A stretch of 64,000 nucleotides of DNA from contig NC_086097.1 in NCBI RefSeq assembly GCF_963921235.1, positions 41,728,001 to 41,792,000 on the forward strand, in the 5' to 3' direction. The position numbers and the translations under genes were made by a program. The notes under the pieces were generated by a model, which was not told where the DNA came from, searched no databases, and saw nothing but the letters and a program-made list of their open reading frames with translations. This stretch comes from Mobula hypostoma (Eukaryota). Positions 1-64,000 of the stretch are shown piece after piece (position 1 is the stretch's first letter; each line of letters starts with the position of its first letter).

Positions 1-1440
1 CTCATTCCCTCCTTGAAGAGTAGAGTGACATTTGCAATTTTCCAGTCTTCCAGAACCATTCCAGAATCTGGGGATACTTGAAAGATTATTAATAATGCCT
101 CCACAATCTATTCAGCCACTGCTTTCAGAACTGAGATGTGTACACCATGTGGTCCAGTTGACTTATCTACTTTCAGACCTTTCCATTTTCCAAGAACCTT
201 CTGCCTAGTTATTGCCACTTCATGACCCCTGGCACTTGGAATTTCCACCACACTGCTAGTGTCTACCACAGTGAAGACCAATGAAAATACTTATTCAGTT
301 CATCCACCAGTTCCTTGTCCCTCATTACTACCTCTCCAGTATTGTTTTCCAGTGGTCCAATATCTACTCTCACCTCTCTTTTACACTTAATGTATCTGAA
401 GAAATTTTAGTATCCTCTTTAATATTATTGGCTATCTTACTTTTGTATTCCATCTTTACCTTCTTAATGACTTTTTAGTTGCCTTCTGTTGCTTTTTAAA
501 AACTTCCCAGTCCTCTGACTTCCCTCTTATTTTTGCTCTATTATATGCTCTCTCTTTGGCTTTTATGTTGGCATTGATGTCTCTTGTTTGCCACGGTTGT
601 GTCAACTTGCCTTTCTTCCTCTTTGGGATGTATGTATCCTGTGCCTTCTGAATTGCTTCTAGAAATTCCAGCCATTGCAGCTCTGTCATCATCCCTGCCA
701 GTGTTCTTTTCCAATCAATTGTGGCCAACTTCTCTTTCATGCCTCTGTAATTCCCTTTACTCCACTGTAATATGGATATATCTGAGCTTAGCTTCCCCTT
801 CTCAATTTTCTGGGTGAATTCAATCATATTATGATCACTCACCCCTAAGGGTTCTTCTAGCATAACCTCTCCAATCAATTCTGGTTCATTGCACAACACC
901 CAATCCAGAATAGCTAGTCCTCTAGTGACCTCAACCACAATTCCTCTATAAAGCTATCTCATAGGTGTTCTCGGAATTCCCCTTCTTGGAATCCAACACC
1001 AACCTAATTTTCCCAATCTATCTGCATATTGAAATACCTCACAACTATTTCAACATTTCCCTCTTGGCATGTTTTCTATCTCCCATTGTTATTTGTAGAC
1101 CACATCCTTACTACCATTTGGGGTTATTTTCCAATCAATTCTGGTCTTTTCATCTCGCATGCCTCTGTAATTTCCTTTCCTCCACTGTATATCTGACTTT
1201 CGCTTCTCCTTCGCAAATTTCAGTGTAAATTTGGTCATATAATGATCTCTTGTCCTTACGTGGTCACTTTCTAATCAATTCCAGTTCCCTAGTGGGCTCA
1301 ACCACAAGCTGCTCGAACAACCCATCTTGCAGGCACTCTATAAATTCCACCTTGTAGAATCCAGCGTCCACCTGATTTTCCCAATCTACCTGCATATTGA
1401 AATGTAACGTTGCCCTTTTGGCATGTTTTTCTATCTCCTA
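1..1440 (-). mobile_element. Degenerate CR1 LINE fragments (ORF2 endonuclease C-terminus to start of RT)
   Basis: ORF 456-938 (ILDWVLCNEPELI..LGVSDHNMIEF..WSKGNY..PW) matches the CR1 APE C-terminus and linker; segments ~950-1090 and ~1310-1440 are similar to each other. Confidence 0.85.
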
Positions 1441-2339
1441 TTGCAGCAGCATCAGCAGAGAATGAAACAGTTAATGTTAGCTTGGCTTCTTCCTTCAGCT
1501 TCTACCAAACCTGATGAGTATTTGCAGCATTACCAGATTTTATTTCACATTCCCTGGTTTGGTAGTATTTTGCTTTGGATTGTATTGCTGGATTGCAACT
1601 CTTTTTTTTCCCTGTCCATCCCATCTTCTCATACAATCTCACCCCACCCCCAACATCCGATACTCAGTACGTTAACAGGAAGTGATGTTGGATGTGCAAT
1701 CCACAAAGCTAGATATTACAAAAAGTCAGAAAAACATCATACAACAATAACTGAAAAGATCCCAGGGTGTCTCTAGCATCCAGCATTGCTTGAGGGCATC
1801 AAAGAACAATGTACATTTTGAAACAGCAGAAGGTGTATACACTCAGGAAGCTTGTACAATGAATTCATGGCACGACTTCAACTAAATTAAAATGTAACAT
1901 CATGGCCTGGTGTTTGTGGGCCTCAGAGAATTTGCTGCAGCTGACCTCAAGCTCATCCTCACATTGTGCTGAAATTGATTTCAGAAGATCCCCAGGGCTG
2001 AGTTGTGCTTCTAGCTGGACAACAGAATTCCCATTCAGCTGAAAGTGAATGGGAATTCTGCAATGGAAAGAGATTGTAGATCAGCTAAAATCAAAATTGT
2101 TAAAGGAAGAACATGGGCAATTAACATATTGTCAATCTAAATAGCATTTAGCTATCTTAGATTGACAATAATTAACATTCTTTATAAAATGACAGATATA
2201 AGTGGAAGCAGAGGATCTGTCCAGAGGGTTACATGGTGCATGAGGTAATTGCCTTCAATAAGCAGGGTGAGATACTCCACAAGAGGAATATCTTCCATAA
2301 CTTCAATAAACTGAGTGATGTTTATTGACTTGCACTTGG

Positions 2340-3722
2340 CATTCAGTACATTCATACCTCATAAGCTGTTGGGTAAACTGTCTTTGTTGGGTCTCAACAC
2401 CTCTCTCGTTCTATCTTGGACTTCATGACAGAAAGGCCACAGTCAGCCCGTGTTGACAGAGACATCCCTGACTCCATCACACCGAGCAATGGCCCCCCGA
2501 GGGCTGTGTGCCCAGCTCACCGCTGTTCACACTGCTGACTCATGACTGCATTGCTGGATCCAGTTCAAATTGAATCATCAAGTTCCCCGAAGGCACAACA
2601 GTGGTTGCCCTCGTCAACAACGACAAGATGGAATACAGCAGGGAAGTAGAACGGCTGATATAATGGTGCAAGCATTCCAACTGGCGTCTCAACGTGGACA
2701 AGACCAAAGAGATGATTGTGGACTTTAGGAAGGTACTGGATCACTACTTCTCACTGCACCTCTGTGGAATGAGTAAGGAGCACCAGATTCCTGGGAGTGC
2801 AGATAACGGATGATCTCACCTGGTGTCTCAACACAATAAAGGGAAAATCTGCAGATGCTGGAAATCTAAGCAACGCACACAAAATGCTGGAGGAACTCAA
2901 CAGGCCAGACAGCAATAATCGAAAAGAGTACAACCAACGTTTTGGGCCTGGACCCCTCGGCAGGACCGGAGAAAAAAAGTCGCAACTCCTACTCCTCATT
3001 TTCTTTTCTCCTATCCTGCCGAAGGGTCTCAGCCCAAAATGTCGACTATACTCGTTTCCATGGATGCTGCCTGGCCTGCTGAGTTCCTCCAGCATTTTGT
3101 GTGAGGTCTCTCTATACCACCTCTTTGTTCAAGAAAGCACAGCAGCATCTCTACTTCCTGAGGAGATTGAGGTGAGTGAGGTTCCCCTCCACCCCATTAT
3201 TTTACCCAGTTTTTCCAGGACTACCATCGAGAGTGTCTTGACCGGCTGCATCACTATCTTGTACAGGAATTGCAGGGCATCTGATCTCAAGTCCCTACAA
3301 AAGATTGTGAGAACTGCTAAAAGGATCATTGGGGTCTCTCTTCCATTCATTAGAGAGATGTATCAGGAGCACAGGGCTCTTAGCACTATTAGTGATCCCT
3401 CCCATTCATCCAACAATCTCTTTGACCTACTACCATCAGGAAGGAGGTACTATATCATTTGGACAAGAACTGTTAGGATGGGAAACAACTTCTTCCCCCA
3501 GGCCATAACTTCCCGTCACCACCCATGTCTCAATACATATGAAGTGTCAGTAGCATTATACTGTTTACTTCATTAATTGCTAGTTCATTTGTGGTAATAT
3601 TAGTTTATGTATTATGTGTATGAGTTATTTGTACTGTGTTATGCACCTTGGTCTGAAGGAACTTTGTCCCATTTGGAAGTATACAAATATATGCTTGAAT
3701 GACCAGAAACTTGAACTTGAAC
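2340..3722 (+). mobile_element. Decayed Rex1/Babar-type LINE, 3' part
   Basis: RT C-terminal remnants (TTIESVLTGCIT..LQKIVRTAKRIIG..LLPSGRRY..NNFFPQAI in ORF 2797-3576); tail AAACTTGAACTTGAACT; interrupted at 2838-3103. Confidence 0.85.
2838..3103. repeat. Inverted pair of Penelope-like terminal repeats
   Basis: CACACAAAATGCTGGAGGAACTCA..CAGGCCAG on the left arm is mirrored by CTGGCCTGCTGAGTTCCTCCAGCATTTTGTGTG on the right; the same repeat caps the GIY-YIG elements at ~43810 and 57346. Confidence 0.85.
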
Positions 3723-4182
3723 TGCTGTTTAATTCTGTTTCTAACTTTTTTTGTTCCTCCCATTTCTGCCTTCTAAAATGAATTCCCGAGTCAGGAATCA
3801 ATCACAGCTGCATGCAATCATCTGTGCAGCCCTTGTGCTTCCTCAGTTATTAAACTTGTCCCTTTGCACACTGGGGTCGATAATCAATTACATCCAACAT
3901 TCATGGTGCTGAAGCGACAAAGATATCCGCTCCCAGGATGAACCTGAAGTCTGCCAACCTCTTCAGATATCCAGTAAGGCCATTGACAGATCAGGTGCTC
4001 AGGGCATGCTGGTTTGCCAACTTCACTCCCCTGCAACTGCAGAAAGACACTGTAATTACCCCTAATCCAACCTGAGGCCTGAACAGTACGTTGGTGAGAA
4101 TGCACCTGGGATATTGAATACTGTTTTGGTTACTGTGTTACGGAAAAGGTTGCACCGGTTCATGGGTAGGGAAGGTTTAGAA

Positions 4183-4262
4183 CAGGGGTTGCCAACCTGT
4201 GGTTGTCGGACCCCTGGGTTAATGGTAGGGGTCTATGGCATAAAAGAGGTTGGGAGCCCCTT
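4183..4262. mobile_element. 80-bp hAT-type MITE
   Basis: TIRs CAGGGGTTGCCAACCT / AGGTTGGGAGCCCCTT; perfect 8-bp TSD GTTTAGAA at 4175-4182 and 4263-4270. Confidence 0.85.
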
Positions 4263-5667
4263 GTTTAGAAGGATATGGTCCAAATGTGAGTAGATGTGAC
4301 CAGCTTAAATGGACATGTTGGTGACATGGATGAGTTGGGCTTTGTGTTTCTGTGCTCTATTGCTGTGGAATTTTATGACTATAATGCGGTGACTTCATGC
4401 AGTTGCAATCGATGCCATTGGACAAAACTTAATTGGCAAGTCAAGGCAAGTGCCTTAGACTGCAATCATCTATTAAAGCATCCTTCCACCATATCTGAAA
4501 TCCTCTCATTACACAGCAAGCAACCCAAAATCCTTTGCCATGTCAAGACTCTGTTGTGGGTGATGTTTCCATCGCTCCAGAGAAAATTATTCTGACGATC
4601 GTGTCTGACCTTGTCAGAAAAGATCTGCTCATTGTTGTACTGATGCATGGAATGCTGCATGGGTCCTGATTCATTGCATGATGTACTGCCACATGGAAGT
4701 GTATCAAATGTGCATGATTGTTAATCCTGACCGTGCACGCAATCTTTCATCAAAGATGAACATCGGAACCGCTTCATGCATTAGCAAAGCATCTTAAGTA
4801 AGTGGGGATCTGAAAATGGTTTGGAAATTATTTAAAGAACAATGAGAAGCCGTGCAATGTTAGTAATTATTTTTGGGTTATTGTTTTGATTTTATTAACT
4901 GTTTCTATTCTTTAAATATTAAAATCTTACATAGTGCTTCTTTCATAACCTAACTTATTAACATTCTGGAGGTGTACACTGAAAAGCTCATCACAACACC
5001 ACTTTTGTCTGTTCTAAAACATAAAGCAGTTTCTTATTAAAATGATGTAAAATAAAACATGAACATTCTACTGGACAGACCTGAGCATATGATGTACAAT
5101 TAAACACACAAGACTGGTGGTTTATCAACATCATGCTGCCTGTGAATCCTGTGTTTGCTTGGACCAAGTGTTAAGACGTCCTTACTACATTTTTTGCTGA
5201 ACTTCAACTGGGGAAATTGCTCCATTGTTACTTATTTTATGTAAATCCCCCAACTTAATTTGGAAATAAATCATCAGTACAGGGTACTAAATCTTATAAT
5301 TACCTACCCAACAAAGCTGTGAGAGCATCTTTTCACCAAGGAAGCTCACCTCTTCTCCTCCAGTGATGATTAAGGAAGGTTAATAAATGCAATTCTTACC
5401 AGAACTACCCTCATTTTGTAAACAAATAATAATAATGAGAAGACAACTCTCCTTTTCCCACCCCTTTTCATTCTCTCAGACATGTAATATTGCAAAGGAA
5501 ATGTCTATATATGCCTTCATATCATGGAGCATTAGGTTTGTAAAGAAGTTTTGTAGGTAGAATAAAGCACTTCAGTGTGTATCCATACTTGAGTATAGTT
5601 AATGAATATTTTAAATAATGATCACCTTACAAAGATCAATCATATTGTCAACATATTCATCATTGTA

Positions 5668-6305
5668 TGGCATATGGTATGATGGCCTTCGTCAATCATG
5701 GGATTGAGCTCAAGAGCCGAGGTAATGTTACAGCTATAGAAGATCTTAGTTAGATCCCACTTGGAGTACTGTGTTCATTTCTGGTCATTTCACTACAGGA
5801 AGGATGTGGATACTATAGAGAGAGTGCAGAGGAGATTTACAAGGATGTTGCCTGGATTGGAGAGCATGCCTTATGAGAATAGGTTGAGTGAACTTGGCCT
5901 TTTCTCCTTGGAATGACAGAGGGTGACAGGTGATCTGATAGAGGTGTATAAGATGATGAGAGGCATCAATCATGTGGATAGCCAGGGGCTTTTTCCCAGG
6001 GCTGAAATGGCTAACACGAGGGGGCTTAGTTTTAAGGTGCTTGGAAGTAGGTACAAGGGGAATGTCAGAGGTAAGTTTTTCACACAGAGGGTGATGGGTG
6101 TGTGGAATGCACTGCCAGCGACGGTGGTGGAGGCGGGTATAATAGGATCTTTTAAGAGACCCTTAGATAGGTACATGGAGCTTAGAAGAATAGAGGGCTA
6201 AGCGGCAGGGAAATTCTAGGCAGTTTCTAGAGTATGTTACATGGTCCGCACAACATAGTGGGCCAAAGGGCCTGTAATGTGCTGTAGATTTCTATGATTT
6301 CTATT
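5668..6305 (+). mobile_element. 5'-truncated CR1 3' end
   Basis: GDLIEVYKMMRG..FFTQRVMGVWNALP (ORF 5923-6201); tail TTTCTATGATTTCTAT. Confidence 0.9.
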
Positions 6306-7574
6306 GTGATATTACAAGCCTTCTAAAATAAGACTCTTGACTTCTAAAATGTCCCAAACAGCTTTGTGCAGTGATTGATGAGACAATCTACCTACACTGC
6401 AATGGCCCTTTGTCAACTTTTAACAACCTCACCATATGACATCACCCGACAAATGAACATATAGCACATTAATCACTTAGAAACAAGACCACCTTATTAG
6501 CACCTGAAGTACTTGCACTTGCATACAAACTTTGCCACACAGTTTCAGACTCAATGGTTGATAAACTGGTGTTCCTTAACAATGTTTTCCAGGATAGGGA
6601 GGAGGTGAAAATCGCCTGAAGTTTCGACAACTCATCCTTAATCACGTCATGTAACAATAGACCCCTGTTAGAAATAGCGGTAGTAATACATGAAGGCTCA
6701 ACCTCATTTTGGGGATGAAATGTTACAGAACCACAAAACTGGTGTTTATCATGCTTTGTAACATTCACTGGAACTGCTATTACCATTCTCTCCATTCACC
6801 TTAGGTGTCTGAACCAGGATTGTTAATTTAGCCTAGAGCCTTTATTGATGAGAAATGTCTGCTGGATTGATGGAGCCAGCATTTTACAGCTATCGGCATG
6901 AATGAACCACCTCATGCTTGCAGATCGATTCAGTTTCAGGTCTCCAGAGAGAAAAGAGTATTTATGAGAGAGTTACTTGGACCATTATGCTGCCTTACCT
7001 ACTTGGTACTCTTTTCAAAAAGTTTCATAGTTTCTGTTTATAATTGGAAATGATGCTAATTAGCATTTAATGCAATTGGGTAGGCAATTACCACTAAGTT
7101 AAATTTGCCTGCGGGTAATTAAAGAACACTAATCATTTCAGGGACTCAGACAGACTGCTATGTAATTTACTCACTTCCCCATCTTTAGTGTCTTCTGGCT
7201 TTAATGTATACCTACACAACTTCTTCAGTAAGATTTGAAAGAGAAAAATAAATAATGATTCTCATCATGACACTAAAGGTTATTCTTCCAACATTGGTAA
7301 ATTCTACTCCCTATACTGGTTATCCACATGTAAACTTAACTTCTGAGTAATGTAATATTCTTGCATTTCTGTCGAAGATTTTTGTAAAAAGTATTTTCAC
7401 CTGGATCAATGAAGGTTCATAAGCTCCACAAAGCTAAATTTGCTATTATCTCTTAACCTTCTCTGCTTGAGTACTTTATAGAGAAGTTTACATCCAAGTT
7501 ATTTTTGCACTCTAATTTTTCATATACTTTCAATGATGTGACATTTCTGGAAATTATTTTCCATTGTGGTACAA

Positions 7575-7700
7575 TGCAGCAGATGATAAAAATCTGAAAT
7601 TAGTCGGAGAAAAACAGGGAATACTCAGCAAGGCAAGCAGCATATGTGGAGACAAAGAGTTAATATATTTCATATTAATAACTTTTCATCAGAAATGGGA
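7575..7700 (-). repeat. Old Penelope-like terminal repeat remnant
   Basis: Diverged GCAGATG..AAATCTGAAAT..ACTCAGCAAGGCAAGCAGCAT; minus strand retains CTGATGA..GAAA. Confidence 0.5.
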
Positions 7701-7934
7701 AATTAAATTTCAAATAGGCTTTAAGTTGCAGGATAAGTGGGAGAGCAAAAGACAAAGGAAATCAAAAGCACATAGGGAAACAAAAAGCAGAGTGAACAAG
7801 GTGTTTTATCTATAATGGATTATTAAAGTTAGCATGTAAAATCCTTGTTAGGTGCACGTTAAGGTAACTAAGTCTGATAAATTATTTAAAAATAAATACA
7901 AATCATGGAAATTGTAATAGCTTTCAAAAACCAG

Positions 7935-8513
7935 TGCAAATATTGTCCACCTTCTGCAGCTGTGTAGTAGAGAGCAGCCTAACATGCTGCTTCACTCCAT
8001 GGTGCAGAACCCATAATGCGGTGGACAGGAATACTCTACAACAGGTAGTCAAAACTGCCCAATGCATCACACGCGCCAGGACATACTATCTATGCAGAAA
8101 GGTGCCAGAAAAAGGTCAGAAATATTATGAAGGATCCCACCCACCCTGCTTATGGACTGTTTGTCCCACTACGCAGCATCCACACCAGGACCGCCAGACT
8201 CAAAAACAATTACTTTCCCCAAGCAGTGAGGCTGATTAACACCTCCACCCACTAACACACCCCTCCACACCATCAAACACCACTACTTCATCATTTCCTG
8301 TCAGGGTCACCTTATGACCAAACACGCCGTGCCCAATGTCACTTCATGTACATAAACCAATCTGTGTAAATAAACCATCCTATATTTACATTTATTGTAT
8401 GTTTTTATTAGTGTGTTCTTTATCTTTTTTTGTATTGTATAGGATCAGGAGTAACAATTATTTTATTCTCTTTTACACTTGTGTACTGGAAATGACATTA
8501 AGCTATCTTGAAC
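7935..8513 (+). mobile_element. Rex1/Babar-type LINE 3' fragment
   Basis: VVESSLTCC..LQQVVKTAQCIT in ORF 7934-8239; resembles the 3' ends of the other Rex copies here. Confidence 0.7.
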
Positions 8514-8589
8514 TTTTACTAAGAAATCATTATATTTCATTACGAAATTGCAGTTTTGTTAACTAATTGCACCTATTTATACGAGCTAT

Positions 8590-8962
8590 ATGAAAAGGTG
8601 GACAAACTTGGGTTGTTTACTCTGGAGTGTCGGCATTTGAGGGACAATCCGATAGATGTTCATGACATTGATAGAGTAGATGGTCTTTTGCCCAGGATGG
8701 AAATATGAAATACCAGAGGACTTCAGGTGAGAGAGAGAGAGGAAAGTTTTGAGCAGATGAGCTGGATAAGGTTTTCTAACAGGAAGTAATAGTAATAGAA
8801 ACCTGGATGGGGAGGGTGGTGACAGATATATGAGCAGGCAGGGAATGGAGGAATTTGGTTCATGAGCAGACAGATGGGATTAGTTTAATTTAGCATAATA
8901 GTTGCCACAGACATTGTAGGACAAAGGGCTTGTTTCTGTGCTATACTCTTTTCTATTCTATG
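8590..8962 (+). mobile_element. Old CR1 3' fragment
   Basis: Diverged CR1 3' sequence ending CAAAGGGCTTGTTTCTGTGCT..TTCTATTCTATG. Confidence 0.6.
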
Positions 8963-9339
8963 GTGTTCAGAAAAATGAGGCATTGACACCATTTGACTGT
9001 TATCAATGATACAAGTGAATTAGTATCTCCTATTTCTCATCACACCCAGAAGACCACTTGATTCATCAAATCTGTGCCAATTCTCAATATAATTGGATTA
9101 CCCTACTTGCTCAAAGTAGATTTATTATGAAAGTACGTATGTTACCATAAGCTACCCTGAGATTCATTTTCTTGCAGGCATTCATAGAACTAAGAAATGC
9201 AAAAGAATCAATGAAAAACTACACACCAAATGAAGACTGACAAAAACCAATGCGCAAAAGTAGACAAATTATGCAAATTTTTAAAAATGATTTGCTTTCA
9301 CCTGTCCGCCCTTTCCACCTGGATTATCCTGGCGTCACC

Positions 9340-9470
9340 TCGGTACATCTGGGAAAACCGGGAGAAGGTACAAACTGCAGACAGACACCAAGGGAGGTCA
9401 GTATTGAACCCAGGTTGCTAAAGCAGTGCATGACAACATAGCACTGCCAGTCTGCTTCCATGCCACTCCT
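9340..9470 (-). mobile_element. tRNA-derived SINE fragment (V-SINE-like)
   Basis: Minus strand has a tRNA-like head with CTGGGTTCAATACT B-box-like motif followed by TCTGCAGTTTGTACCTTCTCCC. Confidence 0.5.
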
Positions 9471-9864
9471 GATAATCATGGTGTTGGCCTAATAAGCTCA
9501 CAACAGGTCACAGAAAAAGAGGAAAAATGCACATTAAAAAAAAAACATTGCAGACGTGAAGCATGTTTCAAACTTTCAAAGGAGAGCTGTCGTCTTTTCC
9601 AATGGCAATATTAAACTTCCTTCAGATTTTATTCATATATTCAGTACAACTTTGTTGGTTATGTGAAGTTTCTTGTAACTTTCCCACTTAACATCACTTC
9701 ACAAAGTACAATTGGATGTAAAATGGCTTGGGATATCCTAATGAATGGAAAATAAATGCTAGCCAGTGACTCCAGCATCCTGTCTAAGAAAATAAATAGT
9801 TTTATGTCTTTCACACTGTTAGCATCATCCTTCATCGAACAACTTCACACTGCTTGCATAAATA

Positions 9865-10228
9865 CAACATAGAACGTAGAAATCTACAACACCTTACAAA
9901 CCGTTCGGCCCACAATGTTGTGCCAACCATGTAACCTACTCTAGAAACCCTGTTTTTCCAAGCTCCATGTACCTACCTAAGAGGCTCTTAAAAAGCCCTA
10001 TTATATCCACTTCCACCACCGCCGCTGGCAGTGCATTCCATGCACCCACTACTCTCTGTGTGAAAAACTTACCCCTGACATCCCATGGGTACCTATTTCC
10101 AAGCACCTTAAGATTATGCTCTCTTGTGTTCGCCATTTCAGCCTTGGGAAAAAGCCTCTGGCTATCCACACGATCAATGCCCCTCATCATCTTATACACC
10201 TCTATCAGGTCACCTCTCATCCTCCTCA
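9865..10228 (-). mobile_element. CR1 3' end
   Basis: ORF 9936-10229 RMRGDLIEVYKMMRGIDRVD..FFTQRVVGAWNALP. Confidence 0.9.
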
Positions 10229-11217
10229 TAAATGTCCCTCTTCATGATACCAAAACAGATAAGGTATAGGCTGTTCATTAAAGGAGTGATATCTAGTTCA
10301 CATGATTCCTGTAAAGAATTATGTTATGCTGTTAAAGAAGTTAAAGGAAATTGTCCTGGACTTGCTGATGGTCCTGGATTCACAGAGTATTTGTGGGGTT
10401 TACAGGAACCAGACCTCACATATCACAAGGGTTCCCAACCCTACTGTAGACAAGCTTAGTTGGAGTTGGCTTAAACTTGCAGTAAAACAGCTTTCAAACT
10501 TTTCACGCATTCTGTTTGTAAGTGTTAATTCTTCTTGAAGAAACTCTTCACTTGAAATGTATTTCAAAGCTGCACGTGTGCTGAGGATGAATCTGAATCT
10601 CCTATTCACATCCTACAGATCTTTTACAAGAAAGAACAGCAGCTGTCCAACTCACATTGTGCTATTGTTACTACCTGAAACTAGCTACAATTAATGTGAC
10701 ATTATTTAAACTAATTAAAGTAAATAAGAATGTAACATTTAATAAAAGTTGGTATTTATCTGAAATCCATGATTTTTCCTTCCATTAATCTCGCCTGTTT
10801 TAGAAATTTCCACAAGCCTATGACTAAGGATAGGGATAGGCCTCAAATTTAACCTGCTCCTCACATATACATTATGAGTAGAAGAGGGAGGTACCATGTG
10901 AGATGAGCTGTGGAAGTGGGGAAGGGTCTTTAAATGGTCTCTTCGCACAGTGTGGAGGGTTTAGGTAGCAATTTGTCTTGGTTTTCAGCCTAGATGGTCT
11001 GGTGTAAAACGTGCCCAGACAGATGGGGGAGGCAGAGAGGGCATTTTGGTATTTTTGGAAGAACATGGTACCCTGATATCAGGACAAGACATGTAAGAAA
11101 ACTCAAGCATCAGCCACTGGCATCAAAATTTGCTCACTTGGTGAATAAGGGATTGCGTTTATGGCTTCTTTACTTTGATTTCTGTCACAAATAATGGGAA
11201 TATCCAGAGCAACTTGG

Positions 11218-11768
11218 GATCAGAATCAGAATCAGGTTTATTATCACCAGCATGTGTCGTGAAATTTGTTAACTTAGCAGCAGCAGTTCAGTGCAATACA
11301 TAATATAGAAGAAGATAAAAAATATTAAATAAATAAATAAATCAATTACAGTATATGTATATTGAATAGATTTTAAATCATGCAAAAACAGAAATAATAT
11401 ATATTTAAAAAGTGAGGTAGTGTTCAGGGGTTCAATGTCCATTTAGGAATCAGATGGCAGAGGGGAAGAAGCTGTTCCTGAATCACTGAGTGTGTGCCTT
11501 CAGGCTTCTGTACCTCCTACCTGATGGTAACAGTGAGAAAAGGGCATGCCCTGGGTGCTGGAGGTCTTTAATAATGGACACTGCCTTTCTGTGACACTGC
11601 TCCTTGAAGATGTCCTGGATACTTTGTAAGCTAGTACCCAAGATGGAGCTGACTAAATTTACAACCCTCTGCAGCTTCATTCACTCCTGTGCAGTAGCCC
11701 CCCACCCCCCCATACCAGACAGTAATGTAGCCTGTCAGAATGTTCGCCACGGTTCATCCATAGAAATC
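11218..11768 (-). mobile_element. Rex1/Babar-type LINE 3' end with (GATTCT)n tail
   Basis: ORF 11483-11680 LQRVVNL..HPGHALFSLLPSGRRYRSL; highly similar copy starting at 17901. Confidence 0.85.
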
Positions 11769-12437
11769 TCTGGGAACTGGCACTACTGGTTGGCAATGAT
11801 CTCCAAAAGGTGGCAAAATTGTAAATTTCCCTCACCATCTGTGCTTTGATGTGTGTGGAACCTAATCAAGCCCCAAATTTGATCATACTGAGGTCCAAGG
11901 GAGAGGTTCAAAGTTCACAGTAAATTTATTATCAAAGTGCATTTATGTCACCATTTACAACCCTGAGACTCACTTATTTGTGGGCAAACTCAGTAAATCC
12001 AATACCATAATAAAATTAACGAAAGACTGCACCCAAAAGGACAGACAACCAGTGTGTGGAAGACAACAAACTGTGCAAAGACCAAAGAAATAATAATGAT
12101 AAATAAATAAGCAATAAACATTGAGAATATGAGATGAAGAGTCCTTGAAAGTGAGTCTGTAGGTTTTGGGAACAGTTCAGTGATGGGGCGAGTGAAGTTA
12201 TCCCCACTGGTTCAAGAGCCTGATGGTTGAGGAGTAATAACTGTACCTGAACCTGGTGGTGTGGATCATGAGACTCCAGTCCTTTCTTCGTGATGGCAGC
12301 AGAGGGAAGAGATCATGGCCTCTGTGGTGGGATTCCCTGATGGTGAATGCTGCTTTGCTCTCACAATACTTTGTGTAGATGGGCTCAATAGTGGTGATGT
12401 CTCTAACTGTGATGGACAGGATTTTCTGTTCTAAGTC

Positions 12438-15036
12438 TTTCTTTCTTTTTTAATCTTTTATTAGTTTTCAAATTCGTAAACATAATAACAGTACTAATAC
12501 AAAAAGATTGGGATTACATTGTTGGTAATTGACATATGCAAGCAAAAACTACAGATAATACGAGTATATTAGACCTCCCAAGCTCTTAAAATAATTAACC
12601 ATGATAAAAAAAATGAAAAAATATCAAGGAAAAAACCCCCAAAGTAAAAAAAAACTAAACTAAACTGAACCAAAAACTGATCTAAACAAAACAGAACAAG
12701 GCTGGGCTAATATATTACATTGAATACAATCATTAATGTTGTTAACTCCACTCCTCTATCCATATATTCTAGGTTAATAAAAATGATTCGGAAAAGGTCA
12801 AGCTACATCATATGAAAGTGTTGAATAAATGGCCTCCAAGTCTCTTCAAATTTAACTGAAGGATCAAAAGTGACACTTCTGATTTTTTCTAAATTTAAAT
12901 TAGAATGGAAAACCATTGGAAAACCATTGAACCATGGTGGGCTTCACAGCTGAACAGGTGAGAAGACAGCTGAAATGTCTCAACCCAAGCAAGGCTGCAG
13001 GACCGGATGGTGTCAGTACCAGGGTGCTCAAAGCCTGTGCCCCTCAGCTATGTGGAGTACTTTTCCATGTATTCAACCTGAGCCTGAGGCTCCGGAGGGT
13101 TCCTGTATTGTGGAAGACGTCCTGCCTCGTCCCTGTGTTGAAGACGCCGCGCTCCAGCGGCCTCAATGACTACAGACTGGTGGCATTGACCTCCCACATC
13201 ATGAAGACCCTGGAGAGACTTTTTCTGGAGCTGCTCTGGCCTATGGTCAGGCCACACTTAGATCCCCTCCAGTTCGCCCTACCAGCCCCGACTAGGAGTT
13301 GAGGATGCCATCGTCTACCTGCTGAACTGTATCTACGACAACCTGGACAAGCCAGCGAGCACTGTGAGGGTCATGTTTTTTGACTTCTCCAGTGTGTTCA
13401 ACACCATCCGCCCTGCTCTGCTGGGGGAGAAGCTGACAGCGATGCAGGTGGATGCTTCCCTGGTATCATGGATTCTTGATTACCTGACTGGCAGACCACA
13501 GTACGTGTGCTTGCAACACTGTGTGTCCGACAGAGTGATCAGCAACACTGGGGCTCCACAGGGGACTGTCTTGTCTCCCTTTCTCTTCACCATTTACACC
13601 TCGGACTTCAACTACTGCGCAGATTCTTGTCATCTTCAGAAGTTTTCGGATAACTCTGCCATAGTTGGATGCATCAGCAAGGGAGATGAGGCTGAGTACA
13701 GGGCTACGGTAGGAAACTTTGTCACATGGTGTGAGCAGAATTATCTGCAGCTTAATGTGAAAAAGACTAAGGAGTTGGTGGTAGACCTGAGGAGAGCTAA
13801 GGTACCGGTGACCCCTGTTTCCATCCAGGGGGTCAGTGTGGACATGGTGGAGGATTACAAATACCTGGGGATATGAATTGACAATAAACTGGATTGGTCA
13901 AAGAACACTGAGGCTGTCTACAAGATGGGTCAAAGCCGTCTCTATTTCCTGAGGAGACCGAAGTCCTTTAACATCTGCTGGACGATGCTGAGGATGTTCT
14001 ATGAGTCTGTGGTGGCCAGTGCTATCATGTTTGCTGTTGTGTGCTGGGGCAGCAGGCTGAAAGTAACTGACACCAACAGAATCAACAAACTCATTCGTAA
14101 GGCCGGTGATGTTGTGGGGATGGAACTGGACTCTCTGACGGTGGTGTCTGAAAAGAGGATGCTGTCTAAGTTGCATGCCATCTTGGTCAATGTTTCCCAT
14201 CCACTACATAATGTACTGGGTGGGCACAGGAGTACATTCAGCCAGAGACTCATTCCATCGAGATGCAGCACAGAGCGTCATAGGAAGTCATTCCTGCCTG
14301 TGGCCATCAAACTTTACAACTCCTCCATTGGAGGGTCAGACACCCTGAGCCAATAGGCCGGTCCTGGACTTATTTCATAATTTACTGGCATAATTTACAT
14401 ATTACTATTTAACTATTTATGGTTCTATTACTATTTATTATTTATGGTGCAACTGTAACAAAAACCAATTTCACCCAGGATCCATAAAGTATGACTATGA
14501 CAATGACTATGAAATGTAGTAGGGGGATTTTTCTCTTTCCAATTTAATAAAATGGATCTTCTAGCCATTAATGTAACAAATGCAATCATCCGACGAGTTG
14601 AAGAGTATGAAGAACTATGTTCCATCATTGGTAAACCAAAAATTGCGGTAATAGGATGAGTTTGTAAATTAATATGCAAAACTGTTGAAATAGTATCAAA
14701 AATATCTTTCCAAAATTTTTTCAAAAGAGGGCAAGACCAGAACATATGAGTCAAAGAAGCCACCTCAGAGTGACATCTGTCACAAACAGGATTTATATGA
14801 GAGTAAAAGTGAGCTAGTATATCTTTAGACATGTGGGTCCTATGCACCACCTTAAATTGTATCAGCGTATGTTTAGTACATATAGAGGAAAAGTTAACTA
14901 ATTGAAAATTTTTCTCCTATTTCTCTGTAGGTAAGTGAAGTTGAAGTTCCCTTTCCCATTCATTCTTAATTTTATCAGATATACCTGGCTGTATTCTCAT
15001 AATTATATCATAAATAGTTGCTATTAAACCCTTCTA
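12438..15036 (-). mobile_element. 5'-truncated L1-clade LINE (ORF2 C-terminal CCHC, 3' UTR, A-rich tail)
   Basis: ORF 14431-14850 has CDRC-x8-H-x4-C then FW..ARRSILLNWK, continuing below ~12930; A-rich tail at ~12438-12460; 12-bp TSD at 12426-12437 and 15037-15048. Confidence 0.88.
12930..14512 (+). mobile_element. Rex1-type LINE inserted in the L1
   Basis: KAAGPDG..YRLVALTSHIMKTLERL..LDPLQFA, FFDFSSVFNTI, TGAPQGTVLSP, KFSDNS (ORFs 12934-13302, 13364-13876, 13925-14356); ATGACT-type tail. Confidence 0.92.
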
Positions 15037-15889
15037 CTGTTCTAAGTCATTGGTTTTTCCATTCCAGGCTGTGATAGAGCCAGTCAATATAACCTCCACC
15101 ACACACCTGTAGAAGGTTGTCAAGGTTCAGATGTCATTCTGAATCTTTAAAAATTTCTAAGGAAGTATAAGTACTGCTCTGCTTTCCTCATAACTACACA
15201 AATGCTATGCCGAAGACAGGTCCTCTGAAATGATCGCACTGAGGAATTTAAAGTTGCTGACCTTCTCCACCTCTGATCTCCTGATGAGGATTAGCTCATG
15301 CATCTCCGGTTTCTGCCTACTGAAATCAATGGTCATCTCCTTGGTTTGCTGAACTTGAGTGGGATGTTGTTATTGTGGCTCCACTCAGCCAGATTTTCAA
15401 TCTCCCTTCTATACGCCAATTCATCACCACCTTTGATTCGGCCAATGACAGCGGTGTTGTCAGCAAATTTAAATATGGTACTGGAGCTGTGCTTAGCCAC
15501 ACAGTCATGAATGTAAAGCGAGTTGAGCAGGGGGCTAAACAGACAGCCTTGTGGTGCACCTGTGATGTTGGAGATTGTGGAGGAGATCCGAATTGACTGG
15601 GGTCTGCAGGTGAGAGCATCAGGATACAAAAAGGTAGGAACATTGTCACGGTTCCTTTGGTGTCATTGTGGGGAGCCATTGTAGTTGGGTCCTGACCCGT
15701 AGGTGGAGATGTGAAGGAGAGGGGTCAACTCTTTCACTGTATGTCCGAAACCCTCGTGCCAATCCTAGGAATGAGAAGGTGCTTCACTGCACCAGCACTT
15801 CATTCTGCTCTCACTTCCTGCTCCATGTCTCTTTTTGACTGAGGATCTTCACTGGATTATTGTAGATAATTTTGTAGATTAAGGTATCA

Positions 15890-16165
15890 ATAAGCTTGAA
15901 AGAGTGCATGTTGCCGGGACTTAAGCTATAAGGAAAGGTTAAATAGGTTAGAAATTTATTTCCTTACCATAGGAAAATGATGGGAGATCTGACAGAGGCA
16001 TACAAGATTCTATGGGATATAGATAGGGTGAGCGCATGCAGGCTCTTTCCCATGAGGTTGGGAGAAACCAGAACTAGAGGTCACAGGTTTAAAGTGAAAG
16101 GTGAAATATGTAAGGGGAACCTGAGGATGGATCTTATTCACTCAGAGGGTGGTGTAGTGTGGAAC
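15890..16165 (+). mobile_element. CR1 3' fragment
   Basis: ORF 15977-16213 GDLTEAYKIL..TRTRGHRFKV. Confidence 0.75.
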
Positions 16166-16315
16166 GAGGGAATCCTATCTTATTCACTCAGAGGGTGGTG
16201 TAGTGTGGAATGAGGGAATCCTATCTATTCACTCAGAGGGTGGTGTAGTGTGGAACGAGGGAATCCTATCTTATTCACTCAGAGGGTGGTGTAGTGTGGA
16301 ATGAGGGAATCTTAT
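16131..16315 (+). repeat. 46-bp minisatellite, 4 copies
   Basis: Unit TCTTATTCACTCAGAGGGTGGTGTAGTGTGGAAYGAGGGAATCCTA repeated in tandem. Confidence 0.95.
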
Positions 16316-16463
16316 GACACAGAAAAAAGAAAGATGACCAATAATAGTTATCCAAAAAAATAACTCTGCTCACTTTCCCCCAACAGTACTGATCCCCTTT
16401 TCACCAAACATTCTCTGGGAATAATTGAATTAACTGAGTGCAGTGGGCTGCGATCAGTCCAAT

Positions 16464-16730
16464 AAGACATCAATAAGACGTAGGAGCAGAATTAGGCCAT
16501 TGGCTCATTGAGTCTGCTTCACCTTTTCATCATGGCTGATCTGTCTCCCTCTCAGCCCCAGTCTCCTGCCTTCTACCCGTAACCCTTCATGCTCTGTTTA
16601 ATCAGGAGTCTGTCAAACATTGCTTTAAATCATCAAATGACTTGGCCTCCACAACCGCCTGTGGCAGCAAATTCCACAGATTCATCACTCTCAGGTCAAA
16701 GAAATTCCTCCTTACCTCTGTTCTTAATGA
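16464..16730 (-). mobile_element. CR1 3' end
   Basis: ATAAGACGTAGGAGCAGAATTAGGCC..AAATTCCACAGATTCA..AAAGAAATTCCTC matches the 3' end of the CR1 at 19014. Confidence 0.8.
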
Positions 16731-17900
16731 ACATTACAAGGTTACCTGGTCCAATAACCAACCCTGCTTCCTCTCTGCAGCGTTCTGACCATAAAAAATC
16801 AAGGTGAGCCTGACACTTAAACAGGACCTTTAATGACGTTTGATGGATTCACATCCAATTTAGCATTTCTGAGGTTTAATCATCTGTAATGTAGCAAGTA
16901 AGGCAACCAGCATGCATACAGCAAGCTCCCATGTATAGAAATAAAATAATGACCAGCCAACCTCTTCTTGTGGTGATAAGTGAGGAAAAAGCATTGACCA
17001 GGACAACAGGCACAACTTACCTTCTCTTCTATCACATTATTTCTGCTTTCAAAACAAAAGTGATTCAATTTTTCTAAACATTTCATTATGAAAGAGTAAT
17101 TTTTTTCTGAATCTTTTTATTGCATTTGGTCACTGTACAATGAGTGACTGTGATTTTCACTGTGCTTTATTGAAAAGATTATTATATTTGCTGGTTTCAG
17201 TGTTCCTCATTGTTAACTGGTAAATATTGTAATGAAAAGCAGGAAAAATATTGTCATATTAAATATAACATAGAACAGTACAGCCCAGGAACTAACCTTC
17301 ATTCCACAATGTTGTACTGAACCAGCTCAAAAGCAAATTAAAAACACCCAAAATCTAATCTCTCCTGCCTACAGAATGTCCATATTTCTCCACCTTCCTT
17401 ACATCCATGTGCCTATCTAAACGTCTCTTAAAATCCTCTAATGTACTTGCTTCTACCACTAAACCAGGCAGCGCATTCCAGGCATCCACCATTCTCTGAG
17501 GAAAAAAGCTTACTCCTCACATCCCCTTTGAACCTAGCTCCTTTCACCTTCAATGCATACCCTCTGATATTAGACATTTCAACCCTGGGAAACAGATACT
17601 CCGGGTCTACTCGTTATCCTATGAACCTCTATCAGATCTCTCCTCAGCCTCATTTGCTGCAGAGAAAACAACCCAAGTTTACGCAGCCACTCATGATAGT
17701 GCATGCCCTCTAAATCAAGCAGCATCCTGGTGACCCTCTTCTGTAACCTCTCCAAAATCTCACCTTCCTTCCTATAGCAGGGTGACCAGAGCTGTATGCA
17801 ATTCTCCAGATGTGGCCTAACCAGAGTTTTACATCCTGACTTTTGAACTCAATCCCTCAACTAATAAAAGCAAGCATTCCATAAACCTTCTTAACCATCT

Positions 17901-18930
17901 TCAGAATCAGAATCAGAATCAGGTTTATTATCACCAGCATGTGTCATGAAATTTGTTGACTTCGCAGCAGCAGTTCAATGCAATACATATTACTGAAGAA
18001 AAGGGGAAAAATAATAATGATAATAATAATAATAATAATAATAATAATTAATAAATAAATAAATAACTCAATTACAGTATATGTAATATGTACAGTATAT
18101 GTATAGATTAAAGATTGTGCAAAATATCAAAAATAATATATATTAAAAATGTGAGGTAGGGTTCACAGGTTCAATGTCCATTTAGGAATCGGATGGCAGA
18201 GGAGAAGAAGCTGTTCCTGAATCACTGAGTGTGTGCCTTCAGGCTTCTGTACCTCCTACCTGATGGTAACAGTGAGAAAAGGGCATGCCCTGGGTGCTGG
18301 AGGTCTTTAACAATGGACACTGCCTTCTGAGACACTGCTCCTTGAAGATATCCTGGGAAATTTGTAGGCTAGTACCCAAGATGGAGCCAACTAAATTTAC
18401 AACCATCTGCAATATCTTTCAGTCCTGTGCAGTAGTCCCCCCCCCCACCAATACCAGACAGTGATGCAGCCTGTCAGAATGCTCTCCACAGTACATCTAT
18501 AGAAGTTTTTGAGTGTATTTGTTGACATGCCAATTCTTCAAACTCCTAATGAACTATATTCGCTGTCTTGCGTTCTTTATAACTACATCGATATGTTGGG
18601 ACCAGGTTAGGTCCTCAGAGATCTTGACTGCCTAACATAGAGTAGACAAGAGTAGAGTAGACTGCCTAACATCAACCTCTGAGTCAGAGATCACAAGGTC
18701 ATCAGGTGCAGCAGGGATCTTCACAGCTGTAGTTGTGTTCTCCCTTTCAAAGTGGGCATAGAAGGCATTGAGTTCATCTGTGGTGAAGCATCATTGCCAT
18801 TCATGCTATTGAGTTTCGCTTTGTAGGAAGTTATGTCTTGCAAACCCTGCCAGAGTTGTCGTACATCCGGTGCTGTCTCCAACCTCATTTAAAATTGTCT
18901 CTTTGCCCTGGAAATAGCACTCTGACCTGT
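17901..18930 (-). mobile_element. Rex1/Babar-type LINE 3' portion nested in CR1; includes (AAT)n at ~18010-18065
   Basis: Starts TCAGAATCAGAATCAGAATCAGGTTTATTATCACC; highly similar to 11218-11768. Confidence 0.85.
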
Positions 18931-19013
18931 AGAGCCTTATCAACCTGTATAACCTCTTCCAGGGAGCTATGAACTTGGATCACAAGATCTCTCTGCTCAG
19001 CAACACTGTTAAG

Positions 19014-22000
19014 AAAATAAGACCATAAGATATAGGAGCAGAATTAGGCCAATTTCATCATGGCTGATCTAATTTCCCTCTCAGCTGCCAACTCCTGCCT
19101 TCATTTTGTATCCCTTCATGCCCTGACCAATCAAGAATCTATCAAACTCTGACTTAAATATACATAAAGACTTGGCCTCCACAACTACCTGTAGCAAAGA
19201 ATTCCACAGATTCACCATTCTCTGACTAAAGAAATTCCTTCTCATCTGTATTCTAAAAGGACATCCCTCTATTCTTAGGCTGTGTTCTCTAGTCTTAGAC
19301 TGTCCCACCACAGGAAAACTCCTCTCCAAATCCACTATATCAAGGCCTTTCACCATTTGATGTTTCCATGAGGTCATCCCTCATTCCTCTGAATTCTAGT
19401 GAATACAGGACCAAAGCCATCAAAAGCTCTTCATATGACAAACCATTCAATCGTAGAATCATTTTCATGAACCTCCTTTGAACCCTCTCCAGTTTCAGCA
19501 CATCCTTTCCAAAATAAGGGGCCCAAAACTGCTCACAAGACCCAAGTGAGATCTCACCAGTGATTTATAGTCGCAACATTACATCCTTGCTTTTATATTC
19601 TAGTCCTCTTGCCTTCTTCACCGCAGACTCAACCTGCAAACTAATCATTAGGAAATCCTGCACAAGGACTCACAAGTCCTTTTGTGTCTCCATTTTTTTT
19701 TGTATTTGCTCTACATTTAGAAAATAGTGAACTCTTTCATTTCTTCTACCAAAGTTCATGATTATATATTTCCCATCACTGTATTCCATCTGCTATTTCT
19801 TTGCTCATTCTCCTAATCTGTCTAAGTCTTTCTGGAGCCTCTCTACTTCCTGAAAACTACCTGCCCCTCCACTTATCTTCATATCGTCTGCAAACTTTGC
19901 AACAAAGTCATCAATTCCGTAATCCGTATCATTGACATGTAACGTAAAAAGTATTAGTCCAAACACAGACCCCTGTGGAACACCACTAATCACTGGCAGC
20001 CAACCAGAAATGATTCCTCTTTAATTCCACTCATAGCATTCTGCCAATCAGTCACAGCTTTATCCATGCTAGATTCTTTCCTGTAATGCCATGGGCTTGT
20101 AACTTGTTAAACAGCCTCATCTGTGACACCTTGTCAAAGGCCTTCTGAAAATCCAAGTTCACAACATCAAATGATTCTCTTCTGTCAATCCTGCTTATTA
20201 TTTCTTCAAAGAATTCTAACAGGTTTGTCAGGCAACATTTTCCCTTGACTATGCTGACTACAGCCTATTTTATCATGTGCCTCCAAGTACCCTGAGACCT
20301 CATCCTTAATAATCAACTCCAACATCTACCCAAGAACTGAGGTCAGGCTAACTGGCTTGTAGTTTCCTTTCTTCTGCCTCTCTCCCTTCTTGAAAAGTAA
20401 CATTTTCAATTTTCCCGTCTTTCATAACTGGAAATTTTCATTACTAATGCCTCCACAACCTTTTCAGCCACCTCTTTCAGAACCCAGGTTGTACACCATC
20501 TGGTCCAGGTGGCTTATCTATCTTTAGAACCTTCAGTTTGTCTGGAACTTTCTCTCTAGTTATGGTAACTTCATGACCCCTGACACCTGGAACTTCCACC
20601 ATACTAATGGGGGGAGGAGAAGATGGCGGCATGAGGCAGTGTGCGCGGCCGCTCCGAATTGATACCATATTTGTGAACTAGGATTCCGTGCACAATCCTG
20701 ATTTGATGGAGACAGCAGTGGGAAGCACGGAGGAACATCTCGAGAAACTTCTGAAATGCCTGCTTTGCTGCTGCTGCTACTGTGCAATCAAGAATCTCCG
20801 GAGGGGAAGGCCCCAAATCCTCGGCTTTGCCTATTGCCTGTTGCCGGGGCAGGGGTCGAAGCGCTCAGCAGAGATGGTGCTCGGTGCTCAGTGTCAGAGA
20901 GCTGGTCGGAGGCTCGGAGTTTTCGGACGGACTCAGAATCAGACTGTGGTCAGGGTGGTTCCAGGGTGCTGCATCGGCAAGTTTGCGGCGCTGGAAACTT
21001 CCTTCAACCATCTGCGTAAGATGATGGGACTTTTGAGAGACTTTGAGACATTGTTTACCGTGCCCATGGTCTGTTCTTCTATCAAATTGCGGTATTGCTT
21101 GCACTGTTGTAACTATACGTTATAATTATGTGGTTTTTGTCAGTTTTTTTAGTCTTGGTTTGTCTTGTGTTTCTGTGATATCATTCTGGAGGAACAAATT
21201 GTATCATTTCTTAATGTATGCATTACTAAATGACAATAAAAGAGGACTGCGTGTCCTCATAATCTAATCTAATCTGTTAGTCTCTTCCACAGTGAAGAAT
21301 AACACAATATTCTTATTTACTTCATCCACTATTTCATTTTTCCCATTACTACCTCTCCAGCATTGTTTTCCAGCAGTCCAATATCCACTCTCACCTCTTT
21401 TCTGTTTTGTGCATTTGAAGAAATTTTTGGTATCCTCTTTAATATTATTGGCTAGCTTACTTTCGTATTCCATCTTTACCATCTTAATGACTTTCTTAGT
21501 TCCCGTCTGTTGGTTTTTAAAAGTTTCACAATTATCTAACTTCCCACTAACCTTTGCTCTATTGTATTCCCTCTCTTTGGCTTTTATGTTGGCTTTGACT
21601 TCCCTTTTTTAGCCTCAGTTGTGTCATCTTTCCTTTAGAATACTTCTTCCTCTTGGGATGTATATATCCTATGCCTTCTGAATTGCTTCTGGAAATACCA
21701 GCCATTGCTGCTCTGCTGTCAGCCCCACCAGGGTTCTTTTTCAATCATCTCCTCTCTCATGCCTCTCTAAATCCCTTTACTTCACTGTAATATTGAAACA
21801 TCTGACTTTAGCTTCTTCTCCTCAAATTTCAGGATGAATTCGATCATAGTATGATCACTTGCCTCTGAGGGTTCTCTTACCCTAAGTTATCTAATCAATT
21901 CTGATTCAATGCCCAATCCAGAATAGTTGCTCCCCAAGTGGGCTCAAATATAAACTGCTCAAAAAAGCTATCTCGTAGGCAGTCTAGAAATTCCCCCTCC

Positions 22001-23960
22001 TGGAATCCAACACCAACCTGATTTTCCCAATTGACCTGCATATTGAAGGCCCCTGTGACTATTGTAACATTGCCCTTTTGGCATGGATTTTCTACCTCCC
22101 GTTGGAACTTGTAGACCACAACCTTACTACTGTTTGGGGATCTATATGCACCTCGCTTCAGGGTCTTTTTACCCTTGTAAGTCCTTAGCTCTGTCCACAA
22201 TGATTCAACACCTTGCGACCCTATGTCAACTCTTTCTAATGATTTGATCTCAATTTTACCAACAGAGCAACCCCATCCCCTCTACCTTCCTGCCTGACCT
22301 TTCAATACAATGTGTACCCTTGGATATTGAGCTCCCAGCTCTTTCAGCCATGATTCAGTGATATCTGCAACTTCATACCTGTCAATCTGCAGCTGTGCTA
22401 CAAGTTCATCTACCTTATTCTGTAGAGGACCATTCACACTTTACACCTTTTTATGTTGCAACTTGTCCTGTTGTCTCTCCTCACTACACATTGCATTCGT
22501 TTGTAAACCAGCTACCTCATCATCAGCACTATTATCTGCCTTTCTTACAATACTTCTTGCATTGAAATATAGGCAGCTCAGGACACTAGTCACACCATGC
22601 TCAACCTTTTGATTCCTAACTTGTCTGAGCTCTTACCAACATCTGCCTCTACAACCTCTCCACTAACTGTTCGGGCACTCTGGTTCCCATCACCCTGCAA
22701 CTCTAGTTTAAACCCCACCATGCAGCATTAACAAACCTTCCTGCTAGGATATTAGTCCCCTCCAGATCAGGTGCAAATCATCCCTTCTGTACAGGTCCCA
22801 CCTTCCCTGGAAGAGAGCCCAATGATCCAAAAATCTTATGCCTTCCCTCCTACACCAACTCCTTAACCATGCATTAAACTGTATAATCTTCCTAGCTCCG
22901 GCCCCACTAGTATGTGGCACGAGTAGCAATCGTGAGATCACAACCCTAGAGGTCCTGCCCTTTAACTTAGCACCTAACTCTCTGAACTCCTTATGCAGAG
23001 ACTCGTCACTCATCCTACTCTTGTTATCAGTACCTACATGGATCATGACTTCTGGCTGTTCACCCTCCCAGTTATGAATGCTAAGGACTCATCCGAGATA
23101 TCCTGGACCCTGGCACCCGGGAAATAACTTATCATTCAAGAAACACGTTCTCCATCACAGAACCTCCTGTCCGTTCCCCTCCTAATGAATCCCCTATCTC
23201 AACAACATTCCTGTTCTCCCCTGCTTCTCTTTTGAGTCACAGAGGCAGACTCAGTGCCAGAGACCTGACCACTGTGACTTTCCTCTATTAGGTCATCCCC
23301 CATGACAGTATCCAAAATAATATACATGTTATTCAGGGGGATGGCACAGGGGTACTCTGCATTGGCTCCTTAACCCCTTACCCCTTCCTGACTGCCACCC
23401 AGTCTCCTGTGTCCTGCACCTTGGGTGTAACTACCTCTCTATATGTCATATCTATCACCCCCTCAACCTCCCGCTCCAACTCCTTAACGTGGATTGTTAG
23501 AAGTTGCAGCTGGATGCACCTCATAGTTGTAGTTGTCCGAGACACTGGAGGTCTCCCTGCCTTCCCACATCCCGCAAGAGGAGCATTCCACTATCCTGCC
23601 TGGCATCTCTACTGTCCTGGCTGAGCAGATATAAAGAAGGAAAGAAAAAGAAACTTCACCTTGAGCTTTTCTTTTTCTTTCCTTTTCTTTCTCTGGCTGA
23701 ATCCTCTCTTCATTGGCCTCGAAGCGCTAAAGCCTCAAGATCTCCATTCTGAATCTGTCCACTCAGATGACAGCCACTGTGACTATTGCCCATGTGCTTG
23801 CCCCTGCCTTCTTTTAATTTGCTCTTGCTAATTGGTTGCTGGTTGCCGGTCAAAGCTCCTATTCACTGCTGCTACCTTCTGCTGCCTTTTCTACTGGGGT
23901 AGTGGACTAAATTGAAGTCCCCTCCTCTCAAAACTTCCAATGTCCAGATTGGCCATTGGG
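19014..23960 (-). mobile_element. Decayed near full-length CR1 nested in another CR1
   Basis: ORF1 esterase (HVGTDN..RFLDHW..DDLHL, 22744-23046), APE (YRSPNS, 21895-22200), RT (SGVPQGSVFG..KFADD, 19805-19993), C-terminus (19081-19377). Confidence 0.88.
20606..21275 (+). mobile_element. Non-autonomous retroposon (~670 bp) inserted in CR1
   Basis: GC-rich start with AAGATGGCGGC; AATAAA, stem-loop GAGGAC-TGCGT-GTCCTC and (AATCT)3 tail; flanks rejoin into continuous CR1 (TTCCACCATACT/GTTAGTCTCTTCCACAGTGAAG). Confidence 0.75.
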
Positions 23961-25377
23961 CAAAGCACTTAATAAGGATTTTGCCCTTAACAATGTACTG
24001 ACTCCTTGCATTTGCCCTACTAGGGTGCAACACCTCACATTTTTCAGGGCTAAACTCCATCTGCCATTTCTCTGCCCATATTTGCCATGAATCTATATTG
24101 CACTGTATACTTTGCCAGCTTTCTACACTATCCACAACTCTGCCAATCTTAGTATCATCCATAAATTTACTAACCCATACATCTATGTTTATGTCAGGTC
24201 ATTTATGCACATCACAAACAGCAGAGGTCCCAACACAGATCCCTGCAGAGCACCACTAATTACAGACCAGCAGTTCGAATGTCTCTTCAACCACTACCCT
24301 CTGTCTTCTATGCACAAGTCAGTTTGGAATCCAAACAGCCAATTCACTGCAGACCCCTAATCTTCTGGATTAGCCTCCCATGATGGACTTTGTCAAATGC
24401 CTTATTAAAATCCACGTAGACAACATCCACTCACTACCCTACCCTCATCAATCTCTTTTGTCACCTTGTCAGAAAACTTAATAAAATTGGAAAACACGAT
24501 CTGCCCTGCATAAAGCCATGCTGGTTCTCCCTAACTAGGCCGTGGACTTCCAAATGCTCAAATATCCTGTTCCTAAGAATTTCCCTACAACTGACGTGAG
24601 AATCACCAATCTAGAGTTCCCAGGATTTTTCCTTGTTCCCTTCTTAAATAGGGGTGCAACTTTACCCACTCACCAGTCCTCCAGAACCTCATCTGTATCC
24701 AGAGAGAACATGGTACTGGTCAAGGGCCCAAACAATCTCATCTCTTTCCTCCTTCAATAACCTGTAGTACTTTGTAAATCTCATCAGGTCCTGGGGATTT
24801 ATTCACCTTAATACTCATTACGAGGCCCAACACTTCATTCTCCTCAAGCCCTAAATGCCCAAACATACTTATACACTCAGCACCGATCTCCTGGTCCTCC
24901 ATATTCTTTTCCTTGGTAATTACTGAAGCAAAGTACTCATTAAGTACCTCATTCACATTCTCTGCATCCAAGCAAATATTCCCCCCTTTATCCTTGAGTG
25001 GTCCCACCCTCTCCCTAGTTATCCTGTTGCTCTTGATGTATGTATAATATGCCTTGGGATTCACCTTCATACTACTTGCCAAGGACTTTTTATTGCCCCT
25101 TCTGGCTTTCTTAATTGCTTTCTTCAGTTCTTTTCTGCCTTTTGCTTCTTTCTACAACTTGTGTACTTCATTTGATCCTAACTTCCAAAGCTTTACATAC
25201 CTTTCCTTTTTCTTCTTGAGTACATTCATCACCTCTCAGGAAATCCAGGATTCTCTTATTTTCCGTACCTGTCATTTCTTTTAACAGGAATATACCTTTC
25301 CTATGCTCTGCAATTGATCCTTAAACACCCTCCACGTGTCTGATGCAGACTTGCCAGCAAAAAGGTGTTCCCAATGA

Positions 25378-25494
25378 ATAAAAAGAGAAAATCTGCAGCA
25401 ACAGACGCAAAATGCTGGAGGAACTCAGCAGACCAGGCAGCATCTATGGAAAAAAGTAAACAGTCGATGTTTTGGGCCAAGACCCTTCATCAGG
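25378..25494 (-). repeat. Solo Penelope-like terminal repeat with decayed hammerhead motif
   Basis: Minus strand reads CCTGATGAAGGGTCTTGGCCCAAAACATCGACTG. Confidence 0.8.
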
Positions 25495-25649
25495 TTTGGT
25501 AGTGACCATAGCTATCCTGAAAGTTAAGAGTTGCAATCACTGTTCCCTAACTGCTCACCCACGTAAACATCAGTCACATGGTCAGGCTCATTATTCTTTG
25601 AAATCGTTTCTGAATCTTTTGAATTCACTTCAGAAGGCTGATGGCACAT

Positions 25650-27435
25650 AATTGCGGTGGGAGTAGGGTAGTCCTGCTGGTAAAAAAATAAAAACAAATC
25701 CTTAGTTTTTTTTAAGATACATAATGAGTAAAAGAGAGGGGAGAGTGAATATTGGACCGCAGGAAAATGACACTGAAGAGATACTAATGGGTTACAAAGG
25801 AAGTCCAGACAAATTTAGTAAGCGCTTTGTATCAGTCATCACCGTGGAAGACGCGAGCGCAATGCCAACAATTCAACAGTGCCTGGGGGCAGAAGTGAGT
25901 GCAGTTGTAATTACCAAGGAGAGGGTGCTTGGAAAGCTGAAAGTCACCTGGACCAGATGGACTACACCTCAGTGTTCTGAAAGAGGCAGCTGAGGAGATT
26001 GTGGAGGCATTAGTAATGATCTTTCATTATCACTGGATTCTGGAATGGTTCTGGAGGACAGGAAAACTACAAATGCCACTCTGTTCTTGAAGAAGAGAGG
26101 TAGAAGAAAGCAAAATAAAGGCCAATTAGCCTGACTTCAGTGGCTGGGAAGATGTTGGAGTTGATTATTATGGATTAGGTTTCGGAAGCACATGATAAAA
26201 TAGGCCAAGTTCAAAATTATTTCCTTAAGGGAGATTTTTTGAGTAAAAAGCAGGCAAGAAAGACAAAGGAGAATTGGTGGATGTTGTTTACTTGGGTTTT
26301 CACAAGGCCTTTTACAAGGTGCCGCACATGAGGCTGCTTCCTTAGTATCACAGGGAAGATACTAGCATGGGTAGAAGATTGGCTGACTGGCAGGAAGCAA
26401 AGAGTGGGAATAAAAGGGGCCTTTTCTGGTTAGCCACTGGTGACTAGTGATGCTCTGCAGAGGTCGGTGTTGGGACTGCCCCTTTTCACGTTATATGTGA
26501 ATTATTTGGATAATGGAATTGATGTCTTTGTGGCCAGGTTTGAGGATGATAGAGAGATTGGTGGGAAGCATGTAGTGCTGAGGAAGCAGATTCTGCAGAA
26601 GGACCTAGATAGATCGGGAGAATGGGAAAAGAAGTGGCAGATGGAATACAGTATAGAGAAGTGTACGGTCATGCTATTTAGTACAAGGAATAAAGGCAGA
26701 AACTATTTTCTAAATGGGGAAGAAATTCAAAAATCTGAGGTGCAAAGCAACTGCGAGTCCTTTCACAGGATTCCCTAAAGGTTAATCTGCAGGTTGAGTT
26801 CAGTGGTAAGGAAGGAAATTGCAATGTTAGTATTAATTTTGAGAACACTAGAATATAAGATCAAGGACGTAATGCTGATCCTTCATAAGTAAACAGTTTT
26901 GAGTCCTTTATCTAAGAAAAGGCATTGAAGATGTTCCAGAAGAGGTTCACAAGACTGATTTAGAGAATGAAAGGGTAAACACATGAGGAACCTTTGATAG
27001 CTCTGACCCTATAAGCATGGAATTTTAGAAGAATGAGACTGGACCTAATTGAAACCTATGGAATATTGAAAGGCCTAAATAGAGTGGATGTGAAGAGGAT
27101 GTTTCCTATGGCGGTGATTGCAAGACCAGAGGGCACTGCCTCAGAATTAAAGAACGGGCATTTAGAACTGAGATGAGATGGATTTCTTTAGCCAGATGGT
27201 GATGATTTTGTGGAACTCTTTAACATGGATGGCTGTTTAGGCCAAGTCATTGAGTATATTTAAAGCAGAGGTTGATAGGTTCTTGTTTAGTCAGGCCATC
27301 AAGTCTTACAGAGAGAAGGCAGGAGAATGGTTTTGAGAAGGCTAATAAATCAGCTAAGATGGAATGGCAGTGCAGACTTGATGGGCTGAGTGATGTAATT
27401 ATGCTCTTATGTATTATGGTCTTATCGTCTTATGG
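25650..27435 (+). mobile_element. Decayed CR1 (RT and 3' end)
   Basis: QRSVLGLPLFTLYVN..ARFEDD..KKWQMEY (26440-26778); tail TTATGGTCTTATCGTCTTATGG. Confidence 0.85.
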
Positions 27436-28149
27436 TAACATAACTAACACATAACATCACCAGTGATGCAGCAGTGCCTCAGTAATGCATTGATGTCAAC
27501 ATTGTGTTTGTGCTGAAGTTACTGGAATATAATTTGTGACATTGAGACCTCACAGTGAACATCAATCTGAGAAGAAAAATAATGTGCTTTATTGAAAGAA
27601 CGATTGTGATGAGACAATGGTTAATAACGATCAGATGACATGAATCAAAACTGTACAGCGATAAGGGCAGATACTTTGCAACAATATCTTTAGCACAGTT
27701 TTCACTGGAGTATTGACTTTTTTTCTTTTGCACGTTTAAAAGCAAAAGACGTGCTTTTAAATTCTTTGTGAAAGGGAGATCCATTATGAAATAGTCATTA
27801 AACTTGCCCTGATTGGATGTTCAATGGGAAACTAGGCCACATATAGTAAGTTCAAGTGTGTTTACAGAAATAAGGAGAATTGCAGCAAGTGAAGACAGCA
27901 TTGACTCCCATTCTCATTGTCTTGATTTTAAAACAAAGTATTAGTGTCAGAAAATTGAAAAATAGCTGATACTGTTTCAATTTTTCAAAAAAGCTCAAGT
28001 GTTTGATTTTGTATATTGTGTGCCTGCTAATTTGGCATGTATGGCAAAAGAAGAGGAGACATTCCTCTATTCATGACTCCTTTTTCTTTTTAAAGTGGCT
28101 AGGATCCTTTCAGAGTCTATAATCTACAGCTGCAGCTCAAACTATGGTT

Positions 28150-28865
28150 CTTCACAGAGGATGGGCTCTCGCTTTCGGACTGGCTGAGTGGCCTGGCATT
28201 TCACTGTACCCAGGTGTGGCCTGGAGGATGTGTGCATTCAGGGTGCAGCCTTGTGTCCTCACCGATGTCGCCTATTGAAGCATCATGGGAGATTGAAACA
28301 GCAAGACAGCGGGCAGTGTACATTGCTGTCGAAGGAAGGCGCCTGCACTTGAGCGATTTCTCTCTTTCTCTTTCTCCATGGTGAGTGAGAACCTGCTGGT
28401 CCTTGAGTCGAGGAATTTGGACAGGTGACACAGCAGATTGTAACACTGAAACAGCGAATGTTTGGACTCCCCTCTTGTTGTTACAGGTGCGATAACTCCC
28501 GCTCCCTTGCTCGTGAGAGAGAGAGAGAGAGAAAGAGAGAGAGCCTGTCTGAAATGTGAAGTGTAGGATGGATAACAGTGTTTGATGGACTCTAGATCAT
28601 GGTCTCTGGGGGGCTTTGCCTATGCTTGCATAGTGGGTGGTGGGAGTTAATGCTTTTGCTGGACAATTGGGGGAGAAGGAGGAGGAGGAGGGAGTGGTGA
28701 AGTTTTTGTTGCTGATTGTGCGTGATGGTGGCTGATGTTTTGGGATTCTAATGTTTTCTGTCATTCAGTCTTTGGGTTTTTTCCTGTCTTGTGGACATCT
28801 GTGAGAAGTAAGAATTTCAGGATGTATGCTGTATATATTCTCTGATCTTAAATTGAACCATTAAA
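28150..28865 (+). mobile_element. Probable non-autonomous retroposon; internal (GA)n at ~28515-28542
   Basis: GC-richer body and GT-rich 3' half ending TCTCTGATCTTAAATTGAACC; no coding capacity. Confidence 0.4.
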
Positions 28866-31404
28866 TTGATCTACCTAAATGCACTCAACACAGATAAAGG
28901 CAATGAAAGCAAGCGGAAGATATCTATAAAAAGCACTACAAATCTATTAGAAATTTTATGAATTCAACAACTGGAAAATGATGCAAATGCAACTGCCTGT
29001 CTGAATCATTTCAGCTGACATACCAACATCACCAGTGTTTAGTCAAATAACAGACTAGTTCATCCTACTGACTCGGCTTAGCACACGCTCAGTTAATCTC
29101 AGATAACTGTCCAAATGTGCCTTTACCCCAAATGATAGAGATTATTGTCTCAGCAAATTCCATATTCTTAAGCGTACCAGAGCCATTCGTCACAAAGAAC
29201 AACATTTGTTATGGCAAGAAAGCTACACTTAAAGAATAAATGTCATTTTGGACAAAAATGATGCATCAGTACTTGAAAGAAGAACATACATAACTGTAAC
29301 CTTTAGCAGTTTCAGCAATATTGTTCAAATTAATGGAATTCTTCTGGGTTTTGATTATTAAAAGAAGCATAACATTATTGAAGTAAAAAAAAGAGGTCAT
29401 TCAGCCTATTCATTTTATGCCAACCCCTGATAAAATATCACCTCAATCCACACCCTCATTCCTTCTCTGAAAACTACTCTCCATCCGAGGACAGTCCTTT
29501 GATTAATTCTAATTCTGTTTCCACCAACCCTATCTGGAGGGAGTTCTAGTTCATAAGAAATCTGTATGAAAATATGTTTATCTTCACATTGTGTCTTTGG
29601 AACAACTAGTTTTGAAACATTTACTACTAAAAATATTTTCCCTCCATTTATGTTATCTAGACCAGTTATGATTTTCTATTAAACATCCTTTCAACTTCCT
29701 TTATTTCAAAGAGTTGTCTTTAAAAATTCACAAGAGTTAATTTATGAGATCCAAGATTACTAAAGAAGATGTTTACTAATGATTAAAAGCAAATTACAAT
29801 GACAGTGCTCAAAAGTAACTTTTTATGGGACAAGTACATATTAACACATTCCAAAATCCTAGAATGTCTCTAAGTATTTCACATGATCTGCTTTAAATTA
29901 TCTCATTGTTGTAAAACAGGGAAAATTGTACACATTTCCCACAGCAAATTCCAAAAAAGAATAATGAGATTTATAGGCAGATAATTTATTTTAGGGATAT
30001 TAGCTGAGGATTTAACATTGTCCAGGGGTTACTGGTAAGAGCCCATTTCCATATACAAGACTTAATTCTTTTTAGGCCTATTATGGAAAATTGGGTTGCC
30101 ATTTGAGAAAAGTAAGTTGGTACATAGTGGAGATTTTGTAGAATGCTGCAAGTGGGCACAAATGGAAAGTACTTGAATATATCCCCTGAGTTTGGGCACA
30201 CACAGTGCACAATCAATCTACTTGTCAATGCTGCCTGACTTGCCAAGTTTCTCCAGCATTATGTATGTGTCACTCAAGGTTTCTAGCATCCGTAGAACTC
30301 TTGTGCTTACTACTACTTGCCACCACTGCCCACCATCTCCACTCTACACTTCTGGTGGCAACTGGACCCACATCCCCTCAGGACTTTGAATGGGTGGAGT
30401 CTGGATCCATGTTGGGTATGGATCCTCTCCAGCTGTAACCCCTCTTGAGGGGCTTCTCCACAGTAAATAGTAATAGACTCATGCCTACCTATGCCAATCC
30501 CATGTTCCTGCATTGATTCTTTCTCCCTCTATGTCTCTCTCATTCAAGTACCTTATCTTGATGCTTCTTAAATGTTGAATGCGCACCTCAGAACAGAACA
30601 GAGAAATCAAGTCCTTGATAAAGTTTATACTACTTGATGTTTTAGGAAATTACGGAGCATTTTGGCAATTTAATGCACTTTGCCATCTAAACTGAACTTG
30701 GCAATAATATTATTATGTATTTTTCAAAGTCACACTCGCAGTAAAACTTACCAAGTAACTGCCATTATGCAATTACCCATGCATCAGACTAACATCTAGG
30801 TTCAGTGATTTGTCTGCATATTTTGAAAGTAGCATGTTTAATTTAAGTAAAAATGAATATGTAAATTTCTCATTGTTGACCTTTATTATTGAATGTTATT
30901 GGTGAAAAAAATAGATTTTTATGGATTAGGTCTTCTAAGTTGTTTCTTTTCCAGTTAAAACCTGAATAGTCAAGCACAAAATATAATGTATCAAAGTTCT
31001 CACATAAGATCAAGAAATAAATGTCAGTTCAATAATGGATGGAGCAAAGATTACATGAGAAGGCTTGAGTTCACCTAACTCATGATACCTAAGTCCAGAC
31101 ACAAAATTCACTCAATTTCCAATTCCTCTTTATCTTGCAATACTGATTTTATCCATCTACTGCTCTCTGTTCTATAAAGAATCAATCTATTTCTATTCAT
31201 AAATGCTTTTCCCAGATTCTGCAGTTGCCAAATGTTAAAGAAGTGTATTGATGTCAATAAATCTAGGTTTGAAGACAGTTTTTCAGCTATTTTTGGTTGT
31301 GGTTGTAACACTGCTCATGCCTCAGACTTCCCGAGATCAATGCATATACAATTTGATGGACCAAAACTTATTGTTTAACCTCAATATTCTCCGTGAGAAA
31401 ATTC

Positions 31405-31830
31405 ACAAGCTGCTACACACATAAAATGCTGCAGGACCTCAGCAGGAATAGCAGCATTATGGAGGGAAAGGACGAGACCCTTCATCAGAACTGGACAGAA
31501 AGGGGGCAGAAACCAGAACAAAAAGTTTGGGGGAGGGGAAGAGCACAAGGTGGATCGAAGAATGAATGGAAAGTAGATAGGTAGGGGAGGAACTAATGTG
31601 AGAAGAGTGAATGGGATAGTAGATAGGTAGGGGAGGAAATAATAGTATGGAAGGGAATGATGTGAGAAGCTAGGAGCTGAAGGGTGGAAGAGACAAAGGG
31701 GCTGATAGTAAGGTCCAAAACGTAGACCGTTCATTTCCCTCCATAGATGCCGCCTGATCTGCTGAATTCCTCCAGGACTTTATGCATGTTGCTCAAGATT
31801 TCACTCATCTGCACCATCTCTTGTGCCTCT
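31405..31830. repeat. Inverted pair of Penelope-like terminal repeats with purine-rich spacer
   Basis: Left ACACACATAAAATGCTGCAGGACCTCAGCAGG..GAGACCCTTCATCAG; right CCATAGATGCCGCCTGATCTGCTGAATTCCTCCAG. Confidence 0.75.
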
Positions 31831-32009
31831 GTTTTGCAAGCTGTTACACTGGATTGAATGATAAAACTATAATGCATACTTCTGATATTACATTTATAAC
31901 TTCGCTCTGACTTAAACTCTCTTTTCCGACACTTGTATCCTCCTGCACCTTATATCTCATTCACCTGTCAACTGTAAATGTTTTTTTATTTACAAAACTC
32001 AGATGGTAA

Positions 32010-33048
32010 AGTGCCCAAAGAAGGCAAAGAGTGGTTGTAGGTGGGTCATAGTCTGGATGGAGGTCGGTGACCAGTGCTGTGCCTCAGGGAGCTGTCCTGG
32101 GACCCCTTTCTCTTCGTGATTTTTATAAATGACCTGGATGAGGAAGTGCAGGGGTGGGTTAGTAAATTTGCTAATAACACAAAGGTTGGAGGTATTGTGG
32201 ATATTATGGAGGGCTGTCAGAGGTTACAGTGGGATATTGATAGGATGCAAAACAGGGCTGAGAAGTGGCAGATGGAGTTCAACCCAGATAAGTGTGAGTT
32301 GGCTCATTTTGGTAGGTCAAATATGATGGCAGAATATAGGATTAATGGTAAGACTCTTGGCAGTGTGGAAAATCAGAGAGATCTTGGGGTCTGAATCCAT
32401 AGGACACTCAAAGCTGCTGCGCAGGTTGACTGTGTGGTTAAGAAGGCATACGGTGCATTGGCCTTCATCAACCGTGGGATTGAGTTTAAGAGCCTAGAGT
32501 TAATGTTGCAGCTATATAGGACCCTGGTCAGACCCCACTTAGAGTACTGTGCTCAATTCTGGTCGCCTCACAACAGGAAGGACGTGGAAACCATAGAAAC
32601 GGTGCAGAGGAGATTTACAACGATGTTGCCTGGATTGAAGAGCATGTCTTATGAGAATACGTTTAGTGAACTTGGCGTTTTCTCCTTGGAGCAACTGAGG
32701 ATGAGAGGTAACCTAATAGAGGTCTACAAGATAGTCAGAGGCTTTTTCCCAGGGCTGAAGTGGCTGGCACAAGAGGGTATAGTTTTAAGGTGCTTGGAAG
32801 TAGGTACAGAGGAGATATCAGGGGTAAGTTATTTTACGCAGAGTGGTGAGTGCATGGAATGGGGGTTGCCAGCGATGCTGGTGGAGGCGGATATGATAGG
32901 GTCTTTTAAGAGATTCCTGGATAGGTAGATGAAGCTTAGAAAAATAGAGGGCTATGGGTAACCCTAGGTAATTTCTAAAGTAAGTACATGTTCATCACAG
33001 CTTTGAGAGCCGAAGGGCCTGTATTGTGCTGTAGGTTTTCTATGTTTC
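32010..33048 (+). mobile_element. CR1 3' part (RT)
   Basis: LFVIFINDLD..SKFANNTK (32074-32394); LVRPHLEYCAQFWSPH (32434-32928); tail TTTTCTATGTTTC. Confidence 0.9.
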
Positions 33049-33457
33049 AAAAACTGCTTACAATACGCCAAATGTGTTCTGATCAATGCCTTATAAAGCT
33101 CACAAACAAGAGAAAATCTGCAGATCCTGGAAATCCAAGGAACCCAAACAAAATTCGGAGAAGGAAGTATGAGAATTGGAGCGGAAGTGCGGCAGAAGCC
33201 ATTTTGAATTTTTCGTTTTTTCATTGGAGTTAAAAGAGGCGGGACTGCGCAGGCATGTGACGTTGGGCAGTGAAGCACGGAAGATTTAAAAGGAACACAG
33301 CCTTATACAGCGGGCAGCGTTGTTTGAGGGCTGTGGAGTGAGCTGGGAGCAGAGTGAAGGCCTAAGGGCTTTGGCTCAACGGGCTTAGGTGGAAACGGGT
33401 GAGGTGAAGAAGGTTTGGTTTTCAATTTTCCCTGTTATTTGAGGAAAAGGGTGAAGT

Positions 33458-34386
33458 ATGAGTGTGAGGGCAGCTTGTTGTTCTCAGTGTCGGATGTGGG
33501 AGGTCCTGGAGTCTCCCAGCCTCCCGGACGTCCACATCTGCGCCAGGTGTGCAAAGCTGCAGCTCCTAAAGGATCGCGTTAGGGAACTGGAGCTGCAGCT
33601 TGATGACTTTCGTCTGGTCAGGGAGAGTGAGGAGTTGATAGAGAGGAGTTACAGGCGGGTGGTCACACCAGGGCCATCGGAGGCAGACAAGTGGGTCACG
33701 GTTAGGAGGGGGAAGGGGAAGAGTCAGGTAATAGAGAGTACGCCAGTGGCTGTGCCCCTTGACAATACGTACTCCTGTTTGAGTACCGTTGGGAGGGACA
33801 GCATACCTGCAGGAAGCAACAATAGCCGTGCCTCCAGCACAGTCCTGTAGCTCAGAAGGGTAGGGAAAGTAAGAGGAGGGCAGTAGTAATAGGGGAACCT
33901 ATAGTTAGGGGGTCAGATAGGCGATTCTGTGGATGCAGTCAGGAGACCCGGATGGTAGTTTGCCTCCATGGTGCCAGGGTCCGGGATGTTTCTGAACGCG
34001 TCCAAGATATTCTGAAGTGGGAGGGTGAGGAACCAGAGGTCGTAGTACATATAGGTACCAATGACATAGGTAGGAAAAGGGAAGGGGTCCTGAAAGGAGA
34101 ATATAGGGAGTTAGGAAGGGAGTTAAGAAGAAGGACCGCAAAGGTGGTAATCTTGGGATTACTGCCTGCGCCATGTGACAGTGAGTATAGGAATAGAGTG
34201 AGGTGGAGGATAAATGCGTGGCCGAGGGATTGGAGCGGGGGGCAGGGATTCAAGTTTTTGGATCATTGGGACCTCTTTTGGTGCAGGTGTGACCTGTACA
34301 AAAAGGACATGTTGCACTTGAATCCTAGGGGGACCAATATCCTGGCAGGGAGATTTGTGAAGGCTACTGAGGTGACTTTAAAGTAG
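33458..34386 (+). pseudogene. CR1 ORF1: zinc-finger/leucine-zipper plus SGNH esterase-like domain (frameshifted)
   Basis: CSQCRMW..CARCAKL..LKDRVRELELQL, then GARV..HIGTND..DMLHLN..G; frame break near 33845. Confidence 0.88.
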
Positions 34387-34387
34387 A

Positions 34388-37300
34388 ATGGTTGGGGGGG
34401 GGGGTGGGAATCAAATTGAAGAGTCTAGTAGAGAGAAGGTTAGTTCACAAATAGAGGAAGCTAGTAGACAGTGTGTGAGGGAGGATAGGCAGGGGACAGA
34501 AAATGGGAGCACACAGACCAAAGACGTATGGGAGAAGGAAGAAAAAGATAACAAACTTGTTTGCTCCATGAGGAATAAACAGAGAGTAAGAAGTGGAGAG
34601 TTTCTTAAATGCATCTATTTTAATGCTAAGAGCATTGTAAGAAAGGTGGATGAGCTTAGAGCATGGATTGATACCTGGAAATATGATGTTGTAGCTATTA
34701 GTGAAACATGGTTGCAGGAGGGGTGTGATTGGCAACTAAATATTCCTGGATTTCATTGCTTCAGGTGTGTTAGAATCAGAGGGACAAGAGGGGGAGGTGT
34801 TGCATTGCTTGTCAGAGATTATATAACAGCGGTGCTTTGGCAAGATAGATTAGAGGACTCGTCTAGGAAGGCTATTTGGGTGGAATTGAGGAATAGGAAA
34901 GGTGTAGTGATGCTTATAGGGGTGTATTATAGACCACCTAATGGGGAGCAAGAATTGGAGGAGCAAATTTGTAAGGAGATAGCAGATATTTGTAGTAAGC
35001 ACAAGGTTGTGATTGTAGGAGATTTTAATTTTCCACACATTGACTGGGAAGCCCATTCTGTAAAAGGGCTGGATGGTCAGGAGTTTGTAAAATGTGTGCA
35101 AGGTAGTTTTCTGCAGCAATACATAGAGGTACCAACTAGAGAAGGGGCAGTGTTGGATCTCCTGTTAGGGAATGAGATAGGTCAGGTGACGGAGGTTTGT
35201 GTTGGGGAGCACTTCAGGTCCAATAACCACAATACCATTAGTTTCAATATAATTATAGATAAGGATAGGACTAGACCAAGGGTTGAGATTTTTGATTGGA
35301 GAAAGGCTAACTTTGAGGAGATGTGAAAGGATTTAGAAGGCATGGATTGAGACAATTTGTTTTATGGGAAGGATGTAATAGAGAAATGGAGATCATTTAA
35401 AGGTGAAATTTTGAGGGTACAGGATCTTTATGTCCCTGTTAGGTTGAAAGGAAAGGTTAAAAGTTTGAGAGAGCCATGGATTTCAAGGGATATTGGAAAA
35501 TTGGTTCGGAAAAAGAGAGGGATCTACAATAAATACAGACAGCTTGGAGTAAATGAGGTGCTCGAGGAATATAAAGAATGTAAAAGGAATCTTAAGAAGG
35601 AAATTAGAAAAGCTAAAAGAAGATATGAGGCTGCTTTGGCAAGTAAGATGAAAATAAATCCAAAAGGTTTCTACAGTTATATTAATAGCAGAAGGATAGT
35701 GAGGGATAAAATTGGTCCCTTAGAGAATCAGAGTGGATGGCTATGTGCAGAGCCAAGAGAGATGGGGGAGATTTTGAACAATTTCTTTTCTTCGGTATTC
35801 ACTAAGGAGAAGGATATTGAATTGTGTAAGGTAAGGGAAACAAGAAGGGTAGTTATGGAAAGTACGATGATTAAAGAAGAGGAAGTACTGGGGCTTTTCA
35901 GGAATATAAAAGTGGATAAGTCTCCGGGTCCTGACAGTATATTCACTTGGACCTTGAGGGAAGTTAGTGTGGAAATAGCAGGAGCTCTGACAGAAATATT
36001 TCAAATGTCATTAGAAACGGGAATGGTGCTGGAAGAGCGGCATATTGCTCATGTTGTTCCATTGTTTACAAAGGGTTCTAAGAGTAAACCTAGCAATTAT
36101 CAGCCTGTGAGTTTGACGTCAGTGGTGGGTAAATTGATAGAAAGTATTCTTAGAGATGGCATATATAATTATCTGGATAGACAGGGTCTAATTAGGAACA
36201 GTCAACATGGATTTGTGCGTGGAAGGTCATGTTTGACAAATCTTATTGAATTTTTTGATGAGGTTACTAGGAAAGTTGACGAGGATAAAGCAGTGGATGT
36301 TGTCTATATGGACTTCAGTAAGGCCTTTGACAAGGTTCCACATGGAAGTTTAGTTAGGAAGGTTCAATTGTTAGGTGTTAATATCGAAGTAGTGAAATGG
36401 ATTCAGCAGTGGCTGGATGGGAGACGCCAGAGAGTAGTGGTGGATAACTGTGTGTCAGATTGGAGGCCAGCGACTAGTGGTATGCCTCAGGGATCTGTAC
36501 TGTGTTCAATGTTGTTTGTCATATACATTAATGATCTGGATGATGGGGTGGTAAATTGGATTAGTAAGTATGCAGATGAGAATAAAATAGGTGGAGTTGT
36601 GGATGATGAAGTAGGTTTTCAAAACTTGCAGAGAGATTTAGGCCAGTTAGAAGTGTGGGCTGAAAGATGGCAGATGGAGTTTAATGCTGATAAATGTGAG
36701 GTGCTACATTTTGGTAGGAATAATCAAAATAGGACATACATGGTAAATGGTAAGGCATTGAAGAATGCAGTAGAACAGAGGGATCTAGGAGTAATGGTGC
36801 ATAGTTCCCTGAAAGTGGAATCTCATGTGGATAGGGTGGTGAAGAAAGCTTTTGGTATGCTGGCCTTTATTAATCAGAGCATTGAGTATAGGAGTTGGGA
36901 TGTAATGTTGAAATTGTATAGGGCATTGGTAAGGCCAAATTTGGAGTATTGTGTACAGTTCTGGTCACCGAATTATAGGAAAGATGTCAATAAAATTGAG
37001 AGAGTACAGAGGAGATTTAGTAGAATGTTGCCCGAGTTTCATCTCGTAAGTTATAGAGAAAGGTTGAACAAGTTGGGTCTTTATTCTTTGGAGCGTAGAA
37101 GGATGAGGGGGTGTCTTGATAGAGGTATTTAAAATTATGAAGGGAATAGATAGAGTTGACGTGGATAGGCTTTTTCCATTGAGAGTGGGAGAGATTCAAA
37201 CAAGAGGACATGAGTTGAGAGTTAAAGGTTTAGGGGTAACATGAGGGGGAAACTTCTTGACTCAGAGAGTGGTAGCTGTGTGGAACGAGCTTCCAGCAGA

Positions 37301-37400
37301 AGTGGTTGAGGCAGGTTTGATGTTGTCATTTAAAGTTAAATTAGATAGATATATGGACAGGAAAGGAATGGAGGGTTATGGGCTGAGTGCAGGTTGGTGG
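34388..37400 (+). pseudogene. CR1 ORF2: APE endonuclease plus reverse transcriptase (one in-frame stop, 3' frameshifts)
   Basis: YFNAKSI..ISETW..YRPP..GDFNFP..NNHN (34388-35326); in-frame TGA; KSPGPD..DFSKAFDKVPH..PQGSVL..YADE (35357-37132). Confidence 0.93.
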
Positions 37401-37537
37401 GACCAGGTGAGGGTAAGAGTTTGCCACGGACTAGAAGGGCCGAGATGGCCTGTTTCCGTGCTGTAATTGTTATATGGTTATATGGTTAAAATGCTGGAGG
37501 AACTCAGCAGGCCAGGTAGGATCTATGGAAAGGAGTA

Positions 37538-37575
37538 CAGTCAATGTTTCAGGCCAAAACCCTTCAGCAGGACTG
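37538..37575 (-). ncRNA. Minimal type I hammerhead-like motif with variant core
   Basis: CAGUC-CUGCUGA-AGGGUUUUGGCCU-GAAACAUU-GACUG; perfect 5-bp helix I. Confidence 0.55.
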
Positions 37576-37676
37576 GAGAGAAAATGATAAGGAGTAGAGT
37601 TAATACTTGGGGACAGCAACACACATAAAAATTGCTGGTGAGCACAGCAGGCCAGGCAGCATCTATAGGAAGAGTT

Positions 37677-37716
37677 GTAGTCGACATTTCGGGCTGAGAC
37701 CCTTCGTCAGGACGAA
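37677..37716 (-). ncRNA. Minimal type I hammerhead ribozyme motif (best-preserved copy)
   Basis: GUC-CUGACGA-AGGGUCUCAGCCC-GAAAUGUC-GAC: canonical CUGANGA and GAAA boxes, GGG/CCC helix II, GUC cleavage triplet, short helix I. Confidence 0.7.
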
Positions 37717-38229
37717 CTGAAAGAAGAGATAGTAAGAGATTTGAAAGTGGGAGGGGGAGGGGAGATCGGAAATGATAGGAGAAGACAGGAGGGGGGAGGG
37801 GGGAGGAAGAGAGAAACACAAGGTGATGGGTAAAACCAGGAAGGGGAGGGGTGAAGTAAAGAACTAGGAAGTTGATCGGTGAAAGAGATGTAGGTCTGGA
37901 CAAGGGGGAATCTAATAGGAGAGGACAGAAAGCCAAAAATGTTGCCTAGCCTGCTGAGTTCCTCCAGCAGTTTGTGTGTGTTGCCTTATAAAGCTACAGC
38001 ATTACATTTTTTTTATCTTCTTATCCACTTGAAACGAATGCTAGCAATACATTTCCCTCCTTTACTACTGATGCAGCATGCAGCTGAACCTTTAGGAAAT
38101 CCTGCACCGGGTCTCCCAAGACCTCTTGAACCTCTGTTTTCTGCATTTAAATTAGAATGTTTGTTGAGAGGTGTTACAACATTAACTTCACAGCCATCTT
38201 CAGCATGGCTAAAGAGGTTGTACAGGAAT

Positions 38230-38900
38230 TAATTGTCGACTTCAGGAAGGACAAGTCGAGGGAACAAACACTAGTGGAAAGGTAAGCAGTTTCAAGTTCT
38301 TGGGGTGTCCAACATTTCTGAAGATCTGACCTGGGCCGAACATACTGATGCAATTATAAAGAGGCTGTATCTTATTAGGAGTTTCAGGAGCATTGGTACA
38401 TCACCAGACACTCACAAGTTACTACAGATGTAGCACGGAAAGCATTCTAACTGCTTACACCAGCATCAGGTATGGAGGTGCCACTGCCCAAGATCGGAAA
38501 TGGCTGCAGAAAGTTTTAAACACAGCCTGCTCCATTGTAGGCAATAGCCACCCCAGCATCGAGAACACCTTCAAAGGCAATGCTTCAAAAAGGCAGCATC
38601 CATTATTAAGGACCCATGGTCCCTCAGCACATGCTCTCCTCTCATCGCTACTGTACAGGAGCCTAAAGACATACACTCGATGTTTCAGGAACAGTTGCTT
38701 CCCCAATACCATCAGATTTCTGAATGGACAATGGGTCCATGAACACTATCTCACCATTTTTTCCCTCTCTACATATTTAATTTTATATTACTTTTATATG
38801 TACTTTTTGTAATTTATTTTATTATTATGCATGGCAATGTACTGATGCAGCAAAAGAACAAACTTCCTGACATTCCAGTGATACTAGACCTGTTTCTTAT
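38230..38900 (+). mobile_element. Rex1/Babar-type LINE 3' fragment
   Basis: YYRCSTESILT..LQKVLNTACSIVG..FRNSCFPNTIRFLN (38393-38812). Confidence 0.75.
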
Positions 38901-40472
38901 TCCGAGGGATATTTTAGGGATTCATTGTCTTAGAGGGAGCGAGTGGGATTATAGGGAGAGGGGTGACATTACTAGTCAGGGAAAATGTCATGGCATTGCT
39001 CAGATAGGTTAGAGTGGGGAGTTTATCAAATGAAACTATGTGGATGGAATTGAAGAATAAGAAAGGGATGACCATGTTAATGGAATTATATTATAGATGA
39101 CTGTTGATAGTTGCGACCTGTTGCAAGAAGTATATGGTTGTAATAGTAGAGGATTTTAACTTTTCACATATTGGCTGGGACTCCCATACTGTAAAAGGAC
39201 TGGATAGAATAGAGTTTGTCAAACATGCACAGGAAAGTTTCCTTAGTCAGTACATAGAGTTCCCGGCTGTGATACTAGATCTACAATTAAGGAACGAGAC
39301 AGGGTAAGTGACAGGCGTTTCTGTAGGGGTATATTTTGCATCTAGTGATAACAATGCCATTAGTTTCAAGATATTTATGAAGAAGAATAAGTCTGGTCTT
39401 CAGGTTGAGGTTCTAATTGAACAGCATTCAAACGTACGTGTCTTTTTTGTCCAGGTGGGTTAGGGCCAGGTGGAGGGTGAAGGCAATGGCTTTGTCTGTT
39501 GAACGGTTGGGGCGGTACGTGGACAGATGATAACGTAGTAAACTGGATCAGCAAATTTCCAAATGACACCAAGATTGGGGATATAGTTTACAGCGGCGAA
39601 AACTATGAAAACTTACAGCGGGATCTGCACCAGCTGGAAAAATGAGTTGAAAAATGGTTGATGGAGTTTAATACAGATAAGTGGGAGTTGTTGAACTTTG
39701 GGAAGACAAACCGGGGTAAGACTTACACAGTGAGCCGTGGGACACTGGAGTGCAGTAGAACAGAGGGATCTGGGAATCCGTATCTATAATTTCCCTTAAA
39801 AGTGGTGTCACAGGTAGATAGGCTCATAATGAAAGCTTTTGGCATATTGGCCTTCACAAATTAAAGTATTGAGTACAGGAGTTGGAATGTTATGTTGAAT
39901 TTGTATAAGATGTAATGAAGCCTAATCTGGAGTATTGTGTGCAGTTTTGGTCACCTACCTACAGGAAAGTTGTCAATAAGGTTGAAAGAGAGCAGAGAGA
40001 ATTTAAAAGGATGTTGCTAAGCCTTGAGTACCTGAGTTATAGGGTAGGATAGGGTTGGATTTTGTTTCCTAGAGTTTTGGAGTTCGAGGGAAGATTTTGA
40101 AAGAGGTATACAAAATTATGAGTGGATAAATAGGGTAAATGCAAGCAGGCTTTTTCCATTGAGGTTGGGTGAGACTACTACTAGAGTTTACGGGTTAAGG
40201 ATGAAAGGTGAAATGTTTAAGGGGAACATGAGAGGGAACTTCTTCATTCAGAAGGTGGTGAGTGTGTGAATGAGCCGACAGCCCAGGTGTGGATATGGGT
40301 TCAATTTCAACATTTAAGAGAAATCTGGATAGGTACAGTAAGGATGGATGAGGGATGGACAGCTATGGTCCAAGTGTAGGTCAGTGGGACTAGGCAGACT
40401 AATAGTTCACCATGGACTAGATGGGCCAAAGGGCCTGTTTCTATGCTGTAGTGTTCTATAATGCTATGACTC
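38900..40472 (+). mobile_element. Decayed, internally deleted CR1
   Basis: EDFNFSHIGWD..ILDL (39104-39307) followed by RT 3' remnants and a CR1 tail. Confidence 0.8.
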
Positions 40473-41448
40473 TAAGAACAAGGAATTGATTGTGGACTTC
40501 AGGAAGAGGAAATTGAGAGAACACACAGGAATTCCCATTGAGTGTCAGCTGTGGAAAGTGTGAGCAGCTTCAAGTTCCTGGAAGTCAACATGTCAGAGGA
40601 TCTGTCCTGAGCCCAATACATTGAGGCAGTCATAAAGAAGCCATGTCATTTACTCTACTTTGTTGGGAGTTTGAGGAGATTCAGTATCTCACCAAAGGCT
40701 CGCATACAGTGAAGAGCATTCTGACCAGCTGGCATCACATCTTGGTATGAAGGCTACGATGCACAGGATCACAAGAAGATGCTGAGGGTTGTCATCTCAA
40801 TCAGCTCCATCACTGGCACAACCCTGTCCTCCGCTGATGATGTTTTCAAAAGGCAGTTGTTGTATTCTTTATATGTACTGTGGGTTACTAAGAACAAACC
40901 ATATTCTGGAAGAATTAAAACTAGAACTTTTATTTACAACAGCAAACAGCAAACAGCAACCACGTTTTCACCATATGGTTTCTAGATCATTCTGTCATTT
41001 CTACGCATGTTCCAAACTCTGTTCAATCATGTTCTTACATGTGATACGTGATATCACCACATCTTCCTTTCCTTAAAAAGAAAAACAATTAGCAACATTA
41101 ACCAGAATAAATGCATAATTTAACATGTCTCTATGGGGGTTTACGAACACTGGTTCACATAGTTCTCGTATTTCATCATTATTTTCATGTTTCGTCTGGT
41201 CTGCATCAGTTAACTGAAACTCCGAAGTTGGATCTTTCTTGGGGTCTTTGAGAAGAAATCGCAATTCATTCATTAACTGTGTAATCTCTTTTTTATGCTT
41301 TGTCAGATGCTGGTAACAAAGGGATGGGTCTGGGATTTTTCTTTATGGCTTCTTTTACTTTTGCCGTGTTGGAATCAAATTCTGTTCTCCCTTGCTCTGT
41401 ATTCTGACTCTGTGTCACTATCCAGGACTAATTCTCTTTTCACCAAAT

Positions 41449-41877
41449 TCAGTCTCTCTCAGGCAGATAAACCAAGTATTGACTGTACATTTTCTGCACG
41501 ACCACAAATGAAAGCGTGTGCATACTATTTTTGTGTGATACTTTCACCACACATGTTCCTTTAACTGGAATGTCTGCACCTGAATACCCAGTCACTTTTA
41601 TATTTGTCTGATGTAACTTTGGCCTAGGCTTTAATGCATTAAAGTCAGATTCTGCAAGAACATTTACTTGTGCTCCAGTATCCAGTTTAAACAGAATAAC
41701 ATTTTGGTTCACTTGCAATGGCATAGTCCAGTCATTCTTACTTTGTTTGTTTTCACAAAGCACATCTATATAAAGCTCTTCGCGTTTATTTTCAAGCACT
41801 GCATTTATGTGTTTTATTTCCTTTCTACTTCTGCAACAGTGTGAAAAGTGATTACTCTGACCACAGTTGTTACACAT
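41449..41877 (-). pseudogene. Gag zinc knuckle plus aspartic protease (disrupted)
   Basis: CNNCGQSNHFSHCC (Cx2Cx4Hx4C) and FKLDTGAQVN; ILGLSACERL follows after a frameshift. Confidence 0.88.
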
Positions 41878-42007
41878 TTTACGATATGCTGGACATTTTT
41901 TAGGTCGGTGCTCCCACCCAGAGCGATCACAAAGTTTTTTTCCTTTCAGGTGACGTCTTACTCACTGTCGGTTTCGTTGCCACTTCATTATTTTTTCTAA
42001 CATGTTC

Positions 42008-42646
42008 TCAGTTATTCACAGCGTGTATGTTGCAGCTCTCAATAAAAAGCTCTTTTGCCTGTGACATCACAGTTTCCGAAGCTTTGCACAGCCTCAAAGC
42101 TTTTTCCAAGTCGATGTCTTGTTCTCTTAACAGTCTTTCTCTCAGACCATTATCCAAAATGCCACAAACAATTCTGTCTTTAATGAGAGAGTCTGTGAGG
42201 TCTGTAAACTCGCAAGTTTTACTGTGGTGTCTCAATTCCATAACAAATTGATCAATCGTTTGACCAGCTTTCTGCTTGCATGTAAAGAATTTGTACCGTT
42301 CATACGTCACATTGCGCTTCGGTATACAAAATGCTTCAAACTTGTCAATTATCGATTTTAGATTCAAATTATCTCCATTTTCAAAACTAAAATGGTTATA
42401 TACCTCAATTGCTTCATCCCCTATTACGTGGAGTAGGATCGCTACTTTCGTTTTTTCCATTTTATTTTCTGCTCCAATTGCCGATAAATAAATTTTAAAA
42501 TGCTGTTTAAATCTTTTCCAGTTTTCAGCTATGTTTCCACTCACCTGAAGCATTGATGAGAGTTGCAAAACTTCCATTTTTAAAGCTATTAGCAAACAAT
42601 GAAAAAGTTTGCACTCTTTTTTTTCGATTATCTTCGCATCTCCCAT
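42008..42646 (-). CDS. Gypsy-type Gag (capsid region)
   Basis: GNIAENWKRFKQHF..AILLHVIG..NVTYERYKF..QKAGQTIDQF..LIKDRIVCG; true start probably MEVLQL. Confidence 0.85.
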   Translation of the reverse strand: MGDAKIIEKKECKLFHCLLIALKMEVLQLSSMLQVSGNIAENWKRFKQHFKIYLSAIGAENKMEKTKVAILLHVIGDEAIEVYNHFSFENGDNLNLKSIIDKFEAFCIPKRNVTYERYKFFTCKQKAGQTIDQFVMELRHHSKTCEFTDLTDSLIKDRIVCGILDNGLRERLLREQDIDLEKALRLCKASETVMSQAKELFIESCNIHAVNN

Positions 42647-43873
42647 GTTAGCGAAACGAATTATTCTTCCAGACTGACTTCTGACACCATGTTATGTTCT
42701 TTATACGTACCGTGAGTATTTAATAAGAACAAACCATATTCTGGAAGAATTAAAACTAGAACTTCTATTTACAAACAGCAACCACGTTTTCACCATACAG
42801 TTTCTAGATCATTCTGTCATTTCTGCGCATGCTCTGAACTCTGTCCAATCACGTTCTTACACGTGACACATGATATCACCACAGCAGTGACTGAAAAAGG
42901 CAACATCCATCACCAAAGACCCACACCAGTCGTGACTTGTCCTCTTCCCATTATTGCCATCAGGAAGGAGGTACAGGAGCCAGATTCCGAAACAGTTTCT
43001 TCCACTCCACGATCATATTTCTGACTGGTCCATGAAAACTATCTCATTATTCCTTTTTTGCTGTATTACTTACTTTTGTAATTTCGGGTAATTGTACGTC
43101 TCTGCATTTGTACTGCTGCCACTAAACAGCAAATTTCACACCTTTTAAGCCAGTGATAATAAATCTGCTTCAGATTCAGATTAACGCATATAAACAAGAT
43201 GCTTGCATGGTAGGATTGCCAAGCCACAAATTAATTTTTCAGTTAATTTTTCCTCCACCAAATTCGATGTCTACATTAAGCACACTGTTGATTTTAATTT
43301 CAATTTCTTGTTGCTTTGCATTAATTTTTGCAGATATACTAAATAAACAAATCACTTCAAAAACTACCCATTCAAAGCGAGCAGTGGACAATGGTCCTTG
43401 AAAAGGGAAAAAACACTCAGAAGAATACCACACAGTTCCAATTCAGAAAAATAGATTATTTATCTTTTCTTTTACTAAGCAAAATGCACTATTAAAGTTA
43501 TTGTTCTTTCTATATTTTGGTTATGTAAATCTGATCAAATTTATGACCTGTTGTCAGCGCTCTGTACATTTTCCCTGCCTTTAAAGAGAAAGCATTGAAT
43601 TTTGGTGATAAGAAATGCAATGTGAAGTAATTGTCAAGATTGGCTTCATCTTCCTCTGGTGTTACACACAGAGAATGCTGGAGGAACTCAGCAAGTTAGG
43701 CATCATCTATGGAGGGGAATAAACAGTTGGTGATTTGGGCTGAGACACTTCATCAGGTACCCATAGCTTATTCTGTTCCATAGCCACTGCCCAACTAGTT
43801 GAGTTCCTAAGCAACACACACAAAATGCTGGCGAAACGCAACAGGTCAGGCAGCATCTATGGAAATAAATAAA

Positions 43874-43910
43874 CAGTCACTGTTTTGGCCTAGACCCTTC
43901 TTCAGGACTG
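43874..43910 (-). ncRNA. Decayed hammerhead motif
   Basis: CAGUC-CUGAAGA-AGGGUCUAGGCC-AAAACAGU-GACUG; helix I intact, GAAA box and cleavage site mutated. Confidence 0.5.
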
Positions 43911-44251
43911 GAAAGGAATGGGGAAGATGCCAGAATAAGAAGATAGTGGTAGAGGAAGGAGGCTAGCTAGAAGGTGAGAGGTGTAGCCAGGTGGGTAGAA
44001 AAGATACAGGGCTGGAAAGGGAGGAGGAGGAGATAGGCAGGTGAAAAGAGATATTAGGCCAGAGTGGGGAATAGAAAGGAGGGGAAGGGAATTTTTTTTT
44101 TACCGGAAGGAGAAATCGATATTCATGCCATCAGGTTGGAGGTTACCCAGATGGAACATAAGGTGTTGCTTCTCTACTCTGAGGGTGGCCTCTTTTGGCA
44201 CAAGAGGAGGCCATGGAGCAACGTGTCTGAAAAGGAATGGGAATGGGAATT

Positions 44252-46246
44252 CCCACCTGCTTCGATGACGTCGACTGAAATGTCTTCCATGATGAGGATA
44301 TCTCCAAGTTCACAGATGGAGTCACATGCTTCATCCAGAAGTGCATCGACAATGTTGTCTCCCAGAAGTCGGTCAGGGTCTTCACGATTCAGAAACGCTG
44401 GATCAATAGTTCCGTGCCAGCAGCAGTTACTGCGCGACATAGAGCTTACATTGCCTGCCGTCAGCTAGAGCTCAAGAAAAGCAGCTATGATCTGCGCAAA
44501 GCTTTCAAGGCTGTGAAACAACAATACAGGGACAAGATTCACAATGAATAGCACACGTGGCTTGTGGCGAGGGCTGCATACCGTCGCAGACTTCAAAGCC
44601 AAACGTTGTGGTGCTGCCAACATCACGGCCTCTCTTCCAGATGAGCTCAATTGTTTTTACGCTCAGTTCGATGTTGCTAACTCTGAGCCTCTATGGAAAG
44701 CCACTGCTACAACCTGCAACCTGGTCATCTCTGAGGCTGAGGTACGCAGATGTTTCCAATGAGTGGACAGTCGCAAGGCTGCAGGACCAGACTGCATCCC
44801 AGGGCGAGTACTCAGGATGTGCACAGCACAACTGGCAGGTGTGTTTACTGACATTTTTAATCTCTCCGTCTCCCAGTGTAGAGTGCCTTCCTGCTTCAAA
44901 TTATCCACCATTGTCCCTGTACCAAAAAAGACCAAGGTAACATGCCTGAACGACTGGTGTCCCGTCGCACTCACCTCAATAATAAGCAAATGCTTTGAGA
45001 GGCTGGTCAACGATTACATCTGCAGCTTGCTACCACCCAAAATGGACCCCCTACAATTCGCCTACCAATACAACCGATTGACAGAAGATGCAATAGCCAC
45101 TGCTCTACATAACGTCCTTACACACTTGGAGACAAAGGATTCTTATGTGAGAATGCTGTTCTTGGACTACAGTTCAGCATTCAACACCTAATTCCATCCA
45201 GGCTCGACCAGAAGCTCAGAAACCTCGGCCTTGACCCTGCCTTGTGCAGCTGGATCCTGGACTTCCTGTCAGATCGCCGGCAGGTTGTAAGAGTGGGCTC
45301 CCTCTCCTCCAACCCTCTGACTCTCAATACAGGAGCCCCTCAGGGCTGCGTACTGAGTCCCCTCCTTTACTCTTTATGTACCCATGACTGTGTCGCCACG
45401 CACAGCTCTAATCTGTTAATTAAATTTGCTGATGACACTACATTGATTGGCCTAATCTCAAACAATAATGAGGTGGCCTACAGGGAAGAAGTCACCTCTC
45501 TGACACAGTGGTGTCAAGAAAACAACCTCTCCCTCAATGTTACAAAAACAAAGGTTGTGGACAACAGGAGGAATGGAGACAGGCTAAGCCCTATTGACAT
45601 CAATGGATCTGGGGTTGAGAGGGCAAACAGCTTTAAGTTCCTCAGCATCCACATCATCGAGGACCTCACATGGTCTGCACACACCAGCTGTGTGGTGAAA
45701 AAGGCACAACAGCGCCTCTTTCACCTCAGACAGTTGAAGAAGTTTGGTATGGGCCCAAATCCTAAGAACTTTCTATAGGGGTACAATTGAGAGCTTCCTG
45801 ACTGGCTGCAGCACTGCCTGGTATGGGAACTGTAGCTCCCTTAATTTCAGGACTCTGCAGAGAGTGGTGCGGACAGCCGAGCGCATCTGTAGTTGCGTAC
45901 TTCCCATGATTCAGGGCATTTACAAAGACAGGTGTGTCAAAAGGGCCCATAGGATCATTGAAAACCCAAGTCACCCCAACCACAATCTATTCCAGATTCC
46001 AGACTTTAGGAAACGGTACCGCAGCATGAAAGCCAGGACTAATAGGCTCCAGGACAGCTTCTTCCACCAGGCCATCAAGACTGATAACTCACAGTGTATT
46101 CTATGTTCCATTAACTGTTCTATTTATTATAAATTATTACAAATTACTGTAAATTACACGTTGCACATTTAGAAGGAGATGTAACGTAAAGATTTTTACT
46201 CCTCATGTATGTGAAGGATGTAAGAAATAAAGTCAATTCAATTCAA
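44252..46246 (+). mobile_element. Rex1/Babar LINE, 5'-truncated
   Basis: [74 protein letters not shown] tail. Confidence 0.93.
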
Positions 46247-46335
46247 AAGTTTGGCCACCGAGAGGTTCCGCTTTTGGTGGATGGAGCACAGGTGCTCAAC
46301 GAAGCTCTCCCCCAATTTACCACGGGTCTCACCGA

Positions 46336-48166
46336 AAAAGATTGGTTAAGACAAATGTAGGTCCCCTACAGACAGAAACAGGTGAATTGATTATGGGGAG
46401 CAAGGACATGGCTGACCAATTGAATAATTACTTTGGTTCTGTCTTCACTAAGGAGGACATAAATAATCTTCCGGAAATAGTAGGGGACAGAGGGTCCAGT
46501 GAGATGGGGGAACTGAGTGAAATACATGTTAGTAGGGAAGTGGTGTTAGGTAAATTGAAGGGATTGAAGGCAGATAAATCCCCAGGGCCAGATGGTCTGC
46601 ATCCCAGAGTGCTTAAGGAAGTAGCCCCAGAAATAGTGGATGCATTAGTGATAATTTTTCAAAACTTGTTAGATTCTGAACTAGTTCCTGAGGATTGGAG
46701 GGTGGCTAATGTAACCCCACTTTTTAAAAAAGGAGGGAGAGAGAAACTGGGGAATTATAGACCGGTTAGCCTAACATCAGTGGTGGGGAAACTGCTGGAG
46801 TCAGTTATCAAAGATGTGATAACAGCACATTTGGAAAGCGGTGAAATCATCGGACAAAGTCAGCATGGATTTGTGAAGGGAAAATCATGTCTGACGAATC
46901 TCATAGAATTTTTTGAGGATGTAACTAGTAGAGTGGATAGGGGAGAACCAGTGGATGTGGTATATTTGGATTTTCAAAAGGCTTTTGACAAGGTCCCACA
47001 CAGGGGATTAGTGTGCAAACTTAAAGCACATGGTATTGGGGGTAAGGTATTGATGTGGATAGAGAATTGGTTGGCAGACAGGAAGCAAAGAGTGGGAATA
47101 AACGGGACCTTTTCAGAATGGCAGGCAGTGACTAGTGGGGTACCGCAAGGCTTAGTTCTGGGACCCCAGTTGTTTACAATATATATTAATGACTTGGATG
47201 AGGGAATTAAATGCAGCATCTCCAAGTTTGCGGATGACACGAAGCTGGGTGGCAGTGTTAGCTGTGAGGAGGATGCTAAGAGGATGCAGGGTGACTTGGA
47301 TAGGTTGGTTGAGTGGGCAAATTCATGGCAGATGCAATTTAATGTGGATAAATGTGAAGTTATCCACTTTGGTGGCAAAAATAGGAAAACAGATTATTAT
47401 CTGAATGGTGGCCGATTAGGAAAAGGGGAGGTGCAACGAGACCTGGGTGTCATTATACACCAGTCATTGAAAGTGGGCATGCAGGTACAGCAGGTGGTGA
47501 AAAAGGCGAATGGTATGCTGGCATTTATAGCGAGAGGATTCGAGTACAGGAGCAGGGAGGTACTACTGCAGTTGTACAAGGCCTTGGTGAGACCACACCT
47601 GGAGTATTGTGTGCAGTTTTGGTCCCCTAATCTGAGGAAAGACACCCTTGCCATAGAGGGAGTACAAAGAAGGTTCACCAGATTGATTCCTGGGATGGCA
47701 GGACTTTCATATGATGAAAGACTGGATGAACGAGGCTTATACTCATTGGAATTTAGAAGATTGAGGGGGGATCTGATTGAAACGTATAAAATCCTAAAGG
47801 GATTGGACAGGCTAGATGCAGGAAGATTGTTCCCAATGTTGGGGAAGTCCAGAACGAGGGGTCAGAGTTTGAGGATAAAGGGGAAGCCTTTTAGGACCGA
47901 GATTAGGAAAAACTTCTTCACACAGAGAGTGGTGAATCTGTGGAATTCTCTGCCACAGGAAACAGTTGAGGCCAGTTCATTGGCTATATTTAAGAGGGAG
48001 TTAGATATGGCCCTTGTGGCTAAAGGGATCAGTGGGTATGGAGGGAAGGCTGATACAGGGTTCTGAGTTGGATGATCAGCCATGATCACACTGAATGGCG
48101 GTGCGCGCTCCAAGGGCCAAATGACCTACTCCTGCACCTATTTTCTATGTTTCTATGTTTCTATGT
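46336..48166 (+). mobile_element. Young 5'-truncated CR1
   Basis: Uninterrupted RT ORF, 3' UTR and (TTTCTATG)n tail. Confidence 0.95.
46342..48066 (+). CDS. CR1 ORF2 reverse transcriptase domain and C-terminus (no endonuclease)
   Basis: 574 aa open frame: KSPGPDG, NYRPVSLTS, YLDFQKAFDKVPH, SGVPQG, KFADDTK, VRPHLEYC. Confidence 0.9.
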   Translation: MVKTNVGPLQTETGELIMGSKDMADQLNNYFGSVFTKEDINNLPEIVGDRGSSEMGELSEIHVSREVVLGKLKGLKADKSPGPDGLHPRVLKEVAPEIVDALVIIFQNLLDSELVPEDWRVANVTPLFKKGGREKLGNYRPVSLTSVVGKLLESVIKDVITAHLESGEIIGQSQHGFVKGKSCLTNLIEFFEDVTSRVDRGEPVDVVYLDFQKAFDKVPHRGLVCKLKAHGIGGKVLMWIENWLADRKQRVGINGTFSEWQAVTSGVPQGLVLGPQLFTIYINDLDEGIKCSISKFADDTKLGGSVSCEEDAKRMQGDLDRLVEWANSWQMQFNVDKCEVIHFGGKNRKTDYYLNGGRLGKGEVQRDLGVIIHQSLKVGMQVQQVVKKANGMLAFIARGFEYRSREVLLQLYKALVRPHLEYCVQFWSPNLRKDTLAIEGVQRRFTRLIPGMAGLSYDERLDERGLYSLEFRRLRGDLIETYKILKGLDRLDAGRLFPMLGKSRTRGQSLRIKGKPFRTEIRKNFFTQRVVNLWNSLPQETVEASSLAIFKRELDMALVAKGISGYGGKADTGF

Positions 48167-49339
48167 AGGGGAGGCCACATTGGGAACACCAGACACAATA
48201 GATGACCCCCAGTAAATTTGCAAGTTGAGGTTTTGCCTGACCTAGAAGGTTTGGGGGCCCTTGATTAGAGATGAGGAAGGATGTTAACGGGCAGGTGTAG
48301 TACTTTGGTCACTTGCAGAGATAAGTACCAGGAGGGAGGTTAGTGGAGAGAGGCAAATAGACATGGGAATCATGGAGATAGTGATCGCTGTGGAAAGCGG
48401 GGGCAGGGGGGCAGGAGGTAAAGATACGCTTGATGGTAGGATCCCCTTGGAGATTCTAGAAGTCACAGAGGATGATATGTTGGATGTGGAGGCTCATGGG
48501 GTAGTAGGTAAGGACAAGAGAACTCCATCGCTGTTAAGGCAGCGGGGAGATGGGGTGAACGCAGATGTCCAGGAATGGAGGTAATGCAGTAGAGGGCAGC
48601 ATCAATAGTGGAGGGAGGGAAACTCGTTCTTTGAAGACAGAGGATATCACTGATGTGCTGGAAAGGAAAACTGCATCCTGGGAACAGACTGAGAAAAGGC
48701 AATAGCATTTGAGGTATGAGGATATAGTCAAGATAAATATTGGAATCAGAAGGTTTACAAAAGATGTTAGTTGACAGTTTGTCTCCAGAAATGGAGAGAG
48801 AGAGATTGAAAAAGGAGAGGGAGGAGTCAGAAATGGACCAAGTGAAGTTGGAGGCAAAGTTGATGAAATTGACAAGCTGTGTGGGTGCATGAAGCAGCAC
48901 CAATGTTGTCACGGAGGAAAAGTTGGGGAGCATTACCAGGAAAGGTTTGGAACGTGGACTCTTCTACATAGCCAACAAAGAGTCAGGCATAGCTGGAGTC
49001 CATGCAGGTGCCCATGACAACCCTTCTAGTCTGGAGAAAGTGGGAGGAGCTGAATGAAACACTTTTGAGGGTGAGGACCAGTTCTGCCAGATTGAAAAGG
49101 GTGGTGGTGGTGGAGGGGAACTGGTTGGTTCTTTTATTGCAAAAGGAACAGAGAGCTTTAAGGCCTTCTTTACGGAGGATAAAAGTGCATAGGGACTGAA
49201 TACCATAAATTCCCCCAGCATGCTCTATGTGTTGCTCAAGATTAACCGCAGAATCACTTGTATTTACTATTCAATGGTACTGTTGATGTTTGCCACTTGT
49301 TGCTAATTTCATATTAGGAAAGAGGTCATCAGTGGATTG

Positions 49340-52300
49340 GGTGACTACAGGAAGGATTCATGCATTGAACTCCACTTCCACTTGCTGTGGAGGGCTGCGA
49401 GCAGCCGGTGTCACGCGAGAAGGAGCGTGAGCCCCTGGGTACCCAAGCAGAGAAAGTCGTTGGGAAAAATTAGAGGAGATCCAGTGAGGGAATGGCCTGA
49501 TGTTTCTGGAGGAGCAGGTTCCCAGCAATATATCAAGGAACCCCCCAAAGCTTAGTGGGGCCATACTCCAGTCTATTGCTATGGATAGAGGGTATTTATG
49601 CCAAAGCCAAACTCGACACCAGGTTGCAGGTCACATTGCTGTACCATTCGTTTTATAACCGGTATTTGACACATTTACCATTGACACCATTCGCTGCACT
49701 GGAGATCTGGGGTCTTCGTCTCAGTGCTGGTGATTATCTATATGATGGTTATTTGTCAGTGAAACTGGAGTTTCGGAGGCCGATGTGGGAGTGTCTGAGG
49801 TCCTTGAAACATGAGTGCTGGTTTGTCCGGACCCCATTGAGAAGGGCGACGTTTCAATCCTGGTGGGAACCAACACTCCTCTTGTGAGGATGCTCATGGG
49901 GGCCTACAAGGAGAAAGCTGGCGAGAGCTTTCCGGGAAAATTGTCCATCCACTCAGCGTTTCGAACTGCTTTTGAGGAAGTGCATGGCTGCATTGGGCTG
50001 GAAACTGAATTTAGACAAGGGACTGTGTGGTTCACCCAGTCAAAGCCAAAAGTGTTATGGCCTGGGGAAGTAGTGAGAGTGATGGGGCCCCCAAATTTCC
50101 CAGCATGCCAGAGGGCAAGGCCTCTTAGTGGACACTCTGGAAGACCACGAGGGGAAGTTGGGATTTCCTGCTGGGGTACTGGTGAGGCCCGAACTGCAGA
50201 AGCCCTTGGTTGTACAGGCGAGCAGGATGAATTGTCAGGAACACTAGGAAGAGGGAGGTCACCTTCAAGCGAGGAATGCCTCGGCACATCTGTTCCAGTG
50301 ACGGTAATGTCTAGTGTACCTTTGAGACAAGCCAGGGAGAAACTATTGGAAAAGGGGGGAAAGTTGACCGCTAAGTCATTCAACTTCAGGGACTCACTGG
50401 TTCCTGCGGGTTGGAAGAGGAGGCTGACAGAGAGAAGACAGCATTTATATGTCCCCAGGGATTCTCCCAGCTCGAAAGGATGCCCCAGGGCATATCGGGA
50501 GCCCCTGCAACCTTCCAGCAGGTCATGGAGAAGACAGTGGGGGATATGAACTTGCTTGATGTATTGGCGTATTTAGATGACCTCACAGTGTTTGGGTCCA
50601 CCTTGGCAGCACATGAAGTGAGGCTACTGAAGGTGCTGGGCCGCCTGAAAGCTGAAGGGTTAAAACTTTCCCTGGACAAGTGCCAGTTCTGCCAAACGTC
50701 TCTTAGCTATGTTGGGCACATAGTCTCACAGAGGGAGTAGCTACTGATCTGGATAAGATAGAGGTGGTGGCCTCCTAGCCAAGGCCCCAGACTGTGAGCG
50801 CTCTGCGCTCGTTCCTCGGGTTCTGTGGTTACTATCAGAGGCTCGTGAAGGGCTACACGAAAGTGAGTCACACGTTGAATCAATTTCGGTGTGGTTACCC
50901 TCCCTTGAGGAGGAAAGGGAGTGGGAAAAAAGAGAGGAGGGTAGAGAGTATCTTGGCCCATTGGAGCCCTTTGGACCGAGGTAGGATGCAAAATGTGAAG
51001 AGGCCTTTCAGTCGCTGAAGGAGCTGCTGACCCAGGCTTTTGCAGACCCCGGATTGTCGTATTTACTGCAAAAGGATGCCAGCTGAGAGGGTTTAAGGGG
51101 CGTCCTGTATCAGGATCGGGGCACTGGGTGGAAGCCCATTGTATTCGTCAGCCGGTGTCTGGTGCCCTCCAAGAAAATCTATTCTACACACAATTTGGAG
51201 TTTCTGGTGTTGAAATGGGCAGTGGTGGATAAGCTGAGTGACTACCTCTATCGTGCCAAGTTTGAGGTGAGGATGGACAACAATCCCCTAACTTATATCC
51301 TGACCTCGGCGAAACTGGATACCACAGACCATCAATGGTTGGTGGGATTGTCTGCCTATGATTTCAGCCTAAAGTACCGGCTGGGAAGTAGGAACATTGA
51401 TGCTGACGCTTTGTCCCAACATTTGCTTGAGGGGCTGGATAGGGACGAAGAGTGGGAGAGCGTTCCTGACCCTGGGAGTGAAAGCCATGTGCTAGTTTTC
51501 CATCACGATGAAGACAGACGGAAAGCAGGGGCTGGATCAGGCGGTAGGTAAATTGGGAGCTTCTGATGATGACATTCCACAGGTTTACTGTAACCTGACT
51601 ACTCTGAGGAGCCGAAACTGAGTTCTGGGGAAGTGGCAGATGCTCAGTGAGATAACCTGGGCATCAGTACCATTTGGTCAGTATTCGAAAAGGGGGACAT
51701 GGCTCAGGTAGAGAAGATGAAACACGCCACGGTGCCTCCATTACTGAGAGAATGGCCCAGGTTGAAGTTGCGGAACCAGATCTTATACCGGGTCACGTCA
51801 CCTCCGGACCGACCTTGGCGTTCCCAGCTGATTCTGCTGGAAAAGTATTGGAGGATTGTGTTGAAGTCACTTCGTGATGATTCTGGACATTTGGGTGTTG
51901 AAAAGACCTATGGATTGCTCAGAGACTTTTACTGGCCCTGAATGAAGCTGGAGGTCGAAGAATACTGCAAATTGTTCATTCAAAGCATACGACAGAAGGC
52001 ACTGCCTACGCGAGCAGCTCCCTTGTCCCACTTGCAGAGTACGGGGCCCCTGGACCTGGTTTGTATGGATTTCCTGTCAATAGAACCTGATGCCAGCAAC
52101 ACAGTGAATATCCTAGTCATCACGGACCACTACACCAGATATGCGTGGGCTTTCCCTACCAAGGACCAGAGGTGTCCACGGTGGCCAAGGTGTTATGGGA
52201 GAAGTATTTCATTTATTATCGCCTCCCCAGGTGGATACATAGTGATCAGGGACAGGATTTCAAGAGCAAGCTCATCCATGAGTTACTGGGCATGCTTGGA

Positions 52301-54200
52301 GTCGAGAAGCTGAGGACCATTCCCTATCATCCGCAGGGTGATCTCCAGCCTGAGAGGTTTAATCAGACCTTGCTAATCATGCTCGGGACCTTGGAGATCA
52401 GCAAGAAGAGCAGGTAGGATAAACATATTGGACATCTGGTCCACAGTTACAATTGTACCCAAAATGAAGCTACTGGGTATTCGCCATACTATCTGATGTT
52501 TGGACGCGGGGCAAGGTTGCCCATTGACCTTTGTTTGACGAGAGCGACTTACCACCGAAGACTTATCTGAACTATGTGTCTGATATGAGAAGGGGGCTGA
52601 AAAGGGCTTATGAACTAGCTGGGGTTGCGACTGCCAAGCAGAATCAAGGAAATAAGAGAAAGTATGAACAAGAGGTAAGGCTTTCCCAACTCCTGCCCAG
52701 AGACTGCGTCCTCATAAGGAATTTGGGGCTACTTGGGAAGCATAAGTTGGTTTACCGCTGGGCGGCTACACCCTACGTGGTGGAGAGTCAGATGCCAAAC
52801 CTACCAGTTTTCCGGGTGAAACCAGAGGATGGGAATGGGCCTGTCAAGGTTCTCCATCGGAAAGACTTGCTGCCCCGGAACAAGAGGTGCAAGTAGACCC
52901 AGAGCCCGACTTGGAGCCTACACTTAGGAAGAGGATTCTGCAATGACGCGAGGTGACTGCAGGACCAACAGCAGGAGAGGTTAGGCCGGTCCCTGCCACT
53001 GAGAGGGATACTGATTCAGAGGATGAGGACCTGGAGGTGTGGTATGTGCTGCCTTTTGCTAACTCCCCACTGATTGAGGAAGAGACTCCCAATAATTCTC
53101 CCACCAAGTCAGGTGAAATTGGGGGGGGCGGTGGTTGCAATCTGTGGACAGCCTGGGTTGCAGTGGGATCCTGCAAGGGATGAAGCGGGGCTTGGCCATG
53201 GGAACAGAGAGATCCGAGTTTCTAGTGGGCATGAGTGAGAGGCCAGGGGAGGCCTCGCCAAGTAGACCAGAAGTATCCCCAGTAGTGTCAGAACATGAAG
53301 AGGTAGGTGAGGGGTTACGGAGGTCTCACAGGTTCAGAACACCACCGGATAGGCTGGCCTATGTTGCACTGAGGGAACAGAGTGTGGCCCCTACTGCTTT
53401 GGGGAGCTATATCACTGCCTTTTACATCTGGGTTGGGCTTTGTGCTTTGCAGGAAGGGTTGGCAAATTATCTCAAAGTCATGAGGACATGACTAAATTTG
53501 GTGGGGAGAGAGTGTAACGCCCTGGGAAAGGGTTCACTGCTAATGTAATGGTTTCTCTATAGCTGCAGAGTTTGGGTTATGACCAGAGATAACGGGGGCT
53601 TTGGAATGTGCACTGGCCAATGAGGGGAGATGTTTTTCTTTCTTATGTGCCCGAGAGTAGGGAATTTGCAGGTTTTGGTTCAGTAGAAAATGGAGAGAGA
53701 AGATGCCAGAATGGGGAAGTCGCAGACTACAGGACTGAGCAGACTGGGAAGAGACACAACTCACTAAACCTAACAGTAGGTTTTTGGAACGTGAGAGAAG
53801 AACGGAGCACCTGGAGGAAACCCATGTGGTTATGCAGAGAACATACAGGTCTGAACTCGGTCTTGGACTTCGACGATGCCGGGGGAAATCAATGGAGAGC
53901 GACCAGACAGGAAAACAGTGAGCTCCAATGTGTGCATTGGACTGTTTTCATTAAAATGGGCCCTTTTTCTTTTTGTTTTCTTTACTAACCAAATTAGTCA
54001 ACTAGTCAAATTAAGAATTATAAAGCTCAATCGTTTAATTGCGTATTGTGTACTGTTTGATTGTCTGTTATTTCGTGGTACTGATTTGTAACAGGGGAAC
54101 ACATCACACAGCATCCACCCAAACAAGATTTCTCATGTTTGGCCAAGCCGGAGACTGACTTCCCCTAGATTAACACAGCTGGCCAAACCTGAGGGTCACA
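49340..54200 (+). mobile_element. Decayed Ty3/Gypsy LTR retrotransposon lacking the 5' LTR and most of gag
   Basis: Order protease (LDTRLQVT), RT (RMPQGISGAPATFQ..YLDD), RNase H (LEFLVLKWAV..DNNPL), integrase (GHLGVEKT, DHYTRYA, HSDQG, YHPQGD..ERFNQTL); PPT GGTGGGGAGAGAG. Confidence 0.92.
53513..54200 (+). repeat. 3' LTR of the Gypsy element, with a SINE fragment at ~53755-53850
   Basis: Starts TGTAAC directly after the PPT and ends GTCACA; the internal piece matches the SINE at ~55727-55820. Confidence 0.8.
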
Positions 54201-54304
54201 TAAAGAAAAGTGAATGATCTAGAGATTAACTTTATGCAACATTCTCGAGCTCCTAAAATAAATTAAAAATTATTTATCCAAATGGTAAATAAGATCTGCC
54301 ATTA

Positions 54305-54580
54305 GGCATCATGGTAGCGTAGTGGTTAAAACAACACTTCACAATACCAACAACCCGGCTTCACTTCCCGTTGCCGTCTGTAAGGAGTTTATTTGTTCTC
54401 ACTGTGACCGTGTAGGTTTCCGCTGGGTGCTCTGGTTTCCTCCCACATTCCACAGATGTACCAGTTTAGTAGTTGAATTGGTCATTGTAAATTGTCCTGT
54501 GACTAGGCCCTGGTTAAGTTGGGATTTGCTGGGCAGCACAGCTTGAAAAGCCAGAAGGGTATGTCTCAATAAATAAATAA
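54305..54580 (+). mobile_element. tRNA-derived V-SINE-like element
   Basis: A-box TAGCGTAGTGG, degenerate B-box, V-domain-like GGGTGCTCTGGTTTCCTCCCACA, (AATA)n tail. Confidence 0.8.
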
Positions 54581-55589
54581 GGATTGAATAATTGTTAGTA
54601 TGGGTTCTCTGGACAACGAATGCTTTATCCTTTGGGGTGTCAGGAGATGTAGTATACTATAAAATGACCTTCAGAGATGGTCACATGCCTGAAATTAATT
54701 TGCATATGTGCAGTCCATGAATGGCATTGGGATTTGATGCAGAGTCAGGAATTTGCAAAACATAGACGCCTGCTTCTGTGCCATTTATTTATTCAGTTAA
54801 TGACTGTTGATGGATTTCAACACCTGGATCCCCCTGCAAGTTTGTCTCCTTTGAGATGTTCTTTTACTTACAACCTCACAACCTAACTTTCCTTCAGACC
54901 TCACACCTTTCAATATGACCTAATTGCTTTCCATGGGGCCCCTTCCAAAAGCAACCAATTGAGAACCCAAAACCCCTAATAATGCTGATTCCTCACCTAC
55001 CCTAATTTCCTGAATTAGCCCACAAGGTCTAAGTTCACTGTTCCACCCTCAAACCATCGGGAGCCTTGAAGATCTGAGCCTACCTGCTCATTGCATCTCA
55101 CCTTATCCTGAGCCTTGTATTGCTGCCTTACCCAGACCTCCATAATATTTCTGAGTTCCTCTGGTAGCTGGAACATGGCCTCTGGTGGGCAAAAAGGCCT
55201 CTGTGTGCATTTACTTGTGCCTGGTTTTACTGTGACAGGCGTCTCAAGATTGTGCGTAATAAGATGTTGCAACAGCAGGCTGAGGCACAAAACATATGTC
55301 GGTCCTCCCAGGGCTGTCAGATTATTGTCCCTTTTGATGTGCAGAATAATTTCTAGGCCAATGCTTCTTAAAATAGTTGAAGGAATCTGGGCAGGAAATG
55401 TTGCTTGCCGATGTTAAATCAGGTAGCCTTGCAATAAAGTTCATTGAGTTGCAGAAAAAGTAAACTATTCATTGAAGTACATTATTCACTCCCAGAATTG
55501 GAGGACATTTGACCTATTTCAATGGGAAGCAGAATCCTACTGGAAAACCAAAGAATTGAACGGAATGCCAGTCATGCAGTTTGACCAGA

Positions 55590-55910
55590 TTAAAGGCCAG
55601 CTTTATCTGTCACATGTACTTCAAAAAATCCAGCGAAATGTGTTGTTCGCATCCAATCAAATCAGCGAGGATTGTGCTGTGCAGCCATCAAATGTTGCCA
55701 TGTTTCTGGGGCCACCATAGCGTGCCCACAACTCACTAAACCTAACAGTACGTCTTTGGAGTGTGGAAGGAGAACGGAGCACCCAGAGGAAACCCACGCG
55801 GTTACGCAAAGAACGTACAAGCTCCTTACAGACAGCAGTGGGATTTGAACCACCATCTTACAGTTGGTGCTGTAATAGCATTATGCTAACCGCCACCCTA
55901 CTGTGCCGCC
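55590..55910 (-). mobile_element. tRNA-derived V-SINE-like element
   Basis: Minus strand GGCGGCACAGTAG..GGTTCAAATCCC..GCGTGGGTTTCCTCTGGGTGCTCCG. Confidence 0.8.
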
Positions 55911-57345
55911 AATAGGGCTAAATTCAGGCTGCGCACAAAGACAGGATTGGATTCAGTTTGATTCATGAAGGGGTGGTTAGATAAAACTCCCTCCTGCAGA
56001 AGGTGTGAGCAAAAGGAACAAATGTAACATGCAATTGTTCTCATTTACACAATTAAGATAACATAACTGACATCAATTGCAATGTAATGTCATTTATCAT
56101 CAATACAAGCGCTCCTGAATGACATCTGAGTTAGTGTTTGCATTCAGTGTGTTGACACATCGATCTAAGTATGCAGCACCATCAGAATATTGCTGCTGGT
56201 AACCTTTCAGTATTCATCTTCAATGAAAAATAGATGAATATAACTGATTAAAAATTCATGTTTTATTTTGCCCATATTGTGTAATGAGCCAGCAAAGGAC
56301 GACTGTGATGGGAAATTGTAATCATACTGTTATTTGCAATTTTAAGCAATGTTAAGGTCAAAAAATAGCACTTTAATAATGAAGATCTGGGAGCTCCAAC
56401 CTCTTCTAATTCTCCAGTCACAATGCTCTATGCATATAAGAAATAAATGTGCGGGAGGGAAGAAGATTTTTAAACTCAGAGTTTGTTTTGCACCAGCCAG
56501 TATGCTGATTAGGGTGGGGTGGCGGCAGTGGTTAAATCAGCAAACAAATGTGGCTAATTCACAAACCCAATGCAAATCTGTTGGTTCTGGAAGTTAAGCA
56601 GAGTGGGCCAGGTAGCAGCCATGACCCTCTCCCTCCTCACCGTCTTCATCCTCGGGAGAGCTGGACCATCTATCTCAACCTGCCATTTGCCCACTGAGGG
56701 TGAGATTTGCACAGGTTCAACTTCAGGCACACAGGCTTTCAGAGCCCCATGGAACACAAGGTGAGTGCGCAGAGATTTCGGATGGGGCTGAGGAGTTGTC
56801 AGTCTCTCCTGGGGCAGCTATATGGTTGCTGAGGAGTGAAAATGACATGTTCACTTAAACCTTGGTAGATTTTAGGGAATGCTGTGAATTTTGTTGTTCA
56901 ATTTCAGCTTTCTTAGCCCCTTCCCACTGGTTTTCTGTGTAGGGCAGCCCAGAGTGAGAGAAGATTGGGGAACGACAGAAACTTTAACATTGACCCCCTG
57001 TTAAATGGAGTGGGAGATCCCAGTGACCAGTATCCCATGGATTGTCCTGGACATGTGCGGATTTCAGCCTGAGCACACCCAGGCTATGGTAGCAGGCGGT
57101 AGCATTTCTCTGGAAATTCCTGGAAGTTTCCTGTTAGTGAACTGTCTCTACTGGAGTAATTGGAGCCCTGGTTCTTCTGGAGTCTGAACATCTAGCAGAT
57201 GCCTTGTTCACTGAAGCAAACAATTATGTGATGAAACCTGTCAGAGTGAGTTGATGCTGGGGTTTGCAGTACTGGCAGCCTTCCTACAGATACAGGGGAC
57301 CATTGAACACATGCTTGCCCAGAGTGCAGCCAACCTCACGGCGAG

Positions 57346-58285
57346 GGCAACACACACAAAATGCTGGAGGAACTCAGCAGGCCAGGCAGCATCTGTGGAA
57401 AAGAGTACTGTCAACGTTTCGGGCCGAGATCCTTCCGCTGGACTGGAGGGCTGGAGGGAAAAAGCTGAATAGGGAGGGGAGAGAGAACCACCAGGTGATA
57501 GGTGAAACCTGGATGGAGAGGGATGAAGTAAAGAGCTGGGAAGTTGATTGGTGAGTTGAGGTGAGAGAGGGAAAAGGGGATGGGAAAAGGAGAAGGGGTG
57601 GGGGGCATTATTGGAAGTTTGAGAAATTGATGTTCATGCCATCGGGTTGGATGCTACCCAAATGAAATATAAGATGTTGTTCTTCCAACCTAAGTGTAGC
57701 CTCATCACTACAATGGAGGAGGCCACAGATGGACATATTGGAATGGGAATGGGAAGTGAAATTAAATGGGTGGCCACTGGGAGATCCCGCATGTTCTGGT
57801 GAATGGCGTGCAGATGCTCGGCGAAGCAATCTCTCAATCGACGTCAGGTCTCACCGATGTACGGAAGACCCCACCAGGAACACTGAACACAGTAAATAAC
57901 CCCAACAGACTCATCTCACCTGGAATGACTATTGGGGGCCTGAATGGTAGTGAGGGAGGAAGTGTAGGGGCAGGTGTAGTACTCATTCCGCTTGCAAGGA
58001 TAAGTGCTAGGAGGGAGATCAGTGGGTAGGGACAAATGGACAAGGGAGTTGCAGAGGGTGCGATCCCTGCGGAAAGCAGAAAGTTGGGGGGAGGGAAAGA
58101 TGTGCTTGGTGGTGGGATCCTGTTGGACATGGCCGATGTTTCGGGGAATGATGTGCTGGACGCGGAGGCTGGTGAGGTGGTAGGTGAAGTCAAGGGGAAT
58201 CCTATCCTTGGTAGAGTGGCTGGAGGATTGGGTAAGAGCAGATGTGCATGAAATGGAAGAGATGCGATTGAGGGCAGCGTTGACA
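57346..58285 (-). mobile_element. Penelope-like element 3' part (GIY-YIG plus terminal repeat)
   Basis: GVIYCVQCSWWGLPYIGET at ~57847-57903; DCFAEHL..LPVATH and LEEQHLIFHLGSIQPDGMNINF (ORFs 57608-57837); decayed hammerhead at 57408-57445. Confidence 0.88.
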
Positions 58286-59204
58286 GCGTCATGCAGAGGG
58301 CTTCATTTCATTGACATTATTTCTAGAGATCTCAGTGTGAAGAAATCCAGATACGGTATATTGCAGAATTCATCACTCCCTCTATTGGATTTAAGGTCCG
58401 ATTTCTAAGGGTCATGTTCTTATTCTCCAGTCCTGATCCGAAGCAGTGAGAGATGGACACGTTATCACAAAGCCGATTTGTAGAGTGGGAAGTGCTTGTC
58501 AACTCCAGAGCTCCTCTTCAAAATGCACAGTCTGGGTGTGAAGAATGACTGTGGTCCAAGGAGGATGAAAAGGAGGCAGGTTTAGGAGTAAAAAAGATTA
58601 ATTGAGCTTCTTAGGTTGCAGCTGCATTGGCTGCACCTGTCGTGAGGCACCCACCATTGCATTCCAATGAGATCATTGCTGTCTGCTGCATGCAGATCAC
58701 CTTGCCAGTCAAAGGCAGCAAGTGCTGCACCAGGTGGAGGAGTAAGGTGACCTGAAGCCCAAGGGGCTCCATTTGCGCCCCAGAGGGGTAAAGGAAGAAT
58801 AAAGAAAGTGACAGGGGGGCTGTCCCTGCTCAGCTTCCACAGCCTCTTCCCCAGGTGAGTAGACGAGTCAGGAATTGCCTGGGACACAAGGGACACTCTG
58901 AAAGAGAGGTAATTTTCTTAAGGAGCCTTAAAAATTGCAATCCCCATGCAAACCTTCTCCATACCACGGTCTTTAACATCATCACAGTACGAGAGTCTGG
59001 ATGGTGTTATAAGATCACCATGCATCCTGCTGTGAACATCCACCTGTACTGAATGTTACATGTGATTCTTTGATCCTCTAACGGTAATGGATTAATACAG
59101 ATTCTCTGTACTTCCTGATAAGGGGCACTGATTTTTGACCCATGTAGTAAAAGCCCTTTCCAAAGATCAACTGCACTCCGCAGATCCAAACATTGGTTGA
59201 GAAA

Positions 59205-60962
59205 GAAACATAGAATCACAGAAAACCTACAGCACAATACAAGCCCTTCGGCCCACAAAGATGTGCCGAACATGTCCTCACCTGAGAAATTACCTAGGGC
59301 TACCCATAGCCCTCTATTTTTTATGGGTTACGCATAGCCCTCTATAGCTCCATATACTTATCCAGGAGTCTCTTAAAAGACCCTTTCGTATCCGTCTCCA
59401 TCAGCATCACCAGCAGTCCATTCCACACACTCACCACTCTCTGTGTAAAAAACTGATATCTACTCTGTACCTACCTCCAAGCACCTTAAAACTGTGCTCT
59501 CTCGTGCTAGACATTTCAGCCCTGGGGAAAATCCTCTGACTATCCACACGATCAATGCCTCTCATTATCTTGTACACCTCTATCAGGTCACCTCTCATCC
59601 TCCATCACTCCAAGGAGAAAAGACCAAGTTCACTCAACCTATTCTCATAAAGCATGCCCCCCAATCCAAGCAAGATCCTTGTAAATCTCCTCTGCACCTT
59701 TTCTATGGTTTCCACATCCTTCCTGTAGTGAGGCGACCAGTACTGAGCAAAGTACTCCAAGTGGGGTCTGACCAGGGTCCTATATATCTGCAACATTACC
59801 TCTCAGCTCTTAAACTCAATCACATGGTTGATGAAGGCCAATGCACCGTATGCCTTCTTAACCACAGAGTCAACCTGCGCAGCTGCTTTGAGTGTCAATA
59901 GACAATAGACAACAGACAATAGGTGCAGGAGTAGCCCATTCGGCCCTTCGAGCCAGCACCGCCAACCTATGGACTCGGACCACAAGTTCCCTCTGATCCT
60001 CAACACTGCCATTAATACTGTATTCTGTCATAATATTTGACCTACCAAAATGAACCCCCTCATAATTACCAGGGTTGAACTCCATCTGCCACCTCTCAGG
60101 CCATTTTTGCATCCTATCTATGTCTCGCTGTAACCTCTGACAGCCCTCCACACTATTCACAACACCTCCAATCTTTGCGTCATCAGCAAATTTACTAACC
60201 CATCCCTCCACTTCTTCATCCAGGTCATTTATAAAAATCACAATGAGTAGGGGTCCCAGAACAGATCCCCGGGGCGCACCATTGGTCACCAACCTCCATG
60301 CAGAATATGACCCGTCTACAACCACTCTTTGCCTTCTGTGAGCAGGCCAGTTCTGGATCCACAAAGCAATTTCCCCTTGGATTCCATGCCTCCTTACTTG
60401 CTCAATAATCCTTGCATGGGGTACCTTATCAAATGCCTTGCTGCAATCCATATACACTACACCTATGGCTCTATCTTCATCAATATGTTTAGTCATATCC
60501 TCAAAAAATTCAATCAGGCTCATACGGCATGACCTGCCTTTGACAAAGCCATGCTGACCATTCCTAATCATATTATGCCTCTCCAAATGTTCATATATCC
60601 TGCCTTTCAGGATCTTTTCCATCAGCTTACCAACCACTGAAGTAAGATTCACTGGTCTATAATTTCCTGGGCTATCTCTACTCCCTATCTTGAATAAGGG
60701 ACCAACATCTGCAACCCTCCAATCCTCTGAAACCTGTCTCGTCACCATTGATGATGTAAAGATCATTGCCAGAGGCTCAGCAATCTCCTCCCTCGCCTTC
60801 CACAGCAGCCTGGGGTACATCTCGTCCGGTCCCGGTGACTTATCCAACTTGATGCTTTCCAAAAGCTCCAGCACGTCTTCTTTCTTCTTAATATCTACAT
60901 GCTCAAGTTTTTCAGTCCATTCTAAGTCATCCCTGCAATCGTCAAGATCCTTTTCTGTAAAT
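59205..60962 (-). mobile_element. 5'-truncated CR1 (RT and 3' end) with a nested ~70-bp CR1 tail at ~59897-59965
   Basis: ORF 59870-60988 KSPGPDE..DCSKAFDKVPH..KFADD; LVRPHLEY (59605-59796). Confidence 0.92.
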
Positions 60963-61857
60963 CTTGAACCCTTTGGACTTCTGCCCAAACATCAAACGGT
61001 ATCCAGTCTGCATCGTGGCCACAGCAGTAAGAGTAGAGCGCTTAACAACATACTGAGATTATTAGATATCATTTGGTAGGGAGATGCACTGAGAGGCAAT
61101 GAAATGCAGTCATTAAATGATGAGAAGTCCTTTGGGAGATTCCAGATGAGATTCATTTTAAGTCATTATAACAATTGACTGTTTGAAGCTACACAAATGG
61201 AGCATGTCTGATGAAATATCAGTGGTAGAAGCATTACATTTCACTTATTTTGCAACAACTGGATCTGATCAATGTAGTGTGATGCCCTCCTGTACAAGCT
61301 ATCACTTCTCACTGACATTCTTTCACTCAATCCTCTTATCTACAATGCATGCATGAATTGAGGGACTCTCAATGAAGACGAAGAGCAGATGTTGCATCTC
61401 AGCATGTGTCCTCCCTCATATTTCATTCTGACACCTAGGAACCCTTTCTCAGAAATGATGGTGATGTGTATTGCAAAAAGAATACAAGCAGGGGATAACA
61501 ATTTTAACATGATAATCAACTTCGAACTGGGGCTCACACTCATTTCCAGAAGAACATGGGCATGGAAACTATGGCATGAGAACAAATGCATTTCATAATC
61601 ATGTCATAATCATCTCATCTCAGCAACTGATGTAAAGTCAGAAATAAGCTGAAGAGTGTGTAAGCAGTCAGTTCTTTACAAATTAGCCAGCTGAAGGAAG
61701 GTGTGTTTCATTCTGATAATTTTCAGAGATTATATTATTGCTATGCAGAATAGAAATTCCGTGGAGTTTCTGGGGGCAAATGATATGGCATGAGGAGGTG
61801 CAACCAAAGTTTTTTTTGCTTTTCCCAATGTTACAGCAGACAATCAGGAGACCCCAG

Positions 61858-61980
61858 ACAAACAAGAGATAATCTGCAGATGTTGGAAATCCGAGCAGAA
61901 CACACAAAATGCTGGAGGAACTCAGCAGGCCAGGCAGCATCTAGGAAAAGAGTACAGTCGACGTTTTGGGCTGAAACCCA
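61858..61980 (-). repeat. Solo Penelope-like terminal repeat, truncated within the hammerhead
   Basis: TCTGCAGATGTTGGAAATCC..AAAATGCTGGAGGAACTCAGCAGGCCAGGCAGCATCT..CAGTCGACGTTTTGGGCTG. Confidence 0.85.
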
Positions 61981-63409
61981 CATTCAGTTCCTGTGCATTT
62001 TACAATTGCTGCCATGCAGATAAATGAACCACATTCACCTGTGTACTCCTTTGTGCCTCTTGGTGTCAGAGCACTCTACAAAGATTATTTTAGTTAGTTT
62101 GTGTAGCATGTCTGATGATCATAAAATTCAATTAACTGACCCCTAGAATCCATTTCAAATCGGAAATGCACGTTCTTTTGGATGCAGGAACAGCTAGTTA
62201 TCCTGTTTTGTTGTGAAGTGCTCTGATTCAGAGCTGTTTTCAGCCATTATCATGCTCTCATCTTTACTACATACTCTATTTATTACTGTGACTGTTTGGA
62301 CAGAGACTGGTGTCAGCTTTTCAGCTCAGCTCTTCACTACATCACTGGAATAATCACTTCTTATTTATAGTTTCAGTAATACAAAAAGGCAGCTCATTTG
62401 TCAATGCTGCTATATAGTTATGAACATGCACATTTTTTTAGTAAATAGGAAGAAGATTCAAAAAGCACTACTATTCACTGGAAGTCAAGAAGAGAAATGA
62501 GGGTCACATAAACGTGTCTAACGGTTGTCCTACATGCTTCAAAGTATAATATCTGATCTTGGCCATTATTTGCATTAGAAAGGAAAATGCAATTCAATTC
62601 AAGTTGTGCAGGTGCTGTATGCTATTTGATAACCTGACCTTCATTTCAGTCTTGAAATAGTATTGTAATTGCGCAGAGAACAGAAATGAAAGGAAGTGTG
62701 CTGGCTGCATTTAATAGCATCACCTGCATTAGTGAATCAATATATCTTTAAAAAGATGGCACCCTCACCCCATTTGTCACTCTCCTGAGTTTGTTGTACT
62801 TAACAAATGTCAGCGATAAGCAATATTCCTTTTTCTGGTGCACAGATCCTTTCATAGTGCTCTGGGTAATTGCCAGGAATCCCATAGCACAAACACACAT
62901 TGAATATGACAAGTGACAGTGATCTGATAACATTATTTCACAAAACAAAATGCACAGCTTCTTCATTGTTCCTCTGCCCCACTCTGGGGTTGTTTGTTGA
63001 ACTGAAGCATTGCAGTCGAGACAACGGAAACAAGAACTGGACCTGGCCTTTAACTTGAGGTTGGACAGAACTCCTTGAAGCCCACACTTGACAATGTTAA
63101 TGAGCAAGGAATGACAAAAAGCATATTCTTTAACTGCATTTCAGACACTTATCCAAACTAGAATAGCTATAGCAATCTCTGGTACTGTTGCTGCAGTTGA
63201 AATACCACGAGCTTCTCTAAGTCATTGAATGTGTTTGGTTGGACATGCGTTGCCAGTTTGCCTATTCTTGTTTGGTCAGATCTTTGAAGTGCCTCCATAA
63301 TACTATTCTAGATGTGCAGATTCAGCCACTCAGACACCCTACAATGATAAGGAGGTAAGTGATTAGTGCAAGACACCAGTGGCTCACAGTACTTACATGG
63401 AGCCTAGTT

Positions 63410-63660
63410 AAACACAGAGACACAAAAGCAGCAAATAATCTGCTGGAGGAACTCAGTGGGTTGATCAGCATCTCTGGGGGTAAAGAAATTACTGATATTT
63501 GGATTGAAACTCTACAACAAGACATAGACACACAGGAGACTGAAGATACTAGAATCAGGAGTGAAAAAAAAGCAAATGCTGGAGGACGTTAAGTCGACTG
63601 TTCCTTTCCCTCCACAGGTGCTGCCTGACCCCTGAGTTCCTCCAGCGGTTTGTTCCTCAT
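63410..63660. repeat. Older Penelope-like terminal repeat pieces (direct and inverted)
   Basis: TGCTGGAGGAACTCAG.., AATGCTGGAGGA.., GCTGCCTGACCCCTGAGTTCCTCCAGC. Confidence 0.6.
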
Positions 63661-63926
63661 CCAAGTCCTTACCCAACTTGCAATTGTTGCTGGTTTCTCT
63701 CGTAGTTTAGCCAGACTGCTCCAGTGGCTGATACACCATTCAGAGTTTCACCAGTGCTGAAGCCGACTTCTTTAAACAAACTCATGATTTTTGATTTTAA
63801 ATATATGCTGGAGATATTGGTCAACTCACTTGATCACATGTCCACATACAGTTTTAAGAGGGTTTTAAAGGCATCATAGGTTATGTCATAAATTTGCCCT
63901 GCAAAATTTTTGGAGTTCTTTTAGCA

Positions 63927-64000
63927 CAGGAGTTCTCAAACTTTTTTATGCTATGAACCCTGACCATTAACTGAGGGATCCGTGGATGCCAGGTTGGTTG
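63927..64000. mobile_element. Second copy of the hAT-type MITE, opposite orientation, runs off the window
   Basis: CAGGAGTTCTCAAACTTTTTTATGCTATGAACCC..ACCATTAAC is the reverse complement of the 4183-4262 body. Confidence 0.7.

Follow-up and report, generated by a model that had tools for sequence, protein, structure and literature searches.

The 64,000-nucleotide stretch of DNA analysed here (the window) is repeat-rich, and the Pfam-matched open reading frames among the 19 scanned are pieces of reverse transcriptase (RT), APE endonuclease, esterase, protease, RNase H and integrase. Broken LTR-retroelement remnants lie at 49815-53491 (plus strand) and 41449-42691 (minus strand), with RT, RNase H and integrase pieces and with gag-like and protease pieces. 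A short tandem duplication (period about 90 bp, 99% identical) is found at 16131-16315, and a purine/pyrimidine hairpin at 23622-23703, whose weak miRNA-family matches are far below gathering scores and are probably due to chance. At 33087-37995, two copies (A and B) of the terminal repeat of a Penelope-like element (PLE) lie next to each other, and the locus is composed of the following features:

33087-33100 (no strand): left target-site duplication, 14/14 identical to 37982-37995
33101-33154 (minus): rest of copy A with about 40 bp of optional tail, on the far side of the CR1 insertion
33155-37487 (plus): CR1-type LINE inserted in copy A, not part of the PLE
37488-37600 (minus): copy A of the terminal repeat, its 3' end cut by the CR1 insertion
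37538-37575 (minus): hammerhead of copy A, with helix I 5/5, A6 to C, a G10.1-U11.1 wobble and a 15.2/16.2 mismatch
37606-37932 (minus): copy B, preceded by some 200 nt of PLE 3' UTR rich in pyrimidines
37678-37715 (minus): hammerhead of copy B, with 11/11 core bases, helix II 4/4 pairs and helix I 4/5
37933-37981 (plus): inverted scrap of the downstream half of the repeat, which closes the insertion
37982-37995 (no strand): right target-site duplication

Read on the minus strand, the order is the inverted scrap, about 200 nt of 3' UTR, copy B, copy A and a 4.3-kb LINE, after which come the rest of copy A and then the tail. The LINE is near full-length and carries a GDSL esterase ORF1, an APE endonuclease and an RT, all in broken frames; its classification as CR1 is based on this domain content. 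The piece beyond the LINE shows 46 identities in 55 columns with 61856-61910, and the 3' UTR at 37801-37882 is 84% identical to 57472-57554. The 14-bp duplication scored 14, as compared to a best score of 9 in 300 random flank pairs. Judged from this arrangement, the focal pair is one inverted and truncated insertion, bounded by the 14-bp duplication and split by the CR1 LINE. Copies A and B agree in 84 of 118 columns (about 71%, with 20 mismatches and 14 gaps) and so are not a tandem duplicate; the pair may have arisen by nested insertion or by a template switch. A candidate nested-insertion duplication around copy B (9 bp with one mismatch, 37611/37923) was rejected, since it is at chance level for the range searched. 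Copy B keeps both the CUGANGA box and the GAAA box intact (C3 at 37710), and its cleavage is predicted after 37683. Three contiguous helix I pairs lie next to its core, positions 15.2 and 16.2 form a U-G wobble, and the palindrome is reduced to AUGU.

The terminal repeat is present in at least 15 copies or scraps within the window, about one per 4 kb, according to a profile search in which nine window copies served as seeds and match by construction. Ten places had been listed in the initial annotation, and the profile matches at or beside all of them, weakly at 63410 (E 1e-5, match 63436-63523); it adds copies or scraps at 3000, 30227, 31711, 37933, 49210 and 63593 on the plus strand and at 7623 on the minus strand. 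The best match in the reversed window, used as a control, had an E of 1.8. Apart from the focal locus and the two copies linked to coding sequence, the mapped copies and scraps are:

2833-3103: head-to-head pair of 2833-2980 (minus, with tail) and 3000-3103 (plus), both with A6 to C and G12 to A
25378-25495 (minus): copy truncated at the core start, G12 to A
30227-30300 (plus): downstream half and tail, without the ribozyme, a profile match
31410-31836: head-to-head pair of 31410-31500 (minus, ribozyme half deleted) and 31711-31836 (plus, with tail)
43656-43762 (minus): decayed copy downstream of the 43804 copy, 8/11 core bases
49210-49260 (plus): weak inverted repeat scrap with tail (E 0.022), adjoining the 5' end of a long split PLE
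61858-61990 (minus): truncated copy with tail, 8/11 core bases
63436-63653: old head-to-head pair of 63436-63523 (minus) and 63593-63653 (plus)

The length of about 130-150 bp given earlier is right at its upper end, about 150 bp, when the optional tail is counted (tails at 2833, 33101, 61858, 31836 and 30300), whereas the common part measures only about 110-120 bp. The 5' ends of the copies are ragged and not fixed. Among the copies at 25391-25495, 43656-43762 and 63593-63653, two start by eye within 1-2 bases of the CUGANGA box, and the third starts some 3 nt ahead of the predicted cleavage site; three such ends are too few for calling a truncation hotspot. Clear target duplications were found at two of the eight PLE flank pairs first tested, namely 33087/37982 (14/14) and 31406/31837 (12/13, a 13-bp duplication with one mismatch around the 31410-31836 pair). 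The 2833-3103 pair has a flanking duplication at chance level only (8/10), and further flank pairs, including those of nested LINEs and other copies, gave no convincing duplications. By a rough tally, PLE fossils make up about 7% of the window (4,523 of 64,000 bases).

The high copy number proposed for the repeat was borne out by contigs from four public runs, which were compared with 57280-58330: between 150,835 and 187,312 contigs per DNA or unlabelled run fell on this 1,051-bp copy, a measure of abundance that is not itself a copy number. Likewise, most copies are without coding sequence, as coding remnants immediately precede only two of the 15 or more copies or scraps. Some contigs from three of these runs connect the downstream half of the repeat to itself at a spacing of 47-54 nt (57347-57401), which suggests short tandem forms without the ribozyme. 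DNA pattern scans for the motif returned no match in viral contigs and none in metagenome contigs.

At 57343 and 43804, remnants of GIY-YIG coding sequence precede the repeat on the sense strand, and the PLE pieces concerned are:

43804-44251 (minus): 3' piece of a long split PLE, with the endonuclease C-terminus, UTR and hammerhead
46235-46335 (minus): middle piece of the same split PLE, lying between the two inserted LINEs and carrying the part of the endonuclease that follows the YIG motif
48163-49204 (minus): 5' piece of the same split PLE, with broken RT palm and thumb, cysteine linker and GIY-YIG motif
57343-58302 (minus): 5'-truncated PLE, with the RT-EN linker, a GIY-YIG endonuclease interrupted by stops and a frameshift, 3' UTR and hammerhead

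A pyrimidine-rich 3' UTR stands between the GIY-YIG stop codon and the repeat. The repeat had been said to cap two GIY-YIG elements directly; it does follow both, but the distance from the stop to C3 is about 168 nt at 57343 and about 195 nt at 43804. In the 57343 copy, the linker and endonuclease span 58302-57608, and the hammerhead at 57408-57445 has U4 changed to A and A6 to C; in the 43804-44251 piece, G12 is changed to A and U16.1 is also changed. The 46235-46335 piece is in register with 57857-57754, and because this piece and 48163-49204 continue in register, the second GIY-YIG element is, on the evidence of the reading register, one 5'-truncated PLE running from 49204 to 43804 and split by two LINEs. 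The EN+ layout of PLEs, RT followed by GIY-YIG endonuclease, is present there in broken form. The nested LINEs occupy 44252-46234 and 46336-48162, both on the plus strand; the second, possibly young, retains an RT frame of 611 codons without a stop (46231-48066). The window contains no full-length PLE with a pseudo-LTR at either end; beside the longest copy there is only the weak inverted scrap at 49210. PLE insertions are described with inverted scraps, one-sided tails and duplications of 8-10 bp in the available portions of PMC3846280 and PMC8557442, and inverted scraps, one-sided tails and short target duplications are likewise present in the PLE insertions of the window. The coding linkage at 57343 and 43804, together with an architecture like that given in the accessible part of PMC4209133, upholds the reading of the repeat as a PLE terminal repeat with a minimal type I hammerhead.

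The read-through of 57763-58302 is 60-68% identical to eight proteins predicted for Mobula hypostoma and Hypanus sabinus, and the named protein search with the PLE read-through returned proteins of these two species only, which makes a ray the most likely host. Pfam found no family in the PLE fragments of the window or in their read-through; the best ray protein gives a GIY-YIG match of 20.9 bits, below the curated cut-off of 22.6 bits. At E 0.001, 18,649 relatives of this protein were counted among representatives. Motifs were counted in 32 fetched relatives of at least 750 aa: DKG or DKS occurs in 32/32, the C-x(2-5)-C-xx-C linker in 30/32 and the GIY-YIG pattern in 29/32, and all four of DKG, the RT aspartates, the cysteine linker and GIY-YIG are combined in 27/32. 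The cysteine linker and a CCHH endonuclease are both present in proteins P0002 and P0003, and the window PLE copy keeps C103, C111 and C141, its other cysteines being lost. According to the text available of PMC8557442, the C-x(2-5)-C-xx-C linker is characteristic of Neptune and Nematis, and the vertebrate PLE groups are Neptune and Poseidon in the accessible part of bioRxiv 10.64898/2026.07.22.740005. Hence the element would be of Neptune type, an assignment made from motifs and host group and not from a labelled tree. Two ray gene models, P0005 and P0007, named chitinase domain-containing protein 1 and mucin-2, contain PLE coding sequence, which is likely an annotation artefact. In P0163, isoform X3 of Hypanus sabinus METTL8, a stretch with 57% identity to the repeat as translated on the sense strand starts inside the ribozyme and apparently runs into the tail; it is either a predicted exonised copy or a gene-model error.

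Fifteen copies were aligned, and the 13 that reach into the ribozyme were scored for the core. The column majorities give helix I as CAGUC/GACUG, a CUGAYGA box, an extra A, helix II as GGG/CCC and ACGU-C at the cleavage triplet, with helix II of 4 bp (counting one U-G pair) closed by a tetraloop. These majorities agree with the helix I, helix II, GUC triplet and near-absent helix III with palindromic ACGU that had been proposed, and they reproduce the by-eye consensus, G12 being the exception, with A as the majority base in the window. The dinucleotide C11.1-G12 is CA in 7/10 copies, CG in 2/10 and TG in 1/10, so GAAA is not the majority form of the window and the consensus first given was a CpG back-correction. 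The CUGANGA half rests on the window alignment, with C3 in 10/11, U4 in 10/11 and G5 in 12/12 copies, G8 in 10/12 and A9 in 9/12; position 6 is A in 6/12 and C in 4/12, and U16.1 is kept in 10/12. The other half is also shown by the contig-consensus rows, made from 160 to 2,644 contigs each: among the 11 listed loose-end rows crossing the G12 site, G12 is found in seven and A in four. At 15.2-16.2 the window copies have CG in 4/10, CA in 4/10 and TG in 2/10, which is a decayed-CG pattern, and the 11 listed contig rows have, by eye, CG once and otherwise either transition product. Together, these states at G12 and 15.2-16.2 agree with the outcome predicted for an ancestral CGAAACGUC under CpG decay. 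G12 may have been lost already in some source elements, as four of the 11 listed rows carry A and G12 is in the minority in the window; a general-base role is described for G12 in the available part of PMC6155905. All 11 core bases are kept only in the copy at 37678-37715, so the description of the family as a ribozyme-bearing repeat probably holds for the ancestral element, whereas in 12 of the 13 aligned copies the core is broken or absent.

The claim that many departures from the consensus are of CpG type was confirmed by counting. With G12 and C7 set as ancestral, differences are seen in 33 of 90 CpG cells (27 being transitions), as compared to 27 of 239 non-CpG cells. At C11.1-G12 the ratio of CA to TG is 7:1, and at the other CpG sites it is 4:2, 4:2, 1:4 and 0:3. 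The non-CpG differences are distributed alike, at about 11%, over the core (9/81), helices (13/113), loops (5/45) and downstream part (50/420). Because core, stems and downstream part have diverged equally, the dispersed copies show no sign of selection on the ribozyme.

A strict descriptor, which does not backtrack and can miss motifs, found one full motif, with C3 at 37710, in the window and none in 100 shuffles. A fuller descriptor with one core change allowed gave 37710 and an unrelated match at 20467, and nothing in the reversed window. The hammerhead reading might instead be a by-eye artefact imposed on an ordinary repeat hairpin. The covariance-model check went against the initial annotation, with no hammerhead family among 10 Rfam matches up to E 10; moreover, the core boxes alone occur four times where shuffles give 4.01, and the predicted minimum fold is a plain rod. 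On the other hand, the published extras are all present, namely the extra base before helix II, G10.1-C11.1 and the palindromic 15.2-16.2, and the same motif occupies the same place with different stems in related PLEs. In 29 metagenome loci of related PLEs, found with a single protein query, a relaxed descriptor gave six motifs and none in the reversed sequence; the strict descriptor, which does not backtrack, gave none in the same loci, and neither did the window profile. Nine tblastn matches in seven of these loci covered the linker or endonuclease, and in L007 and L019 the motif lies on the sense strand at or just after the match to the endonuclease end, with different but pairing stems. 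Of two other loci inspected, L020 ends too early and L002 has no motif. With the full motif seen once in the window as against none in the shuffles, the artefact is largely refuted and very improbable.

Minimal hammerheads were noted in the PLE-bearing contigs L007:1468, L019:3571, L013 and L021. The motifs of L007 and L019 are both CCGANGA (U4 to C), and helix II of L019 is the one printed for the Neptune element of Acropora digitifera in Fig. S3 of PMC4209133, as far as that source was available. Over six window copies plus L007 and L019, 84.9% of 86 cells are paired, as compared to 13-40% when the strands are slid. There are six double-sided changes, reached by 2 of 500 shuffles, a count that is partly circular because it comes mostly from L007 and L019, which were picked for pairing. 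The consensus monomer folds (z = -2.0 against shuffles) at its predicted minimum into a rod of -14.5 kcal/mol, as compared to -10.5 for helix I and helix II alone. PLE hammerheads are reported, in the accessible parts of PMC4209133 and PMC6765202, to be inactive as monomers and to cleave weakly as dimers, and the predicted core-burying rod would be in line with both.

Minimal PLE hammerheads have been known since 2014, including those of fish Neptune elements (PMC4209133). In the available text of this paper (Cervera and De la Pena 2014), the minimal hammerheads of metazoan PLEs, including fish Xena, Poseidon and Neptune, share with the window family the type I topology, CUGANGA with one extra base, G10.1-C11.1, GAAA, a palindromic 15.2-16.2 without helix III, a U-rich 5' flank, the position in the 3' repeat and the thousands of solitary truncated copies per genome. 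The repeat motif fits the consensus of Fig. S3, and its helix II of 4 bp is at the short end of the published range. The difference lies in the host and at position 6: the accessible text of Fig. S3 and Table S1 includes no chondrichthyan, whereas the window family is from a ray, and the rows of Fig. S3 have A at position 6, where 4/12 window copies have C. The Neptune clade, as far as covered in the text available of PMC8557442, is similar in its C-terminal GIY-YIG with CCHH, in the C-x(2-5)-C-xx-C linker and in DKG (the last seen in the relatives), and also in partial tandems, inverted 5' scraps and a one-sided tail of 30-40 bp; the linker is shared by Nematis, and the window copies are all broken and 5'-truncated. 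PAc, a Poseidon element of Anolis (Frangieh et al. 2024, available part of PMC11167929), likewise has a hammerhead in the terminal repeat and an optional tail, which is explained there by two internal RT start sites. Unlike the window family, Poseidon has no cysteine linker, and the PAc ORF starts inside helix II. The PAc hammerhead is reported to cleave only with the protein of the element and to be dispensable for insertion in vitro.

The short copies could also belong to an independent non-autonomous family, either a non-LTR retrozyme or a PLE-driven SINE, which multiplies as its own ribozyme-processed and possibly circular RNA and of which the 37488-37716 pair would be a dimer. Animal non-LTR retrozymes (available part of bioRxiv 10.64898/2026.07.22.740005) are indeed PLE-derived non-coding units with type I hammerheads and include one chondrichthyan. 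The rarity of coding sequence among the copies fits this origin, as do two places in the window with two motifs 140-150 nt apart and the few public-run contigs that join the downstream half to itself at a spacing of about 50 nt. However, the retrozymes of that preprint are tandem units each with a complete motif, at least two consecutive complete units being the working definition, whereas the window units are dispersed, dissimilar and mostly broken. A complete core is found in 1/13 copies and tandem neighbours differ, the focal units being about 71% alike with one intact core only. The ragged 5' ends, the run of the focal copy into the same 3' UTR as the coding copy, and the inversions, tails and duplications of the PLE insertion type all argue against this explanation, which we regard as quite improbable. 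Of the two forms offered in the initial annotation, retrozyme-like or truncated, the first is therefore not supported, as no tandem array of like intact units was seen, and the second stands, in the form of dispersed 5'-truncated and inverted PLE insertions. That the copy at 37678-37715 has been kept intact by host use, for example in processing an overlapping transcript, is extremely improbable. It is the sole copy of 13 with 11/11 core bases, but its downstream part has diverged like the rest (0.33-0.49 from other copies), helix I is shortened, the palindrome is lost and its neighbour has A6 changed to C. One intact core in about ten copies is expected under neutral decay. The hammerhead helices have a low pairing probability in context (at most 0.23 in the natural 253-nt tandem RNA), and no host gene was recognised among the 19 open reading frames scanned.

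The change of A6 to C is common to the copies at 2864, 3000, 37477 and 57343, which represent three insertions and all have a short linker after helix I. Tentatively, and at rather less than even odds, a ray PLE subfamily with a fixed A6 to C may have kept amplifying, which would make it a natural high-copy C6 hammerhead of animals; no paper linking this variant to PLEs was found in the literature search. The same core change occurs naturally in the hammerhead of phage Bcep176 (accessible parts of PMC3088659 and PMC7151607), which has a full helix III and has been assayed, whereas here it is a possible subfamily trait of a retroelement read from sequence alone. In two other hammerheads, A6C sharply lowers the cleavage supported by Mg and spares that supported by Mn, according to the same sources. 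A broader possibility, which we consider unlikely though not negligible, is that the motif was already dead or crippled in some or most source elements and was carried as a passenger, with amplification proceeding without cleavage. It would account for the A6-to-C copies in separate insertions, given the sharp drop in Mg-supported cleavage (PMC7151607, available part), and for the excess of CA over TG at C11.1-G12, which is unlike the other CpG sites. In the anole PLE, moreover, catalytic mutants of the hammerhead had no effect on insertion in vitro and no RNA ends were seen at the hammerhead site, according to the portion available of PMC11167929. Set against this, the sharing of A6 to C has a chance of about 0.2 over all sites and its co-segregation with the linker a Fisher p of 0.18; in a tree of 11 copies, whose branching is weak, the A6-to-C label needs three changes, no fewer than shuffled labels, and G12 is the majority state in seven of the 11 listed contig-consensus rows. 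The passenger explanation is compatible with the PLE identity and differs on function only.

Taken as a whole, the observations are best explained, with a probability of roughly 0.88, by a repeat that is the 3' pseudo-LTR of an EN+ Neptune-type PLE with an ancestral minimal hammerhead, now present in neutrally decaying copies. This element would have amplified massively in the ray lineage. In its ancestral sense RNA, a minimal type I hammerhead probably lay about 170-195 nt past the GIY-YIG stop, with a 5-bp helix I, CUGANGA, an extra A, a 4-bp helix II and GAAA, and with a palindromic ACGU in place of a true helix III. A lone hammerhead would fold as an inactive rod, G5-A6-C7-G8 being predicted to pair with the 15.2-17 strand. 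By analogy with published PLEs, cleavage after GUC would require two copies to pair through the palindrome, as in a tandem transcript, and the protein of the element would probably help. The likely task of the hammerhead is trimming of the tandem precursor RNA, and it need not be essential. Reverse transcription would start just downstream of the motif, at two alternative sites that give the optional tail, and because of this start the hammerhead would be copied into every insertion. In most cases reverse transcription would abort early or fold back, leaving insertions that are short, truncated and head-to-head, have no coding sequence and are flanked by target duplications of 13-14 bp. After insertion, the copies would decay neutrally, fastest at CpG.

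This ray PLE family was not found described in the largely open-access literature searched, and our results extend the 2014 observation of PLE hammerheads to a Neptune-type family of rays. This is relevant to repeat annotation, as hammerhead scans of shark and ray genomes can be expected to return very many dead matches. The wider question is whether PLE hammerheads act in vivo. If the C6 subfamily is real, one possibility is a hammerhead crippled in Mg, whose spread would then speak, in vivo, for retrotransposition that does not depend on PLE hammerhead cleavage; the other is a C6 hammerhead adapted to a different cation or to assistance by protein. With its very high copy number and its possible core-variant subfamilies, the family may serve as a natural experiment on this question, if subfamily ages and core states are counted genome-wide.
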